Assembly: GCA_963806595.1 (NCBI GenBank)
Contig: CAWDZZ010000004.1
Location: forward strand, 191,209-255,208
DNA: 64,000 bases
Origin: an uncultured Isosphaeraceae bacterium
GTDB taxonomy: Bacteria > Planctomycetota > Planctomycetia > Isosphaerales > Isosphaeraceae
Reading direction: 5' to 3'
In this document: positions 1 through 64,000 of the stretch, piece after piece
Position numbering within the stretch: the first letter of the stretch is position 1
Layout of the letters: every line of letters begins with the position of its first letter
The notes under the pieces: model-generated
What the model was told of the DNA's origin: nothing
What the model saw: only the letters and a program-made list of their open reading frames with translations
Databases searched by the model: none
Program-made: the position numbers and the translations under genes

Positions 1-1782
1 TTGGAGATGGCCGAGGCGGCCGCCAAGGGGCTCGAACGCACACTCGGCCCCGACCACCCCTACACCCTTCTCACACTCAACAACCTCGCCATGGCGTACA
101 GGAATGCCGGCAAGTTCCCCGAGGCAGTCACCTTGCTCGAGCGCGTCGGCGACGCCAGTATCGCCAAGCTCGGCCCCGGACACCCCAACACCCTGTACAC
201 GCTCCAAAGCCTCGCCGCGGCGTACTCTGGCGTCGGCAGGCTCCCCGAGGCGATCGCCTTGCTCGAGCGCGTCCGCGACGCCCAGATCGCCAAGCGCGGA
301 CCCGATCACCCCGACACCCTGAGCACGCTCGACGACCTCACCGCGATGTACGCGGCTGCCGGCAGGCTCACCGAGGCGATCCCCCTGCTCGAGCGCGTCC
401 GCGACGCCCAGATTGCCAGGCTCGGCCCCGACCACCCCACCACCCTACACACGCTCCACAACCTCGCCTCGGCGTACCAGGCCGTCGGCAAGGACCCCGA
501 GGCAATCGCCCTGCTCGAGCGTGTCCGCGACGCCCGGATCGCCAAGCTCGGCCCCGACCACGCCGACACCCTGAATACGCTCAACAACGTCGCCAAGGCG
601 TACCAGGCCGTCGGCAAGGTCCCCGAGGCAATCGCTCTCTTCGAGCGCGTCCGCGACGCCCGGATCGCCAAGCTCGGCCCCGACCACCCCGAGACCCTGA
701 GCACGCTCCAGGGCCTGGCCGCGGCGTACTGGAGTTCAAAGCAACTCGACAAATCCGTGCCTCTGTTCGAGGACGTGCTCAAGCGGCAAGAGGCCGAGCT
801 CGGCCGCCAGCACCCGGATACGCAGTTGACGGTGGCCAACCTCGGGGTCAATTACAAGGATGCCGGCCGGCTCAAGGAGGCGATCCCACTGCTGGAAGAA
901 GCCCATCAATCGGCAAAACGGCTCGCAACATTGCGCTGGGTCGCCGATCCCTTGATCAACGCCTACATGAAGGCCGGTCGGTCGGCTGAGGCCGCGAAGC
1001 TGGCTCAGGATCTCCCCGACGACCCGAGCACCCCTATCGCGTTAGAAAACCTGGCCTTGGCGTACTGGTCTGCGAAACAACTCGACAAATCCGTGCCGTT
1101 GTTCGAGGACGTGCTCAAGCGGCGAGAGGCCACGCTCGGCCGCCAGCACTCGGATACGCAGTTGGCGGTGGCCAACCTCGGGGTCAATTACAAGGATGCC
1201 GGCCGGCTCAAGGAGGCGATCCCACTACTGCAAGAAGCCCATCAATCGGCGAAACGAATCCCATAGCTTCACTTCGTCGCCGACCAATTGATCGACGCGT
1301 ATTTGAAGGCGGGGGGCGAGGACGCCAAGCTCGCCGACTTGCTCCGCGAGCAATTGCCCGAGGCTCGAAAAACGCTGCCCGAGGACAGCCCCCGTCTGGC
1401 CGGCATGCTCGCCCAGACCGGTCTGAGTCTCCTGCAACAGAAGAAATGGACCGAGGCCGAACCGTTCCTCCGCGAAAGCCTGGCCATCCGCGAGAAAACT
1501 CAGCCTGACGTCTGGTCCACCTTCAACACCAAGTCGCTGCTCGGCGGGGCCATGCTGGGTCAGAAGAAGTACGCCGAAGCCGAACCGATGCTCTTGAAGG
1601 GTTACGAGGGTATGAAGGAACGGATGAAGGCGATCCCGCCTCAGGCGGCCACGCGCATCCCCGAGGCCCTCGACCGGCTGATCGAACTGTACACCGCCAT
1701 GAACAAGCCGGATGAAGTCACGAAGTGGCAGGCCGAGCGGGTGAACTATCCGAAGGACGCCCCGCCGCCGGAGAAGAAGTGA
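1..1782 (+). CDS. TPR-repeat C-terminal region (TPR_10/TPR_12, kinesin-light-chain-like) of a probable Ser/Thr kinase-TPR protein. The 5' end lies outside the window. An in-frame TAG at 1264-1266 splits the gene into ORFs 1-1266 and 1288-1782, which share one frame.
   Basis: Repeated '[30 protein letters not shown]' units. The tail '[26 protein letters not shown]...WQAERVNYPKDAPPPEKK' is paralogous to the tail of the kinase-TPR gene at 54.9-58.6 kb. A near-identical ~360-bp tandem duplication lies at ~720-1260. Confidence 0.7.
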
Positions 1783-1932
1783 AGACGGGTCAACCGGTGA
1801 GGGGATCGAGAGCTGGTCCCCGCGGAGCGACTCGCCACGGACGGTCGAAGCTGCCGTTGCCGCGCCTGAAGAAGCTCCCGTCGATGGAATCCTCATCCCG
1901 CACGGGAACGCACCTTTTCCGCCAATTTTGCT

Positions 1933-4679
1933 TCAATCTCTATCTTGGATCCGGATGGTGACCGGGTACTGCGCAGCGGGTCCCACTTGAAGCTCGAGCC
2001 GGCTGCCGCTTGAGCCGGTGGTGAACTTCGCGGGCAAGCCTTCGACCGCGATGCGTCCCGAGAGGCCGGAGAGCTGCATGGTCGTGGTGTGGGTGTCTCC
2101 CGAGCGGTTCTCCAGCGTGAAGCGAATTTCGCGCAAGGACGGGTCGATTCGGATCGGCTGGTCGGCGGCGAAACCGTCGCGATCGAGGATCAGGTGGAGT
2201 CGTCGCTCGCCGCGCACGACGTGCAGACGCTGTCGCAGGCCGTCCTTCGGGGTGACGGCGATGCCTTCGGGGGTTTCGGCGAGGTGGCCGCCGTAAGCGA
2301 TCGAGCCGAAGATCGGGTCGTCGGCGACGATCGTGGCGGCCGTGCGCAGGGCGCCGCAATAGCCCAGGTCTATCTCGCAGCCGTAGTACCAGGAGCCGCG
2401 CGGGTGCGACTTGCGCAGCCAGCTTGTCGCCCAGGCGCGAGGCTCGAAGCCGCCGCCGGCCGCACCGTCGTTTTCCTTGCCGGGATACCAATACCCGTAA
2501 TGCGATTCCGGCGTGCCGCTGTTCACAAGGGCCCAGGAGCTGAGGTAGGACGCGTAGCCCAGCCGGAGATAGTCGGCCGGCTGCCTGGCATAGTGCAATG
2601 CGTAATCGAGCACGCTCCAGCCGCCCATCTGGGACATGTAGCTAAGCGTGTAGCTGCCCCCCATCCCGGCGCGATAGTCGCTGCCGAGCAGATAGTACGC
2701 GGTTTCCAACCAACCGCGGTCCACGACGTTGGCCCGGATTTGTTTCTCCAGGAAGCGGTGGGCGGCATCACGGGTTATGGAGGCTCCGTCGGCCGCGGCG
2801 CCGCGTCGGGCCGTTCATCCGCTGGAGGGCCCACCGGGCCAGGGCGTGGGTCGATTCGAACCCCGTCGAGTCGAACGCGTACTCGGAGCCGAAAAGATAG
2901 GGGTCGTCGTTGACGAAATGGGCGACTTTCTTCTCCCAGTGGCCTCGCAGCTCCTGGGCCTGCTCGGTCTTTCCATTCTCCGTTAGCGCGTCGATCAACT
3001 CCGGGATGACGACTTCGTTGTACGTGCCGGTCGCGTAGGCCGACCAGCGCCGGATGGCCATGGGCACGGTGAAGAAGGCGCGGGCCGTGCCGAAGGCGCG
3101 CTCGAGATAGGCGTCGGCGGTCAGCTCGGTCTTGATTCCGTTATAGAGCCGGGCGATCTGGTACATCCGGTAATAGAGCAAGATGATGTGCGGGTAGTCG
3201 TAGATCCTCCACAGGTGCTGCCGGCCGTTAGGGCCGGGGTCCTTGCTCTCACGGTTGGTCTTCCAGTTGGGAATGCCGTAGATCGCGTAGGGAAAAGGAT
3301 CGGCCTCGGTGCACTGGAGTCCGCCCCAGACATAATGGTGGATGTAATAGTCGATGGCTGAAACTTCACGCTGATCGGGATATGAGACATTCTTGGAGGC
3401 GACGTAGGGCGCCTTGCACAGACCAGGATCGTCGCAGGCGACGATGTAGGCATTGAGGCCGTCGGCGTCGTCGGGACTGCGGAGGACCTGCTTGCGCTGG
3501 TCCCACTCTGAGAACAGGCCGTTGTACCACCTGGATGGATCGCGGTGCTGCTGATGGCTGACCAGGAAGCTCGCTCGCTTCTTGATCAGGGTTTCCAGCG
3601 GCTCGGTGACGAAGAACTCGAGAACAGCCGATTTCTTGCCCGCGTATCGGATCGTCAGCATATTCTCCCCCAGCCGGGAGAAGGTGACCTTGTAGATGTG
3701 GTTGTCCTGGCCGCGGGTGCCGAGATCCTCGATCCCGGTCTGATGGGGGAATTCGGCGGTGAGTGAGTCGATAGGATTCCGGGTGTGCAGGGAGATCAAA
3801 GCCGGGAGATCGGTCGGGACGGTCATGCCGGGAACGACGTTCACGTCCAAGAGATTCTCCGCGTAGAGGATGCTGCGGACGTCGGCATAATCTTCACCCC
3901 ATCGGCACTTGAAGCCATAGCTCGTGCGGTCGCCGGGCCGGCCACGGGGCGCGAGGGTGACTCCGGTATGTGCTTGCCGCCAGTTGCCGCCGCGGTCGCG
4001 GGCCCGAGCCCCGCGCCAGCCGAATGGAGAAACAGGCTCCAGGCGCGTCCGCCGCCGGAGCTGGGTATCCGCGTCGAAGTACTCGAGTCGCGTGTCGTCC
4101 ACGGGCGTGATGACCAGGTAGGGTCCGACGCTATTGGGGCGCATCAGGAAGAGGAACGAGCCGTGGCCGGAAATCCAGAAGTGGAGAATCTGCCGCTTGG
4201 TCTCGGTGGTCGTCTTATCCTGGGAGAAGCGCGTGTTGAAGGGCGTGGGGAATGCCAGGTCGGCGATTTCGAGCGGTGCCGCCGCCGAGGTTGCCCAGCG
4301 CGATGGTCCAGAGCAGCTCGCGGCTCTGGAGGGTAAACGACTCGATCAGCTCCAGGTCGGAATCGATCGTATACGTGATTTGATAGCCCGGCCGGTCCTT
4401 CGCGGCGTCGACGCGGGCGCTCGTGCCAGTCAGGCTGGAGGTTCGTACCGTCGTCCAGTCGCCGCCCGTTCGGCGATAGCCGATCACCAGCGTTCCCAGG
4501 AACTTGCCGTCCTGGATGTAGTCGGTGTCGAAGGCATCGTGGACGTGCTTGAGGCCAGCGATGCCACCCTTGCCGAGAGTCAGCGAGAACTGATCGTTGG
4601 CCAGTCGTTCCTGGCCGAATATTTCGGTCCAGGAGCCGAGGAAGACCAGAACCAACGCGACGCGCGCTGCGGATTTCAT
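1933..4679 (-). CDS. Large secreted hypothetical protein of about 900 aa with an N-terminal signal peptide (MKSAARVALVLVFLGSW...). ORF pieces 4215-4679, 2768-4144 and 1933-2724 are joined across two apparent 1-nt frameshifts near 4240 and 2800.
   Basis: Long ORFs with continuous plausible sequence across the frame changes. The translation of the alternative frame continues directly into the next ORF at both junctions. No family recognised. Confidence 0.55.
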
Positions 4680-4988
4680 GGTTCACCGCCCAGGGATGCC
4701 CGTGAATTGGGACCGGGAATCCCGATCATTAGACTTCTGCGCCGAGCTCGACGCAACTGGACCGGATAGCGAGCGTGAGCTCGTGGACGTACCAGCATGG
4801 CGGAATTCGCCATCCGCACGAGCGATGCGGAGGAGACACGATTTTCCACGGGATCGGCAAGTCGGAACTCGCCTTTCAGTTGAACTCTCGCGATGTTCAG
4901 TTTCTAATTTGGGGAGCCGTATCCGGCCCGAGCTCCGCGCAACGTCGAAGGTGTTGCCCCGGAATCCCTACTCTCGAGGAGCGTCTCC

Positions 4989-5678
4989 ATGAGCGACCAA
5001 CCAACTCTCGAAGGCCCCGGCCCTTCGAGGAATTTCCTCCCGGAGGTAAAGCCGCTGGAGAGCCGTGTGTTGTTGTCCCGTCAGGTGAGCTTTCCCGATG
5101 GCACCTCGTTCAATTTCCCGACGTTCCTCCATCTGCCCCGGACCGGAGGCGTCTCCGAGCAGAGTGGAACGGTCCTGGGCATCGGCGTCGGCCAGCCGAA
5201 GACCAACACCGTGCATGTAACCGATGAGGGCCAGGGGGGTATCCAGGCCGCGTGGAATGGTGGTCACACCCACTCGCTCACCGGCATCACGTCAATCGTC
5301 GTCCAGACCGAGAGGTCCAGGGGCAACCGGATCACGTTCAATCTGACCGGCTCCCGGACTGGTCCGACGGCCGTCGCGGTTGGTTCGCAGGTTCAGACGG
5401 ACGTCGATCTCCCGAGCGCGGGTGCACATCCAGAGAAACTGGGCGCCGTCGAGGTCCGTCGAACTAGCGGCATCGGCGTCCAGTCCGGTTCCGTCCTGAC
5501 TGTCACCGCGGACAAACGCACGACCAATACCGTGGAGATAAGCAATAGCGGAGGGGGCGCTGTCGCGGTGGATTGGAATGGTGGTGCCGTTCAGTCCTTC
5601 GCGGGGATCGCAACGATCGTCGTGGACACCCACCACGCTCGGAAAGACCTGGTCGCTCTCCACGACGTTACCGATTGA
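4989..5678 (+). CDS. Hypothetical protein with two internal ~45-aa repeats (NTVxV...GGxxAxWNGG...IxxIVV).
   Basis: Intact 229-aa ORF with plausible codon usage. The internal duplication is visible in the translation. Confidence 0.45.
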   Translation: MSDQPTLEGPGPSRNFLPEVKPLESRVLLSRQVSFPDGTSFNFPTFLHLPRTGGVSEQSGTVLGIGVGQPKTNTVHVTDEGQGGIQAAWNGGHTHSLTGITSIVVQTERSRGNRITFNLTGSRTGPTAVAVGSQVQTDVDLPSAGAHPEKLGAVEVRRTSGIGVQSGSVLTVTADKRTTNTVEISNSGGGAVAVDWNGGAVQSFAGIATIVVDTHHARKDLVALHDVTD

Positions 5679-8087
5679 TTGGGTCTCGCGCGGCCAGCCG
5701 GCGCTCCCAGATGCCGACATAGGCCGCCTCCAGGTCGCGGGCCAACCGCTCGGCGTCCATCAGTGGAGAGCGACTCATTCGCTCGCGTAATCCGGAGCGT
5801 AGATCGGCCAGGCGCGCGAGGTCGCCGGCCAGTGCGGTTGCGATCCGCACGTAGTCTTCGGGCGTCTGTGCGAGCAGCTCGTCCAGGCCGACGGTCCGCA
5901 GGAACCGGACTCCCTGGCGCGAGACGTTCATATGGCCGGACTGGCTGATCACGGGCACCCCCATCCACAGGGCATCACACGTGGTGGTCACGCCATTGTA
6001 AGGAAACGGGTCAAAGGCGATGTCCACGGCGTGGTACAGCTCGAGGTAGGCGAACCGGGTCGCCGTCGGTCCGGCGAAGAACAGCCGCTCGGGGGCGATG
6101 CCGCAGGCCGTGAGGAGGTCACGGATCCGTTCCTCGGCCGAGAGACCGGCCCCGGTGCGGAGCAAAAGGCGGGAGCCGGGAACAGCCGCCAGCGCACGCG
6201 ACCAGACGGCCAGGACTTCGTCCGAGACCTTGGCCGGGTTGTTCAAGCAACCGAAGGTGACGTGGCCGGACTGCCGGGCCGGCGGCTCGGGTCGGACCTC
6301 CGGCGCGGGGCCGGGTGCGTAACAGAGCACGCACTCGGGCAAGCGGATGAGCGACTCCTGGTAGTGTGCCTCCGACAGGCCCGGGGGGTCGGCGTGAGCG
6401 TCCGTGATGTAGTAGTCCATGGCCGAGAGGCCGGTCGTCCCCAGGTAGCCCAGGTAGGACACCTGGATGGGTGCCGGGTTGCGGGCGAATGCCCGTAGCC
6501 GGTTCCCGCCCGTATGACCGGCCAGGTCGACCAGGATCTCGATGTCGTCCTGGCGGATCCGCTCGGCGGCCCGCGCGTCGGAGAGCCCGACCAGCGATCG
6601 CCAGCAGTCGGCGTAGCCCTGGAGGCGTCGCGTGAAGGCATCGGGTCGCGAGACGTCGGCGTAGCAGAAGATCTCGAAGCGATGATGGTCATGGGCGGCG
6701 AGGATCGGCTCCAGGAAGGAGACGACGGGGTGCTCGCGGAAGTCGGACGAGACGTAGCCGATCCGCAGGCGTCGCTCGGCCGGGGACCGGGTCGGGCGCG
6801 GCTCGCACGCTCCGGCCAGGGGTTCCGCGTGTTGACGAGCGTAACACCGAGCCTCGACGAGAATCTCCCGAGCGTCGGCGCCGGGCTGGTAGTGCATGGC
6901 CAGGAGCAGGTTGCTGTGGACGGGTGCGTCATCCGGCCGCGAGGCCAGGGCCTGGCGGTAGTAGGCGATGGCCTCGGCCGCTCGCCCCTGGTCCATGCAG
7001 GCATTCGCGAGATTGGTGAGCGCCCCAAAATGGTCGGGGTCGATCCGCACGGCGTGCTCGAAGGAAGCCAGGGCCCGATCGGGCTCGCCCTGGGCGCTGC
7101 ACGCCAGGCCAAGGTTGTTGCGGGCGTCCACCAGGTTCGGCTGGAGCTCGATCGCCCGCTCGAAGCGCAGCAACGCGTCCGCCGCCCGGCCCTGATTCAA
7201 GAGCGCCAGGCCGAGATTGTTGTGCACCTCGGCCAGGTCGGGTTCGAGGTAGAGCGCCTGCTCGAAACTGAGCCGCGCCTCCTCCAGTCGGTCCAGGGCC
7301 ATCAGGGCAAGCCCAATATTCGAGTACGCCCCGACGCAGTCCGGCCAGAGCCGGAGGGCCTGCTCGTAGCGGGCGACCGCCGCTTCGAGCTCGCCGCGAT
7401 CCATCAGCATGCCGGCCAGTTCGGCGAGCGGACCGGGGTCCTCGGGACGCAACCGCGCGGCCTGCTCATAGCAGGACACCGCCTCATCGTGCTGGCCGAG
7501 CCCGCGCAGTACGTGGCCCAGGTTGAGCCAAGCCTTATCGAGTTCGGGCTGGAGCTGGACGGCCCGGCGATAGCATTCGACAGCCTGATCGTACTCGCCC
7601 AGCATTGCCAAGGCGTCGCCCAGGCAGCGAGACGCCACTGGATCGTCGGGCTGAAGTGCGAGGGCGCGGCGGAAGCAGAGCGCGGCCCCATCGGGATCGC
7701 CCTGCCTGATCCGGACGATGCCCTGGTTGTGGTGCGCTTCGGGGTAGTCGGGCCGGAGTCGCGTGGCCGCACGCAAGCAGTCGAGCCCTCATCGAGCCGG
7801 CCCTGCTCCAAGAGCGCGACTCCGAGATCGTTAGAGAGGACCTCGTCCGCGGGGCGCAGCGCGAGGGCGCGACGCAAACTGGTCACGGCCTCATCGGGCC
7901 GTCCGAGGGCCTGGCAGACACGTCCGAGCCCCGCCCAGAGCTCGGCATCGCCGGGTTGGTTCTGGAGGGCCTGGCGGTAGAGCTGCTCGGCGTGGCCCAG
8001 GGCGCCGAAGCGATGGAAACGGGCGGCGAGAGCAGGAATGTCGGCTGGAGAGATCATAAGGGCGCCCGGCGCGGGCCTCCCGAGCAA
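5668..8087 (-). CDS. TPR-repeat glycosyltransferase of the GT41 family (O-GlcNAc-transferase/SPINDLY-like). There is one apparent frameshift near 7790, between ORFs 7404-8087 and 5668-7776.
   Basis: N-terminal TPR array followed by the characteristic GT41 C-terminal domain (RIGYVSSDFREHPV...LVDLAGHTGGNRL...YLGYLGTTG...). Confidence 0.8.
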
Positions 8088-8527
8088 AGCCCCGACCGCG
8101 GGCCAGCCATCCGGTCCTCGGCGGGCTGGTCCGCCCGAGTGGTTGTCGCGTTCGCATGCTCGAGCGCTTCACAACTCCATAGTCAAGCGGTAAGCGGTGC
8201 GACCTTGTCTCCTTCCCGTCTGTCAGACCGAAGTATGGCCACTTCCGACCGCTCCGAGCCACTCTTCTGTCAATTGCGCTGAACGATTTGCTGCAACTTT
8301 CGCCTCGGATTCGCGTGACGGCGCGTCCCGATTCCGGACCGGCCTGGGCGCGTCGGTGTGATCGACGAATGGCACGTAGTTTTATTGACGCCTGGGTTTC
8401 GGCGATTATGCTCGAGCATTCTGCTGGGAGACCCAGAAGATCGGTGGCAGTGATCAAGGGCCAGTCGCAGGCCGACGTCTTGCAGGCCCCGACGGATGGT
8501 CAAGGAAGCCTCGACAGAAGAACAAGA

Positions 8528-9977
8528 ATGCCGCTATCGGTTTCGGCCATTGCGATTGGAGCTTGCTGCCTGGTCACGACATCGACTCTGCTAGCACAGG
8601 ATGGTCCCGCGACCAAGAGCGCCGGTCTCGACCGCGCACCTTCCAGGAGGGCCGGTGAGAAGCCTGCGACGATCGCGGAGCCTGGCATCACCATCCTGGC
8701 GACATTCGCGGGCGATACCGGCCCCGGCCCGAAGGATGCGCCCGACAATGCCGGCGCGGTTGGGCCAAACCATGTCGTCGATTTCACGAACGCCAATGTC
8801 GTGATCCACGACAAGAAAACCGGCCAGGTTCTCCAGCGACGGACCCAGACCGAGTTCTGGAAAAACACCAAGCCCGCCTTCAACTTCCCCAAGCTCAACG
8901 ATCCGCGCCTCCTGTACGATCCGCTTACCAATCGCTGGTTCGCAGTCGTCGCCGAGCTGGCGGCAGGATCGGTGGGCTACCTGGCGGTTTCTGATTCATC
9001 CGACCCTACCAAGGGTTGGAATGCGGCGAAACTCCCCATGGAACCGACCAATCCCGGGATGAAATTGGGGGTGGACAAGAACGGGCTGTATATCGCTTAC
9101 TACGTCCTGACGGGTGACACTCATACCATGATGAGCGTTCATGCGATTCCCATCGCTGACGCCATCGCACAAGGTGGGCCCAGCATGGCCCATTTGCAGA
9201 CGTTTTCCAAACTTGAGATCGAATGTTTCCCCGCGACGGATCCGGACCCAAATAAATCGCCCGATGCCCCGGCGATTCTACTGAACCACGAGTTTGGCAA
9301 TACGTTTTCCAAGATGTTCATGTACAAGATCACCTGGAACAGGAAATCGCGACCATTTCCAAATTGCAGACGATCCCGCTTGAGCAAGACCTACATCATC
9401 CCCAATGGCTCCTCGCTCAAGAACCAGGCGATTCAGCCGGCCCCCGGCGAGAAAGCTCCGGGCCGACGAGGGCCGCCGCACGCTTTGCGTTTTTCAGCAC
9501 GGCGGCAGCCTCTTCACCTGTAATGAGGCCAAGCGCACGATCGACTCGCGTTGCGGTATCTTCTGGTGCGAGGTTCGAGCCAGCGACGGCATTGTGCTCC
9601 AGGAAGGATTTGTTGACGAACCGGGCTGTGACTATCTCGTTCCCTCGCTGGCTGTCGATGCCGACGGCAACATTGGACTGGGCTGCACCCGGACATCCGC
9701 GACAGAGTATCCATCCGTTGTCGTCATGATGCACGCGGCCGCCGATCCACCAAACACGATGCGGCCGCCTGTCCTGGCAGCGAAGGGGACAACCATCTTT
9801 GCAAGCAGAACAATGAGCGAATATGGAATCGCATGGGGAAATTACAATGCAACATGCGTGGATCCTTCGAATCCGACGATTCTCTGGACCGTTCAGCAAT
9901 ATGCGAGGAGCTCGCTTCCGGGCCAATACACCACGTGCTGGGTCGCATTCGAGCGAAGCCTGGCAGCAGCCAAATAG
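8528..9977 (+). CDS. Secreted hypothetical protein with a signal peptide (MPLSVSAIAIGACCLVTTSTLLAQ). One apparent frameshift lies around 9400-9520.
   Basis: ORFs 8288-9523 and 9405-9977 overlap in different frames with continuous protein-like sequence. The start is inferred at the internal Met that precedes the hydrophobic segment. Confidence 0.5.
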
Positions 9978-10440
9978 AGCTTGTAGGGCCCGCTGTCAGG
10001 CCACTTCGCCATGACGCTGTGTAGCCCGAGGGCCGGCCGTGCAAAAGCGGCGGCCAGTCCGGTGTCGAGCGAGTTGGCGGGGGCCTGGGTAATGTCAGCG
10101 GCCTGGTGCGGGTCGCGCGGGGCGTTCATGCTCGGATCTCCGCATTCGGAGGATTCCCGAAGGGACATCGTCAATGAGGAGGACACCAGCGGACACCAGG
10201 CGCCTGCTCCCCACCGACTTCGCAGCGCGGTCGCACGTTCGCCTTCGGTCCAATTCACTCGACGTCCTGAATAGCAAGCCAGCCCGGCTGGTGCTATTGT
10301 GGATGAGACCTGATTTGGGACATATTGCGTTCAGGAACGAGGGGTTGCGGTGTCATTGCATTGCGGCCCCAGTGCGAGCGAAAAGCTTGCGGGCCAGGTT
10401 CAAATCCTGGACCGCCAGCTCTTGATCACCGGAGGTTGAC

Positions 10441-11088
10441 GATGACCATCACGGTGGGGGCGGAGGCGACGCTTGCGGATGTCTTGCAGCAACTCGGTGG
10501 GATTTCACCCAGGAGGGTTCGCTGCAATCCCCCACTCGGGACCGCCACCGAAAAGGATGTAATCCGGATTCGTGCCCGCGAGCGCCGTCTCTTCGAGCTC
10601 GTCCACGGCGTGCTGGTGGAGAAGGTCATGGGTTACTGGGAGTCCGTACTCGGAATCGAGCTGGCGCGTCTCCTGGGAAACTTTATCAATCGACACAAAT
10701 CGGGCAGCCTGGCCGGTGCTGATGGAATGCTCCGATTGTCCCCAGGCCTCGTGCGGATTCCGGACCTGTCTTTCGTTTCGCGTGCCAGACTGCGCACCAT
10801 CGCCGCGCCCGCGCACCGATTCTTCCGCTCGCTCCCGATCTTGCCGTTGAAGTGCTCTCCGAGGGCAATACTCGCCGTGAGATGGAACGAAAAGTAAGTG
10901 AATACTTCGATGCGGGTTGTCGACTTGTCTGGCTCGTCGATCCACGTACCCGAACTGTAGCTGTCTACACCTCCACCGCAGACGTAGTCACGCTTACGCA
11001 GAAGCAAACGCTGACCGGTGGCGACGTCCTACCCGGCTTCCGGCTCCCGCTTCGAAATCTGTTTGGTCTGATCGACGGCACGGATTGA
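10441..11088 (+). CDS. Uma2-family endonuclease (DUF820, putative restriction-endonuclease-like) with one apparent frameshift near 10810-10850.
   Basis: The C-terminal motif '...EVLSEGNTRREMERKVSEYFDAGCRLVWLVDPRTRTVAVY' is typical of the Uma2 family. The N-terminal part lies in ORF 10325-10897. Confidence 0.7.
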
Positions 11089-11499
11089 GCCAGGTACTGC
11101 GAGCACCGCGAACCCCGCCGGAGTCGCATTCCGAAGCACGCTCACCAATTCGGCGTTCGCGATCGGCCCATTACGGCCGGCGGTCGTCGATCAATTGCTC
11201 CACCTTTCCGGTGGGACCCTGGCTCGGGTGCTGGTTTCTCAGTGAGGTCCGCCGCGCCGTCTGGATCAATCCGGCGATCAAGGGGGAGCTCAGCAATCAG
11301 AGGCACTCTGCGCGCACCGTCGGATTGATAACGACTGTCCCGTTTACGCGGCGGAGTCGCGGGTGCTAGTCTGAATCGAGGGTGCACCGCGTGATGTTCG
11401 CGATTCGAGGCGGCAGATCACGAGTTTTGGCGGCGCGTCACGGAAACGAGCGCCGCTCGCCGCATCGATTGATGAGCGCAGGCCGACCGGATCACGGTC

Positions 11500-12309
11500 G
11501 TGGGAGTGCACATCATGACGAATATGCTCTTGGTCGCGACGATGGTGTTGCTCACGCAAACGAAGGCGGCCGGCAAGGCAGACGATACGCTGGACCTCAT
11601 GAAGTCGGCCGCGTCTTCCTACACGTTCACCTTCGACAGCGAGGGGAGTGAGCCATTGCGGCTCCGGGACGAGCCGGCGTTTCGACTCGGCCGGCAGCCG
11701 GCCGACAACCTGATGGACGGCGCGATTTTCTTATGGCTTGACGAACTGGGTCGCCCGACGGTGGCCGCGCAAATCTTCGCATGGAAGGATCAAGGGACCG
11801 AGTGGAACTGGCGGCACGAGTTCATGTCGCTCGCGACCGGGAGCTTGCGGGGCGAGCGCACGGGCCGAGCCGGCTGGTCTCCTCGCCGGGGGGGTGTCGA
11901 GTTCCGCGCGGTGCCAGGCGCTCCTGAGCCCGCCGATTCGCATCGCGTGCGCACCAGCCAGATGAAAGCGATCGCTCGGGAATTTCGATGCTCTGACCAC
12001 TTCAAAAACAAAGAGTGGGTCGAGCTCCGCTTGCTGCCGACTCCGATCGCGACCTACGGCAAGGCCGGGACAAAACTCGTCGATGGCGCACTCTTTGCCC
12101 TGGCGATGGGCACGGACCCGGAGGCCTGCCTGTTCGTCGAAGTTCGCGAGGGCGCGCACGGACCCGAATGGCAGTACGCATTCGCGCCGCTGACGTGCTA
12201 CGAGCTGAAGGCGACCCATCGAGAAAAGCCGGTTTGGTCTAGCCCGTTTCACGACCCGGGCCGGTCCGACGACCCGTCCGAGCAATATTTTAACGTTCCA
12301 GTGCGTTAA
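11500..12309 (+). CDS. Hypothetical secreted protein; the signal-like segment MTNMLLVATMVLLTQTKAAG suggests the true start is at the internal Met.
   Basis: Intact 269-aa ORF ending in TAA. No recognisable domain. Confidence 0.5.
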   Translation: MGVHIMTNMLLVATMVLLTQTKAAGKADDTLDLMKSAASSYTFTFDSEGSEPLRLRDEPAFRLGRQPADNLMDGAIFLWLDELGRPTVAAQIFAWKDQGTEWNWRHEFMSLATGSLRGERTGRAGWSPRRGGVEFRAVPGAPEPADSHRVRTSQMKAIAREFRCSDHFKNKEWVELRLLPTPIATYGKAGTKLVDGALFALAMGTDPEACLFVEVREGAHGPEWQYAFAPLTCYELKATHREKPVWSSPFHDPGRSDDPSEQYFNVPVR

Positions 12310-12479
12310 CTCGCGCGGCCAGCGATCCTTTGACGGGGCTCGTCGCGGAGATTCGCGCGCATCGACGCCGCCCTATCGGCTTTGGCGAGATCGCGGTCTC
12401 TTCAACGATTTTCGGCTCGAGCGTCAAGATGGATTTGCCACGGCGATGCCGGCTTCGATGATGCGGCATTGCATGACGG

Positions 12480-12556
12480 TTCGATGCCAACAAAGGTACC
12501 TGACACCTTTAACAGGTACGCAAGATGCCAACAATGGTACCTGACACCGTTTTCCG
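12480..12556 (+). repeat. Two tandem copies of the conserved element 'GCCAACAA(A/T)GGTACCTGACACC(T/G)TT'.
   Basis: Direct sequence identity with copies at ~22.60 kb and ~30.62 kb. The spacer between the two copies contains 'CAGGTACG', which is the reverse complement of the 'GTACCTG' inside the element. Confidence 0.7.
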
Positions 12557-12566
12557 GCCACTTATT

Positions 12567-13083
12567 GGCTTGACCATGCTCGCGGGTACAATCCTGGGCG
12601 CGCTCGTCTTGGCCTGGCGCCGGGGATTTGCTTTTGGGCGCCTGGTTCGATGCTTGCTGGGGGCGATTATTGGGGGCGGACTGGGGGCTGCTCCTGGCGC
12701 TATGTGGCTGTTGTTCGCCGTGGTCGCCTCGGCTTCCGGAGCTGGTGCCCTGCCCGCCTCTCCAGGCGCACGTTTGCGTTTTGGGGAGCGCAGCGGGAGC
12801 GGTGGCCGGTCTACGAATGGCGGACCGTTCCATGTTCGGGACGGGGCGAGGCGGAAAGGTGGCAGCGCTCGCCCTGGCAGGGTTCATGACAGGAGTTGCA
12901 CTCAGCTTCTTCGCTTTGCTGCTTGTGCAAGATTCCTGGGCGGAGATATGGTGGCTGGTCCTCGCCCCGCTGGCAACCGTCGCAACCACAATCGGCGGCT
13001 ACTCCCTGCGAGCGCGTGGGTGTGAGAATTCCCCAGAAAACATGCTTCCGTGTGATACGGGCCAATTGGGCCCTACGGCTTGA
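12567..13083 (+). CDS. Small glycine-zipper membrane protein with a probable frameshift. The ORF start annotated at 12525 is simply the translation of the repeat element.
   Basis: Hydrophobic Gly/Ala-rich segments in ORFs 12525-13025 and 12628-13083. Confidence 0.3.
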
Positions 13084-13356
13084 CCCCGGCAGGAACCAGA
13101 GGCCTCCGGCCAACATCGAACCAGCGTCAGCGCGATTAAATGCAAATTTCTGAAGGCCCTGCACGAATCGCGAAAGCAGCACATCACCTCGGCCTGGCGG
13201 TATTGGGCCAGTCAAATTCCGTACGGTCTGGTGGGCTAGCCGGCTCCGACCAAGGGTGGCATCCATGCCAAGGTTGCTGCGAAGCCGCCGTTCCAGGCGA
13301 GGCAACTGGTCGAGTGCCAGCTCGATCGGGGTGGTCGGCACATCTTCAAGGCCCGC

Positions 13357-16300
13357 TCACATCGGCAGGCTACGAAAGGTCATCTCGCGCGTCCGTCCAC
13401 GTTTGACGTGATCGAGATTGCGGGAGCGCTTGAACTCCCGCGCAGCGACACTCGCGTTTGCCCCGTGCGCTCGCGACGACTTTGTTGTAACAACGTGGCG
13501 GTGAAATTCTGGCCGCCATCGAGCGGGCACGCCGAAAGCGTCGAGGAGCGCTGACGCGGTTACCCGCAGTTGCTCGGCCTGGGACGGGTTCAGCTTACGT
13601 GAGGGAACGAGCGTCACGGTCGTCGCCGTGGCGCTCGCGACAGTCAGGGGCACGTTCTTGGTGAAGGTTATCTTACCCTTCCTGGTCGCGGCTGTCCGAA
13701 GGTGGTAGGCGGCGGCGTTCCCGGTGCCTGCGAGGGCATCGCTGAACTGTAGCAGGAGGCCGGCTTCCGTCTTCATCTTCTTCCGTTTTCCTGAGCCGGT
13801 TGTGATCCTGACCGCCGTGCGCTGAACGGACGTGACGGTCACCAGCGGTGGAAATGGATTGGTGTCATGAACGATCAGCGTGGCAGTTGAAGTCATGCCG
13901 AGCGTCGCCCCAGGGCTCGGGAAAGACAGTGAGAGCGGAATGGCAACATCGGGCCGGCCGGGATGGCCGTCGTTCTGGATCGGGACGGTGACGGCAGCGC
14001 TCTGCGAGTTGGGACCGAAGCTGACGGTTTGCTGAAACGCCGAGACGTCAATCCCGGCGGGGATGGACACGACGACGGTGACGGCGGTGGAAAGATCGCC
14101 GGAACGCGTAATCGGGATCGTGATGTGACCGTCTGTCGCATTCGCGGTGTAGGAGGGCTGGGTGAACTGCAACTTGCTGGCGGACATTGGCCCGTTGACA
14201 TGGATCGTAAAGATCTCGGAGCTGCCAAGAGGTGGGTTGCCGTTGTCGCTAACGTGGACGGACACAGGGTAATCACCGGGGGTCTGCGCCAACGGCACGG
14301 TCCAAGCGAAGGAGCCAGTGTTCGGGTCGATCGCCGCACCGGAGGGGCTACCGGGGTCCAGGCTGTAGGTGAGTGTCGCGCTCGGATTGGAGTCGGTCGC
14401 GGAAACTGCGAGCGACGCCGTATCACCTCCGCCGACCGTCTGGTCGGAGATCGGGGCAAGGACGGGTGGGTTTTCCGTAAAGACCTGGACGCCGAGGACG
14501 CCCCCGGAAGTGACGGGTGGAACTGAACTTCCGGGGTTGAAAACGCGCAGGTATTGCAGCCCGTCAATTCCTCCGCCCGCGAAGGTCGCGTCGGTCTGCC
14601 AACTGAAACCGGTCTGGGTGCCGGGGAAGGTCTTGGCGGAGTACGTATCGTCGTTATTGACGCCAGCAAGGATTGTCGAGAACCCGACGTACTGATCTGG
14701 TCCGTAAGGCTGGTACACGTTGCCGAACTCGTCCTCAATCGGCGAGAAGCGTGGGGAGTCGTTAAAGCGAAGTACGTCGACACCTTCGATCGCGTCAATC
14801 CCAGCGGGGTCGAATGCCAACGGTTCGTTGAAATAGTACGGATAACTGTCGGTGTTCCCGTCTTTAGCAACGATTCCGTTCGGTGCTCCCGGTGCGTACT
14901 GGACCTCAATGTCGGCGTCCGGGTGCGTGTCTGGATCTGGGAGCGGGGGCATCGAGCTCACCCCGCTCCCCACGACACTCGGAGCGAGGAGAGCGTGAGA
15001 GCCGGACTCGGACCGGTAGACTGTCCAGGAGTCCGGCTTCTCGTACCAGGTTTGTAACCAATTGAAGTGATCCACCCCGAGGAGCTGGGCCGCCTGCGTC
15101 AGGCTCAACGCGCCAGCAGCCGGCCTGAACGTGGCATCGATCTCTGCGGGGGTATCCGGATCAACTTCCACGTCGACCGGGTCGACCTTGGTGCCGTTTG
15201 ACAGGAATGGCTCGAGGATTGACGTAGCATCGGTCGCGAAAGTCTGCGTCGTATCCGAGTCCGCTGAGATCAATACCGGCCTATCCTGGGTTTCGCCGCC
15301 GGGCGGGTCGAGCGCCGCCATCAGGCCTGCGGAGCCCTTCGGCGGGTCACCGAGCTGTGATGAGGGAACGTGTATGGTGTATGTTTGATCGGGCGAATTG
15401 ACCGCCGTTCTGGTCATCAGAGCGGCGCCGTTTTCCCCGGTCGTGATCGGGGCGCCGAGCTTCTTCCCCGACGCATCGACCCAGTAGAGCGCAACGGGTG
15501 CGGACTGGGGCAGAGCGGAGCCGGTGATCGTATAGGCGATATCCACGCCCCCGGCATTATCAGGATCATCGTTCCACTGGGTATGCGAGCTCGTATGCCA
15601 GTTGATCGATTGAATCGACAGGTCAGGAAGCTTCGGAAAGGTCTGCAGCCCGATGACCAGATCCCAGCTCCCGACTTCTGTCGCCTCATCCGTGCTGCCG
15701 GGCTGGATCGTCGACTCGACCGTCTGGTTGATATTCAAAGTGAACGTGTCACCGATCTTCAGCGGGACGCCGCCCGGCGGAGGCGATTCCTGAGGGGAAA
15801 CGTCGTACGTTTCGCCCCCCGCCATGTAGATGCCGGTCATTTCCTGGGAGTCGATCGTGATACCGGCGGGGAGCGTGGGCAGCGTGCTGGGTAGTGGATT
15901 GATATAGAGCGTTACAGGATCGCCCGCGCTTTCACTGATATCGGGAACGATTTGCAAGGTGATGGTGCTCCCGACGGCGGCGGACGGGCTAGTTGCGGTA
16001 CCCCATGCGGTCGTCACGGTGACCGGCGCCTTGGTCGCGTTGGGCCAGACGGAGGAAATGCCACTCACAATATACTCGGCGTCCGTCGGGTCCCCGCGAC
16101 CCGTCTCCAAGAAAATGTCGAGTGTTTGGAGGCCCCCCGATACGTTGGCTTGCACTAAGCCCAAGTGTTCATTTGGGGGGTCCATTCCGATCGGACCGAA
16201 GACCAGCGGCGAAGACTGAGAGCTCATTCCGTCGGACGCCTGTGCCACGAATGCGCCCGACGAAACCAGTTGCAGATTAGCCAGCAGCCAACGACCTTCC

Positions 16301-16398
16301 AGGGCTTCCCATCCGATCGAACGCCTGCGACGGCGATGGGCCAAAAGACGCTTCTGCTTGCGGCTCTGAGCGTTCGGGAACGACAAAAGCGAAAACAT
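13357..16398 (-). CDS. Large secreted protein of about 1010 aa with cadherin-like/Ig-like and Calx-beta-like domains and a planctomycete-type N-terminus.
   Basis: Intact 3-kb ORF. The N-terminus carries 'RRRRRSIGWEALEGRWLLA' (LExRxLLA motif). A Calx-beta-like stretch 'TVSFGPNSQSAAVTVPIQNDGHPGRPDV...LIVHD' and a cadherin-like stretch 'PVLAPISDQTVGGGDTASLAVSATD' are present. Confidence 0.8.
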   Translation of the reverse strand: MFSLLSFPNAQSRKQKRLLAHRRRRRSIGWEALEGRWLLANLQLVSSGAFVAQASDGMSSQSSPLVFGPIGMDPPNEHLGLVQANVSGGLQTLDIFLETGRGDPTDAEYIVSGISSVWPNATKAPVTVTTAWGTATSPSAAVGSTITLQIVPDISESAGDPVTLYINPLPSTLPTLPAGITIDSQEMTGIYMAGGETYDVSPQESPPPGGVPLKIGDTFTLNINQTVESTIQPGSTDEATEVGSWDLVIGLQTFPKLPDLSIQSINWHTSSHTQWNDDPDNAGGVDIAYTITGSALPQSAPVALYWVDASGKKLGAPITTGENGAALMTRTAVNSPDQTYTIHVPSSQLGDPPKGSAGLMAALDPPGGETQDRPVLISADSDTTQTFATDATSILEPFLSNGTKVDPVDVEVDPDTPAEIDATFRPAAGALSLTQAAQLLGVDHFNWLQTWYEKPDSWTVYRSESGSHALLAPSVVGSGVSSMPPLPDPDTHPDADIEVQYAPGAPNGIVAKDGNTDSYPYYFNEPLAFDPAGIDAIEGVDVLRFNDSPRFSPIEDEFGNVYQPYGPDQYVGFSTILAGVNNDDTYSAKTFPGTQTGFSWQTDATFAGGGIDGLQYLRVFNPGSSVPPVTSGGVLGVQVFTENPPVLAPISDQTVGGGDTASLAVSATDSNPSATLTYSLDPGSPSGAAIDPNTGSFAWTVPLAQTPGDYPVSVHVSDNGNPPLGSSEIFTIHVNGPMSASKLQFTQPSYTANATDGHITIPITRSGDLSTAVTVVVSIPAGIDVSAFQQTVSFGPNSQSAAVTVPIQNDGHPGRPDVAIPLSLSFPSPGATLGMTSTATLIVHDTNPFPPLVTVTSVQRTAVRITTGSGKRKKMKTEAGLLLQFSDALAGTGNAAAYHLRTAATRKGKITFTKNVPLTVASATATTVTLVPSRKLNPSQAEQLRVTASALLDAFGVPARWRPEFHRHVVTTKSSRAHGANASVAAREFKRSRNLDHVKRGRTREMTFRSLPM

Positions 16399-16499
16399 GG
16401 CCGACTCCGGTTGCACTGATATCGACGATTGGATTGTGGAAGAGGCCAGCCCGAGACCACTCCAGCGCGAACTCACATGCAAGTCCACCGGGTTTCTGG

Positions 16500-16600
16500 G
16501 AGAACCATCAAGTGATTTAGATTACTAAACGAAGACGAACCAATTAATTATTTAAGTTATAATAATATTTCTATTTCATTATAGTGGCGCGGTCAGGAAA
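16500..16600 (-). promoter_or_regulatory. Strongly AT-rich ~100-bp intergenic island immediately upstream of the 13357-16398 gene, likely a promoter or UP region.
   Basis: Sequence 'ttaattatttaagttataataatatttctatttcattatag' in a ~67% GC context, with TATAAT-like hexamers. Confidence 0.4.
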
Positions 16601-16606
16601 TAACGC

Positions 16607-18220
16607 TTAGCCTCGGACGATCGTTGAAAACGTCACGTTGGCCGACGCACCGTCGGTGCCCTCGATTTCGCCTTGAACGCTCACTTGCACTGCGCCTTTG
16701 TAGGGCTTCTGCAGGTTGATCGTGACGGTGTGCGTGCCGGCGTCGTACCGGAGTCCTTTGATCCTCACTCGCCTGCTGTAAACCACCCTTCGCCGCTTCT
16801 TCACCGCTGCGAGCACACGATAGAGGCCTGGATTCTCGGCGGTCGGCGGGTAGACCGGCTCGTTGAACGCAATTGTGATCGAGGTCAAACCCTTCCGCGA
16901 ATGGACCAAACTGGCGATCCCCGCGACCGAGGGGGGCGCCATCGGCGGCGGCCTGATGCCTGTCCAGCCCACGCCGCCGGAGCCGCCAAGGGTCGTTCCC
17001 ACTGTGACGACCGAGGAGTAGTCGGAGGTCCAGAGAGACTCCCGAACCCCCGCCTGGGCCTGAATTCGGAAGGAGAGCGTGCCGTTCTGCAGGACGGCGG
17101 CGGAAATGCTGCGGACGACATAGCTGGACGACCCGGGATCGGAGGTCGCAAGCGGCACCCAATAGCCGCCTCCTATGGACTCCTCGACGTCGTAATGCAC
17201 CAAGCCCCCGTGCTGGTCCGACCAGGTCAGCGTGATGTCGTCCCACCCCGCCCCGAGCGCGGCGTCAGGAGCGACCGCGGCGGTCAAATTCGAAGGTGCC
17301 ACGTGGTTGGTGGCCGCATAGACGATCTGCGACACGGCAGGGAACCCCGCCGCGGGATTGGCCGTGACCATGTACTCATAAACGACGCCGGGGAAGACCG
17401 ACGAATCGAGGTAGGAAGTGCTGCCCGCTTCGACCGTGCCAACAGGCGCGAAGGGTTGGCCCGCAGTGGAACGCGAGACCGTGTAGGTCGCCTGCCCGAC
17501 GTTCGTATCGTTCCAGGCGAGCAGAATCTGGTCGGCACCGCCCGCCGCGACGACCTGCCCCGGGATCTGGGCCCGCCCGACGGGGACGGGGTAAAGCGAG
17601 TCGATCGTCGCGATATCCCCGGGGCTTAGCACCGTGCTGACGGGCACGGGCGTGCCGTCGGGCTTATTCAGCAATTGGGCGTAGTTTCCGATCATGATCG
17701 AAGCGTAATCAAACGGCCCCACGTCCTTTACATCGCCGTCGATTCCGCCGGCAGGACCCATGAAGCCGGCACCGACCCCGGGACGTGGAACGACATACTC
17801 ATCCCGATCGCTGCGAGAGAACTCATGCCACAGGCCGACGGTGTGTCCCATCTCGTGCAAGGCGATTGCGGTCAAAGCGGACGGATCGCCCGTGGTATTG
17901 AGGTAGGCGATCTGCACACCATCGTGATCGTCACCCACCGGGGCTTCATTGAGCCCCGTGACGTTGGTGTAAGTGAAATCGACATAGTCAGGCTGGTTCG
18001 TCCGGGGGAGCCACTGCGTGTTCGTCTGATTGTTGAACTCGTTGATTGCCTCGATGATCCCTGATGAATCCTTGATCGAGGGGTCGATCACGTAGGGAAT
18101 CACGCCGTCTGGCCATACATCGCCGACAACAGGGCCGGCGATCACCGCCCCGAGGACCAACCTGGTCTCCAGCGATTCCACACCCGGCCGAGTTCCTTTG
18201 ATGCCATGCTTTCGTTGCAT
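16607..18220 (-). CDS. Astacin-like (M12A) zinc metallopeptidase with C-terminal fibronectin-III-like domains; secreted.
   Basis: HEMGHTVGLWHEFSRSDRD (HExxHxxGxxHE astacin signature) plus a Met-turn 'ASIMIGNY'. The N-terminus carries 'LETRLVLG'. Intact 537-aa ORF. Confidence 0.85.
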   Translation of the reverse strand: MQRKHGIKGTRPGVESLETRLVLGAVIAGPVVGDVWPDGVIPYVIDPSIKDSSGIIEAINEFNNQTNTQWLPRTNQPDYVDFTYTNVTGLNEAPVGDDHDGVQIAYLNTTGDPSALTAIALHEMGHTVGLWHEFSRSDRDEYVVPRPGVGAGFMGPAGGIDGDVKDVGPFDYASIMIGNYAQLLNKPDGTPVPVSTVLSPGDIATIDSLYPVPVGRAQIPGQVVAAGGADQILLAWNDTNVGQATYTVSRSTAGQPFAPVGTVEAGSTSYLDSSVFPGVVYEYMVTANPAAGFPAVSQIVYAATNHVAPSNLTAAVAPDAALGAGWDDITLTWSDQHGGLVHYDVEESIGGGYWVPLATSDPGSSSYVVRSISAAVLQNGTLSFRIQAQAGVRESLWTSDYSSVVTVGTTLGGSGGVGWTGIRPPPMAPPSVAGIASLVHSRKGLTSITIAFNEPVYPPTAENPGLYRVLAAVKKRRRVVYSRRVRIKGLRYDAGTHTVTINLQKPYKGAVQVSVQGEIEGTDGASANVTFSTIVRG

Positions 18221-18506
18221 GACTCCTCCCTTCAGCGGGGTCCACGACGCAGGGGCACTACCACGTGCAGTGCCGCTGTGTTTTTAGCCCGGGCGCCATG
18301 AAGTCCGCTCGAATACCAACGTACGGGGCCGTCGGGGCGTCCCCCGATCCTGAAGTCACGGCGCCGTCATGAACCGAACGAGGCGAGTTCGGTTTTTTGA
18401 ATCACGTCCGGATCAGCATATCGTGAGGAGTCTCAGGCGGACGCCTGACTCGCCGGCAGAGGTCACTTGGCGACACTTGCGTTCGGTCCCACCGCAACGC
18501 ATACTG

Positions 18507-19209
18507 ATGGAAACCCTCGACGCGACGAATCACGCTTGGGAGTCCGGAACCATGGAGGTTCTCAGACAGGCCGATGGCATGCGCGAGATCGGCACCGAAC
18601 CGCTCGGATTGATTCCCGAAGCCGATTCGGGAATTCCGTCCGCGGTCGATGATCCCGACCGAATGCTCGACGGTTGCCGGCAGTATCTCCTGATGATCGC
18701 CAACGAGGTGATCGGGCCGGAACTCCAAGCCAAGCTCGGGGCATCGGACCTCGTGCAGGACACGTTCGTCGAAGCACAGCGGCACCTGGCGGGGTTTCGG
18801 GGATCGAGCAAGGCCGAGCTACGCGCGTGGCTGCGCAAGATCCTGGAATGCCGGCTGTCGAATCTCCGACGATCCTTCCTGGCGACCGAGAAGCGTGCCC
18901 CTCGGGCGCGAGGTGGCGATCGAGACCTTGCTGGGCGCGTCGGAAGCGCATGGTGACGTGCTCGCGAGCCGGTCGCCATCGCCGAGCAGCCATGCTGTGC
19001 GTTCCGAGCTGGCCGAGGCCATGGATGACGCTCTGGCCCGATTGCCCCAGCATTACCGGGAGGCCGTGCGTTATCGGCACCACGACGAACTTCCGTGGGA
19101 TGAGATCGGCCTGCGGATGCGCTGTTCGGCGGATGCGGCGCGCATGGTCTGGAGCCGGGCCATCCGACAGTTGAAGAAGGAAATGGCGAATCACGGACCC
19201 ACGCCATGA
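18507..19209 (+). CDS. ECF sigma factor of the planctomycete STK-linked type, with one apparent frameshift near 18890.
   Basis: Region 2 '...DLVQDTFVEAQRHLAGF' and region 4 '...LPQHYREAVRYRHHDELPWDEIGLRM' are both present. The TGA stop overlaps the ATG of the downstream kinase (ATGA). Confidence 0.75.
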
Positions 19210-22200
19210 GCGGCGATGAGTCGTCGCGCACTGAGCGGCGGCTGGCCGACGCAATGGCCGCCTTTGACGATGGGCTGGCCGCCGGCCGCGAGATATCGAC
19301 GGATGGGCTTGGCGAGTCTGTCGACCCCGATCTCTTGCCCGAGTGGGAGCGGCTCGCGGCTTTCTTGACCCTCGTCGAGCAAGCCTGGCCCCGCGATGCC
19401 GCCCACGCGGATCGCCGGACGGAGCCGGCCGCTGCGGGGCCAGTCGAGCATCCAGCGGACGCAGACACGGGGCCACCCCGATGCCGCAAGCTCCCCTCGA
19501 TTCGGCCGTTTCCAGATCCGGCGGACGCTGGGGCAAGGGGGCTTCGGGATTGTGTTCCTCGCCTGGGACCCGGCGCTGCGGCGGGAAGTCGCGCTCAAGG
19601 TCCCGCAGCCCGAGACCCTGGTCACGCCCGAGGCGCGGAAGCGGTTCCTCCGCGAGGCGCACGCCGCCGCGACTCTGGACCACCCCAACATCGTTCCGGT
19701 GTACGAGAGCGGCAGCGTCGGCACCGTCGCCTATATCGCATCGGCTTACTGCCCTGGGCCGACGCTCGCGGGCTGGCTGGCGCGGCAGTCTCGGCCGGTG
19801 CCGGCACGAGACGCGGTGAATCTGATCGCGAAGCTCGCCCGAGCCGTCGAACATGCCCACGAGCGCGGCGTTGTTCACCGCGACCTCAAGCCCAGCAATG
19901 TATCTGCTGCAACGGCCTGGAGGCGGATGGCGACCGCACGGCGAACCAGTCTCTTTCCGGATTTCAGCCGCGGATCACCGATTTCAGCCTGGCCTGGCTC
20001 GCCGACGGCCAAGGGCCGAAAACTCGGAGCGGTGTTCCGATTGGCTCACCTCCTTACATGGCCCCCGAACAGGCCGAGGGACGGCTCAAGGCGATCGGCC
20101 CGCCGACCGATGTCTACGGGCTGGGGTGCATTCTCTACGAGCTCTTGACCGTGCGTCCTCCCTTCCGAGGCGAGAGTCAGCTTGAAATCCTGAAGCAAGT
20201 CATCGCGGACGACCCAATCCCACCCCGGAGACTTCGGAAGGACATCCCCATCGACGTCGAGTCGATCGTCCTGAAATGCCTGGAGAAGGACCCGGCTCGG
20301 CGATACTCAACCGCAGGCGCACTGGCCGATGACCTCGACCGGTTTCTGGCCGGCGAGCCGACGAAGGCCCGGCCGCCCGGCCGTGGGAAAAGATCAGGTG
20401 CGTGGCGAAGCGGCACCCCGCGGCGAGTGTGATCGCGACGCTCGCGGTCCTCTTTGCGGGGACGCTGCTGGCAGCCAAACATTCGTTCGAGAACCGTTTA
20501 AACGATGCCGAGCACGCTTCCCATTTGCTGGAAGCACGCGTCGGAGATCACGCGTTGGCTGCGCACCGGGCTCAGTATGTCGCAGATATCCGGCAGGCGG
20601 CCCAATTGTTGCGTAGCCCCGAGAGGAACCTGGCGACCGACTTGCTCGAGCGGAACCGCCCGCGACCAGGCGAGACGGAGATACGGGGATTCGCCTGGTA
20701 TTTCCTGAGGGGCCTTTGCAACACGGAGCGGCTTAGCCTGTTCGGTCATCGCGGCGAAGTCTACCATGCCGAGTTCTCGCCCGACGGCCGGCTCCTGGCG
20801 TCTTCCGGCCAGGACGGCACGGTCCGTATCTGGGATCCCACGACGGGGTCGTTGATCCGTGAGATCCGGGCTCATGAATCCGACGTGAACTGGGTCGCAT
20901 TCGCGCCCAACGGGAAGACTCTGGCCACGACGAGCGATGATGGAAGCGTCAAGCTCTGGGAGACAGAGACTGGATTGAATCGTCTCGAACTGCCGGCCCA
21001 TCGCGGGATTGCCTTGATCGTGCTGTTCACGCCGGATGGCAAGTACGTGATCTCCTGCGGACGCGACGATGGCGACGTCAAGATCTGGGATGCCATCACT
21101 GGACTGGCGCGCGGCTCTTTCCATGCCGGCGATTCGGTCTTGGAGAACATGGCCCTTTCGCCCGATGGGTCGATCCTGGCCGTGGTGGGCGGATCCGGCA
21201 TCGCCGGGCTATGGGATCTCGCGAGCCGGCGATGTCTGACGCGTCTGGACCACGAGCGAACCGCGGTGACAGGCGTCGCCTTCTCGCACGATGGCAAAAT
21301 GGCCGCGACGGGAGCCGCGGATGAAGTCGTGCGGCTCTGGGAGGTGCGCGGGGGCCGTTTCCTGCGAGAGTTCTCCGGGCACGCCGACGATGTGCAATCG
21401 GTCGCGTTCACGCCCGACGACAAGACGCTCGTCTCGGCGGGGAACGACAATACCGTCCGGCTCTGGGACGTGGTCAAGGGCGATCCTCGAGCCGTGCACG
21501 TGGGCCACAGCGGCCGCATCTGGGGTGTCTCAATCTCGCCCGACGCGCGGACGATCGCCTCCGCCAGCCGCGATGGTACCGTCAAGCTCTGGGATTCCCT
21601 GCCGAGCGATGCCGGTACTCGCATCTTGGCGACGGATAAACTCGTGGCGCCTCTCCTTCTCGGCCGACGGCCGAACCCTGATCGCCGCAGGGGCCGATGG
21701 GCTCATCTCGAGCTGGGATGTGGAGTCGGGACATCTCCTGGATCCCGTGCGCGTCTCCGACAACGGCGCTCCGGTCGAGGTTGTCCTCAGTCGAGATGGC
21801 GGCGTAGCGGCGGTCAGGACGAAGGATGGCTTCATCGAGATTCATGACCTTGTGCTCCACCGTCGCTTGAACACGATCGGTCCCGTCGCAGGGAGTGGCA
21901 TCTCGATCGAGCTCGATCTCGACGGAGGTCGCCTGGCCGTGACCGTCGGGGGGAATGGCGTGTCGCTCTGGGAGAGCACGGGAACGATACCCTTTGCCTT
22001 CCTCGGCGGTGACATTGGTCGAGCTGTGATTGATCCCAACGGTGAAATCCGCTGTAGCGCGGACGGCGGAGCGAAACTGATCATCTGGAATCCGGCCGAC
22101 GGTCAAACGCGCGAAGGCTACGGTTTCGATTGGCGATCGTACCATTTTGCATGCTTCTCCCCTGATGGATCCACCTTCGCGTATTCCCATCGCGATTTCG

Positions 22201-22536
22201 TCTTCCTCTGGAAAGGTGACTCGCTGCAACCGTTCGCGGAACTTCACATGCCCAGAGAATCGATCCAGGCGATGGCGTTCTCGCCCGACGGAAAAGTGCT
22301 CGCCTGCGGAGACGAGCGCAGGACCAGTGAAGCTCTGGCAGATTGACACGCTCGAGGAGGTGCTCACGCTCAAGCCGTCAGGGGATCCAGTCCGCCTGCT
22401 GAGCTTCTCACCGAACGGCAAGATCCTGGCTGCTTGCACCGAGCGGTCCAACGGCACGTCAGAGATCCACCTCTGGCGCACGGCGGCGGATGACGTAGCG
22501 CCGGCAACTGGACCGGAGGGGACGCGATCGCCCTGA
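19206..22536 (+). CDS. Ser/Thr protein kinase with a transmembrane helix and C-terminal WD40 beta-propeller repeats; interrupted by at least six apparent frameshifts.
   Basis: Kinase motifs (GQGGFGIVFLA, HRDLKPSNV, ITDFSLAWLADG, YMAPEQ), then 'RWAKRHPAASVIATLAVLFAGTLL', then many 'SPDG..LA..S.DGTV.LWD' WD40 units. The sequence moves between frames 3, 1, 3, 2, 3 and 1. Confidence 0.8.
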
Positions 22537-22597
22537 TTGTGTCCTGGCAGAATGTGCTGAAGACGGAAGCTGAACCTGCGCGGGCTGTTGAGCCCAC

Positions 22598-22640
22598 GAG
22601 GACCTGAACAATGGTACCTGACACCTTTTTCAGTACGTCC
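22598..22640 (+). repeat. Single copy of the conserved element 'GAACAATGGTACCTGACACCTTTTT'.
   Basis: Identical core to the copies at 12.5 kb and 30.6 kb. It lies between the end of the kinase at 22536 and the formate dehydrogenase operon. Confidence 0.7.
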
Positions 22641-22751
22641 TATCCGCTCGTCTCTTACCGAATTAGACTGGGACGCTCATCGTAAGTTTCGTGTCGCTCT
22701 ACGCTGTGAAGGTGATCGATCAGGCTCCGCCTTGGCGTTACAAGTAAGGAG

Positions 22752-25700
22752 ATGACGATGTTCAAATTACCGATCGTGGCCCGCTCGCAACCGTCGCAAC
22801 CACAGACCCAGCCGTTCAGCCCGCAGACGGCGGAGAAGACCTCACGGTTGCGTGGTGCTACCGTCACGGAAGGGCTGTGTCCGTACTGCGCCGTCGGCTG
22901 TAGCCAGCTCATTTACACCAAGCGCGGCCAGCTCATCGATATCGAGGGAGACCCGCGCAGCCCGATCAACGAGGGCACACTATGCCCCAAGGGTTCAAAC
23001 GCGTTACTCCTGGCCGTCAACCCGCACCGCGTGAAGACCGTCCGCTACCGGGCTCCCTACTCCGAATAAATGGGAGACCCGAACCCTCGACTGGGCACTC
23101 GATCAGATCGCTCTCCGCGTCAAAGCGGCACGGGACGCCGACTTCACGGCGAAGGACCAAGAAGGTCGCATGCTGAACTCAGTGCGGAACATGGGGACCC
23201 TCGGCGGCGCGACGCTCAACATCGAAGACAACTATCTGATCAAGAAGTTGTTCTGCGGTGGTCTGGAGTTGTCTCGATCGAAAACCAGGCACGAACTTGA
23301 CACTCCGCTTCGGTGCCCGGTCTGGGCGCCTCGCTTGGCCGCGGCGCGGCCACCAATTACCAGCAGGATCTGCCGAATAGCGATTGCATCTTGATCATGG
23401 GCTCGAACATGGCCGAGGCCCATCCCGTGGGTTTCCGATGGCCCATGAAGGCCAAGGAGGCGCGGCGCAACATTGATCCACGTGGACCCGCACTTTTCGC
23501 GCACGTCGGCGCACTGCGACCTCTATGTCCCGATTCGGACCGGCACCGACATCGCGTTTCTCGGCGGCATCATTCACCATATCCTGACCCATGACCGCTG
23601 GTTCAAGGAATATGTCCTGGCATACACCAATGCGTCGAACCTGATCCAGGAGGGCTTCCAGGACACCGAGGACCTGGACGGCCTGTTCAGTGGCTACGAC
23701 CCAGATACCGGCACCTATGACGCCGTGAAGGGACACTGGGTGTACGGCGCTCGGCCGGCAGCCAAGACGGTCCGGACGGGCCGGTGGAGGAGGGTCGGGC
23801 CGACCCGTCCGCGCCGCGAGAGGCTGAGAGCGAGTCCCGCAAAGGGGTTCACGGTTATGCCATCGATGGCGGGGCCACCACGAATGCCGCGGCGCGTTCG
23901 GAAACGTCGCCCAAGCCCAATGGTCGCCCGGTGCGCGACCCAACCCTGCAGCACCCCCGTTGCGTCTTCCAGATCCTCAAACGCCACTTCTCTCGATATA
24001 CGCCGGAGACAGTATCCCAGGTGTGCGGGTGCCCGGCTGATGAGATCATTCGGGTTGCCGAGCTGCTCTGTGCCAACTCTGGTCGTGACCGGACGAGCGT
24101 TCTGGTCTACGCTGTGGGCTGGACCCAGCATACGACCGGCGCCCAGATCATCCGCACGGGGGGCATCCTGCAACTTTTGCTGGGCAACATCGGTCGCCCC
24201 GGTGGTGGGATCCTGGCGCATGCGCGGCCATTCCAGCATCCAGGGCTCGACGGACGTCGCGACGTTGTATGACCTGCTGCCTGGCTATCTCCCTCAGCCC
24301 ACGGTTGACAGAGTCCACGAGACGCTGGATTCCTACGTCGCGCACCAAGGTTTGGCCACCGGGTACTGGTCCCACTTCCGCGAATTCGCCGTCAGCCTGC
24401 TCAAGGCGTGGTACGGGGACGCCGCCGGACCCGCGAACGACTACCATTTCGACTGGCTGCCGCGCATTGATGGCGACCATTCGCAACTGCCAACCTTCAA
24501 CCGCATGTCACGGGGCGAGCTCAAAGGCTACTTCCTCTTCGGCCAGAACCCGGGCGGCGGCGGCATCAACGCGGGGCTGCACCGCGCAGGCCTGCGTAAC
24601 CTCGAATGGCTGGTGGTGCTCGACTGGTTCGAGACCGAAAGCGCCGTCTTCTGGAAGAGCGACCCGAACGGGCCGCCGCCATCCGACATCAAGACCGAGG
24701 TTTTCTTGATCCCCGCCGCGGCGAACCCGGAGAACGACGGAACGCTGACTAACACGCAACGGCTGCTTCAATGGCACTCAAAGGCGATCGACCCGCCCGA
24801 GGATTGCCGCTCCGATTCCTGGTTCGTCTACAACCTCGGGAAGCGGCTCCGCCAGCTCTACGCCGGCTCGACCGATCCCAAGGATCAGCCACTGCTTTCT
24901 CTCACCTGGGACTACGACTACGACTCACCGGCGCGGCTTCCCGACGGCTCAATGAGCCGCATCGAGGGGGATGTGGACGCCGAAAAAATCCTGATGGAGA
25001 TGAACGGCTGCAAGCTCGATGAGACCGACCCGCGGACCGGTCGGCCGCGCCTCTTGACCGGCTTCTCGGAACTGAAGGGAGACGGCACGACGGCATGCGG
25101 CGTCTGGATCTACAGCGGCGTCACGCCCGAGCCCGGTCGCAACCGGGCCCGCGAGCGCAGGCGACAGATAATCCGATTCATCCGGAATGGGGATTTGCCT
25201 GGCCGGACAACCGCCGCGTGCTTTTCAACCGCGCCTCGGCCGATCCCGATGGCCGGCCTTGGTCGGAGCGGAAAAAGCTCATCTGGTGGGATGCCGAAAA
25301 GCGCCTCTGGGTGGGACTCGACCGGCCGGACTTCGAGCCGGACAAGCCCCCCGACTATCGCCCTCCGCCCGGTGCGACCGGCATGGCTGCGATCGCCGGC
25401 AACGAGCCGTTCATCATGAAGCCCGACGGCGTCGGCTGGCTCTTCGCCCCCAGTGGCGCCAAGGACGGCCCATTGCCGGCGCACTACGAGCCGCTCGAGT
25501 CGCCGGTCGGCAACTTGCTCTACCCCAGGCAAGCCATGTACACCCGGGCGTGCGCACGTTCCCGGGACCACTGAACCGGCTGGCGCGCGCGTCCCGAGAC
25601 CGAGTACCCGGTGGTGGCCACCACCTACCGTCTCACCGAGCACTACCTGAGCGGGCCGATGAGCCGGTTCAACTCATGGCTCAACGAATTGCAGCCGGAG

Positions 25701-26111
25701 ATGTTCGTGGAACTGAGCCCCGAGCTGGCGGCCGAGCGCGGCATCGTCCACGGCGGGTGGCTGACAGTCAGCTCGGCGCGTGGCCGCATCGAGGCGCGCG
25801 CGATGGTGACCGGGAGGATGCGTCCTCTCGTCGTCGATGGGCGAGTGATCCACCAGATCGGCCTCCCATTTCACTGGGGCTTTGCCGGCCAGACCGTCGG
25901 CGGCAACGCCAACGACCTGACCTCGCTGGTGGCTGAGCAAAACATCAGCATGCACGAGGGAAAGGCATTCGGCTGCCAGGTCGAGCCCGGCCGCCACAGC
26001 GGACGCCCTCCGCGTGCAACGGTGTCACTGGTGACCTGGCCGACCCGCACGCCGATTCCCGACACGCCGGCCTCAGCCCAGCCGGAGGGGGAGTTCACGC
26101 ATGGCCATTAG
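22752..26111 (+). CDS. fdnG: Formate dehydrogenase alpha subunit (Mo-bisPGD, FdnG/FdoG-like), selenocysteine-containing. At least five apparent frameshifts.
   Basis: N-terminal Fe-S motif CPYCAVGCS...CPKG. 'IENQARTUHSASVPGLGASLGRGAATN' aligns with the E. coli FdnG 'QAR(U)H...GRGAMTN' selenocysteine context. C-terminal 'RLTEHYLSGPMSRF...IGLPFHWGFAG'. Ends with TAG overlapping the fdnH start. Confidence 0.85.
23298..23300 (+). other. In-frame TGA at the conserved selenocysteine position of the formate dehydrogenase alpha subunit (predicted Sec codon).
   Basis: Reading through TGA keeps the conserved sequence contiguous, joining ORFs 23070-23300 and 23313-23594 in one frame. Confidence 0.75.
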
Positions 26112-27066
26112 AGAGCTCGAACTGGAGGCTCTGCCGCAAACCGGCGACCCACCGATCGGCCCGCTATCAGCGATCCTGAGACGACTCACCTGGCCATTCC
26201 GGCGCGGTCGTGCTCCGGAGCACCGTCCGGCCACAGGCTTCTACACGGACACCACGGTTTGCATCGGCTGCAAGGCGTGCGAAGTCGCCTGCAAACAATG
26301 GAATCAGCTTGCCGCGGATGGGCTCAACTGGACCGGCAACAGCTACGATAACACGGCCGAGCTCTCCGCCACGTCATGGCGACACGTGAAATTCATCGAG
26401 CAGTTCGCCGCGAATGGACGGCCCGCTTGCCCCGATCTCGCCGACTCCGGGGAAACGAGCCGCGAAGTCACTCTCGACCAGTTGTTGAACGGGGGCGGGG
26501 CCGATCGCTGGTTGATGATGAGCGACGTCTGCAAACACTGTGTCGCGGCCCCTTGCCAGCACGCTTGCCCCACGGGTGCCATCATTTATAACGAGTTTGC
26601 GAACGTTTATATCCAGCACGATATCTGCAACGGCTGCTCGTACTGTATCGCGGCCTGCCCGTTCGGGGTCATCACCCGCAGCGACTTCGATGGCCACTCG
26701 CACAAGTGCACGCTCTGCTACGACCGCCAGCGAGACGGTCTCGTCCCGGCCTGCGCGAAGGCTTGCCCGACAGAATCAATCCAGTTCGGGCCGATCGACG
26801 AGCTGCGCGATCGGGCTCGAAAGCGAGTCGATGAGCTTCACGCGCGAGGCGTCCCGGAAGCTTACCTCTACGGCGAGGAACCCGGCGAGACCTACTCGGA
26901 GCTCCATTCTTTCTATCTCCTCATCGATCGTCCTGCCGTCTATGGACTCCCGGAAGCTCCCTTCAATCCGTGGCTGCACTTGATCGGTGATTACGTGCGC
27001 ACCATCGTGAGCGCGCTGGCCACGGTCGCCGCGATCCTCGCGGTGTTATTCTTCCAGGGAAGCTGA
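26101..27066 (+). CDS. fdnH: Formate dehydrogenase beta subunit (4Fe-4S ferredoxin-type, FdnH-like) with a C-terminal membrane anchor.
   Basis: Multiple CxxCxxCxxxCP motifs (CIGCKACEVAC, CKHCVAAPCQHACP, CNGCSYCIAACP, CTLCYDR...CAKACP). Intact 321-aa ORF overlapping the fdnG stop. Confidence 0.85.
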   Translation: MAIRELELEALPQTGDPPIGPLSAILRRLTWPFRRGRAPEHRPATGFYTDTTVCIGCKACEVACKQWNQLAADGLNWTGNSYDNTAELSATSWRHVKFIEQFAANGRPACPDLADSGETSREVTLDQLLNGGGADRWLMMSDVCKHCVAAPCQHACPTGAIIYNEFANVYIQHDICNGCSYCIAACPFGVITRSDFDGHSHKCTLCYDRQRDGLVPACAKACPTESIQFGPIDELRDRARKRVDELHARGVPEAYLYGEEPGETYSELHSFYLLIDRPAVYGLPEAPFNPWLHLIGDYVRTIVSALATVAAILAVLFFQGS

Positions 27067-27077
27067 GATGCCGGGCG

Positions 27078-27977
27078 ATGGCCAGACGCGGACGATTGAG
27101 CCCGGTTATTCGAGCCTCGGAGGTGACCAAGGTGCCGGGCTGGCACGGGCTGGTCGCCTGGGATCTGCTCTTCAACAACTTGACAACCGGGCTCTTCCTG
27201 TTCGCAGCGGTCGGCGAGCTTGCGTTCCCGGGGTTGCTCGCCCCCGTCGCCAAGGCGGCGTATCCCGTCTGCGCTCTGCTTCTTGCTGATCGACCTGATG
27301 CTCTTGGTGCTCGACCTGGGCGACCCGCTTCGGTTTCACCACATGCTGCGAGTGTTCAAGCCCAGTTCGCCCATGTCGCTGGGTACGTGGAGCCTGACCG
27401 TCTATTCGTTGCCGCTGACCTTGATCGTCGCGATCGAAGCGGCGCAAGCGATCAACCTGCTGCCGCCCGATTCGATCGCGCTGGAATGGGTTCGTAGAAT
27501 GGCCGTTGTCGCCGGGTTGCTTCCCGCCTTCGGATCGCTCGCCTACAAGGGGGTGCTCTTCAGCACGAGCTCGCAGCCGGGCTGGAAGGACGCCCGATGG
27601 CTGGGCGGTTTCATGGCCAATTCCGCACTCATGCTGGGTTGCGCGGTGATGCTCGCCGTGTCGGTCCTGACCGGACACCCGCGGGCCGCCGCCGATCTCT
27701 CCGGACCGTCCTCATGGTGCTGCTTCCACTCAACATCATTCCAGCGGGTCTATTATTCGCAGAATTTCACAAGACTCTGTTTCGGCTCTACGCCGACCGG
27801 CAGGTTTATCTTGCCTTGGTGCTTCTCTTCGTCGGAGGAACACTGATACCGCTCGTCCTCCTGCTCGTGGGGGATGGCGCCCCCGGAATCCTCGGTGCTG
27901 TTTCGCTCATCGTGCTAGGGAGTCTGGCGATTCGTTCTCTCTTCATGAAGATCCCGCACGCTTCTCATGAAAAGTAG
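27078..27977 (+). CDS. NrfD/PsrC-family integral membrane subunit of the formate dehydrogenase complex, with two apparent frameshifts.
   Basis: 'DLGDPLRFHHMLRVFKPSSPMSLGTW' matches the NrfD-family hallmark DLGRPxRFxH...SxMSxGxW. Multiple TM segments are spread across three frames. Confidence 0.65.
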
Positions 27978-28048
27978 ATCATGATGGGAATGATGAAGCA
28001 CGTTGTCGTCGAGATCACTCGATCCGCGGCCCTGTCGCGGGAGGGCAC

Positions 28049-28991
28049 ATGACCAGGCCATGCTACAGGACCGGAGTCGCGAGCGTCCCGGTCGAGCGAG
28101 TAACGGGGTCGCTGTCACTTCAAGCGATCGACCTACTGTCGGTCGAGGAACCGCTGGAGATCCGAGTCCGGAGTCGAGGGACGGCGGTGCTCCCAGGTCG
28201 GTCGCGGTGACGATGCGGACGCCGGGCGACGACGTCGAGCTGGCGGCCGGCTTCCTGTTCACGGAAGGGTTCATCACTGAGCGGGACGATCTGGAGGGCG
28301 TCGAGCGAACGGGGCCGAATGCGGTGCAAGCAAGGCTGCGGCCCGGGGTCGCCCTGGACCCGGCAAAGCTGGACCGTCATTCGTTCGTCTCCTCCAGTTG
28401 CGGTGCGTGCGGCAAGCGGTCGATCGCCGCCGTGCGCGCGTGCTGCGCCGGCATCGGATCGCTCCGGGGGAACCTCGAGTCGCCCCCCTGGTCATCCACG
28501 GCCTGGCGGACTCGCTCCGGGCCGGTCAGACGGGGTTTGCCCGAACCGGCGGCATCCACGCCTCGGGCCTCTTCGATGCATCCGGCGGACTGCTCGGCCT
28601 CCGGGAGGACGTTGGCCGCCACAACGCCCTGGACAAGCTGATCGGGGCGGAGCTCCTCGCCGCCCGGACGCCGCTGGCCCTTCGCCTGGTGCTGGTCAGC
28701 GGCCGGGTCAGTTTCGAGCTGGTGCAGAAGGCGGCGATCGCCGGTGTTCCGGTCGTGGGCGCTGTCGGGGCTCCGTCCAGCCTGGCGGTCGAGCTGGCCC
28801 GCGAGTGCGGAATGACATTGCTCGGCTTCGTCCGAGATGGGCGTTTCAATGTGTACTCTGACTTCGGCCGGATCGATTCAACAGATGACGAACCCATTTC
28901 GCGTAACGGGATGCGACTGATCGGAGGCGAGCACGCCATTGCGACTGAAGGCCAACTCGACTCGAATCCGGATGGATCGCCAGGACAATGA
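28049..28991 (+). CDS. fdhD: Formate dehydrogenase accessory sulfurtransferase FdhD, with at least two apparent frameshifts.
   Basis: 'VAVTMRTPGDDVELAAGFLFTEG', 'SSSCGACGKRSI' and 'EDVGRHNALDKLIGAELL' are FdhD signatures. Confidence 0.8.
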
Positions 28992-29195
28992 GGGCGCTCT
29001 TCGATCATGGCCGAATCGTCGATGCTCTCCGTTTCGGCCCAAGCCTGGCATTCTCGTACGCCGTGGAATCTGGACCGGCGCCCTCGAAACCGCCCGAAGG
29101 CGTCTCACGTCAACGGGCGCCTGGCGAATAGGATTAAGTTTCGGGGACACCATGCAATTATCGACAGAGATTTGTAAATTCCGTATTCCCCGAAG

Positions 29196-29640
29196 TCAGC
29201 CGAGGGCGTGGCCCTTCTGCCGGAATGCCTCGGCGAGCTTGCGCGTGCTCTTGCAAGTCCACCGAAGGGGCGACTGAGGGTCGCCTCGGGTCACGGGATC
29301 GACGAGGTCTTCCAGGTCTCTAAGGAGCCGGGTGTCGTGCTCGACGAGGGGCTTCCGATCTCCGCCGGGCCGTCGCACACGACTTTGCGACTCGCCCACC
29401 TCGCCCTCCGCCCCCGCCTGTTGCTCCCGAATGCCGCCGGAGATGGTCGTCCGGGACAGGCCGGTGGCGAGGGCGACCGTCGTGACGCCGCCCCAGCCGA
29501 TCTCCTGTGCGTCGGCTGCGGCCCAGAGCCGCCGGAGCCTCTCGTTAAGGAGCGGCCTCAGGGCCCGGTATTTACGCCGGATGCTCTCGATGAGGGCTGC
29601 GTCTGCCACGGCGATAGGAACCTTGGCTGTGGGACCAGTC
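29196..29640 (-). mobile_element. Truncated ISAzo13-family ('Rhodopirellula-type') transposase; N-terminal ~150 aa only, hence an IS remnant or pseudogene.
   Basis: 'ADAALIESIRRKYRALRPLLNERLRRLWAAADAQEIGWGGVTTVALATGLSRTTI...RVRRPGGDRKPLVEHDTRLLRDLEDLVDPVTRGDPQSPLRWTCKSTRKLAEAF' matches the conserved N-terminus of ISAzo13-like transposases. The DDE domain is absent. Local GC content is lower than the surroundings. Confidence 0.6.
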
Positions 29641-29730
29641 GAAGCGGGGTGCCGATGCCTTGTTAGGACAGGGGCAGCGAATCTGATCGCCGTGGGTTCC
29701 GCCGTCCGGGCCGAGCTGGCGGCTCTTGGG

Positions 29731-30000
29731 TCAGGAGCCCACATCCGGCCATGCCCAGTAACCGAGTCTAGCCCGCTGGAGCAAGGCAGCAATGACGGAG
29801 CCGACAGCGAACACGATGAACGGATTCCGACACCTGCCCCACCTCGTGGAGATGTAGTAGATCAGGAACGGGGGGAAGAGGATGCATGCGACACCGAGCT
29901 TCCAGTCCTCCTTCATCGCCAGATAGATGATCAGGCCGATGCCACCAAAGACGGCGATCAGCGAGACGACCCACTGAAGGACTAACAGCAGAATGTTCAC
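29731..30000 (-). CDS. Small two-TM membrane protein, hypothetical.
   Basis: Hydrophobic segments 'LLLVLQWVVSLIAVFGGIGLIIYLA' and 'GVACILFPPFLIYYIS'. The start position is uncertain. Confidence 0.3.
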   Translation of the reverse strand: MNILLLVLQWVVSLIAVFGGIGLIIYLAMKEDWKLGVACILFPPFLIYYISTRWGRCRNPFIVFAVGSVIAALLQRARLGYWAWPDVGS

Positions 30001-30148
30001 CGACGCCGTCCTCCGAGTCGTGGCCTGCCCTGACCCGTGCGCTTCCCGGGCCGCAGGTCTGAATTTAGGACCCTCGGTATTCCATAGCAAGCAAAATTCA
30101 TCAGGTTATTTTTGCCCGAATCCTTAGCTTGTCTCCGGCGCCGCATCG

Positions 30149-30580
30149 ATGATCCTCTCGTACCACGATCTGCTCGACGGTGAAATGGTTAGATCCGCGT
30201 TGGTGGAGCAGAAGCTCAAGTTCCGGGTGAGAAAATATCCCGAGTTGGTCGCGCTCTGGACTGCACTGACCCTGCGACTGCAAGGCAACTGCAGGGTCAA
30301 CTTGCACGGGCGGGGTCCAGTCTACGACCTACAACCCGGGAACCTTGCCGAAGTGGGAGAGGTTTTTGCTAAGCGGGGTCGCGTCATGGGAGAGAACGAT
30401 GGCCGCGATCTTCAGGTCCATGGTTCCGATGCGGATACGCGCGCGGCGGAGCCGATGATATTCGACGCCGGCCCGCTCGTCGAAATCCAGGACGAGGATC
30501 TGTCGGAAGCTGTGGAGATGAGTCTTCAGCCGGGCGTATGCAGTTTGGACATCGCGTGCTCCGCGGTAACTGCGTGTTGA
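30149..30580 (+). CDS. Hypothetical protein of 143 aa in the low-GC islet.
   Basis: Intact ORF with lower GC than its surroundings. No recognised domain. Followed by an AAGGAG motif and the repeat element. Confidence 0.35.
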   Translation: MILSYHDLLDGEMVRSALVEQKLKFRVRKYPELVALWTALTLRLQGNCRVNLHGRGPVYDLQPGNLAEVGEVFAKRGRVMGENDGRDLQVHGSDADTRAAEPMIFDAGPLVEIQDEDLSEAVEMSLQPGVCSLDIACSAVTAC

Positions 30581-30614
30581 GAAAGGAGTATGGAATTCAG
30601 ATTAGCGCACAGGT

Positions 30615-30680
30615 ACGAAGAATGCCAACAACGGTACCTGACACCTTTTTCAGCAACGGTACCTGACACCTTTTTCTCAG
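30615..30680 (+). repeat. Two tandem copies of 'CAACGGTACCTGACACCTTTTT', preceded by 'CAGGTACGAAGAATGCCAACAA'.
   Basis: Direct repeats three nucleotides apart. Same core as the copies at 12.5 kb and 22.6 kb. Confidence 0.7.
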
Positions 30681-31500
30681 GGTACCACCAGATTGGACTG
30701 TTGCTGCGCGATCTGGATGCGGACGATCGCGCCGCTGTTGAACGCCAGGAAATCGCGCTCGATTCCGTCGGAGAAGATGACTCCGCCTTCGGGCATGGAC
30801 GATTGCACGACCAGCTCGTGGGATGGATCCAGAACGCCGGCCACCAGATTGATCTGCGAGTGCTTGCTCTTGAAGGGCTCGCGCACTACCCAGATGAGCT
30901 TGCGATCATCCCACTTCACGGTGAAGCCGGGCGGGGTCTTTGATCCCAGGAAGCTCGCCACGCCCGACGCCATGTTGAATACCGAGGAAAGCCAGCCCGT
31001 CGAGCCCGCGCCCGTCGAGACGATGATACCGCTCGAGGATTGCTGCTCCGTCCGCCCCGCGTGCTGGATACCGTAACGCGCCGAAACATGGCTGCGCTTC
31101 CGATGAACAGCTCATTGAACGCCAGCATGCGCTGGCCGTCGTTGAGCAAAGCCTCTGCCAGCGTGACGTGCCGTGACTTGTGCGTCCGCTTCAAGACGCT
31201 GCGCACGGCCTGGCGCGCGTTCGAGACCTTGAAGGGAAGGAGGATCCCATCGAAACGCGCCGGGTCGGGATTGACGCCCACGATCGGCACGTCTTGCACG
31301 TACTTGGCGACGTTTGCCACCATCCCGTCTTGACCCAGGACAACGACGACCTGGCTCAGGCCAAAATCAAACGTCGGAACATACTTCCGGTGCACGAACT
31401 GAATGCGTTCCTCCTCCTTGAGGTCGCGCTCCAACGTAGCCAGTGCCGTGCGGTAGGCTTTGTCTTCGTCTTCCAGCTCGCTGTAGTCGTCGGCCGCATC
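30677..31500 (-). CDS. NAD kinase / diacylglycerol-kinase-fold protein (NadK-like), with one apparent frameshift near 31070. The N-terminal limit is uncertain.
   Basis: 'VVVVLGQDGMVANVAKYV' (GGDG-like), 'NELFI', and 'GIIVSTGAGSTGWLSSV' (DGxxxSTxxGSTAY-like). Confidence 0.55.
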
Positions 31501-31559
31501 GGGTGCCGATGCGCAGGCGCTCGCGCGCCTGCGGGCGCGCCGGCGCGCTCCGCCTGCCG

Positions 31560-32645
31560 GGCACGTTCGCCGGCGGCCGCCCGCTGGATGAGAAACTTGG
31601 CCTGGCCGCGCGTGCCCCAGCGATTGAGCATCCCTTCCAGCCGGGTTTCCCGATGGACAACGATGATGGGACTCGGGGAGAACATCACTTTTCTCCTGCG
31701 CCGCAGCAGTGAGTTGAGCAGATCGGGCGAGATGTTCAGCTCGCCGATCTTACCGGCATTCTGCGCGAGCTCCTGGAACCCGAGCGCGATCAGGAACTTC
31801 GGGTCGAGCGCGGCGTTGGCCGCCATGAGCAGGCGCCAATCCACGTCCTTGATGGGCTCCAGAACGGCTCGCAGCGCGAACGACCGGGCTTCGGCCTCCT
31901 TGTGCTGGTTGGCGACCTGGGAATCGACGAGCGTGGTCCGGCGTTGCTCGATGGCGATGTCGGCGCCCAACTGAGTGTCGCGAACCTGTCCCTTCTTCTG
32001 CTCCACCGCGATTTCGGTGTTGAGCTCGTTTTCCTTGATGGTCCGCTCTTGCTCGACGGCGGCATTGCGCCGTACGGAAATAGCCAGGTCGGCTCTTTGC
32101 AGTAAATCTTCGCGGGCCTGGGCCTCGAACGCCTTGCTCATTTCGGGCGTGGGCTTGATGGCGAGTATGACGACATCGAGGATCTCGACCCCCAGCGATT
32201 GCACAGCCGGCGATGCTTTCAGCCCGACCAGCATCGCGTCGCGCAGCTCCGAGGAGCCGATCAGCAGGTCGCGAAGCGGCTGCTTTTGCGTGAAGGCGCG
32301 GGCCAGCACCTGGGCAGAGTTGCAAAGCCGGTCGCCCAGCTTGGAGGGATCGTCAGACAGATACTCACCCCCCTTCGTGAGGCTGAAGTCGAGCATGCCG
32401 GCGGTTGTCTTGGGATCAGCAACACGGTAGGTGAGCTGACCCTGGATGGTCGCGTCTTGAAAATCCGAGGTGATCTCCGTGAAGACGAACGGCACGTCGG
32501 TGCTGGCCACGGGAACCTGCACGATGACGCTCAATGGAGCGAAGTAGAAGAACGACAACCCGCCCCCCTCGCGAACGACTTTTCCGCCTCGGTGCTGGAT
32601 CACATAGGTCGTTGGTGGCACCTTGAGAAATCGAATTCCGAGCAT
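31560..32645 (-). CDS. SPFH/band-7 (flotillin-like) domain protein. The C-terminal end is uncertain; the ORF track extends it to 31356.
   Basis: N-terminal SPFH fold ('PPTTYVIQHRGGKVVREGGGLSFFYFAPLSVIVQVPV...') followed by a long coiled-coil region rich in E, Q and R. Confidence 0.7.
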
Positions 32646-33078
32646 GAGCGGTCACTCCGGGAAGCGGTTGGAGTCTCACTGCCGAGTATCCCTGCGCAGT
32701 GCGCGAAGCCTGGGAACCTCCGGTCCAGCCCTGGGCGGCGATCCCTGGGAAACGCAAGACCTGCACCGATATTGTGGCTTCGCCGCACAGGATCAATTCT
32801 CCCAGTTTAACATGCCTGGCCAATATGTGGACCCATCGACATGATGGCCAGCGGCCGGCCGTTGTACGAGTTCTGGTGGCTCGAAGCTGGCTCGGATCCT
32901 CTTGATTGGTGCGCCGCGCGGGCGGATGATGCAGTGGCCCCAACCGATCGCGGGGTTCGGGCTATCTCCTCGCATGCGTGCTGGTTAGTCTCGAGGGGGG
33001 AATCGACTCGCGCTCCCGGACGGGTTCGCGCGGCGAGCGACGGCGCGCGGGCCGGGGTCCTGGGACGAGTGGCCCCGA

Positions 33079-33653
33079 TGAACGAAGTGACCCGCATCCT
33101 CGCGGCGATCGAACAGGGGCGACGCGCAGGCGGCCGATCAGCTCCTGCCGCTGGTCTACGACGAGCTGCGCAAGCTGGCCGCCCAGCGGCTCGCCCGCGA
33201 GGAGCCCGGCCAGACGCTCCAGGCGACGGCGCTGGTGCACGAGGCGTATCTGCGCCTGGTCGACGGCGAGCCGGACCGGGCCTGGAACGGCCGCGGCCAC
33301 TTCTTCGCCGCGGCGGCCGAGGCCATGCGGCGCATCCTCGTCGAGAACGCCCGGCGCAAGCGGCGGCTCAAGCACGGCGGCGCGCGGCGGCGGGTCGAGC
33401 TGGATGAGGCCGTCCTCGCGGTCGACGGGCCGCCGCGGAGGAGATGCTGGCCGTCGACGAGGCCCTGGAACGCCTCGCCGCCGAGGACCCGCAGGCCGCC
33501 GAGCTGGTCAAGCTGCACTACTTCGCCGGGCTGACCATCGAGCAGGCCGCCGAGGTGCTCGGGGTCTCGCCCCGAAAAGGCTATCGGATCTGGGCTTACG
33601 CCCGGGCCTGGCTGTTCCGCTCCCTGGGTGGCGAGGACCCGGACGGGGGCTGA
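33079..33653 (+). CDS. ECF sigma factor of the planctomycete STK-linked type, with two apparent frameshifts near 33110 and 33430.
   Basis: '[60 protein letters not shown]' and '[39 protein letters not shown]' are present. One insertion is an extra G in a G-run. Confidence 0.8.
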
Positions 33654-33746
33654 ACCCGGAAATCTCGGCTCGCGCTGGCAGTGATTCGTCCCGGACGTCG
33701 CACTGGGTTGGTGAGGTCATCCGCATCCCCATCGGAGGACGAGACG

Positions 33747-36700
33747 ATGAGCGCCACCAGCCCCGACGTGAAATCGATCTTCGGCCGGGCCCTGGAGATC
33801 GAGTCGCCGGCCGAGCGGTCCGCATTCCTGAGCGAGGCGTGCGCGGCCGAATCCGGCGCTGCGCGCCGAGGTCGAGGACCTGCTCCGCGCGATGGCGGGC
33901 GCCGGGGATTTCATGAATCGGCCGGCGCCGCCGGACTCGGTCACGATCTCGCACGCCCCGATCCTGGAAGGGCCCGGGCACGCGGATCGGCCCGTACAAG
34001 CTCTTGCAGCAGATCGGCGAGGGGGGCATGGGCGTCGTCTACATGGCCGAGCAGGAGCAGCCCGTCCGGCGCAAGGTCGCGCTCAAGATCATCAAGCCGG
34101 GGATGGACAGCGCCCAGGTCGTCGCGCGGTTCGAGGCCGAGCGCCAGGCGCTGGCCGTGATGGACCACACCAACATCGCCCGGGTCTTCGACGCCGGCAC
34201 GACCGAGATCCGGGCGGCCCTACTTCGTCATGGAGCTGGTCCACGGCGTGCCGATCACGAAGTTCTGCGACGACAACCAGCTCACGCCCCGCGAGCGGCT
34301 CGAGCTGTTCGTGCCGGTCTGCCAGGCGATCCAGCACGCGCACCAGAAGGGGATCATCCACCGCGACATCAAGCCGTCGAACGTGCTGGTGACGATGTAC
34401 GACGACAAGCCGGTGCCCAAGGTGATCGACTTCGGCGTGGCCAAGGCGATCGAGCAGCGGCTGACCGAGCGGACGCTGTTCACCCAGTTCGGCGCCCTGG
34501 TCGGCACGTTCGAGTACATGAGCCCCGAGCAGGCCGAGATGAACGCCTTCGGCGTGGACACGCGGAGCGACATCTACTCGCTGGGCGTGCTGCTCTACGA
34601 GCTGCTGACCGGCACGACGCCGCTGGAGAAGCAGCGGCTGCGCCAGGCGGCGCTGGGCGAGCTGGTGCGGCTGATCAAGGAGGAGGAGCCGCCGCGGCCG
34701 AGCGTGCGGCTCTCCGGCTCGGGCGACCTGCCGAAGATCGCGGCGGCGCGGAAGACCGAGCCGGCGCGGCTGTCGAAGCTGGTGCGGGGCGAGGTCGACT
34801 GGATCGTGATGAAGTGCCTGGAGAAGGACCGGACGCGGCGGTACGAGACGGCCAGCGGGCTGGCCAGGGACGTCGAGCGCTACCTGCACGACGAGCCGGT
34901 GGAGGCGTGCCCGCCGTCGGCCGGCTACCGGCTGCGGAAGTTCGCCCGCAAGCACCGGACGGCGCTGGCGGTCGCGGCGGGCTTCCTCGTCCTGCTGGTG
35001 GCCGACGTCCTCTTCAGCACGTGGCAGGCCGGGGTGGCGCAGGCGGGCCGAGCATGCGGACGAGGCGCGAGGCGGCCCGGGCCGTCGAGGCCGAGCAGCA
35101 TGGCCCGTGCAGGAGCGGGACTCGGGCCGAGGCCGGGCGGGTCGAGGCCGAGGCGGCCAGGCAATCGCTGCGGCGGTCGCTGTACGCCTCGGACATGCAA
35201 CTGGCCGAGGAGGCCTGGGAGTCGGGCGATATCCCCCGGATGCGCGACCTGCTGGAGGGGCATCGGCCGCGGCCGGGCACGCCCGACCTGCGCGGCTTCG
35301 AATGGCATTACCTGCGCGGGCTGGGCACGACCGTCCACGTCGCCACGCTGGCCCAGGACGCGACCTTCGGACGAGCTCAGTCCCGATGGGACGCGTTACG
35401 TCTACGTGGGGAGGCTCGTCGCGCCGCAGGCGCCGGACGCGGGCTCGAAGATCGAGCTGAAGCTGCTGGACGTCGCCTCGGGCCGGCCGGTGCGCACGAT
35501 CGTCCCCTTCCCGGGCGAGTCGATGAGCAACGTCGATGTTCGGCTCACGTTCAGCCCCGACGGCAAGCGTTTCCTCGCTCGCGGCTCGCGTCATGCGACG
35601 CGTCGGGCCGGTTCGATTGGCGGATCAAGGTCTTCGACTGGGAGACCGGTCGCGGCGTGTGCACGCTCGCCGATCTCGGCGGCGTGCCGGGCGCCGCGGC
35701 CTTCGACCGCTCGGGCGGGCGGCTGGCCGTGGTGATCCGTCCGGCGGCAGGGCACGGCGGGGAGCGACCTGAGGATCTGGGACCTCGCCGGCGGCAAGCA
35801 GCGCCTCGCGATCCCGTTGCCGGGCCGGCAAGTCGTGCACCTGCGGCACTCCGTGGCGTTCAGCCCCGACGGGGCCCGCCTCGCGGCCTTGACGAAGCCC
35901 GTCGGCTCCGAGGTCGTCCCGGTCCGCGGGCGAGGTCCGCGTCTGGGACGCCGGCTCGGGCGAGGAGCGGCTCCGGTTCGAGACCGGGCCGGCGTCGGCC
36001 GCCCTGGCGTACAGCCCGGACGGCAAGTGGCTGGCGGAGATCGCCGGCGGCGGGGCCTCGCACCGGCTGCGGGATGCCGGCTCGGGCAAGGAGGTCCTCG
36101 AGCTCACGTCGGCGCCGATCGCCGGGATGACGCTAGGCGATCGCCTTCAGCCCCGACGGCTCGCGGCTGGCCGGCAGTTCGGAGGATAGCAAGGTGCGGA
36201 TCTGGGACGTCACGGACGTCGAGACGGGAGGCGGCCGCGCCCCGATCCGCATCCTGGATGGAAAGATCGCCGTGCTGACCCAGGTGGCCTGGAGTGCCGA
36301 TGGCCGGCAGGTCTTCGCTTCCAGCGACGGCGGCACGGTCCTGTCGTGGCCGGTCGCCTCGCGCGAGCCGCATGTCGCGGTGAGGGGATCGGGCCAGACC
36401 GATCGGATCGCGGCAACCGCGGCCGCCGCCGGCTCGCGGTTCGCCGCCGCGTTCGAGGCCCCCGATGGGGAGACCGTGCTGAAAGTCTGGGATGAGGCCG
36501 GCAAGGTCCTCTTCACGGCGAACGCCGCCCCCGCGGGTCACTACCACCCCCCTCTTCAGCCCCAAGAAGGTCGAGCTCAGCCGCGACGGCACCCGCCTGG
36601 CCTACCACGGCTGGGATCCGGGCGGGGTGGACGGGAAGTCGAAGCCCGTCGGCCGGCTGCGCGTCTGGGATGTCGCGACGGGCCGGGAGGTGTTCCGCCG

Positions 36701-37464
36701 CGACGACGAAGGAGCCTTTCTGTATCACGCGGCCTTCAGCCCCGACGGGCGACGGCTGGCCACGACGTGGAGCGTGTGGAACGACTCCCGGGCGGAGGCG
36801 AAAGCGCTGGGAGCACTGGGTCTCGATCTGGGACCTCGAGACGGGTCGAGAACGGTTGCACCTGGACGTGCCGCTGCCGACCGACCTGGCGTTCAGCCCC
36901 GACGGCCGCCGGCTCGCGGGCGGGCTGTCCTCCGCCTGGGCGAGCCCGGGGTCGGAGAGCGAGCTCCGGGTCTGGGACGCCGCGACGGGCGAGGTCGTCC
37001 TGACGCGGAAGTTCGCGCACGGCCTGATCGATGCCGTGGCCTACAACGGCGACGGCACGTTGCTGGCCGCGGCCGTCGGCGACGTGGGCGGCGCCGGCGC
37101 GATCGAGGTGCTCGACGCCGGGAGCGGCCGGGAGCGGCTCTCGCTCGCCGGGCATCGCCAGATGATCTGGAAGCTGGCGTTCAGCCCCGACGGGACGGCG
37201 GCTGGCCTCGCTCGCCTCATTCCCGATGCAGGTGGCCGAGGTGAAGCTGTGGGACCTCGCCGGCGGCCGGGAGATGTTGACCCTGAAGACGAGCGGGGTC
37301 GACCTCAGTCGGGAGTGACGGCCTCGGGAATAGCGGCTTCGCCTTCAGCCCCGATGGTCATCGCCTGTCCTATCTTCCCGGCGGCTCGCGTCGCGAGGCC
37401 GAGGTGCAGGTCTGGGACGCCACGCCGATGCCGGATGAACCGGCCGGCGCCCCTGGAGGCCGAT
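33747..37464 (+). CDS. Ser/Thr protein kinase with a transmembrane helix and a long C-terminal WD40 beta-propeller region; at least eight apparent frameshifts.
   Basis: N-terminal '[34 protein letters not shown]', the kinase core ([41 protein letters not shown]), then '[30 protein letters not shown]...FEWHYLRGL', then WD40 units ending '...[15 protein letters not shown]'. Confidence 0.8.
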
Positions 37465-37643
37465 AACCGAGGGATGTCCACGCCGGGCCCGCCATGAAGT
37501 GAGGTCACGCCGCGGCTTTCAACGGCCAGGGGGCCGCCATGATGAGCCCGAGGCCATCCATGGCCGCCGGGTTCTGGGCTGGGCCCCGACTCCCACGCGA
37601 ATGATTGCCCGGGCGGCGGGGACACGCTTGTTCTGAACCGAGT

Positions 37644-38690
37644 TCAGTACGAATCCGCCGAGATCACTTCCCCGCCGTTCTTGCTTCCGAGAGCGGACCA
37701 AGTTTCAAGGTTTACGCTGCTCTTGATGAAGCGAATGGATCCGTCCGAGAAGAGGACGTTGACGCCGCCCGAGTGGCGACTCGAGGCGGTAGAGGCCGTG
37801 GGGCACTGGTTGGTCGCGGTCTCGATGGTTGCCGCACCGATGTTGTTGAACACACAACTGATTCCGTTGGGCGGAATGAGGTGGTTGTACCGGGTCGCCG
37901 TGTAGTAGCCGGTGATCCATGTCCGGCCGCTATAGGAATTCTGGTTCGTCGTCCCCGGTCACGCCGATCGGATTCAACGCAATGCATGTGGCGTAAACGT
38001 CGGCCTTGGCGGCTGGTGGGGGGGATGATCCCGAACCAGTCACCCGGGACGGAGGAGCGTGTTGGGGTCGCCGTCGCCGAGTATCCGTTCGGAGAAGAGG
38101 GCCGTGTTGCTCGACCCGTCGGTGATCTGGGCGAGGCCGATCGTCTTGAACGCGATGAACACCCCGTTGTTCGTTTCAATGGTCTTGGGTGGCATCCAAC
38201 GTGCCGGTGTCATTGCCCCCGTTGGCCTGGTAGTTGATCCGGGCATATCCGACGAAATCGTTCGTGTTAGCGTCATTGCCCATCCGGTCGAAGTCGGAAG
38301 GGCAAAGGAGGGCGGTGATCGAGGTCTGAACGACCGTTGTGACGCCCGGGTCCTTGACGCCCAGCGAGAAATTGATGCTGTTCGCCAGCACTGATTGTTC
38401 GATGAACGGCAGCAGCCGGGCCGTCTGACCCCAGAGATTGGTGTTGCCGGTGGCGAAACTGAAGACCGCGGGCGGGAAAGTGTCGTTGACCGAATGGTAG
38501 TTGTGAGCGGCCAGGCCGATCTGCTTGAGATTGTTCACGCACTGAATCCGGCGGGCCGCCTCACGCGCCGCTTGTATCGCGGGGAGCAACAGTGCGATGA
38601 GCACGGCGATGATGGCTATCACGACCAGTAACTCGATCAGTGTAAAACCGAGCGACCGGAGACGTGAATAGGATTTCGGATGAAGTCATT
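37644..38690 (-). CDS. DUF1559 protein of the planctomycete pseudopilin-like 'H-X9-DG' family (prepilin-type N-terminal cleavage/methylation domain); at least three apparent frameshifts.
   Basis: '[52 protein letters not shown]', internal '[11 protein letters not shown]', and C-terminal '[17 protein letters not shown]'. One frameshift coincides with a T homopolymer. Confidence 0.75.
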
Positions 38691-38805
38691 CTTTCTCGCT
38701 TTCATGGGTGATCGGTAACGAATGATCGGAAATCTGGTGATGGCAAGTCGATGTTTGATCGGCCCCCGAACGGCCCCGGGGGCTGGGCGGTCCTCGCGGC
38801 TTGGC

Positions 38806-39656
38806 TCACTCGGCTCGACCGGGCTGAACGCCCTTGACGAGGGGGCGGAGTGAGTCCGTCGCCCAGTCGTTGAGACCCTTGACGTAGTGCCGCGCCGGGA
38901 CACCCAGCCGCCGGAGGGCGAAGAGGGTTGCGTTCGAGCGGCCGCCTCCCTTTGCGTAGACGATTGTGGGAGAAACCTCGCTGATTTCGGCCTTGCTCAG
39001 GAGCGCGCGCAGCGCAGCGGCATCGACAAAGTGGCCGTCGGCGTCCACGACCTTCGAGGAATCCAGGAGCTTGGCCGACGGTATGTGGCCCGCCCGCCCG
39101 CCCGGTAAGGGCTGCTTCGAGATGGGGCAGACCCCGTTGCCGATGTACTCTTCGTAACGTACGGGCGTCGACGAGTTGATCGCTCCCGAAAGTGACCGCC
39201 GCCCGCACTTCGCCTTCGCCAACGATCAATGAAGGGTTGAACTTCACGTCATAGTCGCGCAGCGCGACCGTAGGGACCTCTGTCGTCACCGGCCGGCTGG
39301 CACGCTCCCAAGACTTGAAGATGCCGTCCACGAGCCCGACTTCGCGGTCGGCCGAGGCAAAAGCGAGGAAAAACCAGAAGCTTGGTCGCCGGGATGTGTT
39401 GCGGATCGTCGTCGTAGACGACAATCTCGACGCCGGGGCCGACGCCGAGCCCCGCCAGAACCTTCGGCCAGGCCGACTTGTCGGTCGGCCTCTCATCCTT
39501 GGCCAGAGACTCAAGAAGCTTGGGGTCAAACCAGACGGCGCCGGGGATGTGCCCCTTCGCGTAATCGGCCTTCGGACGAACATCCACCACCCGGAGCGAC
39601 GGATCGGACAGCCGCTTCTCGAAGTTCGTCGTGAGAGAGCAGGACGGGACGCTCAT
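38806..39656 (-). CDS. Two-domain rhodanese-like sulfurtransferase (thiosulfate/3-mercaptopyruvate sulfurtransferase family) with frameshifts.
   Basis: 'VVDVRPKADYAKGHIPGAVWFD' in the N-terminal rhodanese domain, and 'HIPSAKLLD...IVYAKGGGRSNATLFALRRLG' in the C-terminal one. The active-site Cys position appears to read Ala, or carries an indel. Confidence 0.55.
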
Positions 39657-40167
39657 TCGTCTTCAGCGTCTCGCCACCCTGGCAAATTGCCTGAATGCTC
39701 AAGCACAGCACCGTTGATCGAAGTAACGTGTTCACAGCCATTTCCTCATCTCCTCGATTCCATTGGTCTTGAAACAACGCGCGTACCCCATGCGGCGCCA
39801 GAATCGGGAAGGCGCGGGGACGCCCTCTCAGAATCTGGGTCCATGGGAACTTAAAGTGACTGGGTGGCGTGCGGTCGGAACGACGACCTTCGCCTGGGCG
39901 GCAGAATCCAATGCCGACCAGACGCTTCACCGCCGCCGCGAATTCTCGCGGCGCAGCCAGGTTAGCGAGCATTGTCAACTAACTCGATCGACATGATTTT
40001 TATCGTCATTTGAGATCCAGGTCAAGCTCTTTTTTTGAGAAGATTCAGAAACTACTCGCTGGGCGGCTTGCCGAGAGACGAGCTTGCTCGACCGCAGTGC
40101 CAGCGTCCCCACTGAGCTCGAAGCACTGGGATCTTCCACGTACAATCCCAGGAGAGGAGGTGTCTCC

Positions 40168-40969
40168 ATGCGGCGCAACTTGATTCTGGCGGCGGGCCTG
40201 TTTGCGTGCCTGATCCCGGCCGGCACGGTCGCGCAGGATGATCGGAAGACGGTCACGGTCGAGGTCTATGTGCCGGAGGGCGCCCGGCTGTTCATCGAGG
40301 GTCAGGAATCGAAGTCGACGACGGCGATGCGCCGGTTTGTGTCGCCGCCCTTGGTGCCGGGCAAGTACACCTACACCATCACGGCGATCATTCCCGGCCC
40401 AAACGGGCCGCGAACTGTCACCCACCGGATCGACGTTCGGCCGGGCGACTTCGGAATCGATCGACCTGCGCGAGCCGGGTAAACGGCCCATCGCCGACGT
40501 CGAATATGAACCAACGCCGCAGAATGTGGTCGATGCGGCGCTGCGGCTGGCCAAGGTAACGGAAAAGGACGTGGTCTGGGACCTTGGCTGCGGCGACGGA
40601 CGCATCCCGGTGACAGCGGCCAAGGAGTACGCCTGCAAGGCACGCGGTTTCGACATCGATCCCGAGCGCGTCAAGGATTCCCTCGCCAACGTGCGCAAGC
40701 ACGGCGTAGAGCGGCTGGTCGCGATTGAAAAGCGCGACATCTTCACGCTCGACCTGAGCAAAGGGCCGACCATCGTGACGCTCTACCTGCTGCCGAGCTT
40801 GAACGCCAAATTGTTGCCGCAACTCCGGAAGCTGCCGCCGGGCGCGCGCGTCGTTTCGGTCGCGCATCGGATGGCCGACGTCAAGCCGGACGAGCAGATC
40901 GTGGTTGATACCGAGCTCGGCGAGTTCGACGTCTATCTGTGGAAGGCGGAGACGCTCCGCGGCAAGTGA
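40168..40969 (+). CDS. Secreted protein with an N-terminal TIGR03000-like planctomycete domain fused to a class-I SAM-dependent methyltransferase-like domain; one apparent frameshift near 40440.
   Basis: Signal peptide 'MRRNLILAAGLFACLIPAGTVAQ', then 'TVTVEVYVPEGARLFIEGQ...GKYTYTITA' (TIGR03000-like), then 'VVWDLGCGDGRIPVTAAKEYACKARGFDIDPERV' (MTase motif I). Confidence 0.5.
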
Positions 40970-41061
40970 TTGTTCACGATCGCTCGTCGGCGCGGTTCTC
41001 GCTCCGGTCCCGCCGGCGGCTCATTTTTGCCAACGGGCGGAGCGAGCGGCGCTCGGCCCGC

Positions 41062-43042
41062 TTATTGTGTCCAGATGGCGGCGATGTGGTCCTGGCCGCC
41101 CGTGGTGTATCCGCTGACTGACTCCAGTCGATAGCCCTCGGAGACGAGCTGGTCGAAGGTCGACTGGTACTGGGCCGGAGTCAGGCCGTGGCGCGCCTGC
41201 CAGGCCGGCGAGCCTGAGATCTGGCGGAAGATGGCGGCGTAGAGGTCCTGCGCGCCGTCGCTGTAGCCGCAAACCACGACCGGCTGATAGCCCTGGCTGG
41301 TGACGTCGTTGAAGAAGGACTGGTACTCACCCGCAGTCAGGCCGTGGCGGGCCTGCCAGGCCGGAGCGCCGGTGTGCTTGCGCCAGATGGCGGCGTAGAG
41401 GTCCTGGCTGCCGTCGAAGTAGCCGCTAACCCAGTCGAGCACGTAGCCCTCGCCGGTGAACTGGTTGAACGCCGCCTGATACTGCGCGGCGGTCAGGCCG
41501 TGGCGAGCAGCCCACGCCGCCGGTCGCGCCTTGCTGGAAGATGCAGGCGAACCGGGGGCCGGCGGAGGTGGCGTAGCCGTTCACGAGCACGGGGTAGTAG
41601 CCTTCCGCGGTGAGCTGGTTGAACGTGGTCTGGTAGTCCGCAGCGGTCAGTCCGTGGCGGGCCTGCCAGGCGGGCGGGGAGGCGGTCTTGACCCAGAGTG
41701 CGGCGTAGAGCGGTGCCGCGCCGCCGTAGCCGCTGACGTCCATCAACTGCATACCGTGGTTGCCGACATAGTCGTTGAACGCCTCCTGGTATTGCTCGGC
41801 GGTGAGGCTGTGACGGGCGATCCAGCCGCCCGTCGGGATCGCCGGCGCGATGTTGTCGAGGTAGATCTGGGTGACGACATCGCGGAAGAACTGGCCGGTG
41901 CTTCCGATCGGGGAGTTCGCAAACACCACCAGCTCCATGTCGCGCGGCAGGAAATAGGAGAGGCTCTGCTCCGTCTGGCTGATACCCGACTCCCAGAGGC
42001 CGTTCTTGTTGTAAAGCGTGCCGAGGCTCGTCGACTGGATCAGGTCGATGCCGAAGCTGGCGTCCAGCATGCTCTGCGCGGCGGCGGCCGACATGATCGT
42101 GCCCTGGCGACGGAAGCAGCCCATCAGCTCCAGCAGGTCGTCCACCGACATGTGCCAGCCTGCGCCGCCCGATTCAGTGGTGAGGTCGCCAGAGTTCCAG
42201 CCGGCAGCGGGCGGGAAGGCGTAGGCGAGTGCGTCCGGGTCAGGATGAGTGAGCGTTGGGCCGGATACGCCGGCGGGCTGGAACAGAAATTGCGCGACGT
42301 AGTCGGCATAGGCGGTGACGGTGGTGAAATCCCAGACCTGGTCCTCGGTGGGCGCGGGGAATGTGGTGCTTGCCGGGATCGTGCCGTTCATCACCGGCAG
42401 CAGGATGCGGCAAATACCGAAGTTCATGTTTTGATAGGAGTACTGGCCGAGATTGGCGGTCGTGACGCCGCTTGCGACCTGCGCCTTCATCGTCGGGTAG
42501 GACATGTCCGAGCCGGTAACGCGAAAGCCGGATGTGTGGGTCATCAGGTCGGCGAAGGTGATCTTGTCGATGTTCGGCCCCTTGGTCCAATAAGCCGGCA
42601 GGTAGTCGATGATCTTCGTCGAGGGGGGCAGGTTGTGGGCGGCGAGCGTGCGCGTCATGGCAACGGCGGTCACGAGCTTGCTGCAGCTCGCGATGTGCAT
42701 GCGGATACTCTGTACCCAGGCCTGCGACCCGTCGGCGGGCTCCTTGGCCCAGCCGAGCTGGGCGGAGGCAATGGGCTGGCCATGTTGCCGGAGCTGCATC
42801 ACGTAGCCGGCGGTGCTGCTGGCGAGCGCACTGTTCAGGGCGGCGACGAAGCCATCGGTGTTGAACGAGAGCGCGACGCCGGCGGGCTGCGCGCGGAGGG
42901 TGAACTTCGTCGTTCCCTCCTCGAGCCCACGGGAGCTCTTGACTCCGCGAGTGTGCGGCGGCTGCATCACGTGTGCGGCGGCAGCGTCACGGTCAAACGC
43001 GAACCCAGAGGACAGGACAACGCGCCCGGCTGTTCCGTTCAT
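41062..43042 (-). CDS. Beta-lactamase-family serine hydrolase with C-terminal tandem ~45-aa repeats (BTRD1-like); one apparent frameshift near 41440-41520.
   Basis: 'HIASCSKLVTAVAM' (SxxK motif). Repeats follow the pattern 'AWQARHGLTAxxYQxxFNxL..GYxPVxVxGY'. Confidence 0.7.
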
Positions 43043-43576
43043 CAGATCCCCCTCTTTCTGCTTCGGCGGTGCTTGGAGTCCAGGCCGTGTCTCTGAAACC
43101 CAACAACCGGAGATCCTTCTCGCTCATGGCGACCATCCAGAACGCGAGGTCGTGCGCGGTCCGTTGCGTGCCGCGTCGGTAGCCGGCGGCCTGACTTGCA
43201 CGGACGCACGGCGCGCTTCAGGATGATCCGAGACGCGCTAACGCCTCGATGATCTCCACCCGGTTACGCCGCAACAAGGGCATCCGCTCGGCTTATGCGT
43301 TGCGGCGGCGCGGTTCGGTGACGTCGACCGAAGCAGCCAGGCCGCGGGGCGAGGAAGTCGGTCAGACTGGTTTCCTGGGTGGTTTTCGACTAATGGAAAC
43401 GGGGGTTGGGCCGTAGTTACAGGGAGGGCGCGACGCCTGGATTCGTGTGACACGGCGGAGCTGGTCGATTCGGCCCGGTAGCGCCACCGGCTTCGAGCGT
43501 TTGATGGCGACCGAATGGCCGGCGGCGCAGGAATGATTCCAGATTCCTTGAGGGGGAGGCTGCCCATGTTTTATCC

Positions 43577-45000
43577 GTGCACGGCGTTCGTTGCGTTCCT
43601 GGTCCGGGCGCAGCGCCGGTGGCCCTCGTGTTGGCCTGTCTCTCGTCCGCGCGAGTTCATTCTCATGCGCCGGTCGGCACGAATAACGATGGACCGGCGG
43701 CGCAGCCGCAATCGGTCGAGGTCGTCGGCACGGTCGTCGACGCCGAAACGGGCAAGCCGGTCGAGCCGTTCATCACCCAGGCGGGCAAATTTGATCCCAA
43801 GGATCCGAAGAACGTGACCTGGGGCTTCAGCGAAACGCGCAACTCGTCGGGTGGCTTCAGCGCGACGATCCGGTGGAACGAAGGCTGGACGGCGCGCATT
43901 CTCGCGGACGGCTACGTACCCCAGCCGGTTCTCAGCGAGGCTCCCCCCGCCGGACAAGTCAGAATCGAGACGGTCATTCGGCTGAAGAAGGGGCGAACTG
44001 TCCGCGGACGCGTACTCGACCATCTCGGGAAGCCGGTGAAGGGTGCCTCTGTATTCGCCGTCAGGCCCATTGGCATGACGCTCGCCGGCGGGCGGGCCGT
44101 CAATTCGTTCGACGGCGAGGAAGACCGAACCGTCCGCGGGGCGAAGACCGATTCCGAAGGGTGTTTCGAGCTGGCTCTCAGCGTTCCCGCGGGACAGGGA
44201 CGTCCGGCCGGCCCTGCGCCGACACCCGCGGGCGAAGCGCCGGGATTGGCGATATCGAGCTCGGCGCTCGACGCCTGGCCGGTGCCGCTGCCGGAGGGAG
44301 ATGCTGAAGCAGTCATCCGCCTTCCGTCTCCCACGCGAGTTGAAATCCGCTACGACATCAAGGGGAGCGATGAAGAAGCGTCGGTATTCCTGCAGTCGGT
44401 CATGCACGACGTCAACGCGTGGAAGGGATTCGAAATCATTCGCCACATTCCGATTCGAAATCAAGGGCGCGTCGAGCTCACCTCGCTTCCCCCGGGCCGG
44501 TACCAGTTCGCACGGAGCCGGATGCTCCGCCATGGGAACATCGGGCAGGGGCATTTTCTGGATCGACAGTTCGTCGACGTGGTCAGTGACAAGACGACTC
44601 TCGTTTCGTTCGTGCGGGCGACCGGCACCGGCTTGCCGGATCCGTCGAATGGGACGAGGGGACGAAGCTCACCGGCGTCATCCTCAGCGTCCGGAAGGTC
44701 GCGTCGCCCGCAGATCCCCCGAGCGAGCGACTGTTTCCGAATTTGTTCGACGCGCGGTTGCTGAGAGTGTCGTCGCACGACGGTCCGCAAGAGAAACCCG
44801 AGATCGTCGGCAATCGGGGCCTGTTCCTTACCGAGCGCATTCCGCCCGGCACCTATGAAGTGCATGCCGAGGGGTATGCTCCGCTGACACCGGAACAGGA
44901 ACGCCGCACTGGAATCATCGGGGCGACGCTCAAGGCCCAGGCGACCGTCACGGTTCCGGAGTCGGGCGTGGTCCCTTCGCTGAAGCTGGAGCTCAAGTAA
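43577..45000 (+). CDS. Secreted protein with carboxypeptidase-regulatory-like (CarbopepD_reg) beta-sandwich domains; one or two apparent frameshifts near 44640.
   Basis: 'VVGTVVDAETGKPVEPF', 'GRVLDHLGKPVKGASVF', 'AKTDSEGCFEL' and C-terminal 'GTYEVHAEGYAP'. ORFs 43577-44764 and 44743-45000. Confidence 0.45.
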
Positions 45001-45155
45001 CCTACCCCACCGGCGAATCGCAGCGGGGATTCCGATTAAGTGCATTGGCGGTTGACGCGGCGATGACGTGAGCCCCGGTCACCGGAATACCGCCGCGGCG
45101 GGCCGGGTCCGCTCTAGCGCGCGGTCAGGCGGTCCGCAGGTACGGACCAGGCGCT

Positions 45156-45347
45156 CTAGCCCGCCGGAGCGCCAAGCTTCCGGATGAGGCCACCGACAGC
45201 CAAGCCGACGGCGGCGCCGATGCCCCCGCCCAACGCGCGACCCTCGGGACCGGCGATGAAGTAGCCGAGGATGCCGCAAGCGAGGAGGCCGGCGACCATG
45301 AAGGGCGCACTTTGCTTCACGCGTTCGGTTGGAGATTTGCCCGCGTG
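45156..45347 (-). CDS. Small glycine-zipper membrane protein of about 63 aa, hypothetical.
   Basis: 'MSHAGKSPTERVKQSAPFMVAGLLACGILGYFIAGPEGRALGGGIGAAVGLAVGGLIRKLG' at the 3' end of a longer GC-artefact ORF. Confidence 0.3.
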   Translation of the reverse strand, partial: HAGKSPTERVKQSAPFMVAGLLACGILGYFIAGPEGRALGGGIGAAVGLAVGGLIRKLGAPAG

Positions 45348-45784
45348 CGACATTCGTGAGCTTCCTTTGTCAGCGGGAAGAGCTTGGTTTACACGATTCC
45401 CGCTCCTGCATGGTCCCGCGCCCGACTGTCGGCGCCAACCAGAGTTGGCCGCTTCGATGCTCAGGTTCTTGAACACGGAACGGAACGGCGCGGACCGGCA
45501 GCGCGGCTGGGGCGGTGCTTTCTGAGCACGCTCGTGGTGCGGGACTGCGTGGTTCGTGATGAACGCTGCGCAACACTGAGTCCAACCCCACCGTTCATTG
45601 CGCAGAGGACCGCGAAGGTTAATGCGACCACCCGGAAACGATCGCGGCTGTCCGACGACGTGCGGCGGCACGGATGCAAAGGCAAGGCGGATTCGCGATA
45701 ATCCAGGCGACGCAATTCAATGACCGGGGCGGCTCTGGAGTCTGGGGGCTTGCCCGATCGACCGACGACGTTCGGAGCCATTTC

Positions 45785-48700
45785 ATGACCGCCGCCGCGG
45801 ATCGCCATCTTTTTTTCGGACTGCTCGCGCTTCAAAACGGCCTGATCAATCAGAGCCAGCTCGTCGCCGCCTTCGGGGCCTGGTCGCTCGATCGGTCCAA
45901 GAGCGTGGTCGACCATCTCGAAGCTCGTGGCGACCTGACCGGCGGCAGGCGGGCTCTCCTGGAGGGGCTAGCCGAGGTTCATCTGGAGGCGCACGGGGGC
46001 GACCTGGAGCAGAGTCTGGCCGCCCTATCGGCCGGCAAATCGACTCGCGAAAGCCTGGCCGGGCTGGGCGACCCAGACATCGCGGCGACACTCAGCCATG
46101 TGGCCTCCGGGCACGGCTCGACTGACGACGGCGACGTTGACCGCACGAGCGCCTACACCGTTGCCGCCGCCACCAGTGAGGGCCGACGGTTCCGTGTGCT
46201 GCGGCCCCACGCCCGCGGCGGCCTGGGAGCAGTGTTCGTGGCCCTCGACAGCGAGCTCAACCGCGAGGTGGCGCTCAAGCAGATCCTCGATTCTCACGCC
46301 GACGATCCCACCAGCCGTCAGCGGTTCCTGCTCGAGGCGGAGATCACCGGCGGGCTCGAGCACCCGGGCATCGTCCCGGTCTACGGCCTGGGCACCTATG
46401 CCGACGGGCGCCCGTATTACGCCATGCGGTTCATCAAGGGGGACAGCCTCAAGGAGGCCATCGGGCGCTACCACGATGCCCCTGCGGTGGCGGGAGACCC
46501 CGGTGCGCAGGTCGCTGGAGCTGCGGAAGCTGCTGCGCCGCTTCGTGGACATCTGCAACGCCATCGACTACGCCCATTCCCGCGGCGTGCTCCACCGGGA
46601 CATCAAGCCGGGCAACATCATCGTCGGCAAGCACGGCGAGACCCTGGTGGTCGACTGGGGGCTGGCCAAGGTACAGGGCCAGGGCGAAGACGCTGGACCT
46701 TCCGGAGAGCATCAATTGACTCCGTCCTCGGCGAGCGGCAGCGCTGCGACCCAGCACGGAAGCGTCATGGGCACGCCGGCCTTCATGAGCCCCGAGCAGG
46801 CCCGCGGAGACGTCGAGCACCTGGGCCCGGGGTCGGATGTCTACAGCCTCGGTGCCACGCTGTACTGCCTGCTGACCGGGAAGCCGCCGCAGAAGGGGGA
46901 CGATCTCGCCGAAGCGCTGCGGCGGGTGCAGCGGGGCGAGTTCACGCCGCCGCGCGAGCTCGACTCCTCGATCGACAGGGCGCTGGAAGCGGTCTGCCTG
47001 AAGGCGATGGCCGTTGCGCCGGAGGATCGCTACGCGAGCTGTCGGGCGCTGGCCGATGACATCGAGCGCTGGATGGCGGACGAGCCGGTGACGGCCTGGC
47101 GCGAGCCGTTCGCGCGGCGGGCCGCGCGGTGGGCCCGGCGGAATCGCACCACCGTATCCGTCGCCGCGGCCACGCTGCTGATGGCCGTGGTCGGGATGGC
47201 GGCCGTGCTGGCCGTGCAGTCGCGAGCTAACTCAGAGCTGGCCGCGGCCTATGCGCAGGTCCAGTCCCGATTCGACCTCGCGATGGACGCGATCCGCACC
47301 TATCACACGGGGGTCGGGCAGGACTTCCTGCTCAAGGAGGAGTCGTTCCGGGAACTTCGGAACAAGCTTCTCGGCGGGGCGGCCGACTTCTACGACAAGC
47401 TGGAGAAGCAACTGCGCGGACGGACGGACCGCTCATCGCGCGCGGCCCTGGGCCAGGCCCTCGACGCCCTGGCGGGTCTGACGGACGAGATCGGCCGCAA
47501 GCCCGATGCGCTGGCGGCCTATCGCCGGGCGCTTCTGGTCCGGAGGGAGCTGGCCAGGGGCGCACGGGCGGATCCAGAGGCCCAGCTCGACGTCGCCCGG
47601 ACCCTCAACTCCGTGGGCCGCGTGAGTCTGGAGGTCGGGGACACCGAGGCTGCACTCGCCGCTTATTCCGAGTCGAAACGCCTGGCCATCGCCGCGTCGC
47701 TCTCCCCGACCTTGCCGGAGGCCGCGCGGGCTATCATCGGCAAGAGCGGGAGCAGCCTGGGCTTCGTCCTGTACAAGACGAACGAGATGGCCAGAGCGAT
47801 GGACGAGCTGGTCGCCGCGCAACACATCTTCGCGACTCTGGTTGAGAGCCATCCGGGCGAGTCCGACTACCGCAGGGAGCTGGCTCGAATCCATTTCTAC
47901 ATCGGTTCCCTGCTGTGGAAGTCGGGCAAGCAGGGTGAGGCCACGGAGTCGTTCCGCAAGGCCCTGACCGGACAGCAGAGGCTCGCCGAAGAGCACCCCG
48001 AGGACGATCGATTCCGCGAGGATCTGGCGGAGGGACTCTACAGCATGGGCGCGAGTCTTCGCCAGATCGGCCAGCCGGACCGGGCGCTCGAGGCCTACAG
48101 CCAGTCGATCGCCATCCGCGAGAAGCTAGCCGCGGACCGTCCGAGCATCACCCGGTTCCGGGAAGATCTGGCGAGGACCCGCATGTCCGTGGGCATCCAG
48201 CTCGCGATGATCGATCGGACGGATGAGGCCCTCCGCTCGCTGGGCCTGGCGCGTCCCATCCAGCAAAAGCTGGCTGACGAGAATCCTCGAGCCATCCGGT
48301 TCCAGAGCGTGCTCGCGCATATCCACCACAATACCGGCTGGGTGTATCTGCGCTCTGGCCGATACGGCGAGGCCCTGGAGGCGTTCCGCCGTGCGCAGGA
48401 GGTCCGGCGGAAGCTTGCGGACGATCACCCGAGCGATACCGAGAATCAGTCCGACCTGGCACACGGTTTTACGAATATCGGAGAAGCGCTCGCGCTTTCC
48501 GGCAGGCTGTCCGAGGCCCGGGAGGCCTTCGCCAAGTCGCTGGCCGTTCGCGAGAAGCTGGCCGTCGCCAGGCCCGGATTTCCGTCCGCGCAATATGAGC
48601 TGGCTCAAAGCCACCTGAACCTTGGCTCGTTGTTGCTGGAGATGGGCGAACCAGCCGCGGCGAAGGAGCCGAGCGTCCGGCGCTCGCCCTCCTGAAGAGC

Positions 48701-49411
48701 GTGACCGCGATCAGCCCGACCATCACCGAGTATCAGCACGACCTGGCATCCTGCCTGCAGAATATCGGATCGTCGCTGTCGCAGACCGGACACGCGGCCG
48801 ACGCGGTCGCGGCCTACGACGAGGCGATCTCCGTCCTGGGTAGGCTGGCCGAGGCCCACCCGACCGTCGGCGACTACCGGCGCGGGCTGGCATCGTGCCT
48901 GGCCGCCCGATCCGACGAGCTTCGCACTCTTGGCCGACAGCCGGAAGCGCGAGCGGGGTACGAGCGGGCGATCGCGATCTTGGAGCGGGCCGACAAGACC
49001 ACGCCCTCGATGACCTCGGCCGGATACCTCGCGGCGAGCCTCAGGGGGCTGGGACTCACACGCCTCGCCGCCGGCGATGCCGCGGGGGCCGTCGCGGACA
49101 CGCGGCGTGCGGTATCGCTCTTCGCGAGAATATCATCCCCGTCGAACGAAAACCTCTATGGATGGGCGTGCAGTCTGGCCACCCTGGCCGGGCTCGATCA
49201 GCAACCGGGCTCGCGGTTGCCCGAGGACGGAGAGACGGCCCCGGCCGATCGGGCGATGGAAATCTTGCGGCGTTTGATCGTCTCGAGCCGCGCTCGCCAC
49301 GCGTCGATCCGGACCGAACACGGCCTCGATCCGCTCCGCTCGCGCGACGACTTCCGGCTGCTCTTGATGGACCTGGCCACGCCGCCGGATCCATTCGACA
49401 CGGCACGCTGA
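45785..49411 (+). CDS. Ser/Thr protein kinase with a transmembrane helix and a long C-terminal TPR region, about 1200 aa; two apparent frameshifts near 46490 and 48670.
   Basis: N-terminal 'DRHLFFGLLALQNGLINQSQL', kinase motifs (HRDIKPGNIIV, VVDWGLAKV, GTPAFMSPEQ), 'RWARRNRTTVSVAAATLLMAVVGMAAV', then TPR units continuing into ORF 48701-49411. Confidence 0.85.
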
Positions 49412-49603
49412 GTGGCGCTACGGTGTTCCGGGTCCACCAATTCCGAAAGGAGCGCGGTGATGATCAAGCGATTCTCAAGAACTGCCGCGAGACGCCAAAT
49501 GGACATCTGGCAGGCGCGCCAAGAGCCAGCTTACAGGTGACGAGATTGATCACTCCCACGGCGCTCTGGTCTGCTGGGTTTTGCCGCGCAGACGGAGACT
49601 CAA

Positions 49604-50370
49604 ATGAAAATGCGACCGGGGCCAAAGCAAGAGCTGACTCCTGTTCCTGGCATCGATAAATCCGGGCGAACGCCGCTCTGGTATCACGCCGCGAATGGTG
49701 ACATCGCCGGGGTAAGGGCGGAACTTGCCGGCGGTGCTGACCCCAGCTTTGGCGACAATCTCAATTACTCGCCGCTTCATGTCGCCGTGCAAAACGGGCG
49801 GATCGAGGTGATCGGGTTGCTCCTTGAGGCGGGCGCGGACCCGAACAAGACCGACACTCACGGTAACACCCCGTTGTGGACTGCAGTCCTGAGCGCCCCG
49901 ATGCAAGTAAAAGTCGAGATCGTTACACAGCTTCTGCGTTCCGGAGCGAACCCAGACCACAAGAACCGCGCCGATAAAAGCCCTCGCGATGCTGCCAACA
50001 CGATCGCTGGCGGAATAGAGGTTCCGTTTGCCGGGGTCGAGAAACGCTGTCCAGAGCTGCCCTTGAGTCCAAATCGATCATGGATGAACGAACCGAGATT
50101 CCCCTGCAGGATGACCCCGACGCGATCGCACGTTGGGTCTGGAAGAATCTCGTGCCGGGTTCAGGTCAGTCTTCCTGGGTTCAAGGCGAGCTCCTTCGGT
50201 GTGTCGAGAAGTTCCGCTGGGAGGCCCTGAATAACGGCAACGGAAATTGGGACAGAGGGTTCGAGATGATGGCCGACTACCTGGAGAAAACGCTCTGCAG
50301 CGAGCCAGCGCTCTACAGACGAAGCAAGAGCATCGATTCGCGAGGATATCGCGACCGTGCGGAAATTTAA
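49604..50370 (+). CDS. Ankyrin-repeat protein with a C-terminal domain of unknown function; one apparent frameshift near 50050. Low-GC gene.
   Basis: Three ANK units ('TPLWYHAANGDIAGVRAELAGGADP', 'SPLHVAVQNGRIEVIGLLLEAGADPN', 'TPLWTAV...'). GC content is visibly lower than in flanking genes. Confidence 0.55.
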
Positions 50371-50689
50371 CTCACCCTGTACCAAGCACGACCTGTTCGA
50401 CCGGCTAGCTGGCCATGTTGTCGGGTATTGCCGTCTACACCCTTCACTCACCCCCAAGCCTCGCGATCCTGAGCTCAACCGATAGTCAGTGTTCCTGACC
50501 TCCAATTGAGGGAGTTTCGGCCATCTCAAAAAAAGCGGATCCGGCGAAGTATCCGCATGGTTCCTCAGGAACGCCGTACACCTTGACGCTGATCAAAGGT
50601 CATTGGCGTGCGCTGCGGTTGCCGAGAGGGGAATTCGATGCGCGGGCGGGCGCATTCGCCTTGGACTGGAACTCAAGATCAACGAAGAG

Positions 50690-50725
50690 GACGGCGCCCG
50701 ACCGGCATCGTGCGCCGGCGCCGTC
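50690..50725. terminator. GC-rich hairpin between convergent genes, possibly a bidirectional terminator.
   Basis: 'GACGGCGCCCG-accggcatcgtgcg-CCGGCGCCGTC' gives a 10-bp perfect stem, followed by 'tgttgg'. It sits between the stop of the ankyrin gene and the stop at 50745. Confidence 0.3.
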
Positions 50726-50744
50726 TGTTGGATGACAGTTTCCG

Positions 50745-53661
50745 CTACTTGGTCTGCCCGATATTCGGGAGGTTGTTGAAGTAATCGCCGGTGTTGGGAT
50801 CTTTCTTGAAGTCCTTGCAGTCGGCGATGGTGTGTGCGAAGAACCAGTCCGTTCCGGCTCCGCTATTGATGGTGTTGCTCAGGCCGTCGTCGGTCACGCT
50901 GGTCCCGAAGAAGAGCGTGTTCTTGCCGTTCTTGCCGTTACCTCCGCCGGAGATCTCGGAGTGACGAACCGCGACCGGGTCGTTCGACTGCCACTCGTCG
51001 AGGATCGACTCGAGGGCCGCGTCGTTGGCCGCGGAACTTGGGTCGTACTTGGTGGAGCCGCCGATCAAGATGTCGTCACTCGAGCCGCCGGTGAGAGCGT
51101 CGCTTCCCTTCCCACCGATCAAGATGCTCCGGCCGCTGCCGGCCGTGAGGGAGTCGACGCCGATGCCACCGATCAGGATGTTGCCCACGGCGTTGCCGAC
51201 CAGGGTATTGCCGCCCGAGCCACCGCGGACGTTCTGGACTTTGGCGACGCCTCCTGCCACGCCGGTTGCGGCGCCGGTTGCCAGGTTGACTTTGACCGGC
51301 GTCGAATACTTGGAGTAGTCAAGCCAGTCGTGGCCGCCGCCACCGGATAGAACGCCGGTAATGCCCTGGCCTGCGCTCGAATACAAACATGTCTAAACCC
51401 GTGCCACCGGTCAGATTCTCGAAGCCGGAAAAGCCGAGCGAATTCAGGGTGCCCGCATTGGATCCGGTGATCGACCAGGTGTTGGTTGTGTTGGCGCCCA
51501 CGAGCGTGTCCAGCTTCGAGGCGCTGCCGAGCACGTTCTGGATATTCTTGAAGCCGCCGATGGCCGTCTCCTTTGGTGTTGCGAGATTGACGGTCACAGG
51601 TGATCCGAAGCTCGTGTAGTCGAGCTTGTTGGATCCGCCGCCGCCGTCGACTGTGCCGGACAGCTTCCCGCCGGCTGCGATCTTGAAGGTATCGCCCGCC
51701 GAGCCGCCGGTGAGATTCTCGAATGCACTGAAGCTCAGAGTGCCGACGGTTCCGGAGTTAACCCCGCTGACCGTCCAGGTGCTGGCAACGTTTTGACCGA
51801 TGAGAGTGTCGGTGGCGGTGCCGCCGGTGAAGTTCTCGATGCTGGTGAAGCTGCCGACCGCCGGTGCTTTCGCCTGCTGGAGATTGACGGTCACCGGTAG
51901 AACGTAGCCGGTGTAGTTCAGCGTGTCGGTTCCGCCGGCGCCGTTGACGGTGCCGGTCACTCCGCCGGTCAGGATATTGAATTTGTCGGATGACGAACCT
52001 CCGGTGAGATTCTCTATCCCCGAAAAGTGGACGTTTCCGACATAGTTGCCGAAGAGCGTGAGATTCCAGGTATTGGAGACGTTTGGTCCCACCAGCGTGT
52101 CTTTGGTAGCGGCGCTGCCGACCACGTTCTGGATGTTGGCGAAGCCGCCGGTCGCCGTCGCTTTCGATGTTGCGAGATTGACGGTCACCTGCGATCCATA
52201 GCCGGAGTAGTCGAGCGTATTGGTGCCGATGCCACCGTCGACCTTACCCGTCACGCCAGTGCCGCTCACGAAATTGAACTGATCGGATGACGTACCTCCG
52301 GTGAGGTTCTCTACATTTGAGAAGTGGACATTTCCGACGCTGTCGTTGAAGGTGACGAGATTCCAGGTATTGGCGACATTTGGACCCACCAGCGTATCTG
52401 TGCCCGTGTCGCCGTCCAGGCTCAAATAGCCCGAGGACTTCTGGACGATGACTGTGTCATTGCCGCCACCGGTGTCCAGCGTCGTGATCGGATTGTTGAT
52501 ATTCGTCGGGGTATTCACCACCGTGAACGTGTCGGCTCCGGAACCCCCATCGATGATGAGGTGTTCCAGCTTGGTCTGTGCGAACGATATCGTCGCCGGC
52601 GCGAGTCCCGAAAGCTCGCCGCTGTCGAGTTTCGCGATATGGCTTGTCTTGTCGGCCGAGTCGTAGATACCGAGAAGACTGGGACCAATCGGGTCTTTCA
52701 CCGTCAAGGCGCCGTTGATGCCTGCGAGACTGTCATTGTCGCCCACGATCACGAAGTCGCCGGCGGTGCCGGTCGAAACGGTGGTCGGGTAAAGCGTGGA
52801 CTGGACGAGGACCGCCTGGGGAACTGTACCCGTCTCGATTTGAAGGCTCGCAAGGTTCGCATAGTAAATCGGCACCGGCGCCAGACCGAGGATCTCGGGG
52901 ACGAGGTTCTGGGTCAAGTGCACGATACTCGGATTGAGAGCCGAGTCTGCCGAATCGTCGACGTCGAGTGTCGTCTTGCTGCCGGCGGTACCGGAGACGA
53001 GCAACGAGCCATTGATAAAAGTCAGTTTGTGCTGGAAATTCACATCGACGGTTTCAGTACCGCCGTTGTTGAACAACGTGGTGCTCACACCGGTCGCCCA
53101 GACATTCACATTGACTTTGCCGCTGCCGGTGTCGACATCGACGCCGCTGGTATCGGCGTACTTGTAGCTGATCGCGGCGGGCGCCAATCCTGTGATATAG
53201 CCGTAGGTGCCGTCGCTCCACGAGGTCACGGAATGATCGCCTGAGTCGGCCGAGTCATCGACGCTTACGGTCGATTTGCCCGTGGACTCGACGGACACGG
53301 TTGCCTTGATGTTCTGCACGCTGCCGGCATCGCCCACATTCACCGAGTTCTGGCCGCTGCCGGCAACGCTGATGGGAATACTGGCGAGGGTGTCCAGAAC
53401 ATTGACCGTGTTGGTCCCGGCGGCGGTGTGGACCACAAATGTCGAGTTAGGGTTGACAACCTGATCGGTCGTTTTGCCGTTGATGGTCTCCACGACATGC
53501 TGGCCGAAGAATATGTATTCGGACAGCGTGTACGTCGAGAGAACTACGCGCCCCTCGAGACTTTCAAGTTGCGGGCGACGCTTCCTGAGCGGGCTACCAC
53601 TCCTGGTGGCGCTGCGCCGGGAAATACGATTCGGGCGGTCGGTTGGTCTGAAGAGTGTCAT
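50745..53661 (-). CDS. Large secreted repetitive protein of about 970 aa with RTX-like (hemolysin-type Ca-binding) repeats at the C-terminus; one apparent frameshift near 51340-51390.
   Basis: N-terminal 'RKRRPQLESLEGRVVLS'. About ten ~45-aa repeats of the form 'LDYSGYGSQVTVNLAT..ATGGFANIQNVVGS..DTLVGPN..NTWNLT'. The C-terminus carries 'LIGGIGVDSLTAGSGRSILIGGKGSDALTGGSSDDILIGG'. Confidence 0.75.
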
Positions 53662-54313
53662 GGCTCGTTCCTCGTTGAGAAGATTGACTCGGTGCGCGGA
53701 GCTTCCACGGTCCGCACCGTGGCGGAGGACGCATTGACGACGGGGGCGAGGCTGCTTGCTCAGTCCAGCGAATGCGGAACTGGTGCTCGCACATAACGCA
53801 GCGCGATTCCCGAGGCTCGGGTCTCGCAGCAATTCGAGAGCGTCTTCTATAGCCCTCGTGGTTGCGTCGATCGGTCCTCTACAAAGTCATCCGCAACGGC
53901 GCGGCGGGACCGCCATCCAGCCTGCTTTTTTTTGTCTATCTGAACTGGTTTCGGAGCCGCCGCCGTTTTGCTGATAGCTAAAGATGGCACGGCGAAGATG
54001 CCGGGCGGCAATCGCTCTCGCGGGAAATCCGCGCCTTTCGGCTGGGGTTCCGGGGTTCCCGGAACACCAGACGTGATTATCGACCGGTATTTACAGATGC
54101 GGATGTGGTGAGAGAGCAACGACCGATATTCGGCCGATGGTGTTGGCGTGTCGCCAGCGACACGTCGATGATCCTGTCGCTGACTGCCGGGGATCTGGCC
54201 GATATCAGCCCCACGCGCTTGGTTCTCGCGCCGCATTCTCGGCGAGTTCCGGATCAGTCATCAGCCGCTGGTGGGGCGATTGGGATCCTCGCGGCCGGTA
54301 GACTTGATCCACA

Positions 54314-54868
54314 ATGCCCGAGATCACGCAACTCCTGGATGCCGCCCAGGCCGGCGACCGCCAGGCCGCGGCCCAGTTGCTGCCGCTCGTCTACGATGAG
54401 CTGCGGAAGCTCGCCGCCGCGCGCATGGCGGCCGAAGCTCCCGGCCACACCCTCGACGCCACCGCCCTCGTTCACGAAGCCTACCTGCGGCTGGTCGGGG
54501 ATCAGCAGTTCGACGGCCGCGGCCACTTCTTCGCCGCCGCCGCCGAGGCCATGCGGCGGATCCTCGTCGACCACGCCCGGGCGAAACGGGCGGAGAAGCG
54601 CGGCGACCGGGCGGCGCGGGCCGACCTCGACCCGGATCACCTGCCGGCCGGACGGCTTCGACCCCGACCGCTGGATCGACCTCGACGAGGCACTGACCCG
54701 GTTCGCGGCGATCGATCCGACGGCGGCCGAACTGGCGAAACTGCGGGTCTTCGGCGGCCTCTCCGTCGAAGAAGCGGGCGACGCCCTCGGCGTTCCCCGT
54801 GCAACCGCTTTCCGAACTGGACTTACGCCCGGGCCTGGTTGACTTCCCGTCTCGCCGATGGCTCGTGA
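54314..54868 (+). CDS. ECF sigma factor of the planctomycete STK-linked type, with two apparent frameshifts.
   Basis: '[61 protein letters not shown]...[22 protein letters not shown]' and the alternate-frame continuation '[28 protein letters not shown]'. Confidence 0.75.
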
Positions 54869-54941
54869 AAATAATTTCGGAATTTGTTGAGACTCGACCG
54901 GCGGGAAATCCGCATTGAAGGGTGACCAAGGAGGTCAAATC

Positions 54942-57900
54942 ATGCCCGCCGATCCGAACCGCGTCCGCGATGTGTTCCTCGCCGCGTCGAACTCTCACCC
55001 GAACAGCGGCCCGGCTACCTGGCCGAGGCTTGCGGAGGCGATGCCGACCTGCGGGCCGAGGTCGATCGACTGCTGGCCGCAAACGCCGACCCCGACAGCA
55101 TCCTCGAACCCGCTTCCAGCCATCCGGGCACCGCCCTCACTCCGCCGACAGACCTTCCGCCGCTACCAGGCGTTCGACATCCGGACGGTGCCGACCCCGC
55201 ACGAGTCGAGCGGCGCAACCGAGGTGACACCGAGCTCGGACCGGACGGAGGCACCGAGACCGCTGGCCCAACCCGATCCCGATGCCACCACGGCCGCGGA
55301 ATCGGAGCGCCCGCGCCCCGCGGCCAGCGCTCCCGACGGGCGAAGGGATCGGCACCGTCATCGCCGGCCGGTACACGCTGGTCGAGGTGATCGGCGAGGG
55401 GGGCATGGGCTCGGTGTATCTGGCCAGCCAGACCGAGCCGGTCAAGCGTCAGGTGGCGCTCAAGCTGATCAAGACGGGGATGGATTCGCGGGCCGTGCTG
55501 GCCCGGTTCGACGCCGAGCGGCAGGCCCTGGCGCTGATGGACCACCCGAACATCGCCCGCATCTACGACGGCGGCCTCACCCCGGCCGGCCAGCCGTTCT
55601 TCGTCATGGAGCTGGTGCAAGGGCGTGCCGCTCACCGAGTACTGCGACCAGCAGCGGCTGTCGGTGAAGGCCCGGCTGGAGCTGTTCGTCGCCGTCTGCC
55701 AGGCGGTGCAGCACGCCCACCAGAAGGGGATCATCCACCGCGACCTGAAGCCGGGCAACGTGCTGGTGACCGAGGTGGACGGCCGGCCGACGCCCAAGGT
55801 GATCGACTTCGGCGTGGCCAAGGCGACCGAAGTGAAGCTGACCGACATGAGCTTCGCCGACGTCGGGGCGATCGTGGGCACGCCGGCGTACATGTCGCCG
55901 GAGCAGGCCGACCCGTCGTCGATGGACATCGACACGCGGACCGACGTGTATGCCCTCGGGGTCATGCTCTACGAATTGCTCACCGGCTCGCCGCCGATCG
56001 ACGCCAAGCAGTTCCAGCGCGGGGCGATCCTGGAGATGCTGCGGATGGTGCGGGAGGTCGATCCGCCGCGGCCGAGCACCAAGCTGAGCACGGCCGAAGC
56101 CCTGCCGAACATCGCCGCCAACCGGAGCATCGAGCCGGCCCGGCTGGCGAAGCTGTTGCAAGGCGAACTGGACTGGGTGGTGATGAAGGCGCTGGAGAAG
56201 GACCGCACCCGGCGCTACGAGACGGCCAACGGCTTCGCCCGCGACATCCAGCGCTACCTGGCCGACGAGGTCGTCGAGGCCCGGCCGCCGAGCCGCGGCT
56301 ACCGGCTGAAGAAATTCGTCAAGCGGAACAAGGGCCAGGTGATCGCGGCGAGCCTGGTCTTCTTGACGCTGGTCGGCGGGATCGTGGGCACCAGCTTGGG
56401 GATGGCGTCCGCCCGAAGCGGCGCAGAAGGCGGAAGCCGAACAGCGCGCCAATGCGGTCGACCAGCGCGACAAGGCGATCGCGGCCGAGGCCAGGGCCCG
56501 CGAGCGAGGCCGCCAAGACCCAGGACGATCAACGACTTCCTCACCCAGGACCTGCTCACCCAGGCCGAGCCGGCGAACAACGCGGTCGAGGACAAGGTCA
56601 CGCTCCTGGAAGTCCTCGACCGCGCGGCCGAGAAGGTGGGAACGCGGTTCGCGGACCAGCCGGAACTCGAACGAACCCTCCGCGGACGATCGCGAACGAC
56701 CTATCACGGCCTGGCGTCCTGGGAAAAGGCCGAATCGCAGATGGCGGGCCTGCTCGACGCGGCGCGGCAAGCACGATCCGCGGTCGGCCGAAGCCTATGC
56801 GGCTCAAGGCCGCTCGCGCACATTCTTCGCCACCGCGGTCGACGGGACGCCGAGGTCGTGGAGATGGCGAAGCGGCCGCCAGAGGGCTCGAACGCACACT
56901 CGGCCCCGACCACCCCGACACCCTGGCCACGCTCGACAACCTCGCCTGGGCGTACCAGGCCGCCGGCAAGCTCCCCGAGGCGATCGCGCTTGTTCGAGCG
57001 CGTCCGCGACGCTCAGATCGCCAAGCTCGGCCCCGACCACCCCGACACCCTGACCACGCTCGACAACCTCGCCTCGGCGTACAAGGCCGTCGGCAGGCTC
57101 CCCGAGGCGATCGCCCTGTACGAGCGCGTCCGCGACGCCTAGATCGCCAAGCTCGGCCCCGACCACCCCGACACCCTGACCACGCTCAACAACCTCGCCT
57201 TGGCGTACCAGGCCGCCGGCAAGCTCCCCGAGGCGATCGCCCTGCTCGAGCGCGTCCGCGACGCCCAGATCGCCAAGCTCGGCCCCGACCACCCGACACA
57301 CTGACCACGCTCAACAATCTCGCCCTGGCGTACCAGGCCGCCGGCAAGCTCCCCGAGGCGATCGCCCTGTTCGAGCGCGTCCGCGACGCCGATCGCCAAG
57401 CTCGGCCCCGACCACCCCGTCACCCTGATCACGCTCAACAACCTCGCCTTGGCGTACCAGGCCGCCGGCAGGCTCCCCGAGGCGATCGCCCTGCTCGAGC
57501 GCGTCCGCGACGCCCGGATCGCCAAGCTCGGCCCCGACCACCCCGACACCCTGGCCACGCTCAACGACCTCGCCATGGCGTACCAGGCCGCCGGCAGGCT
57601 CCCCGAGGCGATCGCCCTGCTCGAGCGCGTCCGCGACGCCCGGATCGCCAAGCTCGGCCCGGACCACCCCGACACCCTGGCCACGCTCAACAACCTCGCC
57701 GAGGCGTACAGGGACATCGGCAAGCTCCCCGAGGCAATCGCCCTGTTCGAGCACGTCCGCGACGTCCAGATCGCCAAGCTTGGCCCCGACCACCCCGACA
57801 CCCTGACCACGCTCAACAACCTCGCCTCGGCATACTGGAGTACAAAGCAATTCGACAAGTCCATGCCTCTGTTCGAGGAGGTGCTCAAGCGGCAAGAGGC

Positions 57901-58550
57901 CAAGCTCGGTCGCCGCCACCCGGGTACGCAGACGACGGTGGCCAACCTCGGGGTCAACTACAAGGATGCCGGCCGGCTCAAGGAGGCGATTTCACTCCTC
58001 GAAGAAGCCCTTCAAGCGGCGAAGAGCTTCCCCCCGCTTCGCTCGGTCGCCGGCGAATTGATCGACGCGTATGGGAAGGCGGGCGAGAACGCCAAGCTCG
58101 CCGACTTGATCCAGGAGCAATTGCGCGAGGCTCGAGAGCACCTTGCCCAAGGACAGCCCTGAACTGGGCGGCGTGCTCGCCCAGCTCGGTCTGGCCCTCC
58201 TGCAACAGAAGAAATGGACCGAGTCCGAGCCGCTCCTGCGCGAGTGCCTGGCCATCCGCGAGAAGACCCAGCCCGAAGTCTGGTCCACCTTCAACACGCA
58301 GTCGATGCTCGGCGGCGCCTTGCTGGGCCAGAAGAAATACGCCGACGCCGAGCCGCTGCTGCTGGCGGGCTACGTGGGGATGAAGCAGCGGGAGAAGACG
58401 ATCCCGGAACAGGGAAGATCCGCCTGCCCGAAGCCGTCGACCGGCTCATCGAACTCTTCACGGCGACGAACAAGGCCGACGAAGTCAGGAAGTGGCAAGC
58501 CGAGCGGGCGAAGTACCCGAAGTCGCCCCGCCACCGGGGGAGAAAAAGTG
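54942..58550 (+). pseudogene. Ser/Thr kinase-TPR gene, paralog of the gene at the window start. It is heavily disrupted: at least six frameshifts, small deletions inside the TPR array, and an in-frame TAG at 57140-57142.
   Basis: 'MPADPNRVRDVFLAASN...', kinase core ([41 protein letters not shown]), '[28 protein letters not shown]', then a TPR_12 array whose unit '[16 protein letters not shown]' has TAG where the other repeats have CAG. Tail '...WQAERAKYPKSPAPPPGEKK*'. Confidence 0.75.
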
Positions 58551-58724
58551 ACCCCAATCGACCGCCTCCGCGCGAGGGCCCGGCCACGCGACCTGGCTGG
58601 CTAAACGCTTGCAGACATCGTGCAACCGCCGGCGCGGCACGAATCACGGGGTCGATGATCGTCCCGATAACCTGCCGGCTGATGCCGAAAGTTGACGAAC
58701 GGAGGAAAGTGCCGCGAATGATCG

Positions 58725-58982
58725 TCAACCCATGTAATCCCGCAAATCATCCATTGGGGCCTTGAAGTCATCGGGGACGACCAGGCCCGGAACGCTGCCG
58801 GCGCGAGGATTACCTGTCACCGGCGGCCGGGGCCGAGGCAGGCGCTGCCGCGTGGCCGCCAAAGCCACCAACCAAGCGATCGGCCGGTCGTTCTCGGTGA
58901 TCGTCACGACCTGCCCAGCAGATAAGCCATGAATCAGCTCTGGAAGGTTGGTCTGAGCGTCCTGCAACGAGATCGTGCTCAT
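58725..58982 (-). CDS. Type II toxin-antitoxin antitoxin, Phd/YefM-like of the VapB type with a C-terminal 'DDF..P' tail.
   Basis: 'MSTISLQDAQTNLPELIHGLSAGQVVTITENDRPIAWLVAL' is the Phd/YefM fold signature. The C-terminal '...PDDFKAPMDDLRDYMG' resembles the toxin-binding tail of PIN-partner antitoxins. Its stop overlaps a TTG-initiated downstream ORF. Confidence 0.6.
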   Translation of the reverse strand: MSTISLQDAQTNLPELIHGLSAGQVVTITENDRPIAWLVALAATRQRLPRPRPPVTGNPRAGSVPGLVVPDDFKAPMDDLRDYMG

Positions 58983-59619
58983 GCGTGTGCTCCAGGTCGA
59001 TCAAACAACGCCCAAGGAAATCTTACCAAATGACACGCTGCCGCCTCGATAGCTGCTAGTTCGACAGCGGCCGCTTCGCCAACGATGCGTATGGAGGTTG
59101 TTAGCGATTTTGCGCAGCCGACCGCTTTCGGTTCGGCTACGCGAGGACCGACGATCACTTGTCTTGCAGCCATGATGTTTCAAGTTCAGATCCAGTACGA
59201 TGCTCGCTGCACAGCATGGTGAACGGTAGCGTCGCACTGGCCCACGCCCGACAACGCATGGATATCTCGCTGTCGATACACGCGCGGGTCGGACGCGGAC
59301 CGGGTGATCCGCTCCGGTCACGACCGGCCCGTCCCCGCCCAGCGATCCCGCCCGAGCGGATCCCGGTAGCACTGATCGGCTGCACGACGCAGCGGATCGT
59401 ACGCACCGGGGCTTGCCCCGTCCGTCGCGTCGCGCCCGCCCCGAGATGACGAGCGTAGCCCGGCAACCGACCAGCGACATTTCTCGCCGCCGGGATTTGT
59501 CGAATGGTAGGATGACCTCCCGGGACCTGATGCCCCCGACCGACGGATCTCGCCGTCGGATCCCCACCACACCCTTCCCCGGGAGCCGCCCGAGCCGCCG
59601 TGGGCATATTCCAGCTTTC

Positions 59620-59712
59620 TGGTCTTCTGTGGCCAAGCCAGTTATGTGGCGTTGGCCTGAGCAACGGCCCGTTCCTTCGAACCGGACACTGGTCGAACGC
59701 CACATAAGCTAT
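59620..59712. repeat. Left terminal inverted repeat of the RIT element with paired, inverted CCACATAA core motifs.
   Basis: '...GGCCAAGCCAGTTATGTGGCGTT-(44 bp)-AACGCCACATAAG...'. Confidence 0.75.
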
Positions 59713-60728
59713 CGGGTTACAGGGTCCGAAGGAAGTCCATCAGCCCCGCGTCCTCCTTCCACGGCTTGCCGCTCGTCTTGCCGTCGACTTCGCAGTTGGC
59801 CAACGCCTTGGCTTTCATCTCCAGATCGACTTCCGCGTACACGTTCGTCGTCGCCAGCGACACATGCCCCAGCCACGCCCGGATCGTGTTGATGTCCACC
59901 CCCGAGCGTAACAGGTGCGTCGCCGTCGTGTGCCGGATCGTGTGCGGGCTGACCCGCTTGGCAGCCAGCGACGTCACCTGCGCCGCCGCCCGAGCCGCGG
60001 AGCGCTCCACCAGCGTGTGGATGCCGAACCGGGTGATCGGCTGGCCGCACCGATTCAGGAAGACGTGCTCGGTCGGGCCACGGTCCCGCACCAGCACCGT
60101 CAACTCGCGGACCGTCTGGGCCCACAAGCGGGCACCGGCGGGGCTTGTTCCCCTTGCCCCGAATCAGGACCGATGCCAGGTCGCGCTCGGGCACTTGCGG
60201 CAAGGTCAGGTCCTCGATGCGGGCCTGGGCCGCCTCATCGGCCCGAGCCCCGGTGTTGTACAGGAACAGCAGCAGGGCGTGATCCCGACGGCCCTGGGCC
60301 GTCGACAGATCCGGCGCCGCGAGCACGGCGTCCATCTCCGCCTTCTCCAGGTACGTGACCAGCGCCCGCGGAGCCTTCTTGAACGGCACCGCGCACACCT
60401 GCCCGCACCACTCGACCAACTCCGGCGCGTGCAGGCCGATGAAGCGGGCCAGGGCGTGGATCGCGGCCAGCCGCTGGTTCCGGGTGGCGATCCCGCACCC
60501 CCGCTTCTCCTCCAGGTCGTTCAGGAACTGTCGCACGCGGTCGGCCGACACGTCGGTGACGGCGAGGCGGTCGATCGGCTTGCGGGCGCGACGGACGACA
60601 CTCGGGAGCAACAGCCGCAGGGTGTCGCGGTAGCTCCGTTGGGTATTGCGGGCGAGGTTCCGCTCGCCGGTCAGGTGCTCCATCAGGAACCGGCGGACCC
60701 ACGGCCCGAGCAGGGAGGCATCACGCAT
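59709..60728 (-). CDS. Tyrosine recombinase, third gene of the RIT trio (RitC-like), with one apparent frameshift near 60130.
   Basis: The N-terminal SAM-like core-binding region is in ORF 59709-60728. The catalytic 'HTIRHTTATHLLRSGVDINTIRAWLGHVSLATTNVYAEVD' lies in ORF 59717-60127 in a different frame. The ATG overlaps the ritB stop (ATGCGTGA). Confidence 0.75.
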   Translation of the reverse strand: MRDASLLGPWVRRFLMEHLTGERNLARNTQRSYRDTLRLLLPSVVRRARKPIDRLAVTDVSADRVRQFLNDLEEKRGCGIATRNQRLAAIHALARFIGLHAPELVEWCGQVCAVPFKKAPRALVTYLEKAEMDAVLAAPDLSTAQGRRDHALLLFLYNTGARADEAAQARIEDLTLPQVPERDLASVLIRGKGNKPRRCPLVGPDGPRVDGAGAGPWPDRARLPESVRPADHPVRHPHAGGALRGSGGGAGDVAGCQAGQPAHDPAHDGDAPVTLGGGHQHDPGVAGACVAGDDERVRGSRSGDESQGVGQLRSRRQDERQAVEGGRGADGLPSDPVTR

Positions 60729-61670
60729 GGCCGTCCTCCCCGCGGGCGTACCGCTCGAATCGAGTGCCGGCCTGCTGCAGCAACTCCGGGGTCATGGTCA
60801 GGTAGACCTGCGTGGCTGCCAGATGGGCGTGCCCGAGGTACACGGACAGGTGGTGCACGAGCCGCTGCACGTCCGCCCCCTGCCGGTACCACTCCGTCAG
60901 CCGGTGGACCGCGAACGTGTGCCGCAGGTCGTGCAGCCGAGGCTGGTAGCGGGCGTCATCGGAACGGCGGACCTTGGCGTGCTCCCGGAGTCGCTGGAAG
61001 GCATCCTCCAGCGTGTCCAGGTGAATCGCGGCCCCACGCTTGCCGAGGAAGAAACGGCCCGTCGTCGCCCACCGCCGGGTGGGTCACCGCTCGCCATCGA
61101 GCATACTCGGTCAAGACACTCGTCAGGTGCCGGCTCGATCGGGACCAACCGGGACTTGAAGAACTTGGTATCCCGGACGGTGAGGATGGCATTCGGCAGG
61201 TCGACGTCCGCGACGGACAGATTCAGCGCCTCGCGAGCGCGCAAGCCGGCTCCATAGAGCAGCAGCAGGATCGCCCGCAGGGTCTCCGGTTCGATGCCCG
61301 TGCGGCAGCGTCGGTACGACGGGATCGCGTCCAGCAAACGGCGGATCTCGTCCCGCGAGTAGATGTACGGGACGAAGGGCGGGGGCCGCTTCGGGAGGAC
61401 CGTCGGCAACGGGGCCTCGTTCAGATGCCCACGGCTGACCGCAAACCGGAAGAACCCCTTCAGCGCGTGATACTTGATGTGCCACGCGCTGGTGACCGGC
61501 CCGGCGCCGGCCAAGAACGCGGCCACGGCGTCGGCCCCGATCGCGGCCACAGGCGTCCGCGGCCCGACCGACCGGCAGAACGAACGGAGGATGGACTCGT
61601 TGGTCTTGCACCGCTCCCCGAGCGTGCGACGGAAGGTCACGTAGTGGGTGACCAGATCGTTGATGTTCAT
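60723..61670 (-). CDS. Tyrosine recombinase, second gene of the RIT trio (RitB-like), with an apparent frameshift near 61100.
   Basis: 'LLLLYGAGLRAREALNLSVADVD' (Arg-I box) in ORF 60897-61670. 'HDLRHTFAVHRL' and 'LSVYLGHAHLAATQVYL' appear in the alternate frame extending to ~60723. A 4-bp ATGA overlap links it to ritA. Confidence 0.75.
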
Positions 61671-62926
61671 AGCAGGCCCTCCAAGTCGAAGTCCCCGACG
61701 GCTCGCAGCCCCAGAAGATCGACCTTGGCGTAGATGCGGGTCGTCTCGGGCGACTGGTGCCCGAGGTGATCGCCGATCTCCTTCAGCGACAGCCCTTGCG
61801 CCAGCAGGTGAGTGGCACAGGCGTGCCGCAAGGCGTGGGGGCCATAGTGGGGCAAGGGCACGTTCAGGGCGTGAAGCCGCCGGCGAACGGCCTGCCCCAG
61901 GCTGATGCGGGTCAACGGCTGGAACGGTGCCCGGAGGGTGAGGAAGACCTCGCGCCGGGCCGATCGAGGGCGCACCTCCCGCAAGTAACGGAGGACGGCA
62001 TCACCGACCGGGCGGCACAGCGGATAGGTCCGCGGCTTCTGCCGCTTGCCGTGCGGGACGGTCAGCATCTCCCGCTGCCAATCGAAGTCCTCCAGGCGCA
62101 GGCCCACGACTTCACCGGCGCGGAGGCCGTAGACCGCCAGCAGCATGAGCAGGGCACGATCGCGGATGTCGGCTGGTCGGTTTCCCCGCGCGGCGGTGAG
62201 TGCCCGATTCACGTCGTCCCAGGAAAGTCCGGCCGGAAGGGTTTCGTACGGGAAGACCCGCGGGGACATGATCGCGGCCGCCAAGCCGGCACGACACCAG
62301 CCACGGCCTTCGGCATACCGGAAGAAAGCCCGGAGGGTTGAAGCATAGGTCTGGACGGAGACGCGAGCATAGCCCTCGTCCCGGACCTTCCTGGCCAGCA
62401 GCTCATCCACCTGGGCGACGGTCAGAGCATCCAGCCGCAGGCCGGCTTCGTCGATCCGCGCGAGGAACTCGTGGACGTCCCGGCATCGGTACTTGGCGGT
62501 CAGAGGAGAGAGCCCGCGCTCCCGAAGCATGTGAGTCGGTGAACTGGGCGACGTGCTCGGCATACGGCCTCGGAGCCGTGGCCGGCGGTTGCAGCCGCCC
62601 GAGGAAGGTGAGCCATCGGGTGGCATAGCCGGTGAACCGGAGCCACGAACGGCGCAGCTCGCGCATCGCTGGCGGTCTGGGATGTCGGTTGGCCCAGCGG
62701 TCGGCTCTCGGCCTCGATCTCGGCCCGCGTGATCGAGTTCGCCGGGCCGGTCGGCCAGCCGCAGGGCTTTCGCGACGATGAGGGTGTAGATGGCGATGCC
62801 CCGCAACGTTCGTGGGGACATCTGCTGTTCGGCACAATGAACCAGGTATCGGCGGCGTTCCTCGGCCAGAGGGCCATTGCGCTGGCGTGCCAGCGCGTGC
62901 GGTCGCTCGAAGAGTTGCTCGAACAT
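61667..62926 (-). CDS. Tyrosine recombinase, first and longest gene of the RIT trio (RitA-like). The catalytic domain is intact; the N-terminal ~130 codons show frame ambiguity.
   Basis: 'LLAVYGLRAGEVVGLRLEDFD', 'HALRHACATHLLAQGLSLKEIGDHLGHQSPETTRIYAKVD' (R..HxxR..Y). Alternative-frame ORFs 62403-62837 and 62500-63012 carry plausible N-terminal segments. Confidence 0.8.
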   Translation of the reverse strand: MFEQLFERPHALARQRNGPLAEERRRYLVHCAEQQMSPRTLRGIAIYTLIVAKALRLADRPGELDHAGRDRGREPTAGPTDIPDRQRCASCAVRGSGSPAMPPDGSPSSGGCNRRPRLRGRMPSTSPSSPTHMLRERGLSPLTAKYRCRDVHEFLARIDEAGLRLDALTVAQVDELLARKVRDEGYARVSVQTYASTLRAFFRYAEGRGWCRAGLAAAIMSPRVFPYETLPAGLSWDDVNRALTAARGNRPADIRDRALLMLLAVYGLRAGEVVGLRLEDFDWQREMLTVPHGKRQKPRTYPLCRPVGDAVLRYLREVRPRSARREVFLTLRAPFQPLTRISLGQAVRRRLHALNVPLPHYGPHALRHACATHLLAQGLSLKEIGDHLGHQSPETTRIYAKVDLLGLRAVGDFDLEGLL

Positions 62927-63159
62927 AGTCGAACCTCCTTCGTGAGATGGGATGGGAGGATGGTCCGACTCCAGAGTAGGATTGCTTTGTACGTCTGACC
63001 CAGCCGCTCCAACTTGCGAGCTGGTAAGGTGTGGGAGAGAATTGGGAGAAGTCCCTCGGATCAGACGCCTATGGGATGTGGAAGTGAGCGCCGATTAGCA
63101 CGTCTGATCACCGGTCGGTCGGCGAGGAGAACCCCCGTGTTTGGTGTCCGTGAAGACCT

Positions 63160-63622
63160 GATGATCCTGCTCGACGACATCGACACTGGACCGCTCCTCG
63201 AGTTCTGGCGTTGGCTCCTGCCCGGCTCGCTCCGTCCTTGGTTCGCTACGGCACTCGGCGACCTGTCCCTGGTGGGACCGGACGGCGAGATCCTCTGGCT
63301 GGATGTGGGCGATGGGCAGCTGCAAACCGTTGCCGCGAGCGAAGACGAGTTCCAGAGGGCCGTCGCCGACCCCGACAACAACAGCCTTTGGTTCGGGGCG
63401 GTGCTGGTCGATGCCCTCCGCCGGGCGGGCAAGGTGCTGAAGCCAGGGGAATGTTATAGCTACTGGAAGCTCCCGATACTCGGCGGGGAGTACGATCCAG
63501 CCAATTTCCGGGTCTATGATGTGGTCACGCATTTCCGGGTCTGGGGACCGATCCATGAGCAGCTACGGGATCTTCCAGATGGCACGCAGGTCGTCTTTAA
63601 GGTGGTGAACCCGCCAGCCTAA
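63160..63622 (+). CDS. Passenger ORF inside the RIT element, between ritA and the right inverted repeat. Hypothetical; possibly an immunity-protein-like or SMI1/DUF1851-like fold.
   Basis: ORF 63014-63622. The likely start is 'MILLDDIDTGPLLEFWRWLL...'. The C-terminus is 'GECYSYWKLPILGGEYDPANFRVYDVVTHFRVWGPIHEQLRDLPDGTQVVF'. Confidence 0.45.
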
Positions 63623-63665
63623 CCTCTCGGCGACCTCTCCCTTGTCGAGGCCTCGCCGGCGCTCA

Positions 63666-63785
63666 GCCTTATGTGGCGCCCAGAGCGAGCGAAATAGCCA
63701 GGCTGAAGGAAGAAATCCGGTCAACGCCACATAACTGGCTTGGCCACAGAAGATCTCTTATGTGGTCGACCACATAACTGGTCCA
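63666..63785. repeat. Right terminal inverted repeat of the RIT element: an inner 'TTATGTGGCG', an outer 'AACGCCACATAACTGGCTTGGCC', and a 20-bp palindrome 'TTATGTGGTCGACCACATAA' just outside.
   Basis: This arrangement mirrors the left end. The extra palindromic copy lies beyond the inverted-repeat boundary. Confidence 0.75.
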
Positions 63786-63819
63786 TTGCTACTGCCGCCC
63801 CATCGACGGGAGTCCTCCG

Positions 63820-64000
63820 ATGATTCCAGATCAAAAGAGAGTCCTGCCCGCCCGGACGCGCCGGCGTTCGTTCGTGATCCTCGGGATGTTGACCTGGCTC
63901 CTCGCACCGATCAAGGCCTCAGCCGGACCCGCCAAGGACCCGGCGACGAAGGTCCGGGTCAAGGCGAGCCGGCCGCTCCGGCGTGAGGTCCGCGACGATG
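63820..64000 (+). CDS. 5' end of a secreted or membrane protein gene (signal/TM segment 'RRRSFVILGMLTWLLAPIKASA'). Continues beyond the window.
   Basis: Open reading frame from an ATG at ~63820 to the window edge, with a hydrophobic N-terminus. Confidence 0.3.
   Translation, partial: MIPDQKRVLPARTRRRSFVILGMLTWLLAPIKASAGPAKDPATKVRVKASRPLRREVRDD

Follow-up and report, generated by a model that had tools for sequence, protein, structure and literature searches.

A REP-like repeat with a core kept across three phyla, very probably a TIRtron terminal inverted repeat, in an Isosphaeraceae genome fragment

Five short intergenic elements in a 64-kb stretch of DNA from an uncultured Isosphaeraceae bacterium (the window, meaning the whole 64,000 nucleotides analysed) are very probably solo and tandem copies of a REP-like repeat, namely the terminal inverted repeat of a TIRtron, a unit in which a TIRYT gene (for a RAYT-like tyrosine transposase) is bracketed by terminal inverted repeats (PMC3733652). 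The repeat is of a kind already known, selfish or domesticated, and not a dedicated terminator or regulatory site; a candidate regulatory element is thereby removed from the annotation of the window, and the copies are to be marked as repeat or mobile-element features. The finding is ordinary in kind, its notable feature being the conservation of the core across three phyla, and the family opens a convenient way into a part of the REP/RAYT world that has hardly been studied.

The 13-mer GGTACCTGACACC has exactly five matches in the window, all on the plus strand and distributed over three intergenic loci, as the initial annotation had described. With up to two mismatches allowed, dinucleotide-preserving shuffles of the window (n = 100) contain a mean of 0.94 matches, and none of the 100 reaches five. 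The 9-mer CCTGACACC recovers the same five sites, as do shorter and degenerate patterns, and nothing else; a longer form, GCCAACAANGGTACCTGACACC, is exact in three copies and has three mismatches in the remaining two. The orientation said to be shared by all copies is indeed shared by all five, but it is not significant because there are only three independent loci (two-sided p ~0.25). The copies and their attached partial copy are:

12486-12510, plus strand: copy 1, full unit GCCAACAA-A-GGTACCTGACACC-T-TT; core at 12495-12507, exact GGTACCTGACACC
12513-12553, plus strand: copy 2, composite unit of a reverse half CAGGTAC (12513-12519), a spacer, a full copy and GTTTT; core at 12536-12548, exact GGTACCTGACACC
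22607-22630, plus strand: copy 3, solo, AACAA-T-GGTACCTGACACC-T-TTTT; core at 22613-22625, exact GGTACCTGACACC
30610-30650, plus strand: copy 4, composite unit of a reverse half CAGGTAC (30610-30616), the spacer GAAGAATGCCAACAA, a full copy and TTTTT; core at 30633-30645, exact GGTACCTGACACC
30653-30675, plus strand: copy 5, a 25-nt tandem duplicate of copy 4, CAACGGTACCTGACACCTTTTT; core at 30658-30670, exact GGTACCTGACACC
30677-30686, minus strand: partial reverse half copy, read as TCAGGGTACC on the plus strand

The unit found in the window extends beyond the cross-phylum core. In copies 2 and 4, CAGGTACG and a further 14-15 nt precede the full copy; copy 1 is followed by CAGGTAC(G), and copy 5 by TCAGGGTACC. 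The flank CAGGTACG(C/A)AAGA(A)TGCCAACAA, previously noticed at two loci, is present at 12513-12534 and 30610-30632; it contains CAGGTAC, which on the opposite strand reads as GTACCTG, a part of the core. Copy 2, in which the spacer is 15 nt long and includes GATGCCAACAA, is a tandem repeat of copy 1, 41 nt further on. In predicted folds the partial reverse halves can pair with the GTACCTG of the adjoining full copy: CAGGTAC of copy 2 pairs with that of copy 1 or copy 2, and in the minimum-free-energy fold the reverse half at 30677-30686 pairs with GGTACCTGA of copy 5. The CAGGTAC/GTACCTG hairpin that had been proposed can therefore form, but at only two of the five copies and as a peculiarity of this genome; it is a REPIN-like half-dimer (a partial reverse copy plus a full copy), not the conserved structure. 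Spurious small ORFs in the window, with peptides such as KVPDTF and YLTPFS, are explained by the repeat copies. The G+C content of the window is ~64% on average.

Rfam, at gathering score, has no match in the whole window and no family over the element in 18 carrier loci, a permissive Rfam scan of locus 1 returned chance-level matches only, and in a full-text literature search neither the exact sequence nor parts of it matched anything but unrelated primers. Several other identities were tried and rejected: scans for sigma-54 and sigma-70 promoters were at chance level with none at the copies, the arms and spacer are unsuited to an integron attC or a dif/Xer site, the resemblance to the 16S 3' end or to an anticodon loop is superficial, and there are no regular-length spacers as in a CRISPR array.

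The plus-strand gene ends at 12309, 22536 and 30580, just after which the three loci had been placed, are genuine ORF ends, but copy 1 lies ~175 nt past the first of them. Copy 3 is 71 nt past the stop of a WD40 ORF (22536) and ~122-127 nt ahead of the start of an fdhA-type ORF (22752), a molybdopterin Fe4S4 domain ORF that is the start of fdhA, so a copy does precede the fdh operon. Locus 3 sits between convergent ORFs: the minus-strand ORF at 30677-30973 has its stop codon (30677-30679) within TCAGGGTACC, that is, within the reverse half at 30677-30686. This ORF is apparently the tail of a split NAD-kinase gene.

To place the element among other genomes, AANGGTACCTGACACC was scanned in 185,579 species genomes, which yielded at least 120 loci selected by the motif alone (the motif-first sample). 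By simple arithmetic, a 15-base pattern searched on both strands of 596 Gb should match ~1,100 times by chance, and an isolated match in a scattered taxon is therefore uninformative. By record titles, the matches listed comprise 47 loci in Planctomycetota, 18 in Patescibacteria, 15 in Acidobacteriota, 4 in unclassified 'bacterium' MAGs and 36 in other taxa, and nearly all multi-copy loci among them are in Planctomycetota, Acidobacteriota and Patescibacteria. The conservation that the initial annotation had proposed to look for in related genomes is thus found, with the same core in all three phyla; exact retention of the 13-nt core across them, Patescibacteria included, is mildly new. Viral contigs contribute 15 single matches, none with the A-tract and T-tract flanks, which look like chance matches in coding DNA. 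The consensus of the 150 copies listed with flanks is (A)AAA-N-GGTACCTGACACC-N'-TTT(T), and in many cases C-rich sequence comes next. These 150 copies occur singly, as direct tandems (period 30-66 nt) and as inverted pairs facing both ways, which is the arrangement of REP/BIME elements, and several MAGs carry many solo copies, such as bin78 (L024, L028, L030, L060 and L075) and ZJ5.bin40 (L022, L046, L054, L109 and L118).

The conserved hairpin of the element is AAnGGT/ACCn'TT with the 7-nt loop ACCTGAC. Pairing was counted over 110 copies (one per locus plus the five of the window, with apparent chance matches removed by eye): for the helix AAA-N-GGT/ACC-N'-TTT with three outer pairs, 76.6% of cells are paired, against 47-57% for slid partners, and the helix has a covariation score of 0.125, where shuffles give 0.084 and none of 500 reaches the observed value. 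The loop ACCTGAC and the stem top GGT/ACC are near-invariant. The N/N' pair takes the forms A-T, G-C, C-G and T-A, and the hairpin is weak because this pair is unformed in about a third of the 110 copies, including three of the five in the window. As DNA, the 21-mer consensus folds at -3.7 kcal/mol; as RNA, the window copies fold at -1.2 to -4.0 kcal/mol, the value of -4.0 belonging to copy 1, in which AAAGGT (12492-12497) pairs with ACCTTT (12505-12510) around ACCTGAC, a hairpin that the DNA minimum-free-energy fold at locus 1 also contains. A real, non-coding, hairpin-capable repeat, as initially perceived, is thereby confirmed, with a conserved hairpin that is too weak for an intrinsic terminator.

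Gene context was assessed with a crude longest-ORF gene call, excluding the loci that carry a transposase and counting only credible copies, those with N'TT directly after the core, between two called genes. Between co-directional genes, 18 copies are on the same strand as the genes and 13 on the opposite strand; 19 copies are between convergent genes and 4 between divergent genes. The nearest stop codon is a median of ~50 nt from credible intergenic copies, and T-tailed copies lie mostly outside long ORFs whereas chance-like matches lie mostly inside. The bias towards gene 3' ends first seen in the window therefore holds across genomes, and copies are near gene 3' ends with no strand preference, as REPs are.

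These results bear directly on the suggestion that the element, a hairpin and T-run after genes, is primarily a Rho-independent terminator or a 3'-UTR stabiliser, which is improbable. The preference for co-directional and convergent over divergent regions (19 convergent against 4 divergent), the T-run after the core, and inverted pairs such as that of L096, which give long perfect hairpins between A and T runs, are what such a function would produce, and E. coli REPs are known to affect mRNA 3' ends (PMC3733652). However, beyond the weakness of the conserved hairpin in the window copies, a simple terminator scan passes none of the five and finds sites at chance level (14 against 13.3), orientation to the upstream gene is unbiased (18 same, 13 opposite), and the stronger CAGGTAC/GTACCTG hairpin (~-9.7 kcal/mol) has to close a 17-nt loop, stands 5 nt away from the T-run and is confined to two of the five copies; nor would a terminator be expected to have a 13-nt core identical over three phyla together with the fixed geometry around a transposase gene described below. 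The copies may have a secondary effect on mRNA 3' ends.

The same gene contexts weigh against an operator, bound by a transcription factor at the GGTACC palindrome or at the A-tract/T-tract inverted repeat and serving, for example, fdh, a reading that is most improbable. The element has palindromic features and copy 3 is upstream of the fdhA-type ORF, but divergent, promoter-bearing regions are depleted of copies, locus 3 is between convergent ORFs, the neighbouring genes are unrelated between loci, and neither conservation upstream of orthologous operons nor a co-occurring regulator was seen. The idea of an fdh regulator was dropped because a related contig (L201) has an fdh cluster, with an FdhA fragment 83% identical, and no copy in 21 kb. 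The nearest named relatives of FdhA are from Isosphaeraceae and Gemmataceae, which, together with the G+C content of the window, points to a planctomycete MAG as the probable source. With a weak hairpin, a failed terminator scan, mixed orientation and an fdh contig free of copies, neither a dedicated terminator nor an fdh regulatory site is supported. The protein-binding site that had been offered as an alternative survives in part: by homology the element would be a recognition site, but that of a Y1 transposase, not of a GGTACC-binding regulator.

The association with such a transposase is clearest at a locus of Candidatus Yanofskybacteria (L062), where two inverted copies, 725 bp apart, surround a 224-aa ORF that matches Pfam Y1_Tnp ('Transposase IS200 like', E = 2e-17). 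According to tblastn of this protein against the motif-first loci, a homologue adjoins the element in about a dozen of the 120 listed: a Y1_Tnp protein is beside the element at L062, L031, L036, L008, L092, L042, L010, L105, L080, L107 and L112, and a partial Y1_Tnp match at L106. A reverse copy lies ahead of the transposase start codon (by 17-80 nt in the motif-first loci, and at -32 to -116 nt in the comparison with TIRtrons), and a forward copy lies 0 to +33 nt from the stop codon or overlaps it. At several loci the transposase ORF ends in ...GGT ACC TGA, and therefore the element itself supplies the stop codon; this embedding of the transposase stop codon in the repeat is mildly new.

A second sample was drawn by protein homology alone, with an alignment as the query, and comprises 80 metagenome loci (43-80% identity; the protein-first sample). 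In about 33 of the 80, the core (up to two mismatches) recurs in this inverted geometry; of the others, nearly all whose flanks are long enough carry related inverted repeats, 15-34 nt in length, such as AAAGGTTCCTGACACCTTTT, AATGGTGGCTGACCCCATT, AAAAGACTCCCGACCCCTTTT and AAATGGACCTGTCCCCTTT. The two flanks of one gene always vary jointly (for example, GGTGCCAGGAACC with GGTTCCTGGCACC). Transposases with the same core class are 62% identical and those with different classes 51% (Mann-Whitney p = 8e-28); those flanked by the core class of the window span 44-90% identity.

There is no Y1 transposase gene in the 64-kb window, and so its copies are either mobilised in trans, by a putative enzyme encoded elsewhere in the genome, or relics; likewise, ~105 of the 120 motif-first loci listed have no transposase within 8 kb. 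At L122, the ten bases after the transposase stop (...TAG followed by AATGCCAAAACGGTCCCTGACACC) are AGAATGCCAA, identical to the left flank of copy 4, a match that links the window copies with the right-hand end of a transposase unit from a planctomycete clade.

The transposase is 222-230 aa long, with the motifs NH[WY]H, YQ and YVERN[AP] and a helical tail at residues 167-212, and the HUH histidines H60 and H62 and the tyrosine Y122 (of RYVERN) are invariant. Its best NCBIfam family is 'REP-associated tyrosine transposase' (RayT, NF047646), at 31-66 bits and below the 80-bit cut-off, and the sole sequence match in PDB (E <= 0.01) is 4ER8, the structure of E. coli TnpA_REP in complex with a REP hairpin. 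Foldseek comparison of an AlphaFold model (P0001; pLDDT 86, pTM 0.84) with PDB ranks 4er8_A first (E = 5e-8, target TM 0.72), followed by the transposases of ISDra2 and IS608. The HUH motif, the catalytic tyrosine and the predicted IS200-like fold place the protein partner in the HUH/Y1 superfamily. The family has more than 7,600 members at E <= 1e-10, the best label among them being 'putative transposase', and protein clusters are mostly on one or two contigs.

The published system most like this one is the TIRtron. Genes that resemble those for RAYTs and have terminal inverted repeats, not GTAG REPs, were named TIRtrons and their enzymes TIRYTs (PMC3733652); many TIRtron repeats share GGGGWSAS, according to Di Nocera 2013 (PMC3733652), and some form moderately abundant families in dimers or clusters. 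The same source describes a sharply defined acidobacterial group and, for R. baltica, a 'plethora' of tyrosine transposase genes that have matching repeats at their flanks (PMC3733652). The present family agrees in having a Y1/HUH gene for a tailed protein (C-terminal tail, ~220-230 aa) and, a short and constant distance from the gene, inverted repeats, of which the 3' one often overlaps the ORF end; its repeats, too, are also dispersed, in dimers and in clusters, and the carriers named for TIRtrons include Acidobacteria and R. baltica (PMC3733652). The other strand of the core, GGTGTCAG, matches GGGGWSAS at 7 of 8 positions, one base off, and the sister variants GGGGTCAG and GGGGACAG fit it exactly. 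Unlike in TIRtrons as described, the present core is self-complementary at its A-tract/T-tract flanks, where it forms a small hairpin, and is identical in three phyla though the enzymes are 44-60% identical.

Quentin et al. 2018 equate TIRYTs with TnpA_Y1 subclass 2.1 and with Bertels group 1, and found no REP-like sequences for subclass 2.1 (PMC6006769); for group 1 RAYTs, flanking 16-mers are reported to occur ~12 times per replicon (Bertels et al. 2017, PMC5581495). Subclass 2.1 proteins have a median of 238 aa, a C-terminal tail and the motifs NHVH/NH[YF]H, W[EQ]/FQ and Y[IV]HLNP/YIELNP, which the length, tail and motifs of the present protein resemble without equalling the published signatures. 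On this partial resemblance of motifs, and on length and tail, the enzyme is probably a member of TIRYT/TnpA_Y1 subclass 2.1/Bertels group 1. A separate class 3 of Planctomycetes and Acidobacteria, whose hairpins are described as weak and as having CnGA at the foot (PMC6006769), resembles the present family in host phyla, in its weak, atypical hairpins and in the CnGA tetranucleotide (CTGA in the loop here), but differs in its protein motifs, NHVH, W[TA] and YV[VI][AENY]EQ, where the present protein has NH[WY]H, YQ and YVERN[AP].

With the REP/BIME and RAYT systems of E. coli and Pseudomonas (REPtrons, REPINs), the family shares a short, extragenic, palindromic repeat in singles, tandems and inverted pairs, a preference for gene 3' ends, a cognate Y1 transposase flanked inversely, co-variation of enzyme and repeat, and an enzyme whose closest solved structure is TnpA_REP. 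The family also departs from REPs. The 110-copy alignment has A- and T-tracts at the feet and neither GTAG nor GTGG, the GT[AG]G tetranucleotide that marks the foot of a REP. Invariance is concentrated in the loop and stem top, where a REP has it in the foot and stem, and the stem itself is far less stable. Finally, one core persists in three phyla, while a REP is normally confined to one species or genus.

The bracketing of the gene by repeats, and the truncated transposase genes that adjoin copies at L010, L106 and L167, would also suit ends or footprints of active IS200/IS605-type insertion sequences, or MITEs derived from them, such that the whole unit moves and solo copies are its remnants, rather than a domesticated REP system. 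The catalytic fold and the HUH and tyrosine chemistry of the present enzyme are, by homology, probably those of IS608 and ISDra2, which recognise small hairpins in single-stranded DNA, as is proposed for the present enzyme on the same grounds. However, IS200/IS605 elements end in subterminal hairpins that lie on the same strand, unlike the inverted repeats that flank the present gene, and such elements are multi-copy units, often with tnpB, whereas here the short repeat far outnumbers the gene: most of the listed loci have no transposase within 8 kb, several MAGs have many solo copies, and the protein clusters are mostly restricted to one or two contigs. Insertion-sequence ends are accordingly an unlikely explanation, and the terminal repeat of a TIRtron is preferred.

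By homology with E. coli TnpA_REP and with the TnpA of IS608 and ISDra2, a TIRtron repeat of this kind could spread as follows. The element, when single-stranded (for example, in the lagging-strand template), would fold into the small hairpin; the Y1 enzyme would bind it, reading the invariant GGT-ACCTGAC-ACC top, and would cut and rejoin single strands at the element; and this cutting and rejoining would seed new, tandem and truncated copies where genes are sparse, chiefly a short way beyond stop codons, at which insertions would be tolerated. If transcripts are affected at all, for example by stabilised 3' ends or weak termination, that would be incidental. The orientation of copies has no association with local GC skew, a proxy for the lagging-strand template, in 53 loci (Fisher p = 1.0).

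To our knowledge, the spread of REP-like repeats is still unresolved, even in E. coli. The recognition core of the present family is unusually frozen and common to three distant phyla, including bacteria of the candidate phyla radiation, and polar arrays of truncated copies may record the cut sites of the enzyme. The frozen core, the embedded stop codon and the polar arrays therefore furnish cheap, direct hypotheses for biochemical tests of REP-like spread.

The arrays, which are mildly new, arise where full copies are trailed, as they often are, by repeats of a truncated right arm and tail, and on the T-tract side only. Among 199 full copies, the right-hand partial repeats keep CACC in 11 cases, CTGACACC in 10 and CCTGACACC in 9; few partial repeats lie on the left. 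Either loop cleavage and rejoining (C/CTGA/CACC) or replication slippage at the hairpin could have left the arrays behind. The core GGT-ACCTGAC-ACC is identical across the three phyla, the reduced genomes of Patescibacteria among them, while the enzyme has diverged to ~45% identity. A joint reading, tentative and rather doubtful, is that the TIRYT/group-1 RAYT clade, previously portrayed as devoid of REP-like sequences or as having low-copy flanking repeats at most, keeps a true REP-like hairpin family with a frozen 13-nt core, in which stutter arrays starting C/CTGACACC or CTGA/CACC would be scars of loop cleavage in vivo, with a cut-site logic unlike that of E. coli TnpA_REP. One array, at L027, reads GGTACCTGACACCTTTTCCTCC/CTGACACCTTTTCCTCC/ACCTTTTCCTCC, and another, at L191, repeats CACCGTTTA six times; where a transposase gene is present, the arrays are on the side facing away from it.

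The repeat, a REP-like element of about 25 bp with a 13-nt core, can form the end of an ORF. The Y1 tyrosine transposase ORFs of the database loci L092, L112, L171, L197 and L191 end in ...GGT ACC TGA, a frequent end of the transposase ORF, so that the repeat itself provides the two final sense codons as well as the stop. Within the window, the stop codon of a minus-strand ORF (30677-30973) is likewise provided by a partial reverse copy (30677-30686). Mechanical ORFs also run across the copies at 12382-12573 and 30590-30943, yielding peptides such as KVPDTF, YLTPFS and VPDTFF; strings of this type in 'hypothetical proteins' of the phyla that carry the repeat are probably translated repeat.

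Full copies are followed by one-sided stutter arrays, serial partial repeats consisting of truncated right arms (the T-tract side), in L027, L032, L087, L114, L106, L031, L191 and other loci. The truncated units mostly start with CCTGACACC, CTGACACC or CACC, and partial repeats on the left-hand side of full copies are rare. The arrays may be enzyme scars or products of replication slippage.

One of these loci, L087, also encodes a more distant Y1 protein (1404-2345, 26% identity), which shares its WQ and NP motifs with the classical REP-associated tyrosine transposases (RAYTs). The inverted repeat on either side of its gene is of another kind, GGGGACAGACGGAACGTT / AACGTTCCGTCTGTCCCC, and matches GGGGWSAS, the published motif of TIRtron flanking repeats, exactly; the GGTACCTGACACC copy in L087 lies about 190 nt further downstream.

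Three genes of the window are apparently split by frameshifts:

21291-22346 and 22147-22536, WD40 gene, frameshift-like break between two ORFs
22752-25419, fdhA-type gene, junk-like translation from codon 106 to about codon 165, counted from 22752
30916-31434 and 30677-30973 (the latter on the minus strand), NAD-kinase-like gene, frameshift-like break between two ORFs

FdhA is similarly broken, into four pieces, in L201, a related contig with the fdh cluster. Together, these splits suggest that the broken genes reflect indel errors of long-read MAG assembly rather than pseudogenes. The fdhA-type gene of the window also contains an in-frame TGA at 23298-23300 (context ...IENQART*HSASVPGLG), which is a candidate for the selenocysteine codon that formate dehydrogenases carry.

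Two Firmicutes matches to the 13-mer, L038 (Neobacillus) and L040 (Anaerobium), may be due to chance or to a related repeat. In both, the 13-mer makes up one side of an extended, almost perfectly paired hairpin, AAAGGTACCTGACACC...GGTGTCAGG(T/C)ACCTTT, which has the appearance of an ordinary terminator. Elsewhere, RNA genes are found close to copies: in L060 a tmRNA gene (3610-3969) is about 170 nt away from a tandem pair of copies (4142-4212), and in L046 a tRNA gene is about 150 nt away from a copy, a proximity that is possibly coincidental. The acidobacterial locus L032, which has several copies, contains a group II intron (D1-D4-6, 90 bits) at 7844-8000, about 4 kb from them.

Follow-up and report, generated by a model that had tools for sequence, protein, structure and literature searches.

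A predicted selenocysteine-dependent formate dehydrogenase operon with an NrfD-like membrane subunit in an uncultured planctomycete

The window analysed here, a stretch of 64,000 nucleotides from an uncultured Isosphaeraceae bacterium, carries on its forward strand (positions 22758-28991) four genes, encoding an FdnG-like alpha subunit, an Fe-S beta subunit, an NrfD/PsrC-type membrane subunit and FdhD. By its sequence, the alpha subunit (22758..26111; about 1116 residues after frame correction) is a Sec-containing, FdnG-type Mo/W-bis-PGD formate dehydrogenase (FDH). The corrected protein, with U written as C, scores above the NCBIfam cut-offs of both NF041513 (1429.4 bits vs 1400) and TIGR01553 (970.6 bits vs 814.2), and contains the Pfam domains Molybdop_Fe4S4, Molybdopterin and Molydop_binding, including the Cys motif of the N-terminal [4Fe-4S] cluster (CPYCAVGC...C; PF04879, E=6e-14). 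Its matches to the solved structures 1KQF, 1H0H and 6SDR have E-values of about 1e-220, and in a frameshift-aware alignment to P0001, the closest relative, and to L001 it is 91% identical to P0001. The gene itself had been recognized correctly in an earlier note on this DNA, but its start, placed there at 22752, is more likely ATG 22758 (MFKLP...), which lies 6 nt after a Shine-Dalgarno-like AAGGAG read from the sequence (22746..22751) and which gives the N-terminus MFKLP also seen in the related locus L001.

The beta gene (26101..27066), which shares its first 11 nt with the end of alpha, is an intact open reading frame of 321 codons. Its product matches Fer4_11 of Pfam and displays four [4Fe-4S] Cys motifs (residues 54, 144, 176 and 203) followed by a C-terminal transmembrane helix (298-321), and its top NCBIfam match is the FDH-beta family TIGR01582, at 163.5 bits, under the equivalog cut-off of 334.7. 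The next gene (27068..27977) codes for a membrane subunit of about 302 residues and eight predicted helices, the boundaries of which were set by eye and then carried over via alignment, as automatic hydropathy segments overlapped. It is 76% identical to the L001 homologue and matches PF03916 (NrfD; 39.2 bits vs a cut-off of 25.8) as well as PF14589, while searches with this subunit returned no match to the cytochrome b FdnI, to any NCBIfam family or to any PDB sequence. The fourth gene (28049..28991) encodes FdhD, the sulfurtransferase/chaperone for FDH maturation, as indicated by TIGR00129 (142.8 bits vs 140.9), PF02634 (E=1e-62) and the conserved cysteine loop SSSCGACGK; its score with NF001943 (243.6 bits) is under the cut-off of 269. 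The profile matches thus agree with the gene content proposed earlier, and they bear out a Sec-type, FdnG-like FDH in which an NrfD-like anchor replaces FdnI. The order alpha-beta-NrfD is kept in nearly all of 81 related loci, the nearest of which belong to Isosphaeraceae and Planctomycetota soil MAGs. A promoter and terminator scan of the region gave nothing informative.

The alpha frame is interrupted by a TGA (23298-23300), located in frame between ...VVSIENQART and HSASVPGLGASLGRGAATN. The suggestion that this codon occupies the Sec position of FdnG-type enzymes holds in alignment with 6SDR, a solved Sec-FDH, whereby QART-U-HSAS of the window falls on QARI-x-HSPT, within the segment IEHQARIxHSPTVPALAESFGRGAMTN. 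Among the 81 related loci, 80 carry TGA at this position and one (L041) carries TGC. The loci span more than 10 phyla, with representatives in Planctomycetota, Acidobacteriota, Chloroflexota, Actinomycetota, Eremiobacterota, Verrucomicrobiota, Alphaproteobacteria and Myxococcota, and they include Illumina-based MAGs and isolate genomes. The 120 database homologues listed each cover only the part of the protein after the TGA (850-950 residues), and four of the five that were retrieved start at (M/V)PGLG just past it, as expected if gene callers stop at UGA.

A predicted SECIS hairpin of the E. coli type lies at the canonical distance past the UGA, contrary to the earlier impression that no obvious hairpin was present. 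The full element extends over approximately 23298-23340, and its apical hairpin, GGUGCCC-GGUCU-GGGCGCC (23312-23330), starts about 11 nt downstream of the UGA and occupies nt 15-33 counted from its U. The stem consists of 7 bp (nt 15-21 with 27-33), and the GGUCU loop holds G23 and U24 at the positions known from the E. coli fdhF SECIS (PMC8659212). The hairpin is contained in the minimum-free-energy fold, the stability of the 63-nt fold being not unusual for its composition (z = -1.4). A match to SECIS_3 of Rfam (25.1 bits, E=0.0012) is well under the gathering score of 63; at gathering thresholds Rfam reported SECIS neither in the window nor in seven related loci, and only tRNA-Sec in the relatives. 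Across 72 distinct sequences 95% of stem cells are paired, compared to at most 53% in slid controls, both-sided changes occur at three of the seven stem pairs, and the observed covariation was reached by none of 500 shuffles. Synonymous third-codon positions co-vary in a manner that keeps the stem paired, the third position of Val GUN pairing with Gly GGN (GC 45, CG 17, UA 3, AU 2) and that of Pro CCN with Leu CUN (CG 63, GC 4, AU 2, UA 2). U17 and G23 do not vary among 75 sequences, and conservation of U24 is at least 90%. The element shares with the E. coli fdhF/fdnG SECIS its location within the coding sequence right after the UGA, the apical stem-loop at nt 15-33 and the GGUC(U) loop; in contrast, U17 is here predicted to be paired with A31 or G31 (U-A or U.G) rather than bulged, the lower stem is weak and the Rfam gathering score is not reached. 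For the most widespread family of bacterial selenoproteins outside Enterobacteria, the data yield a clean SECIS model backed by covariation.

Three of the four genes are broken, as had been noticed before, and the shifts can now be counted: 14 single-base frameshifts, nine in alpha, three in the NrfD-like gene, two in FdhD and none in beta. Their approximate positions are 23064(+1), 23263(-1), 23457(+1), 23746(-1), 24216(+1), 25162(-1), 25533(+1), 25540(+1) and 25589(+1) in alpha, 27113(+1), 27267(+1) and 27703(-1) in the membrane subunit, and 28178(-1) and 28447(-1) in FdhD. Plain tblastn merged frames through gaps, and a frameshift-aware protein-to-DNA alignment was used instead; its calls are unreliable at gene ends and for relatives with less than about 60% identity, and only close relatives were employed. 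The cluster is intact in the relatives L001/L002, L003 and L005-L008. L013, another Nanopore MAG and the best genome match to the window (83% identical), has five frameshifts of its own and shares with the window the additional G at 23457. The related MFD MAGs were assembled from Nanopore reads alone and polished a single time with Medaka (PMC12313526). A choice of frame by GC3, attempted for a global frameshift count across the window, gave no discrimination, antisense frames also being high in GC3.

Two features of the cluster, the internal TGA of alpha and the broken frames, invite less favorable readings. The TGA could be a true stop, or a misread TGC or TGT, leaving a split or a Cys-type enzyme and no selenocysteine. 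The assembly is indeed error-prone, and a single orthologue (L041) does carry TGC. In addition, the earlier report that selA, selB and selD are missing locally is upheld for the whole 64-kb window, which also lacks tRNA-Sec; in related loci the same sel searches did detect genuine sel genes. Yet the errors of this assembly are indels and not substitutions, and TGA stands at this codon in 80 of the 81 loci, Illumina-based MAGs and isolates included; the close relatives, for which a Cys codon had been named as the telling counter-evidence, carry TGA. The co-varying hairpin at its canonical distance argues the same way, and in L041, the sole Cys-codon orthologue, the loop is altered to GGCCU and the hairpin contains a C.C mismatch. 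Moreover, tRNA-Sec and/or selD/selA/selB adjoin the orthologous cluster in eight loci (L009, L015, L021, L073, L074, L077, L080 and L081). A stop or misread codon is thus highly improbable, and these comparisons mark the in-frame TGA as a genuine selenocysteine codon that has an RNA hairpin to itself.

The frameshifts, for their part, might be present in the organism, in which case the cluster would be a pseudogene cluster and the enzyme would not be made. Fourteen shifts in three of four genes, the stump of an ISAzo13-type transposase directly downstream, and the loss of cydAB, which directly follows the cluster in the closest relatives and the lack of which indicates that the window locus is rearranged, all point in this direction, and the extra G common to L013 could be a real shared mutation. 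Decay is nevertheless unlikely. Every indel involves a single base, the corrected frames are free of stop codons and larger deletions, corrected alpha is still 91% identical to P0001, and the SECIS hairpin is intact. The dN/dS values against L001 are 0.10-0.26 in the broken genes, equal to that of intact beta (0.16). The same kind of breakage affects unrelated genes elsewhere in the window: in three of them the Pkinase domain is divided over different frames whose profile coordinates complement each other, so that the assembly rather than the locus appears to be at fault; GCGC occurs nearby at seven of the 14 sites, compared to 10% of positions, which fits context-dependent base-calling errors. 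Such a context-specific error also fits the shared G better than a shared mutation does. A programmed ribosomal frameshift at one or more sites was also considered, with this extra G and the AAGGAG before it (23451-23457) as the candidate, since the base recurs in two assemblies only 83% identical and directly follows a perfect Shine-Dalgarno-like AAGGAGG. This candidate was rejected: neither a slippery codon nor a stop context is present there, nucleotide alignment shows the extra base to be absent from L001/L002, L003, L005, L007 and L036, and P0001 is one continuous ORF through this point. The AAGGAG merely codes for a conserved Lys-Glu, and the remaining 13 sites are unshared and lack a common frameshift signal, such that programmed frameshifting has very little probability. 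The 14 frameshifts are therefore probably errors left in an uncorrected long-read assembly and not gene decay, where the sequencing technology is itself deduced. Taken together, with the Sec codon real and the indels artefactual, the region very probably represents an ordinary, functional operon for a Sec-dependent, membrane-bound formate:quinone oxidoreductase of an uncultured planctomycete, its activity being predicted from the genes.

The working of such an enzyme can be outlined provisionally. SelB with Sec-tRNA(Sec), presumably encoded elsewhere in the genome, would bind the GGUCU loop and insert Sec, and FdhD would sulfurate and insert the cofactor. Electrons from formate would travel via the [4Fe-4S] cluster of alpha and the four of beta, and reach a quinone site located in the NrfD-like subunit, which has eight helices and no heme. 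The side of the membrane on which this occurs may be approached from export signals and charge distribution. A Tat signal, sought as an RR motif with a hydrophobic stretch, was found in none of 82 alpha N-termini, and none was found on beta. A stop codon is found a short way upstream of where alpha starts, and in L001 alpha begins 13 nt after fdhD. In the window membrane subunit, Lys and Arg number 12 on the side of the termini and 2 on the other, and the same side is richer in these residues in 46 of 48 homologues. The termini side is the Fe-S-docking side in PsrC, where it is located on the P side, SoeC being a known inverted case (PMC8076601); under the positive-inside rule that side would be cytoplasmic here. 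Because of this rule and the lack of a Tat signal, the catalytic alpha-beta dimer is moderately likely to face the cytoplasm. With slightly less assurance, the absence of Tat in the 82 sequences, the charge bias and the tail-anchor-like C-terminal helix of beta lead to a family-wide reading, whereby NF041513/FqoABC complexes may be cytoplasm-facing, heme-less formate:menaquinone oxidoreductases with an NrfD-like subunit inverted relative to PsrC, an orientation put forward so far for SoeABC only. If so, formate would be oxidized intracellularly, its oxidation would not itself form a redox loop of the FdnGHI type, and it would fall to the downstream oxidase to conserve energy, cydAB being located directly downstream in the closest relatives.

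The lack of a Tat export signal and the apparently inverted membrane subunit, which suggest a cytoplasm-facing enzyme, are the modestly new aspects of the locus, and they raise a testable question, namely which side of the membrane is faced by FqoABC-type formate dehydrogenases. The locus also calls for caution, as a cluster that appears decayed and has no called full-length alpha turns out to be an ordinary operon for a selenoprotein, concealed by two technical effects: gene callers halt at the Sec UGA, and long-read indels split the frames. Because of both effects, metabolic reconstructions of soil planctomycetes and of many other MAGs will miss FDH and the use of selenium.

The architecture is already known, as NCBIfam NF041513 ("formate_DH_Act") and as FqoABC of Calisto and Pereira, 2021 (PMC8076601), who described a putative formate:quinone oxidoreductase whose FdnG-like, FdnH-like and eight-TMH NrfD-like genes occur together. 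Such complexes are putative in function and biochemically uncharacterized in the literature. The window cluster shares with them the FdnG-like alpha, the FdnH-like beta with its C-terminal helix and the cofactor-less eight-helix NrfD-like subunit in one cluster, yet Planctomycetota are absent from the phyla given for FqoC in 2021 (PMC8076601). Its FdhD gene is downstream of the anchor gene, whereas in L001 fdhD is upstream. An FDH-alpha/beta/NrfD heterotrimer has also been predicted in Rhodococcus equi 103S (PMC13332983). In the literature the enzyme is drawn or assumed to be periplasmic, and the 2026 paper on R. equi took its homologue to have a degenerate Tat signal and removed the putative Tat peptide (PMC13332983), whereas here no such signal was detected and the charge bias is inverted.

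Compared to E. coli FdnGHI (1KQF), alpha is homologous (E=2.6e-225) and has the same Sec position, U-H motif and N-terminal [4Fe-4S] cluster; beta likewise combines four clusters with an anchor helix at its C-terminus, and FdhD is required in both systems. The differences lie in the membrane subunit, which is NrfD-type in place of FdnI, a four-helix di-heme cytochrome b, in the missing Tat signal, in a beta subunit under the TIGR01582 cut-off and in an alpha insert of about 70-90 residues (approximately 300-389) with no counterpart in 1KQF. An anchor lacking hemes would not transfer electrons across the membrane, and thus the FdnGHI redox loop would not be able to operate here. For the N-terminal third of alpha the best solved match is the W/Sec-FdhAB of Desulfovibrio vulgaris (6SDR and others; E about 1e-86), whose Sec position and the motif around it stand in identical register; that enzyme, however, occurs in the periplasm as a soluble heterodimer, carries a Tat signal and has neither a membrane subunit nor a beta anchor helix. 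The sulfite dehydrogenase SoeABC differs in catalytic subunit and substrate and lacks Sec, yet it similarly combines a Mo-bis-PGD enzyme with an Fe-S subunit and an NrfD-like subunit. SoeABC is thought to face the cytoplasm with its membrane subunit inverted (PMC8076601), and we infer that the complex encoded in the window may be arranged in the same manner.

The formate dehydrogenase (FDH) cluster consists of four consecutive genes on the plus strand, the products of which hop between frames in the three-frame translation of positions 22600-29100 and in the ORF list. A frameshift-aware dynamic programme that aligned the DNA of the window with proteins from close relatives recovers an alpha subunit (22758-26111; nine single-base corrections, at ~23064, 23263, 23457, 23746, 24216, 25162, 25533, 25540 and 25589), a beta subunit (26101-27066; zero corrections required), an NrfD-like subunit (27068-27977; three corrections, at ~27113, 27267 and 27703) and FdhD (28049-28991; two corrections, at ~28178 and 28447). 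The corrected frames are free of stop codons, with the sole exception of the TGA at 23298-23300, and the corrected alpha subunit is 91% identical to the database homologue P0001. An earlier note on this DNA had recognized an alpha subunit, a 4Fe-4S beta subunit, an NrfD-like membrane subunit and FdhD, and the profile searches agree. The corrected alpha subunit scores 1429.4 bits with the NCBIfam model NF041513 "formate_DH_Act" (cut-off 1400) and 970.6 with TIGR01553 (cut-off 814.2), and contains the Pfam domains Molybdop_Fe4S4, Molybdopterin and Molydop_binding. The fdhD product (FdhD-NarQ) passes the TIGR00129 cut-off, and the membrane protein matches Pfam NrfD (PF03916) with 39.2 bits versus 25.8. 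The beta subunit, with a Fer4_11 domain, four [4Fe-4S] Cys motifs and a transmembrane helix at its C-terminus, has the FDH-beta model TIGR01582 as its top match, yet falls under the equivalog cut-off.

The solved structures closest to the alpha subunit are those of E. coli FdnG (1KQF), D. gigas FDH (1H0H) and D. vulgaris Sec-FdhA, while no PDB sequence match was found for the membrane subunit. An insert in the alpha subunit (~23750-23930; residues ~300-389) is rich in Gly, Asp, Pro and Arg and holds a conserved RKGVHGYAIDGG motif. It has no counterpart in the solved FDH structures, such that the PDB matches break into two stretches, and it is also missing from the homologue P0004.

The TGA at 23298-23300 is a selenocysteine (Sec) codon. 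It is flanked by ...VVSIENQART and HSASVPGLGASLGRGAATN, and is aligned at the residue level with the Sec residue of 6SDR. Among the 120 database homologues listed, all match only the 82% of the query downstream of the TGA, a pattern expected of gene callers that stop at a Sec UGA; four of the five homologues retrieved start at (M/V)PGLG. In two relatives, the called genes comprise a 180-aa Fe4S4 fragment, a gap of 12 nt and a 930-aa remainder. Scanning genomes with the N-terminal fragment yielded 81 loci, which span the Planctomycetota, Acidobacteriota, Chloroflexota, Actinomycetota, Eremiobacterota, Verrucomicrobiota, Gemmatimonadota, Alphaproteobacteria, Myxococcota and others. The homologous codon is TGA in 80 of these and TGC in a single one (Roseitranquillus, locus L041). 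The observation in the earlier note of a frame-preserving TGA at the Sec position is thus substantiated, and the Cys codon in close relatives, which it had considered as counter-evidence, is not encountered, as the close relatives read TGA.

A SECIS element, the RNA hairpin that directs Sec insertion, is present after the UGA, although no obvious hairpin of this kind had been recognized previously. Folding of the 63 nt from the UGA onward places an apical hairpin, GGUGCCC-GGUCU-GGGCGCC, at 23312-23330. A local Rfam search gave SECIS_3 at 25.1 bits (E=0.0012), far under the gathering score of 63, so that the hairpin is not a member by the standard of Rfam. The hairpin recurs in nearly all relatives, and its covariation was assessed in an ungapped alignment of 75 sequences, in which the stem pairs nucleotides 15-21 with 27-33 (counted from the U of the UGA). 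In this 7-bp stem 95% of the cells are paired, both-sided changes occur at three pairs, and the observed covariation score was reached in none of 500 shuffles; sliding the partner strand as a control lowers the pairing to 30-53%. Covariation falls on synonymous third positions of codons: the pair joining Val GUN with Gly GGN is G-C in 45 cases, C-G in 17, U-A in 3 and A-U in 2, and that joining Pro CCN with Leu CUN is C-G in 63, G-C in 4, A-U in 2 and U-A in 2. The pairing can therefore not be explained by protein conservation. Neither U17 nor G23 varies, U24 is kept in at least 90% of the sequences, and the same three positions are described as essential in the SECIS of E. coli fdhF, whose apical stem-loop covers nucleotides 15-31 (PMC8659212). 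In the one orthologue that uses a Cys codon, that of Roseitranquillus sediminis (L041, 10424-10468), the loop sequence is lost, reading GGCCU in place of GGUCU, and the closing pair is mismatched (C.C), which provides a natural control for the hairpin.

As in the earlier note, no selA, selB or selD was found in the window (tblastn; best E=0.46), and neither ARAGORN nor Rfam found a tRNA in its 64 kb. The E. coli SelA, SelB and SelD queries are valid, since in the same run they detected real selD, selA and selB genes, with E values between 1e-40 and 1e-80, adjoining the orthologous FDH cluster in ten related loci (L009, L015, L021, L034, L069, L073, L074, L077, L080 and L081). Eight of these (all except L034 and L069) contain a tRNA-Sec, confirmed by Rfam in three, which lies within 10 kb of the FDH cluster together, in several of the eight, with selD, selA and selB. 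The order in L015 is FDH cluster, tRNA-Sec, selD, selA and selB. The absence of sel genes from a 64-kb window tells little about the whole genome.

The frameshifts noted previously in the alpha, membrane and FdhD genes amount to nine, three and two single-base events, respectively, with none in the beta subunit gene, and these 14 are very probably assembly errors rather than real lesions, as judged from sequence comparison. All 14 are of +1 or -1, accompanied by neither nonsense codons nor larger lesions. The dN/dS ratios relative to the related locus L001 are 0.10 for one part of alpha and 0.19 for the other, with 0.24 in the NrfD-like gene and 0.26 in fdhD, compared with 0.16 for the unbroken beta, and the FDH genes are intact in the close relatives L001/L002, L003 and L005-L008. 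Three Ser/Thr protein kinase genes (19206-20432, 33917-35732 and 55228-57139) have a Pkinase domain split across two frames into halves whose profile coordinates complement each other (2-129 and 137-259; 1-70 and 73-256; 1-97 and 79-251), and a WD40 gene (20402-22346) is also split between frames. Since these genes are unrelated to the FDH, the indel problem is window-wide and extends beyond the cluster.

The sequence context of the indels suggests systematic base-calling errors. Of the 14 frameshift sites, 7 have a GCGC within 8 nt, versus 10% of positions (binomial 1.8e-4; post hoc), and GCGC is also near three of the five frameshifts that L013, another Nanopore soil MAG, has of its own (likewise post hoc). 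The extra G in AAGGAG[G]CGCGGCGC (AAGGAG[G]CGCGG) is common to the window (23457) and L013 (10699), which share 83% nucleotide identity, and in the nucleotide alignment it is missing from L001/L002, L003, L005, L007 and L036. Both the shared G and the GCGC enrichment are best accounted for by context-dependent miscalling of bases, perhaps at a methylated motif.

The genes around the FDH cluster are typical of planctomycetes. They include an ECF sigma factor adjoining a kinase (33091-33531, plus strand) and, on the minus strand, a DUF1559 protein with a prepilin-type N-methylation motif (38179-38685), a beta-lactamase-fold protein with polyglycine-hydrolase-like repeats (41429-43123) and a tyrosine recombinase/phage integrase (61670-63094); TPR/GT41, DUF5695 and astacin-type genes occupy the first 22 kb. 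A 19-nt motif, GGTACCTGACACCTTTTTC, occurs in five plus-strand copies with at most two mismatches (12495-12513, 12536-12554, 22613-22631, 30633-30651 and 30658-30676; 0 expected by chance), all in apparently intergenic stretches. One copy lies 127 nt upstream of the alpha start and two are in tandem, 25 nt apart; the motif is possibly a repeat of this planctomycete, either REP-like or regulatory.

In the closest relatives the FDH cluster is followed by cydAB, ~6.1 kb past the TGA, and cytochrome bd oxidase genes come after the NrfD-like gene in L001/L002, L003, L013 and the contig of P0001, which suggests a chain from formate via quinol to cytochrome bd. The window has no cydAB; here fdhD comes downstream of the anchor gene, unlike in L001, where it precedes alpha, and is directly followed instead by a truncated ISAzo13-type transposase (29196-29792, minus strand) that matches PF07592 over its first 38 positions only.

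Homology shows that formate is oxidised at a Sec-ligated Mo/W-bis-PGD centre, the cofactor of which is presumably matured by FdhD, and that the electrons run through five [4Fe-4S] clusters, from which they probably reduce quinone in the heme-less NrfD-like subunit. As there is no cytochrome b, transmembrane electron transfer of the FdnGHI kind is not possible. None of 82 alpha N-termini combines a twin-arginine motif with a hydrophobic region, and no Tat or Sec export signal is present on alpha (N-terminus at 22758-22880) or beta (26101-26270) in any of the 82 family members; the N-terminal RR of beta is not kept in L001, and the beta helix sits at the very end of the protein, flanked on its N-terminal side by an Arg. 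The loops of the NrfD-like subunit carry 12 K+R on the side of the termini versus 2 on the opposite side, a bias found in 46 of 48 homologues (medians 14 versus 7), which would put the termini in the cytoplasm. PsrC, by contrast, has its termini on the P side, the side on which PsrB docks, and an inverted arrangement has been proposed for SoeC alone (PMC8076601). Together, the charge bias and the PsrC topology would imply that the NrfD-like subunit is inverted relative to PsrC and that the FDH faces the cytoplasm. This reading is at odds with the degenerate Tat peptide assumed for the Rhodococcus equi homologue (PMC13332983).

What is useful in this work is the resolved artefact, the SECIS with its covariation support and the hypothesis on membrane orientation. 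No bacterial selenoprotein is more widely distributed than FdhA (PMC13188914). The FDH of the window is not of the FdnGHI type, because it lacks both FdnI and a Tat signal; E. coli employs the cytochrome b FdnI, whereas this cluster codes for an NrfD-like subunit. The architecture of FdnG-like, FdnH-like and NrfD-like subunits was recognized and named FqoABC in 2021, in Actinobacteria, Chlorobi, Crenarchaeota, Chloroflexi and Deltaproteobacteria (PMC8076601); a model of it for R. equi followed in 2026 (PMC13332983), and its alpha subunit is covered by a dedicated NCBI model (NF041513). The locus is thus a planctomycete member of the FqoABC kind, an already known, biochemically uncharacterised, putative formate:quinone oxidoreductase.
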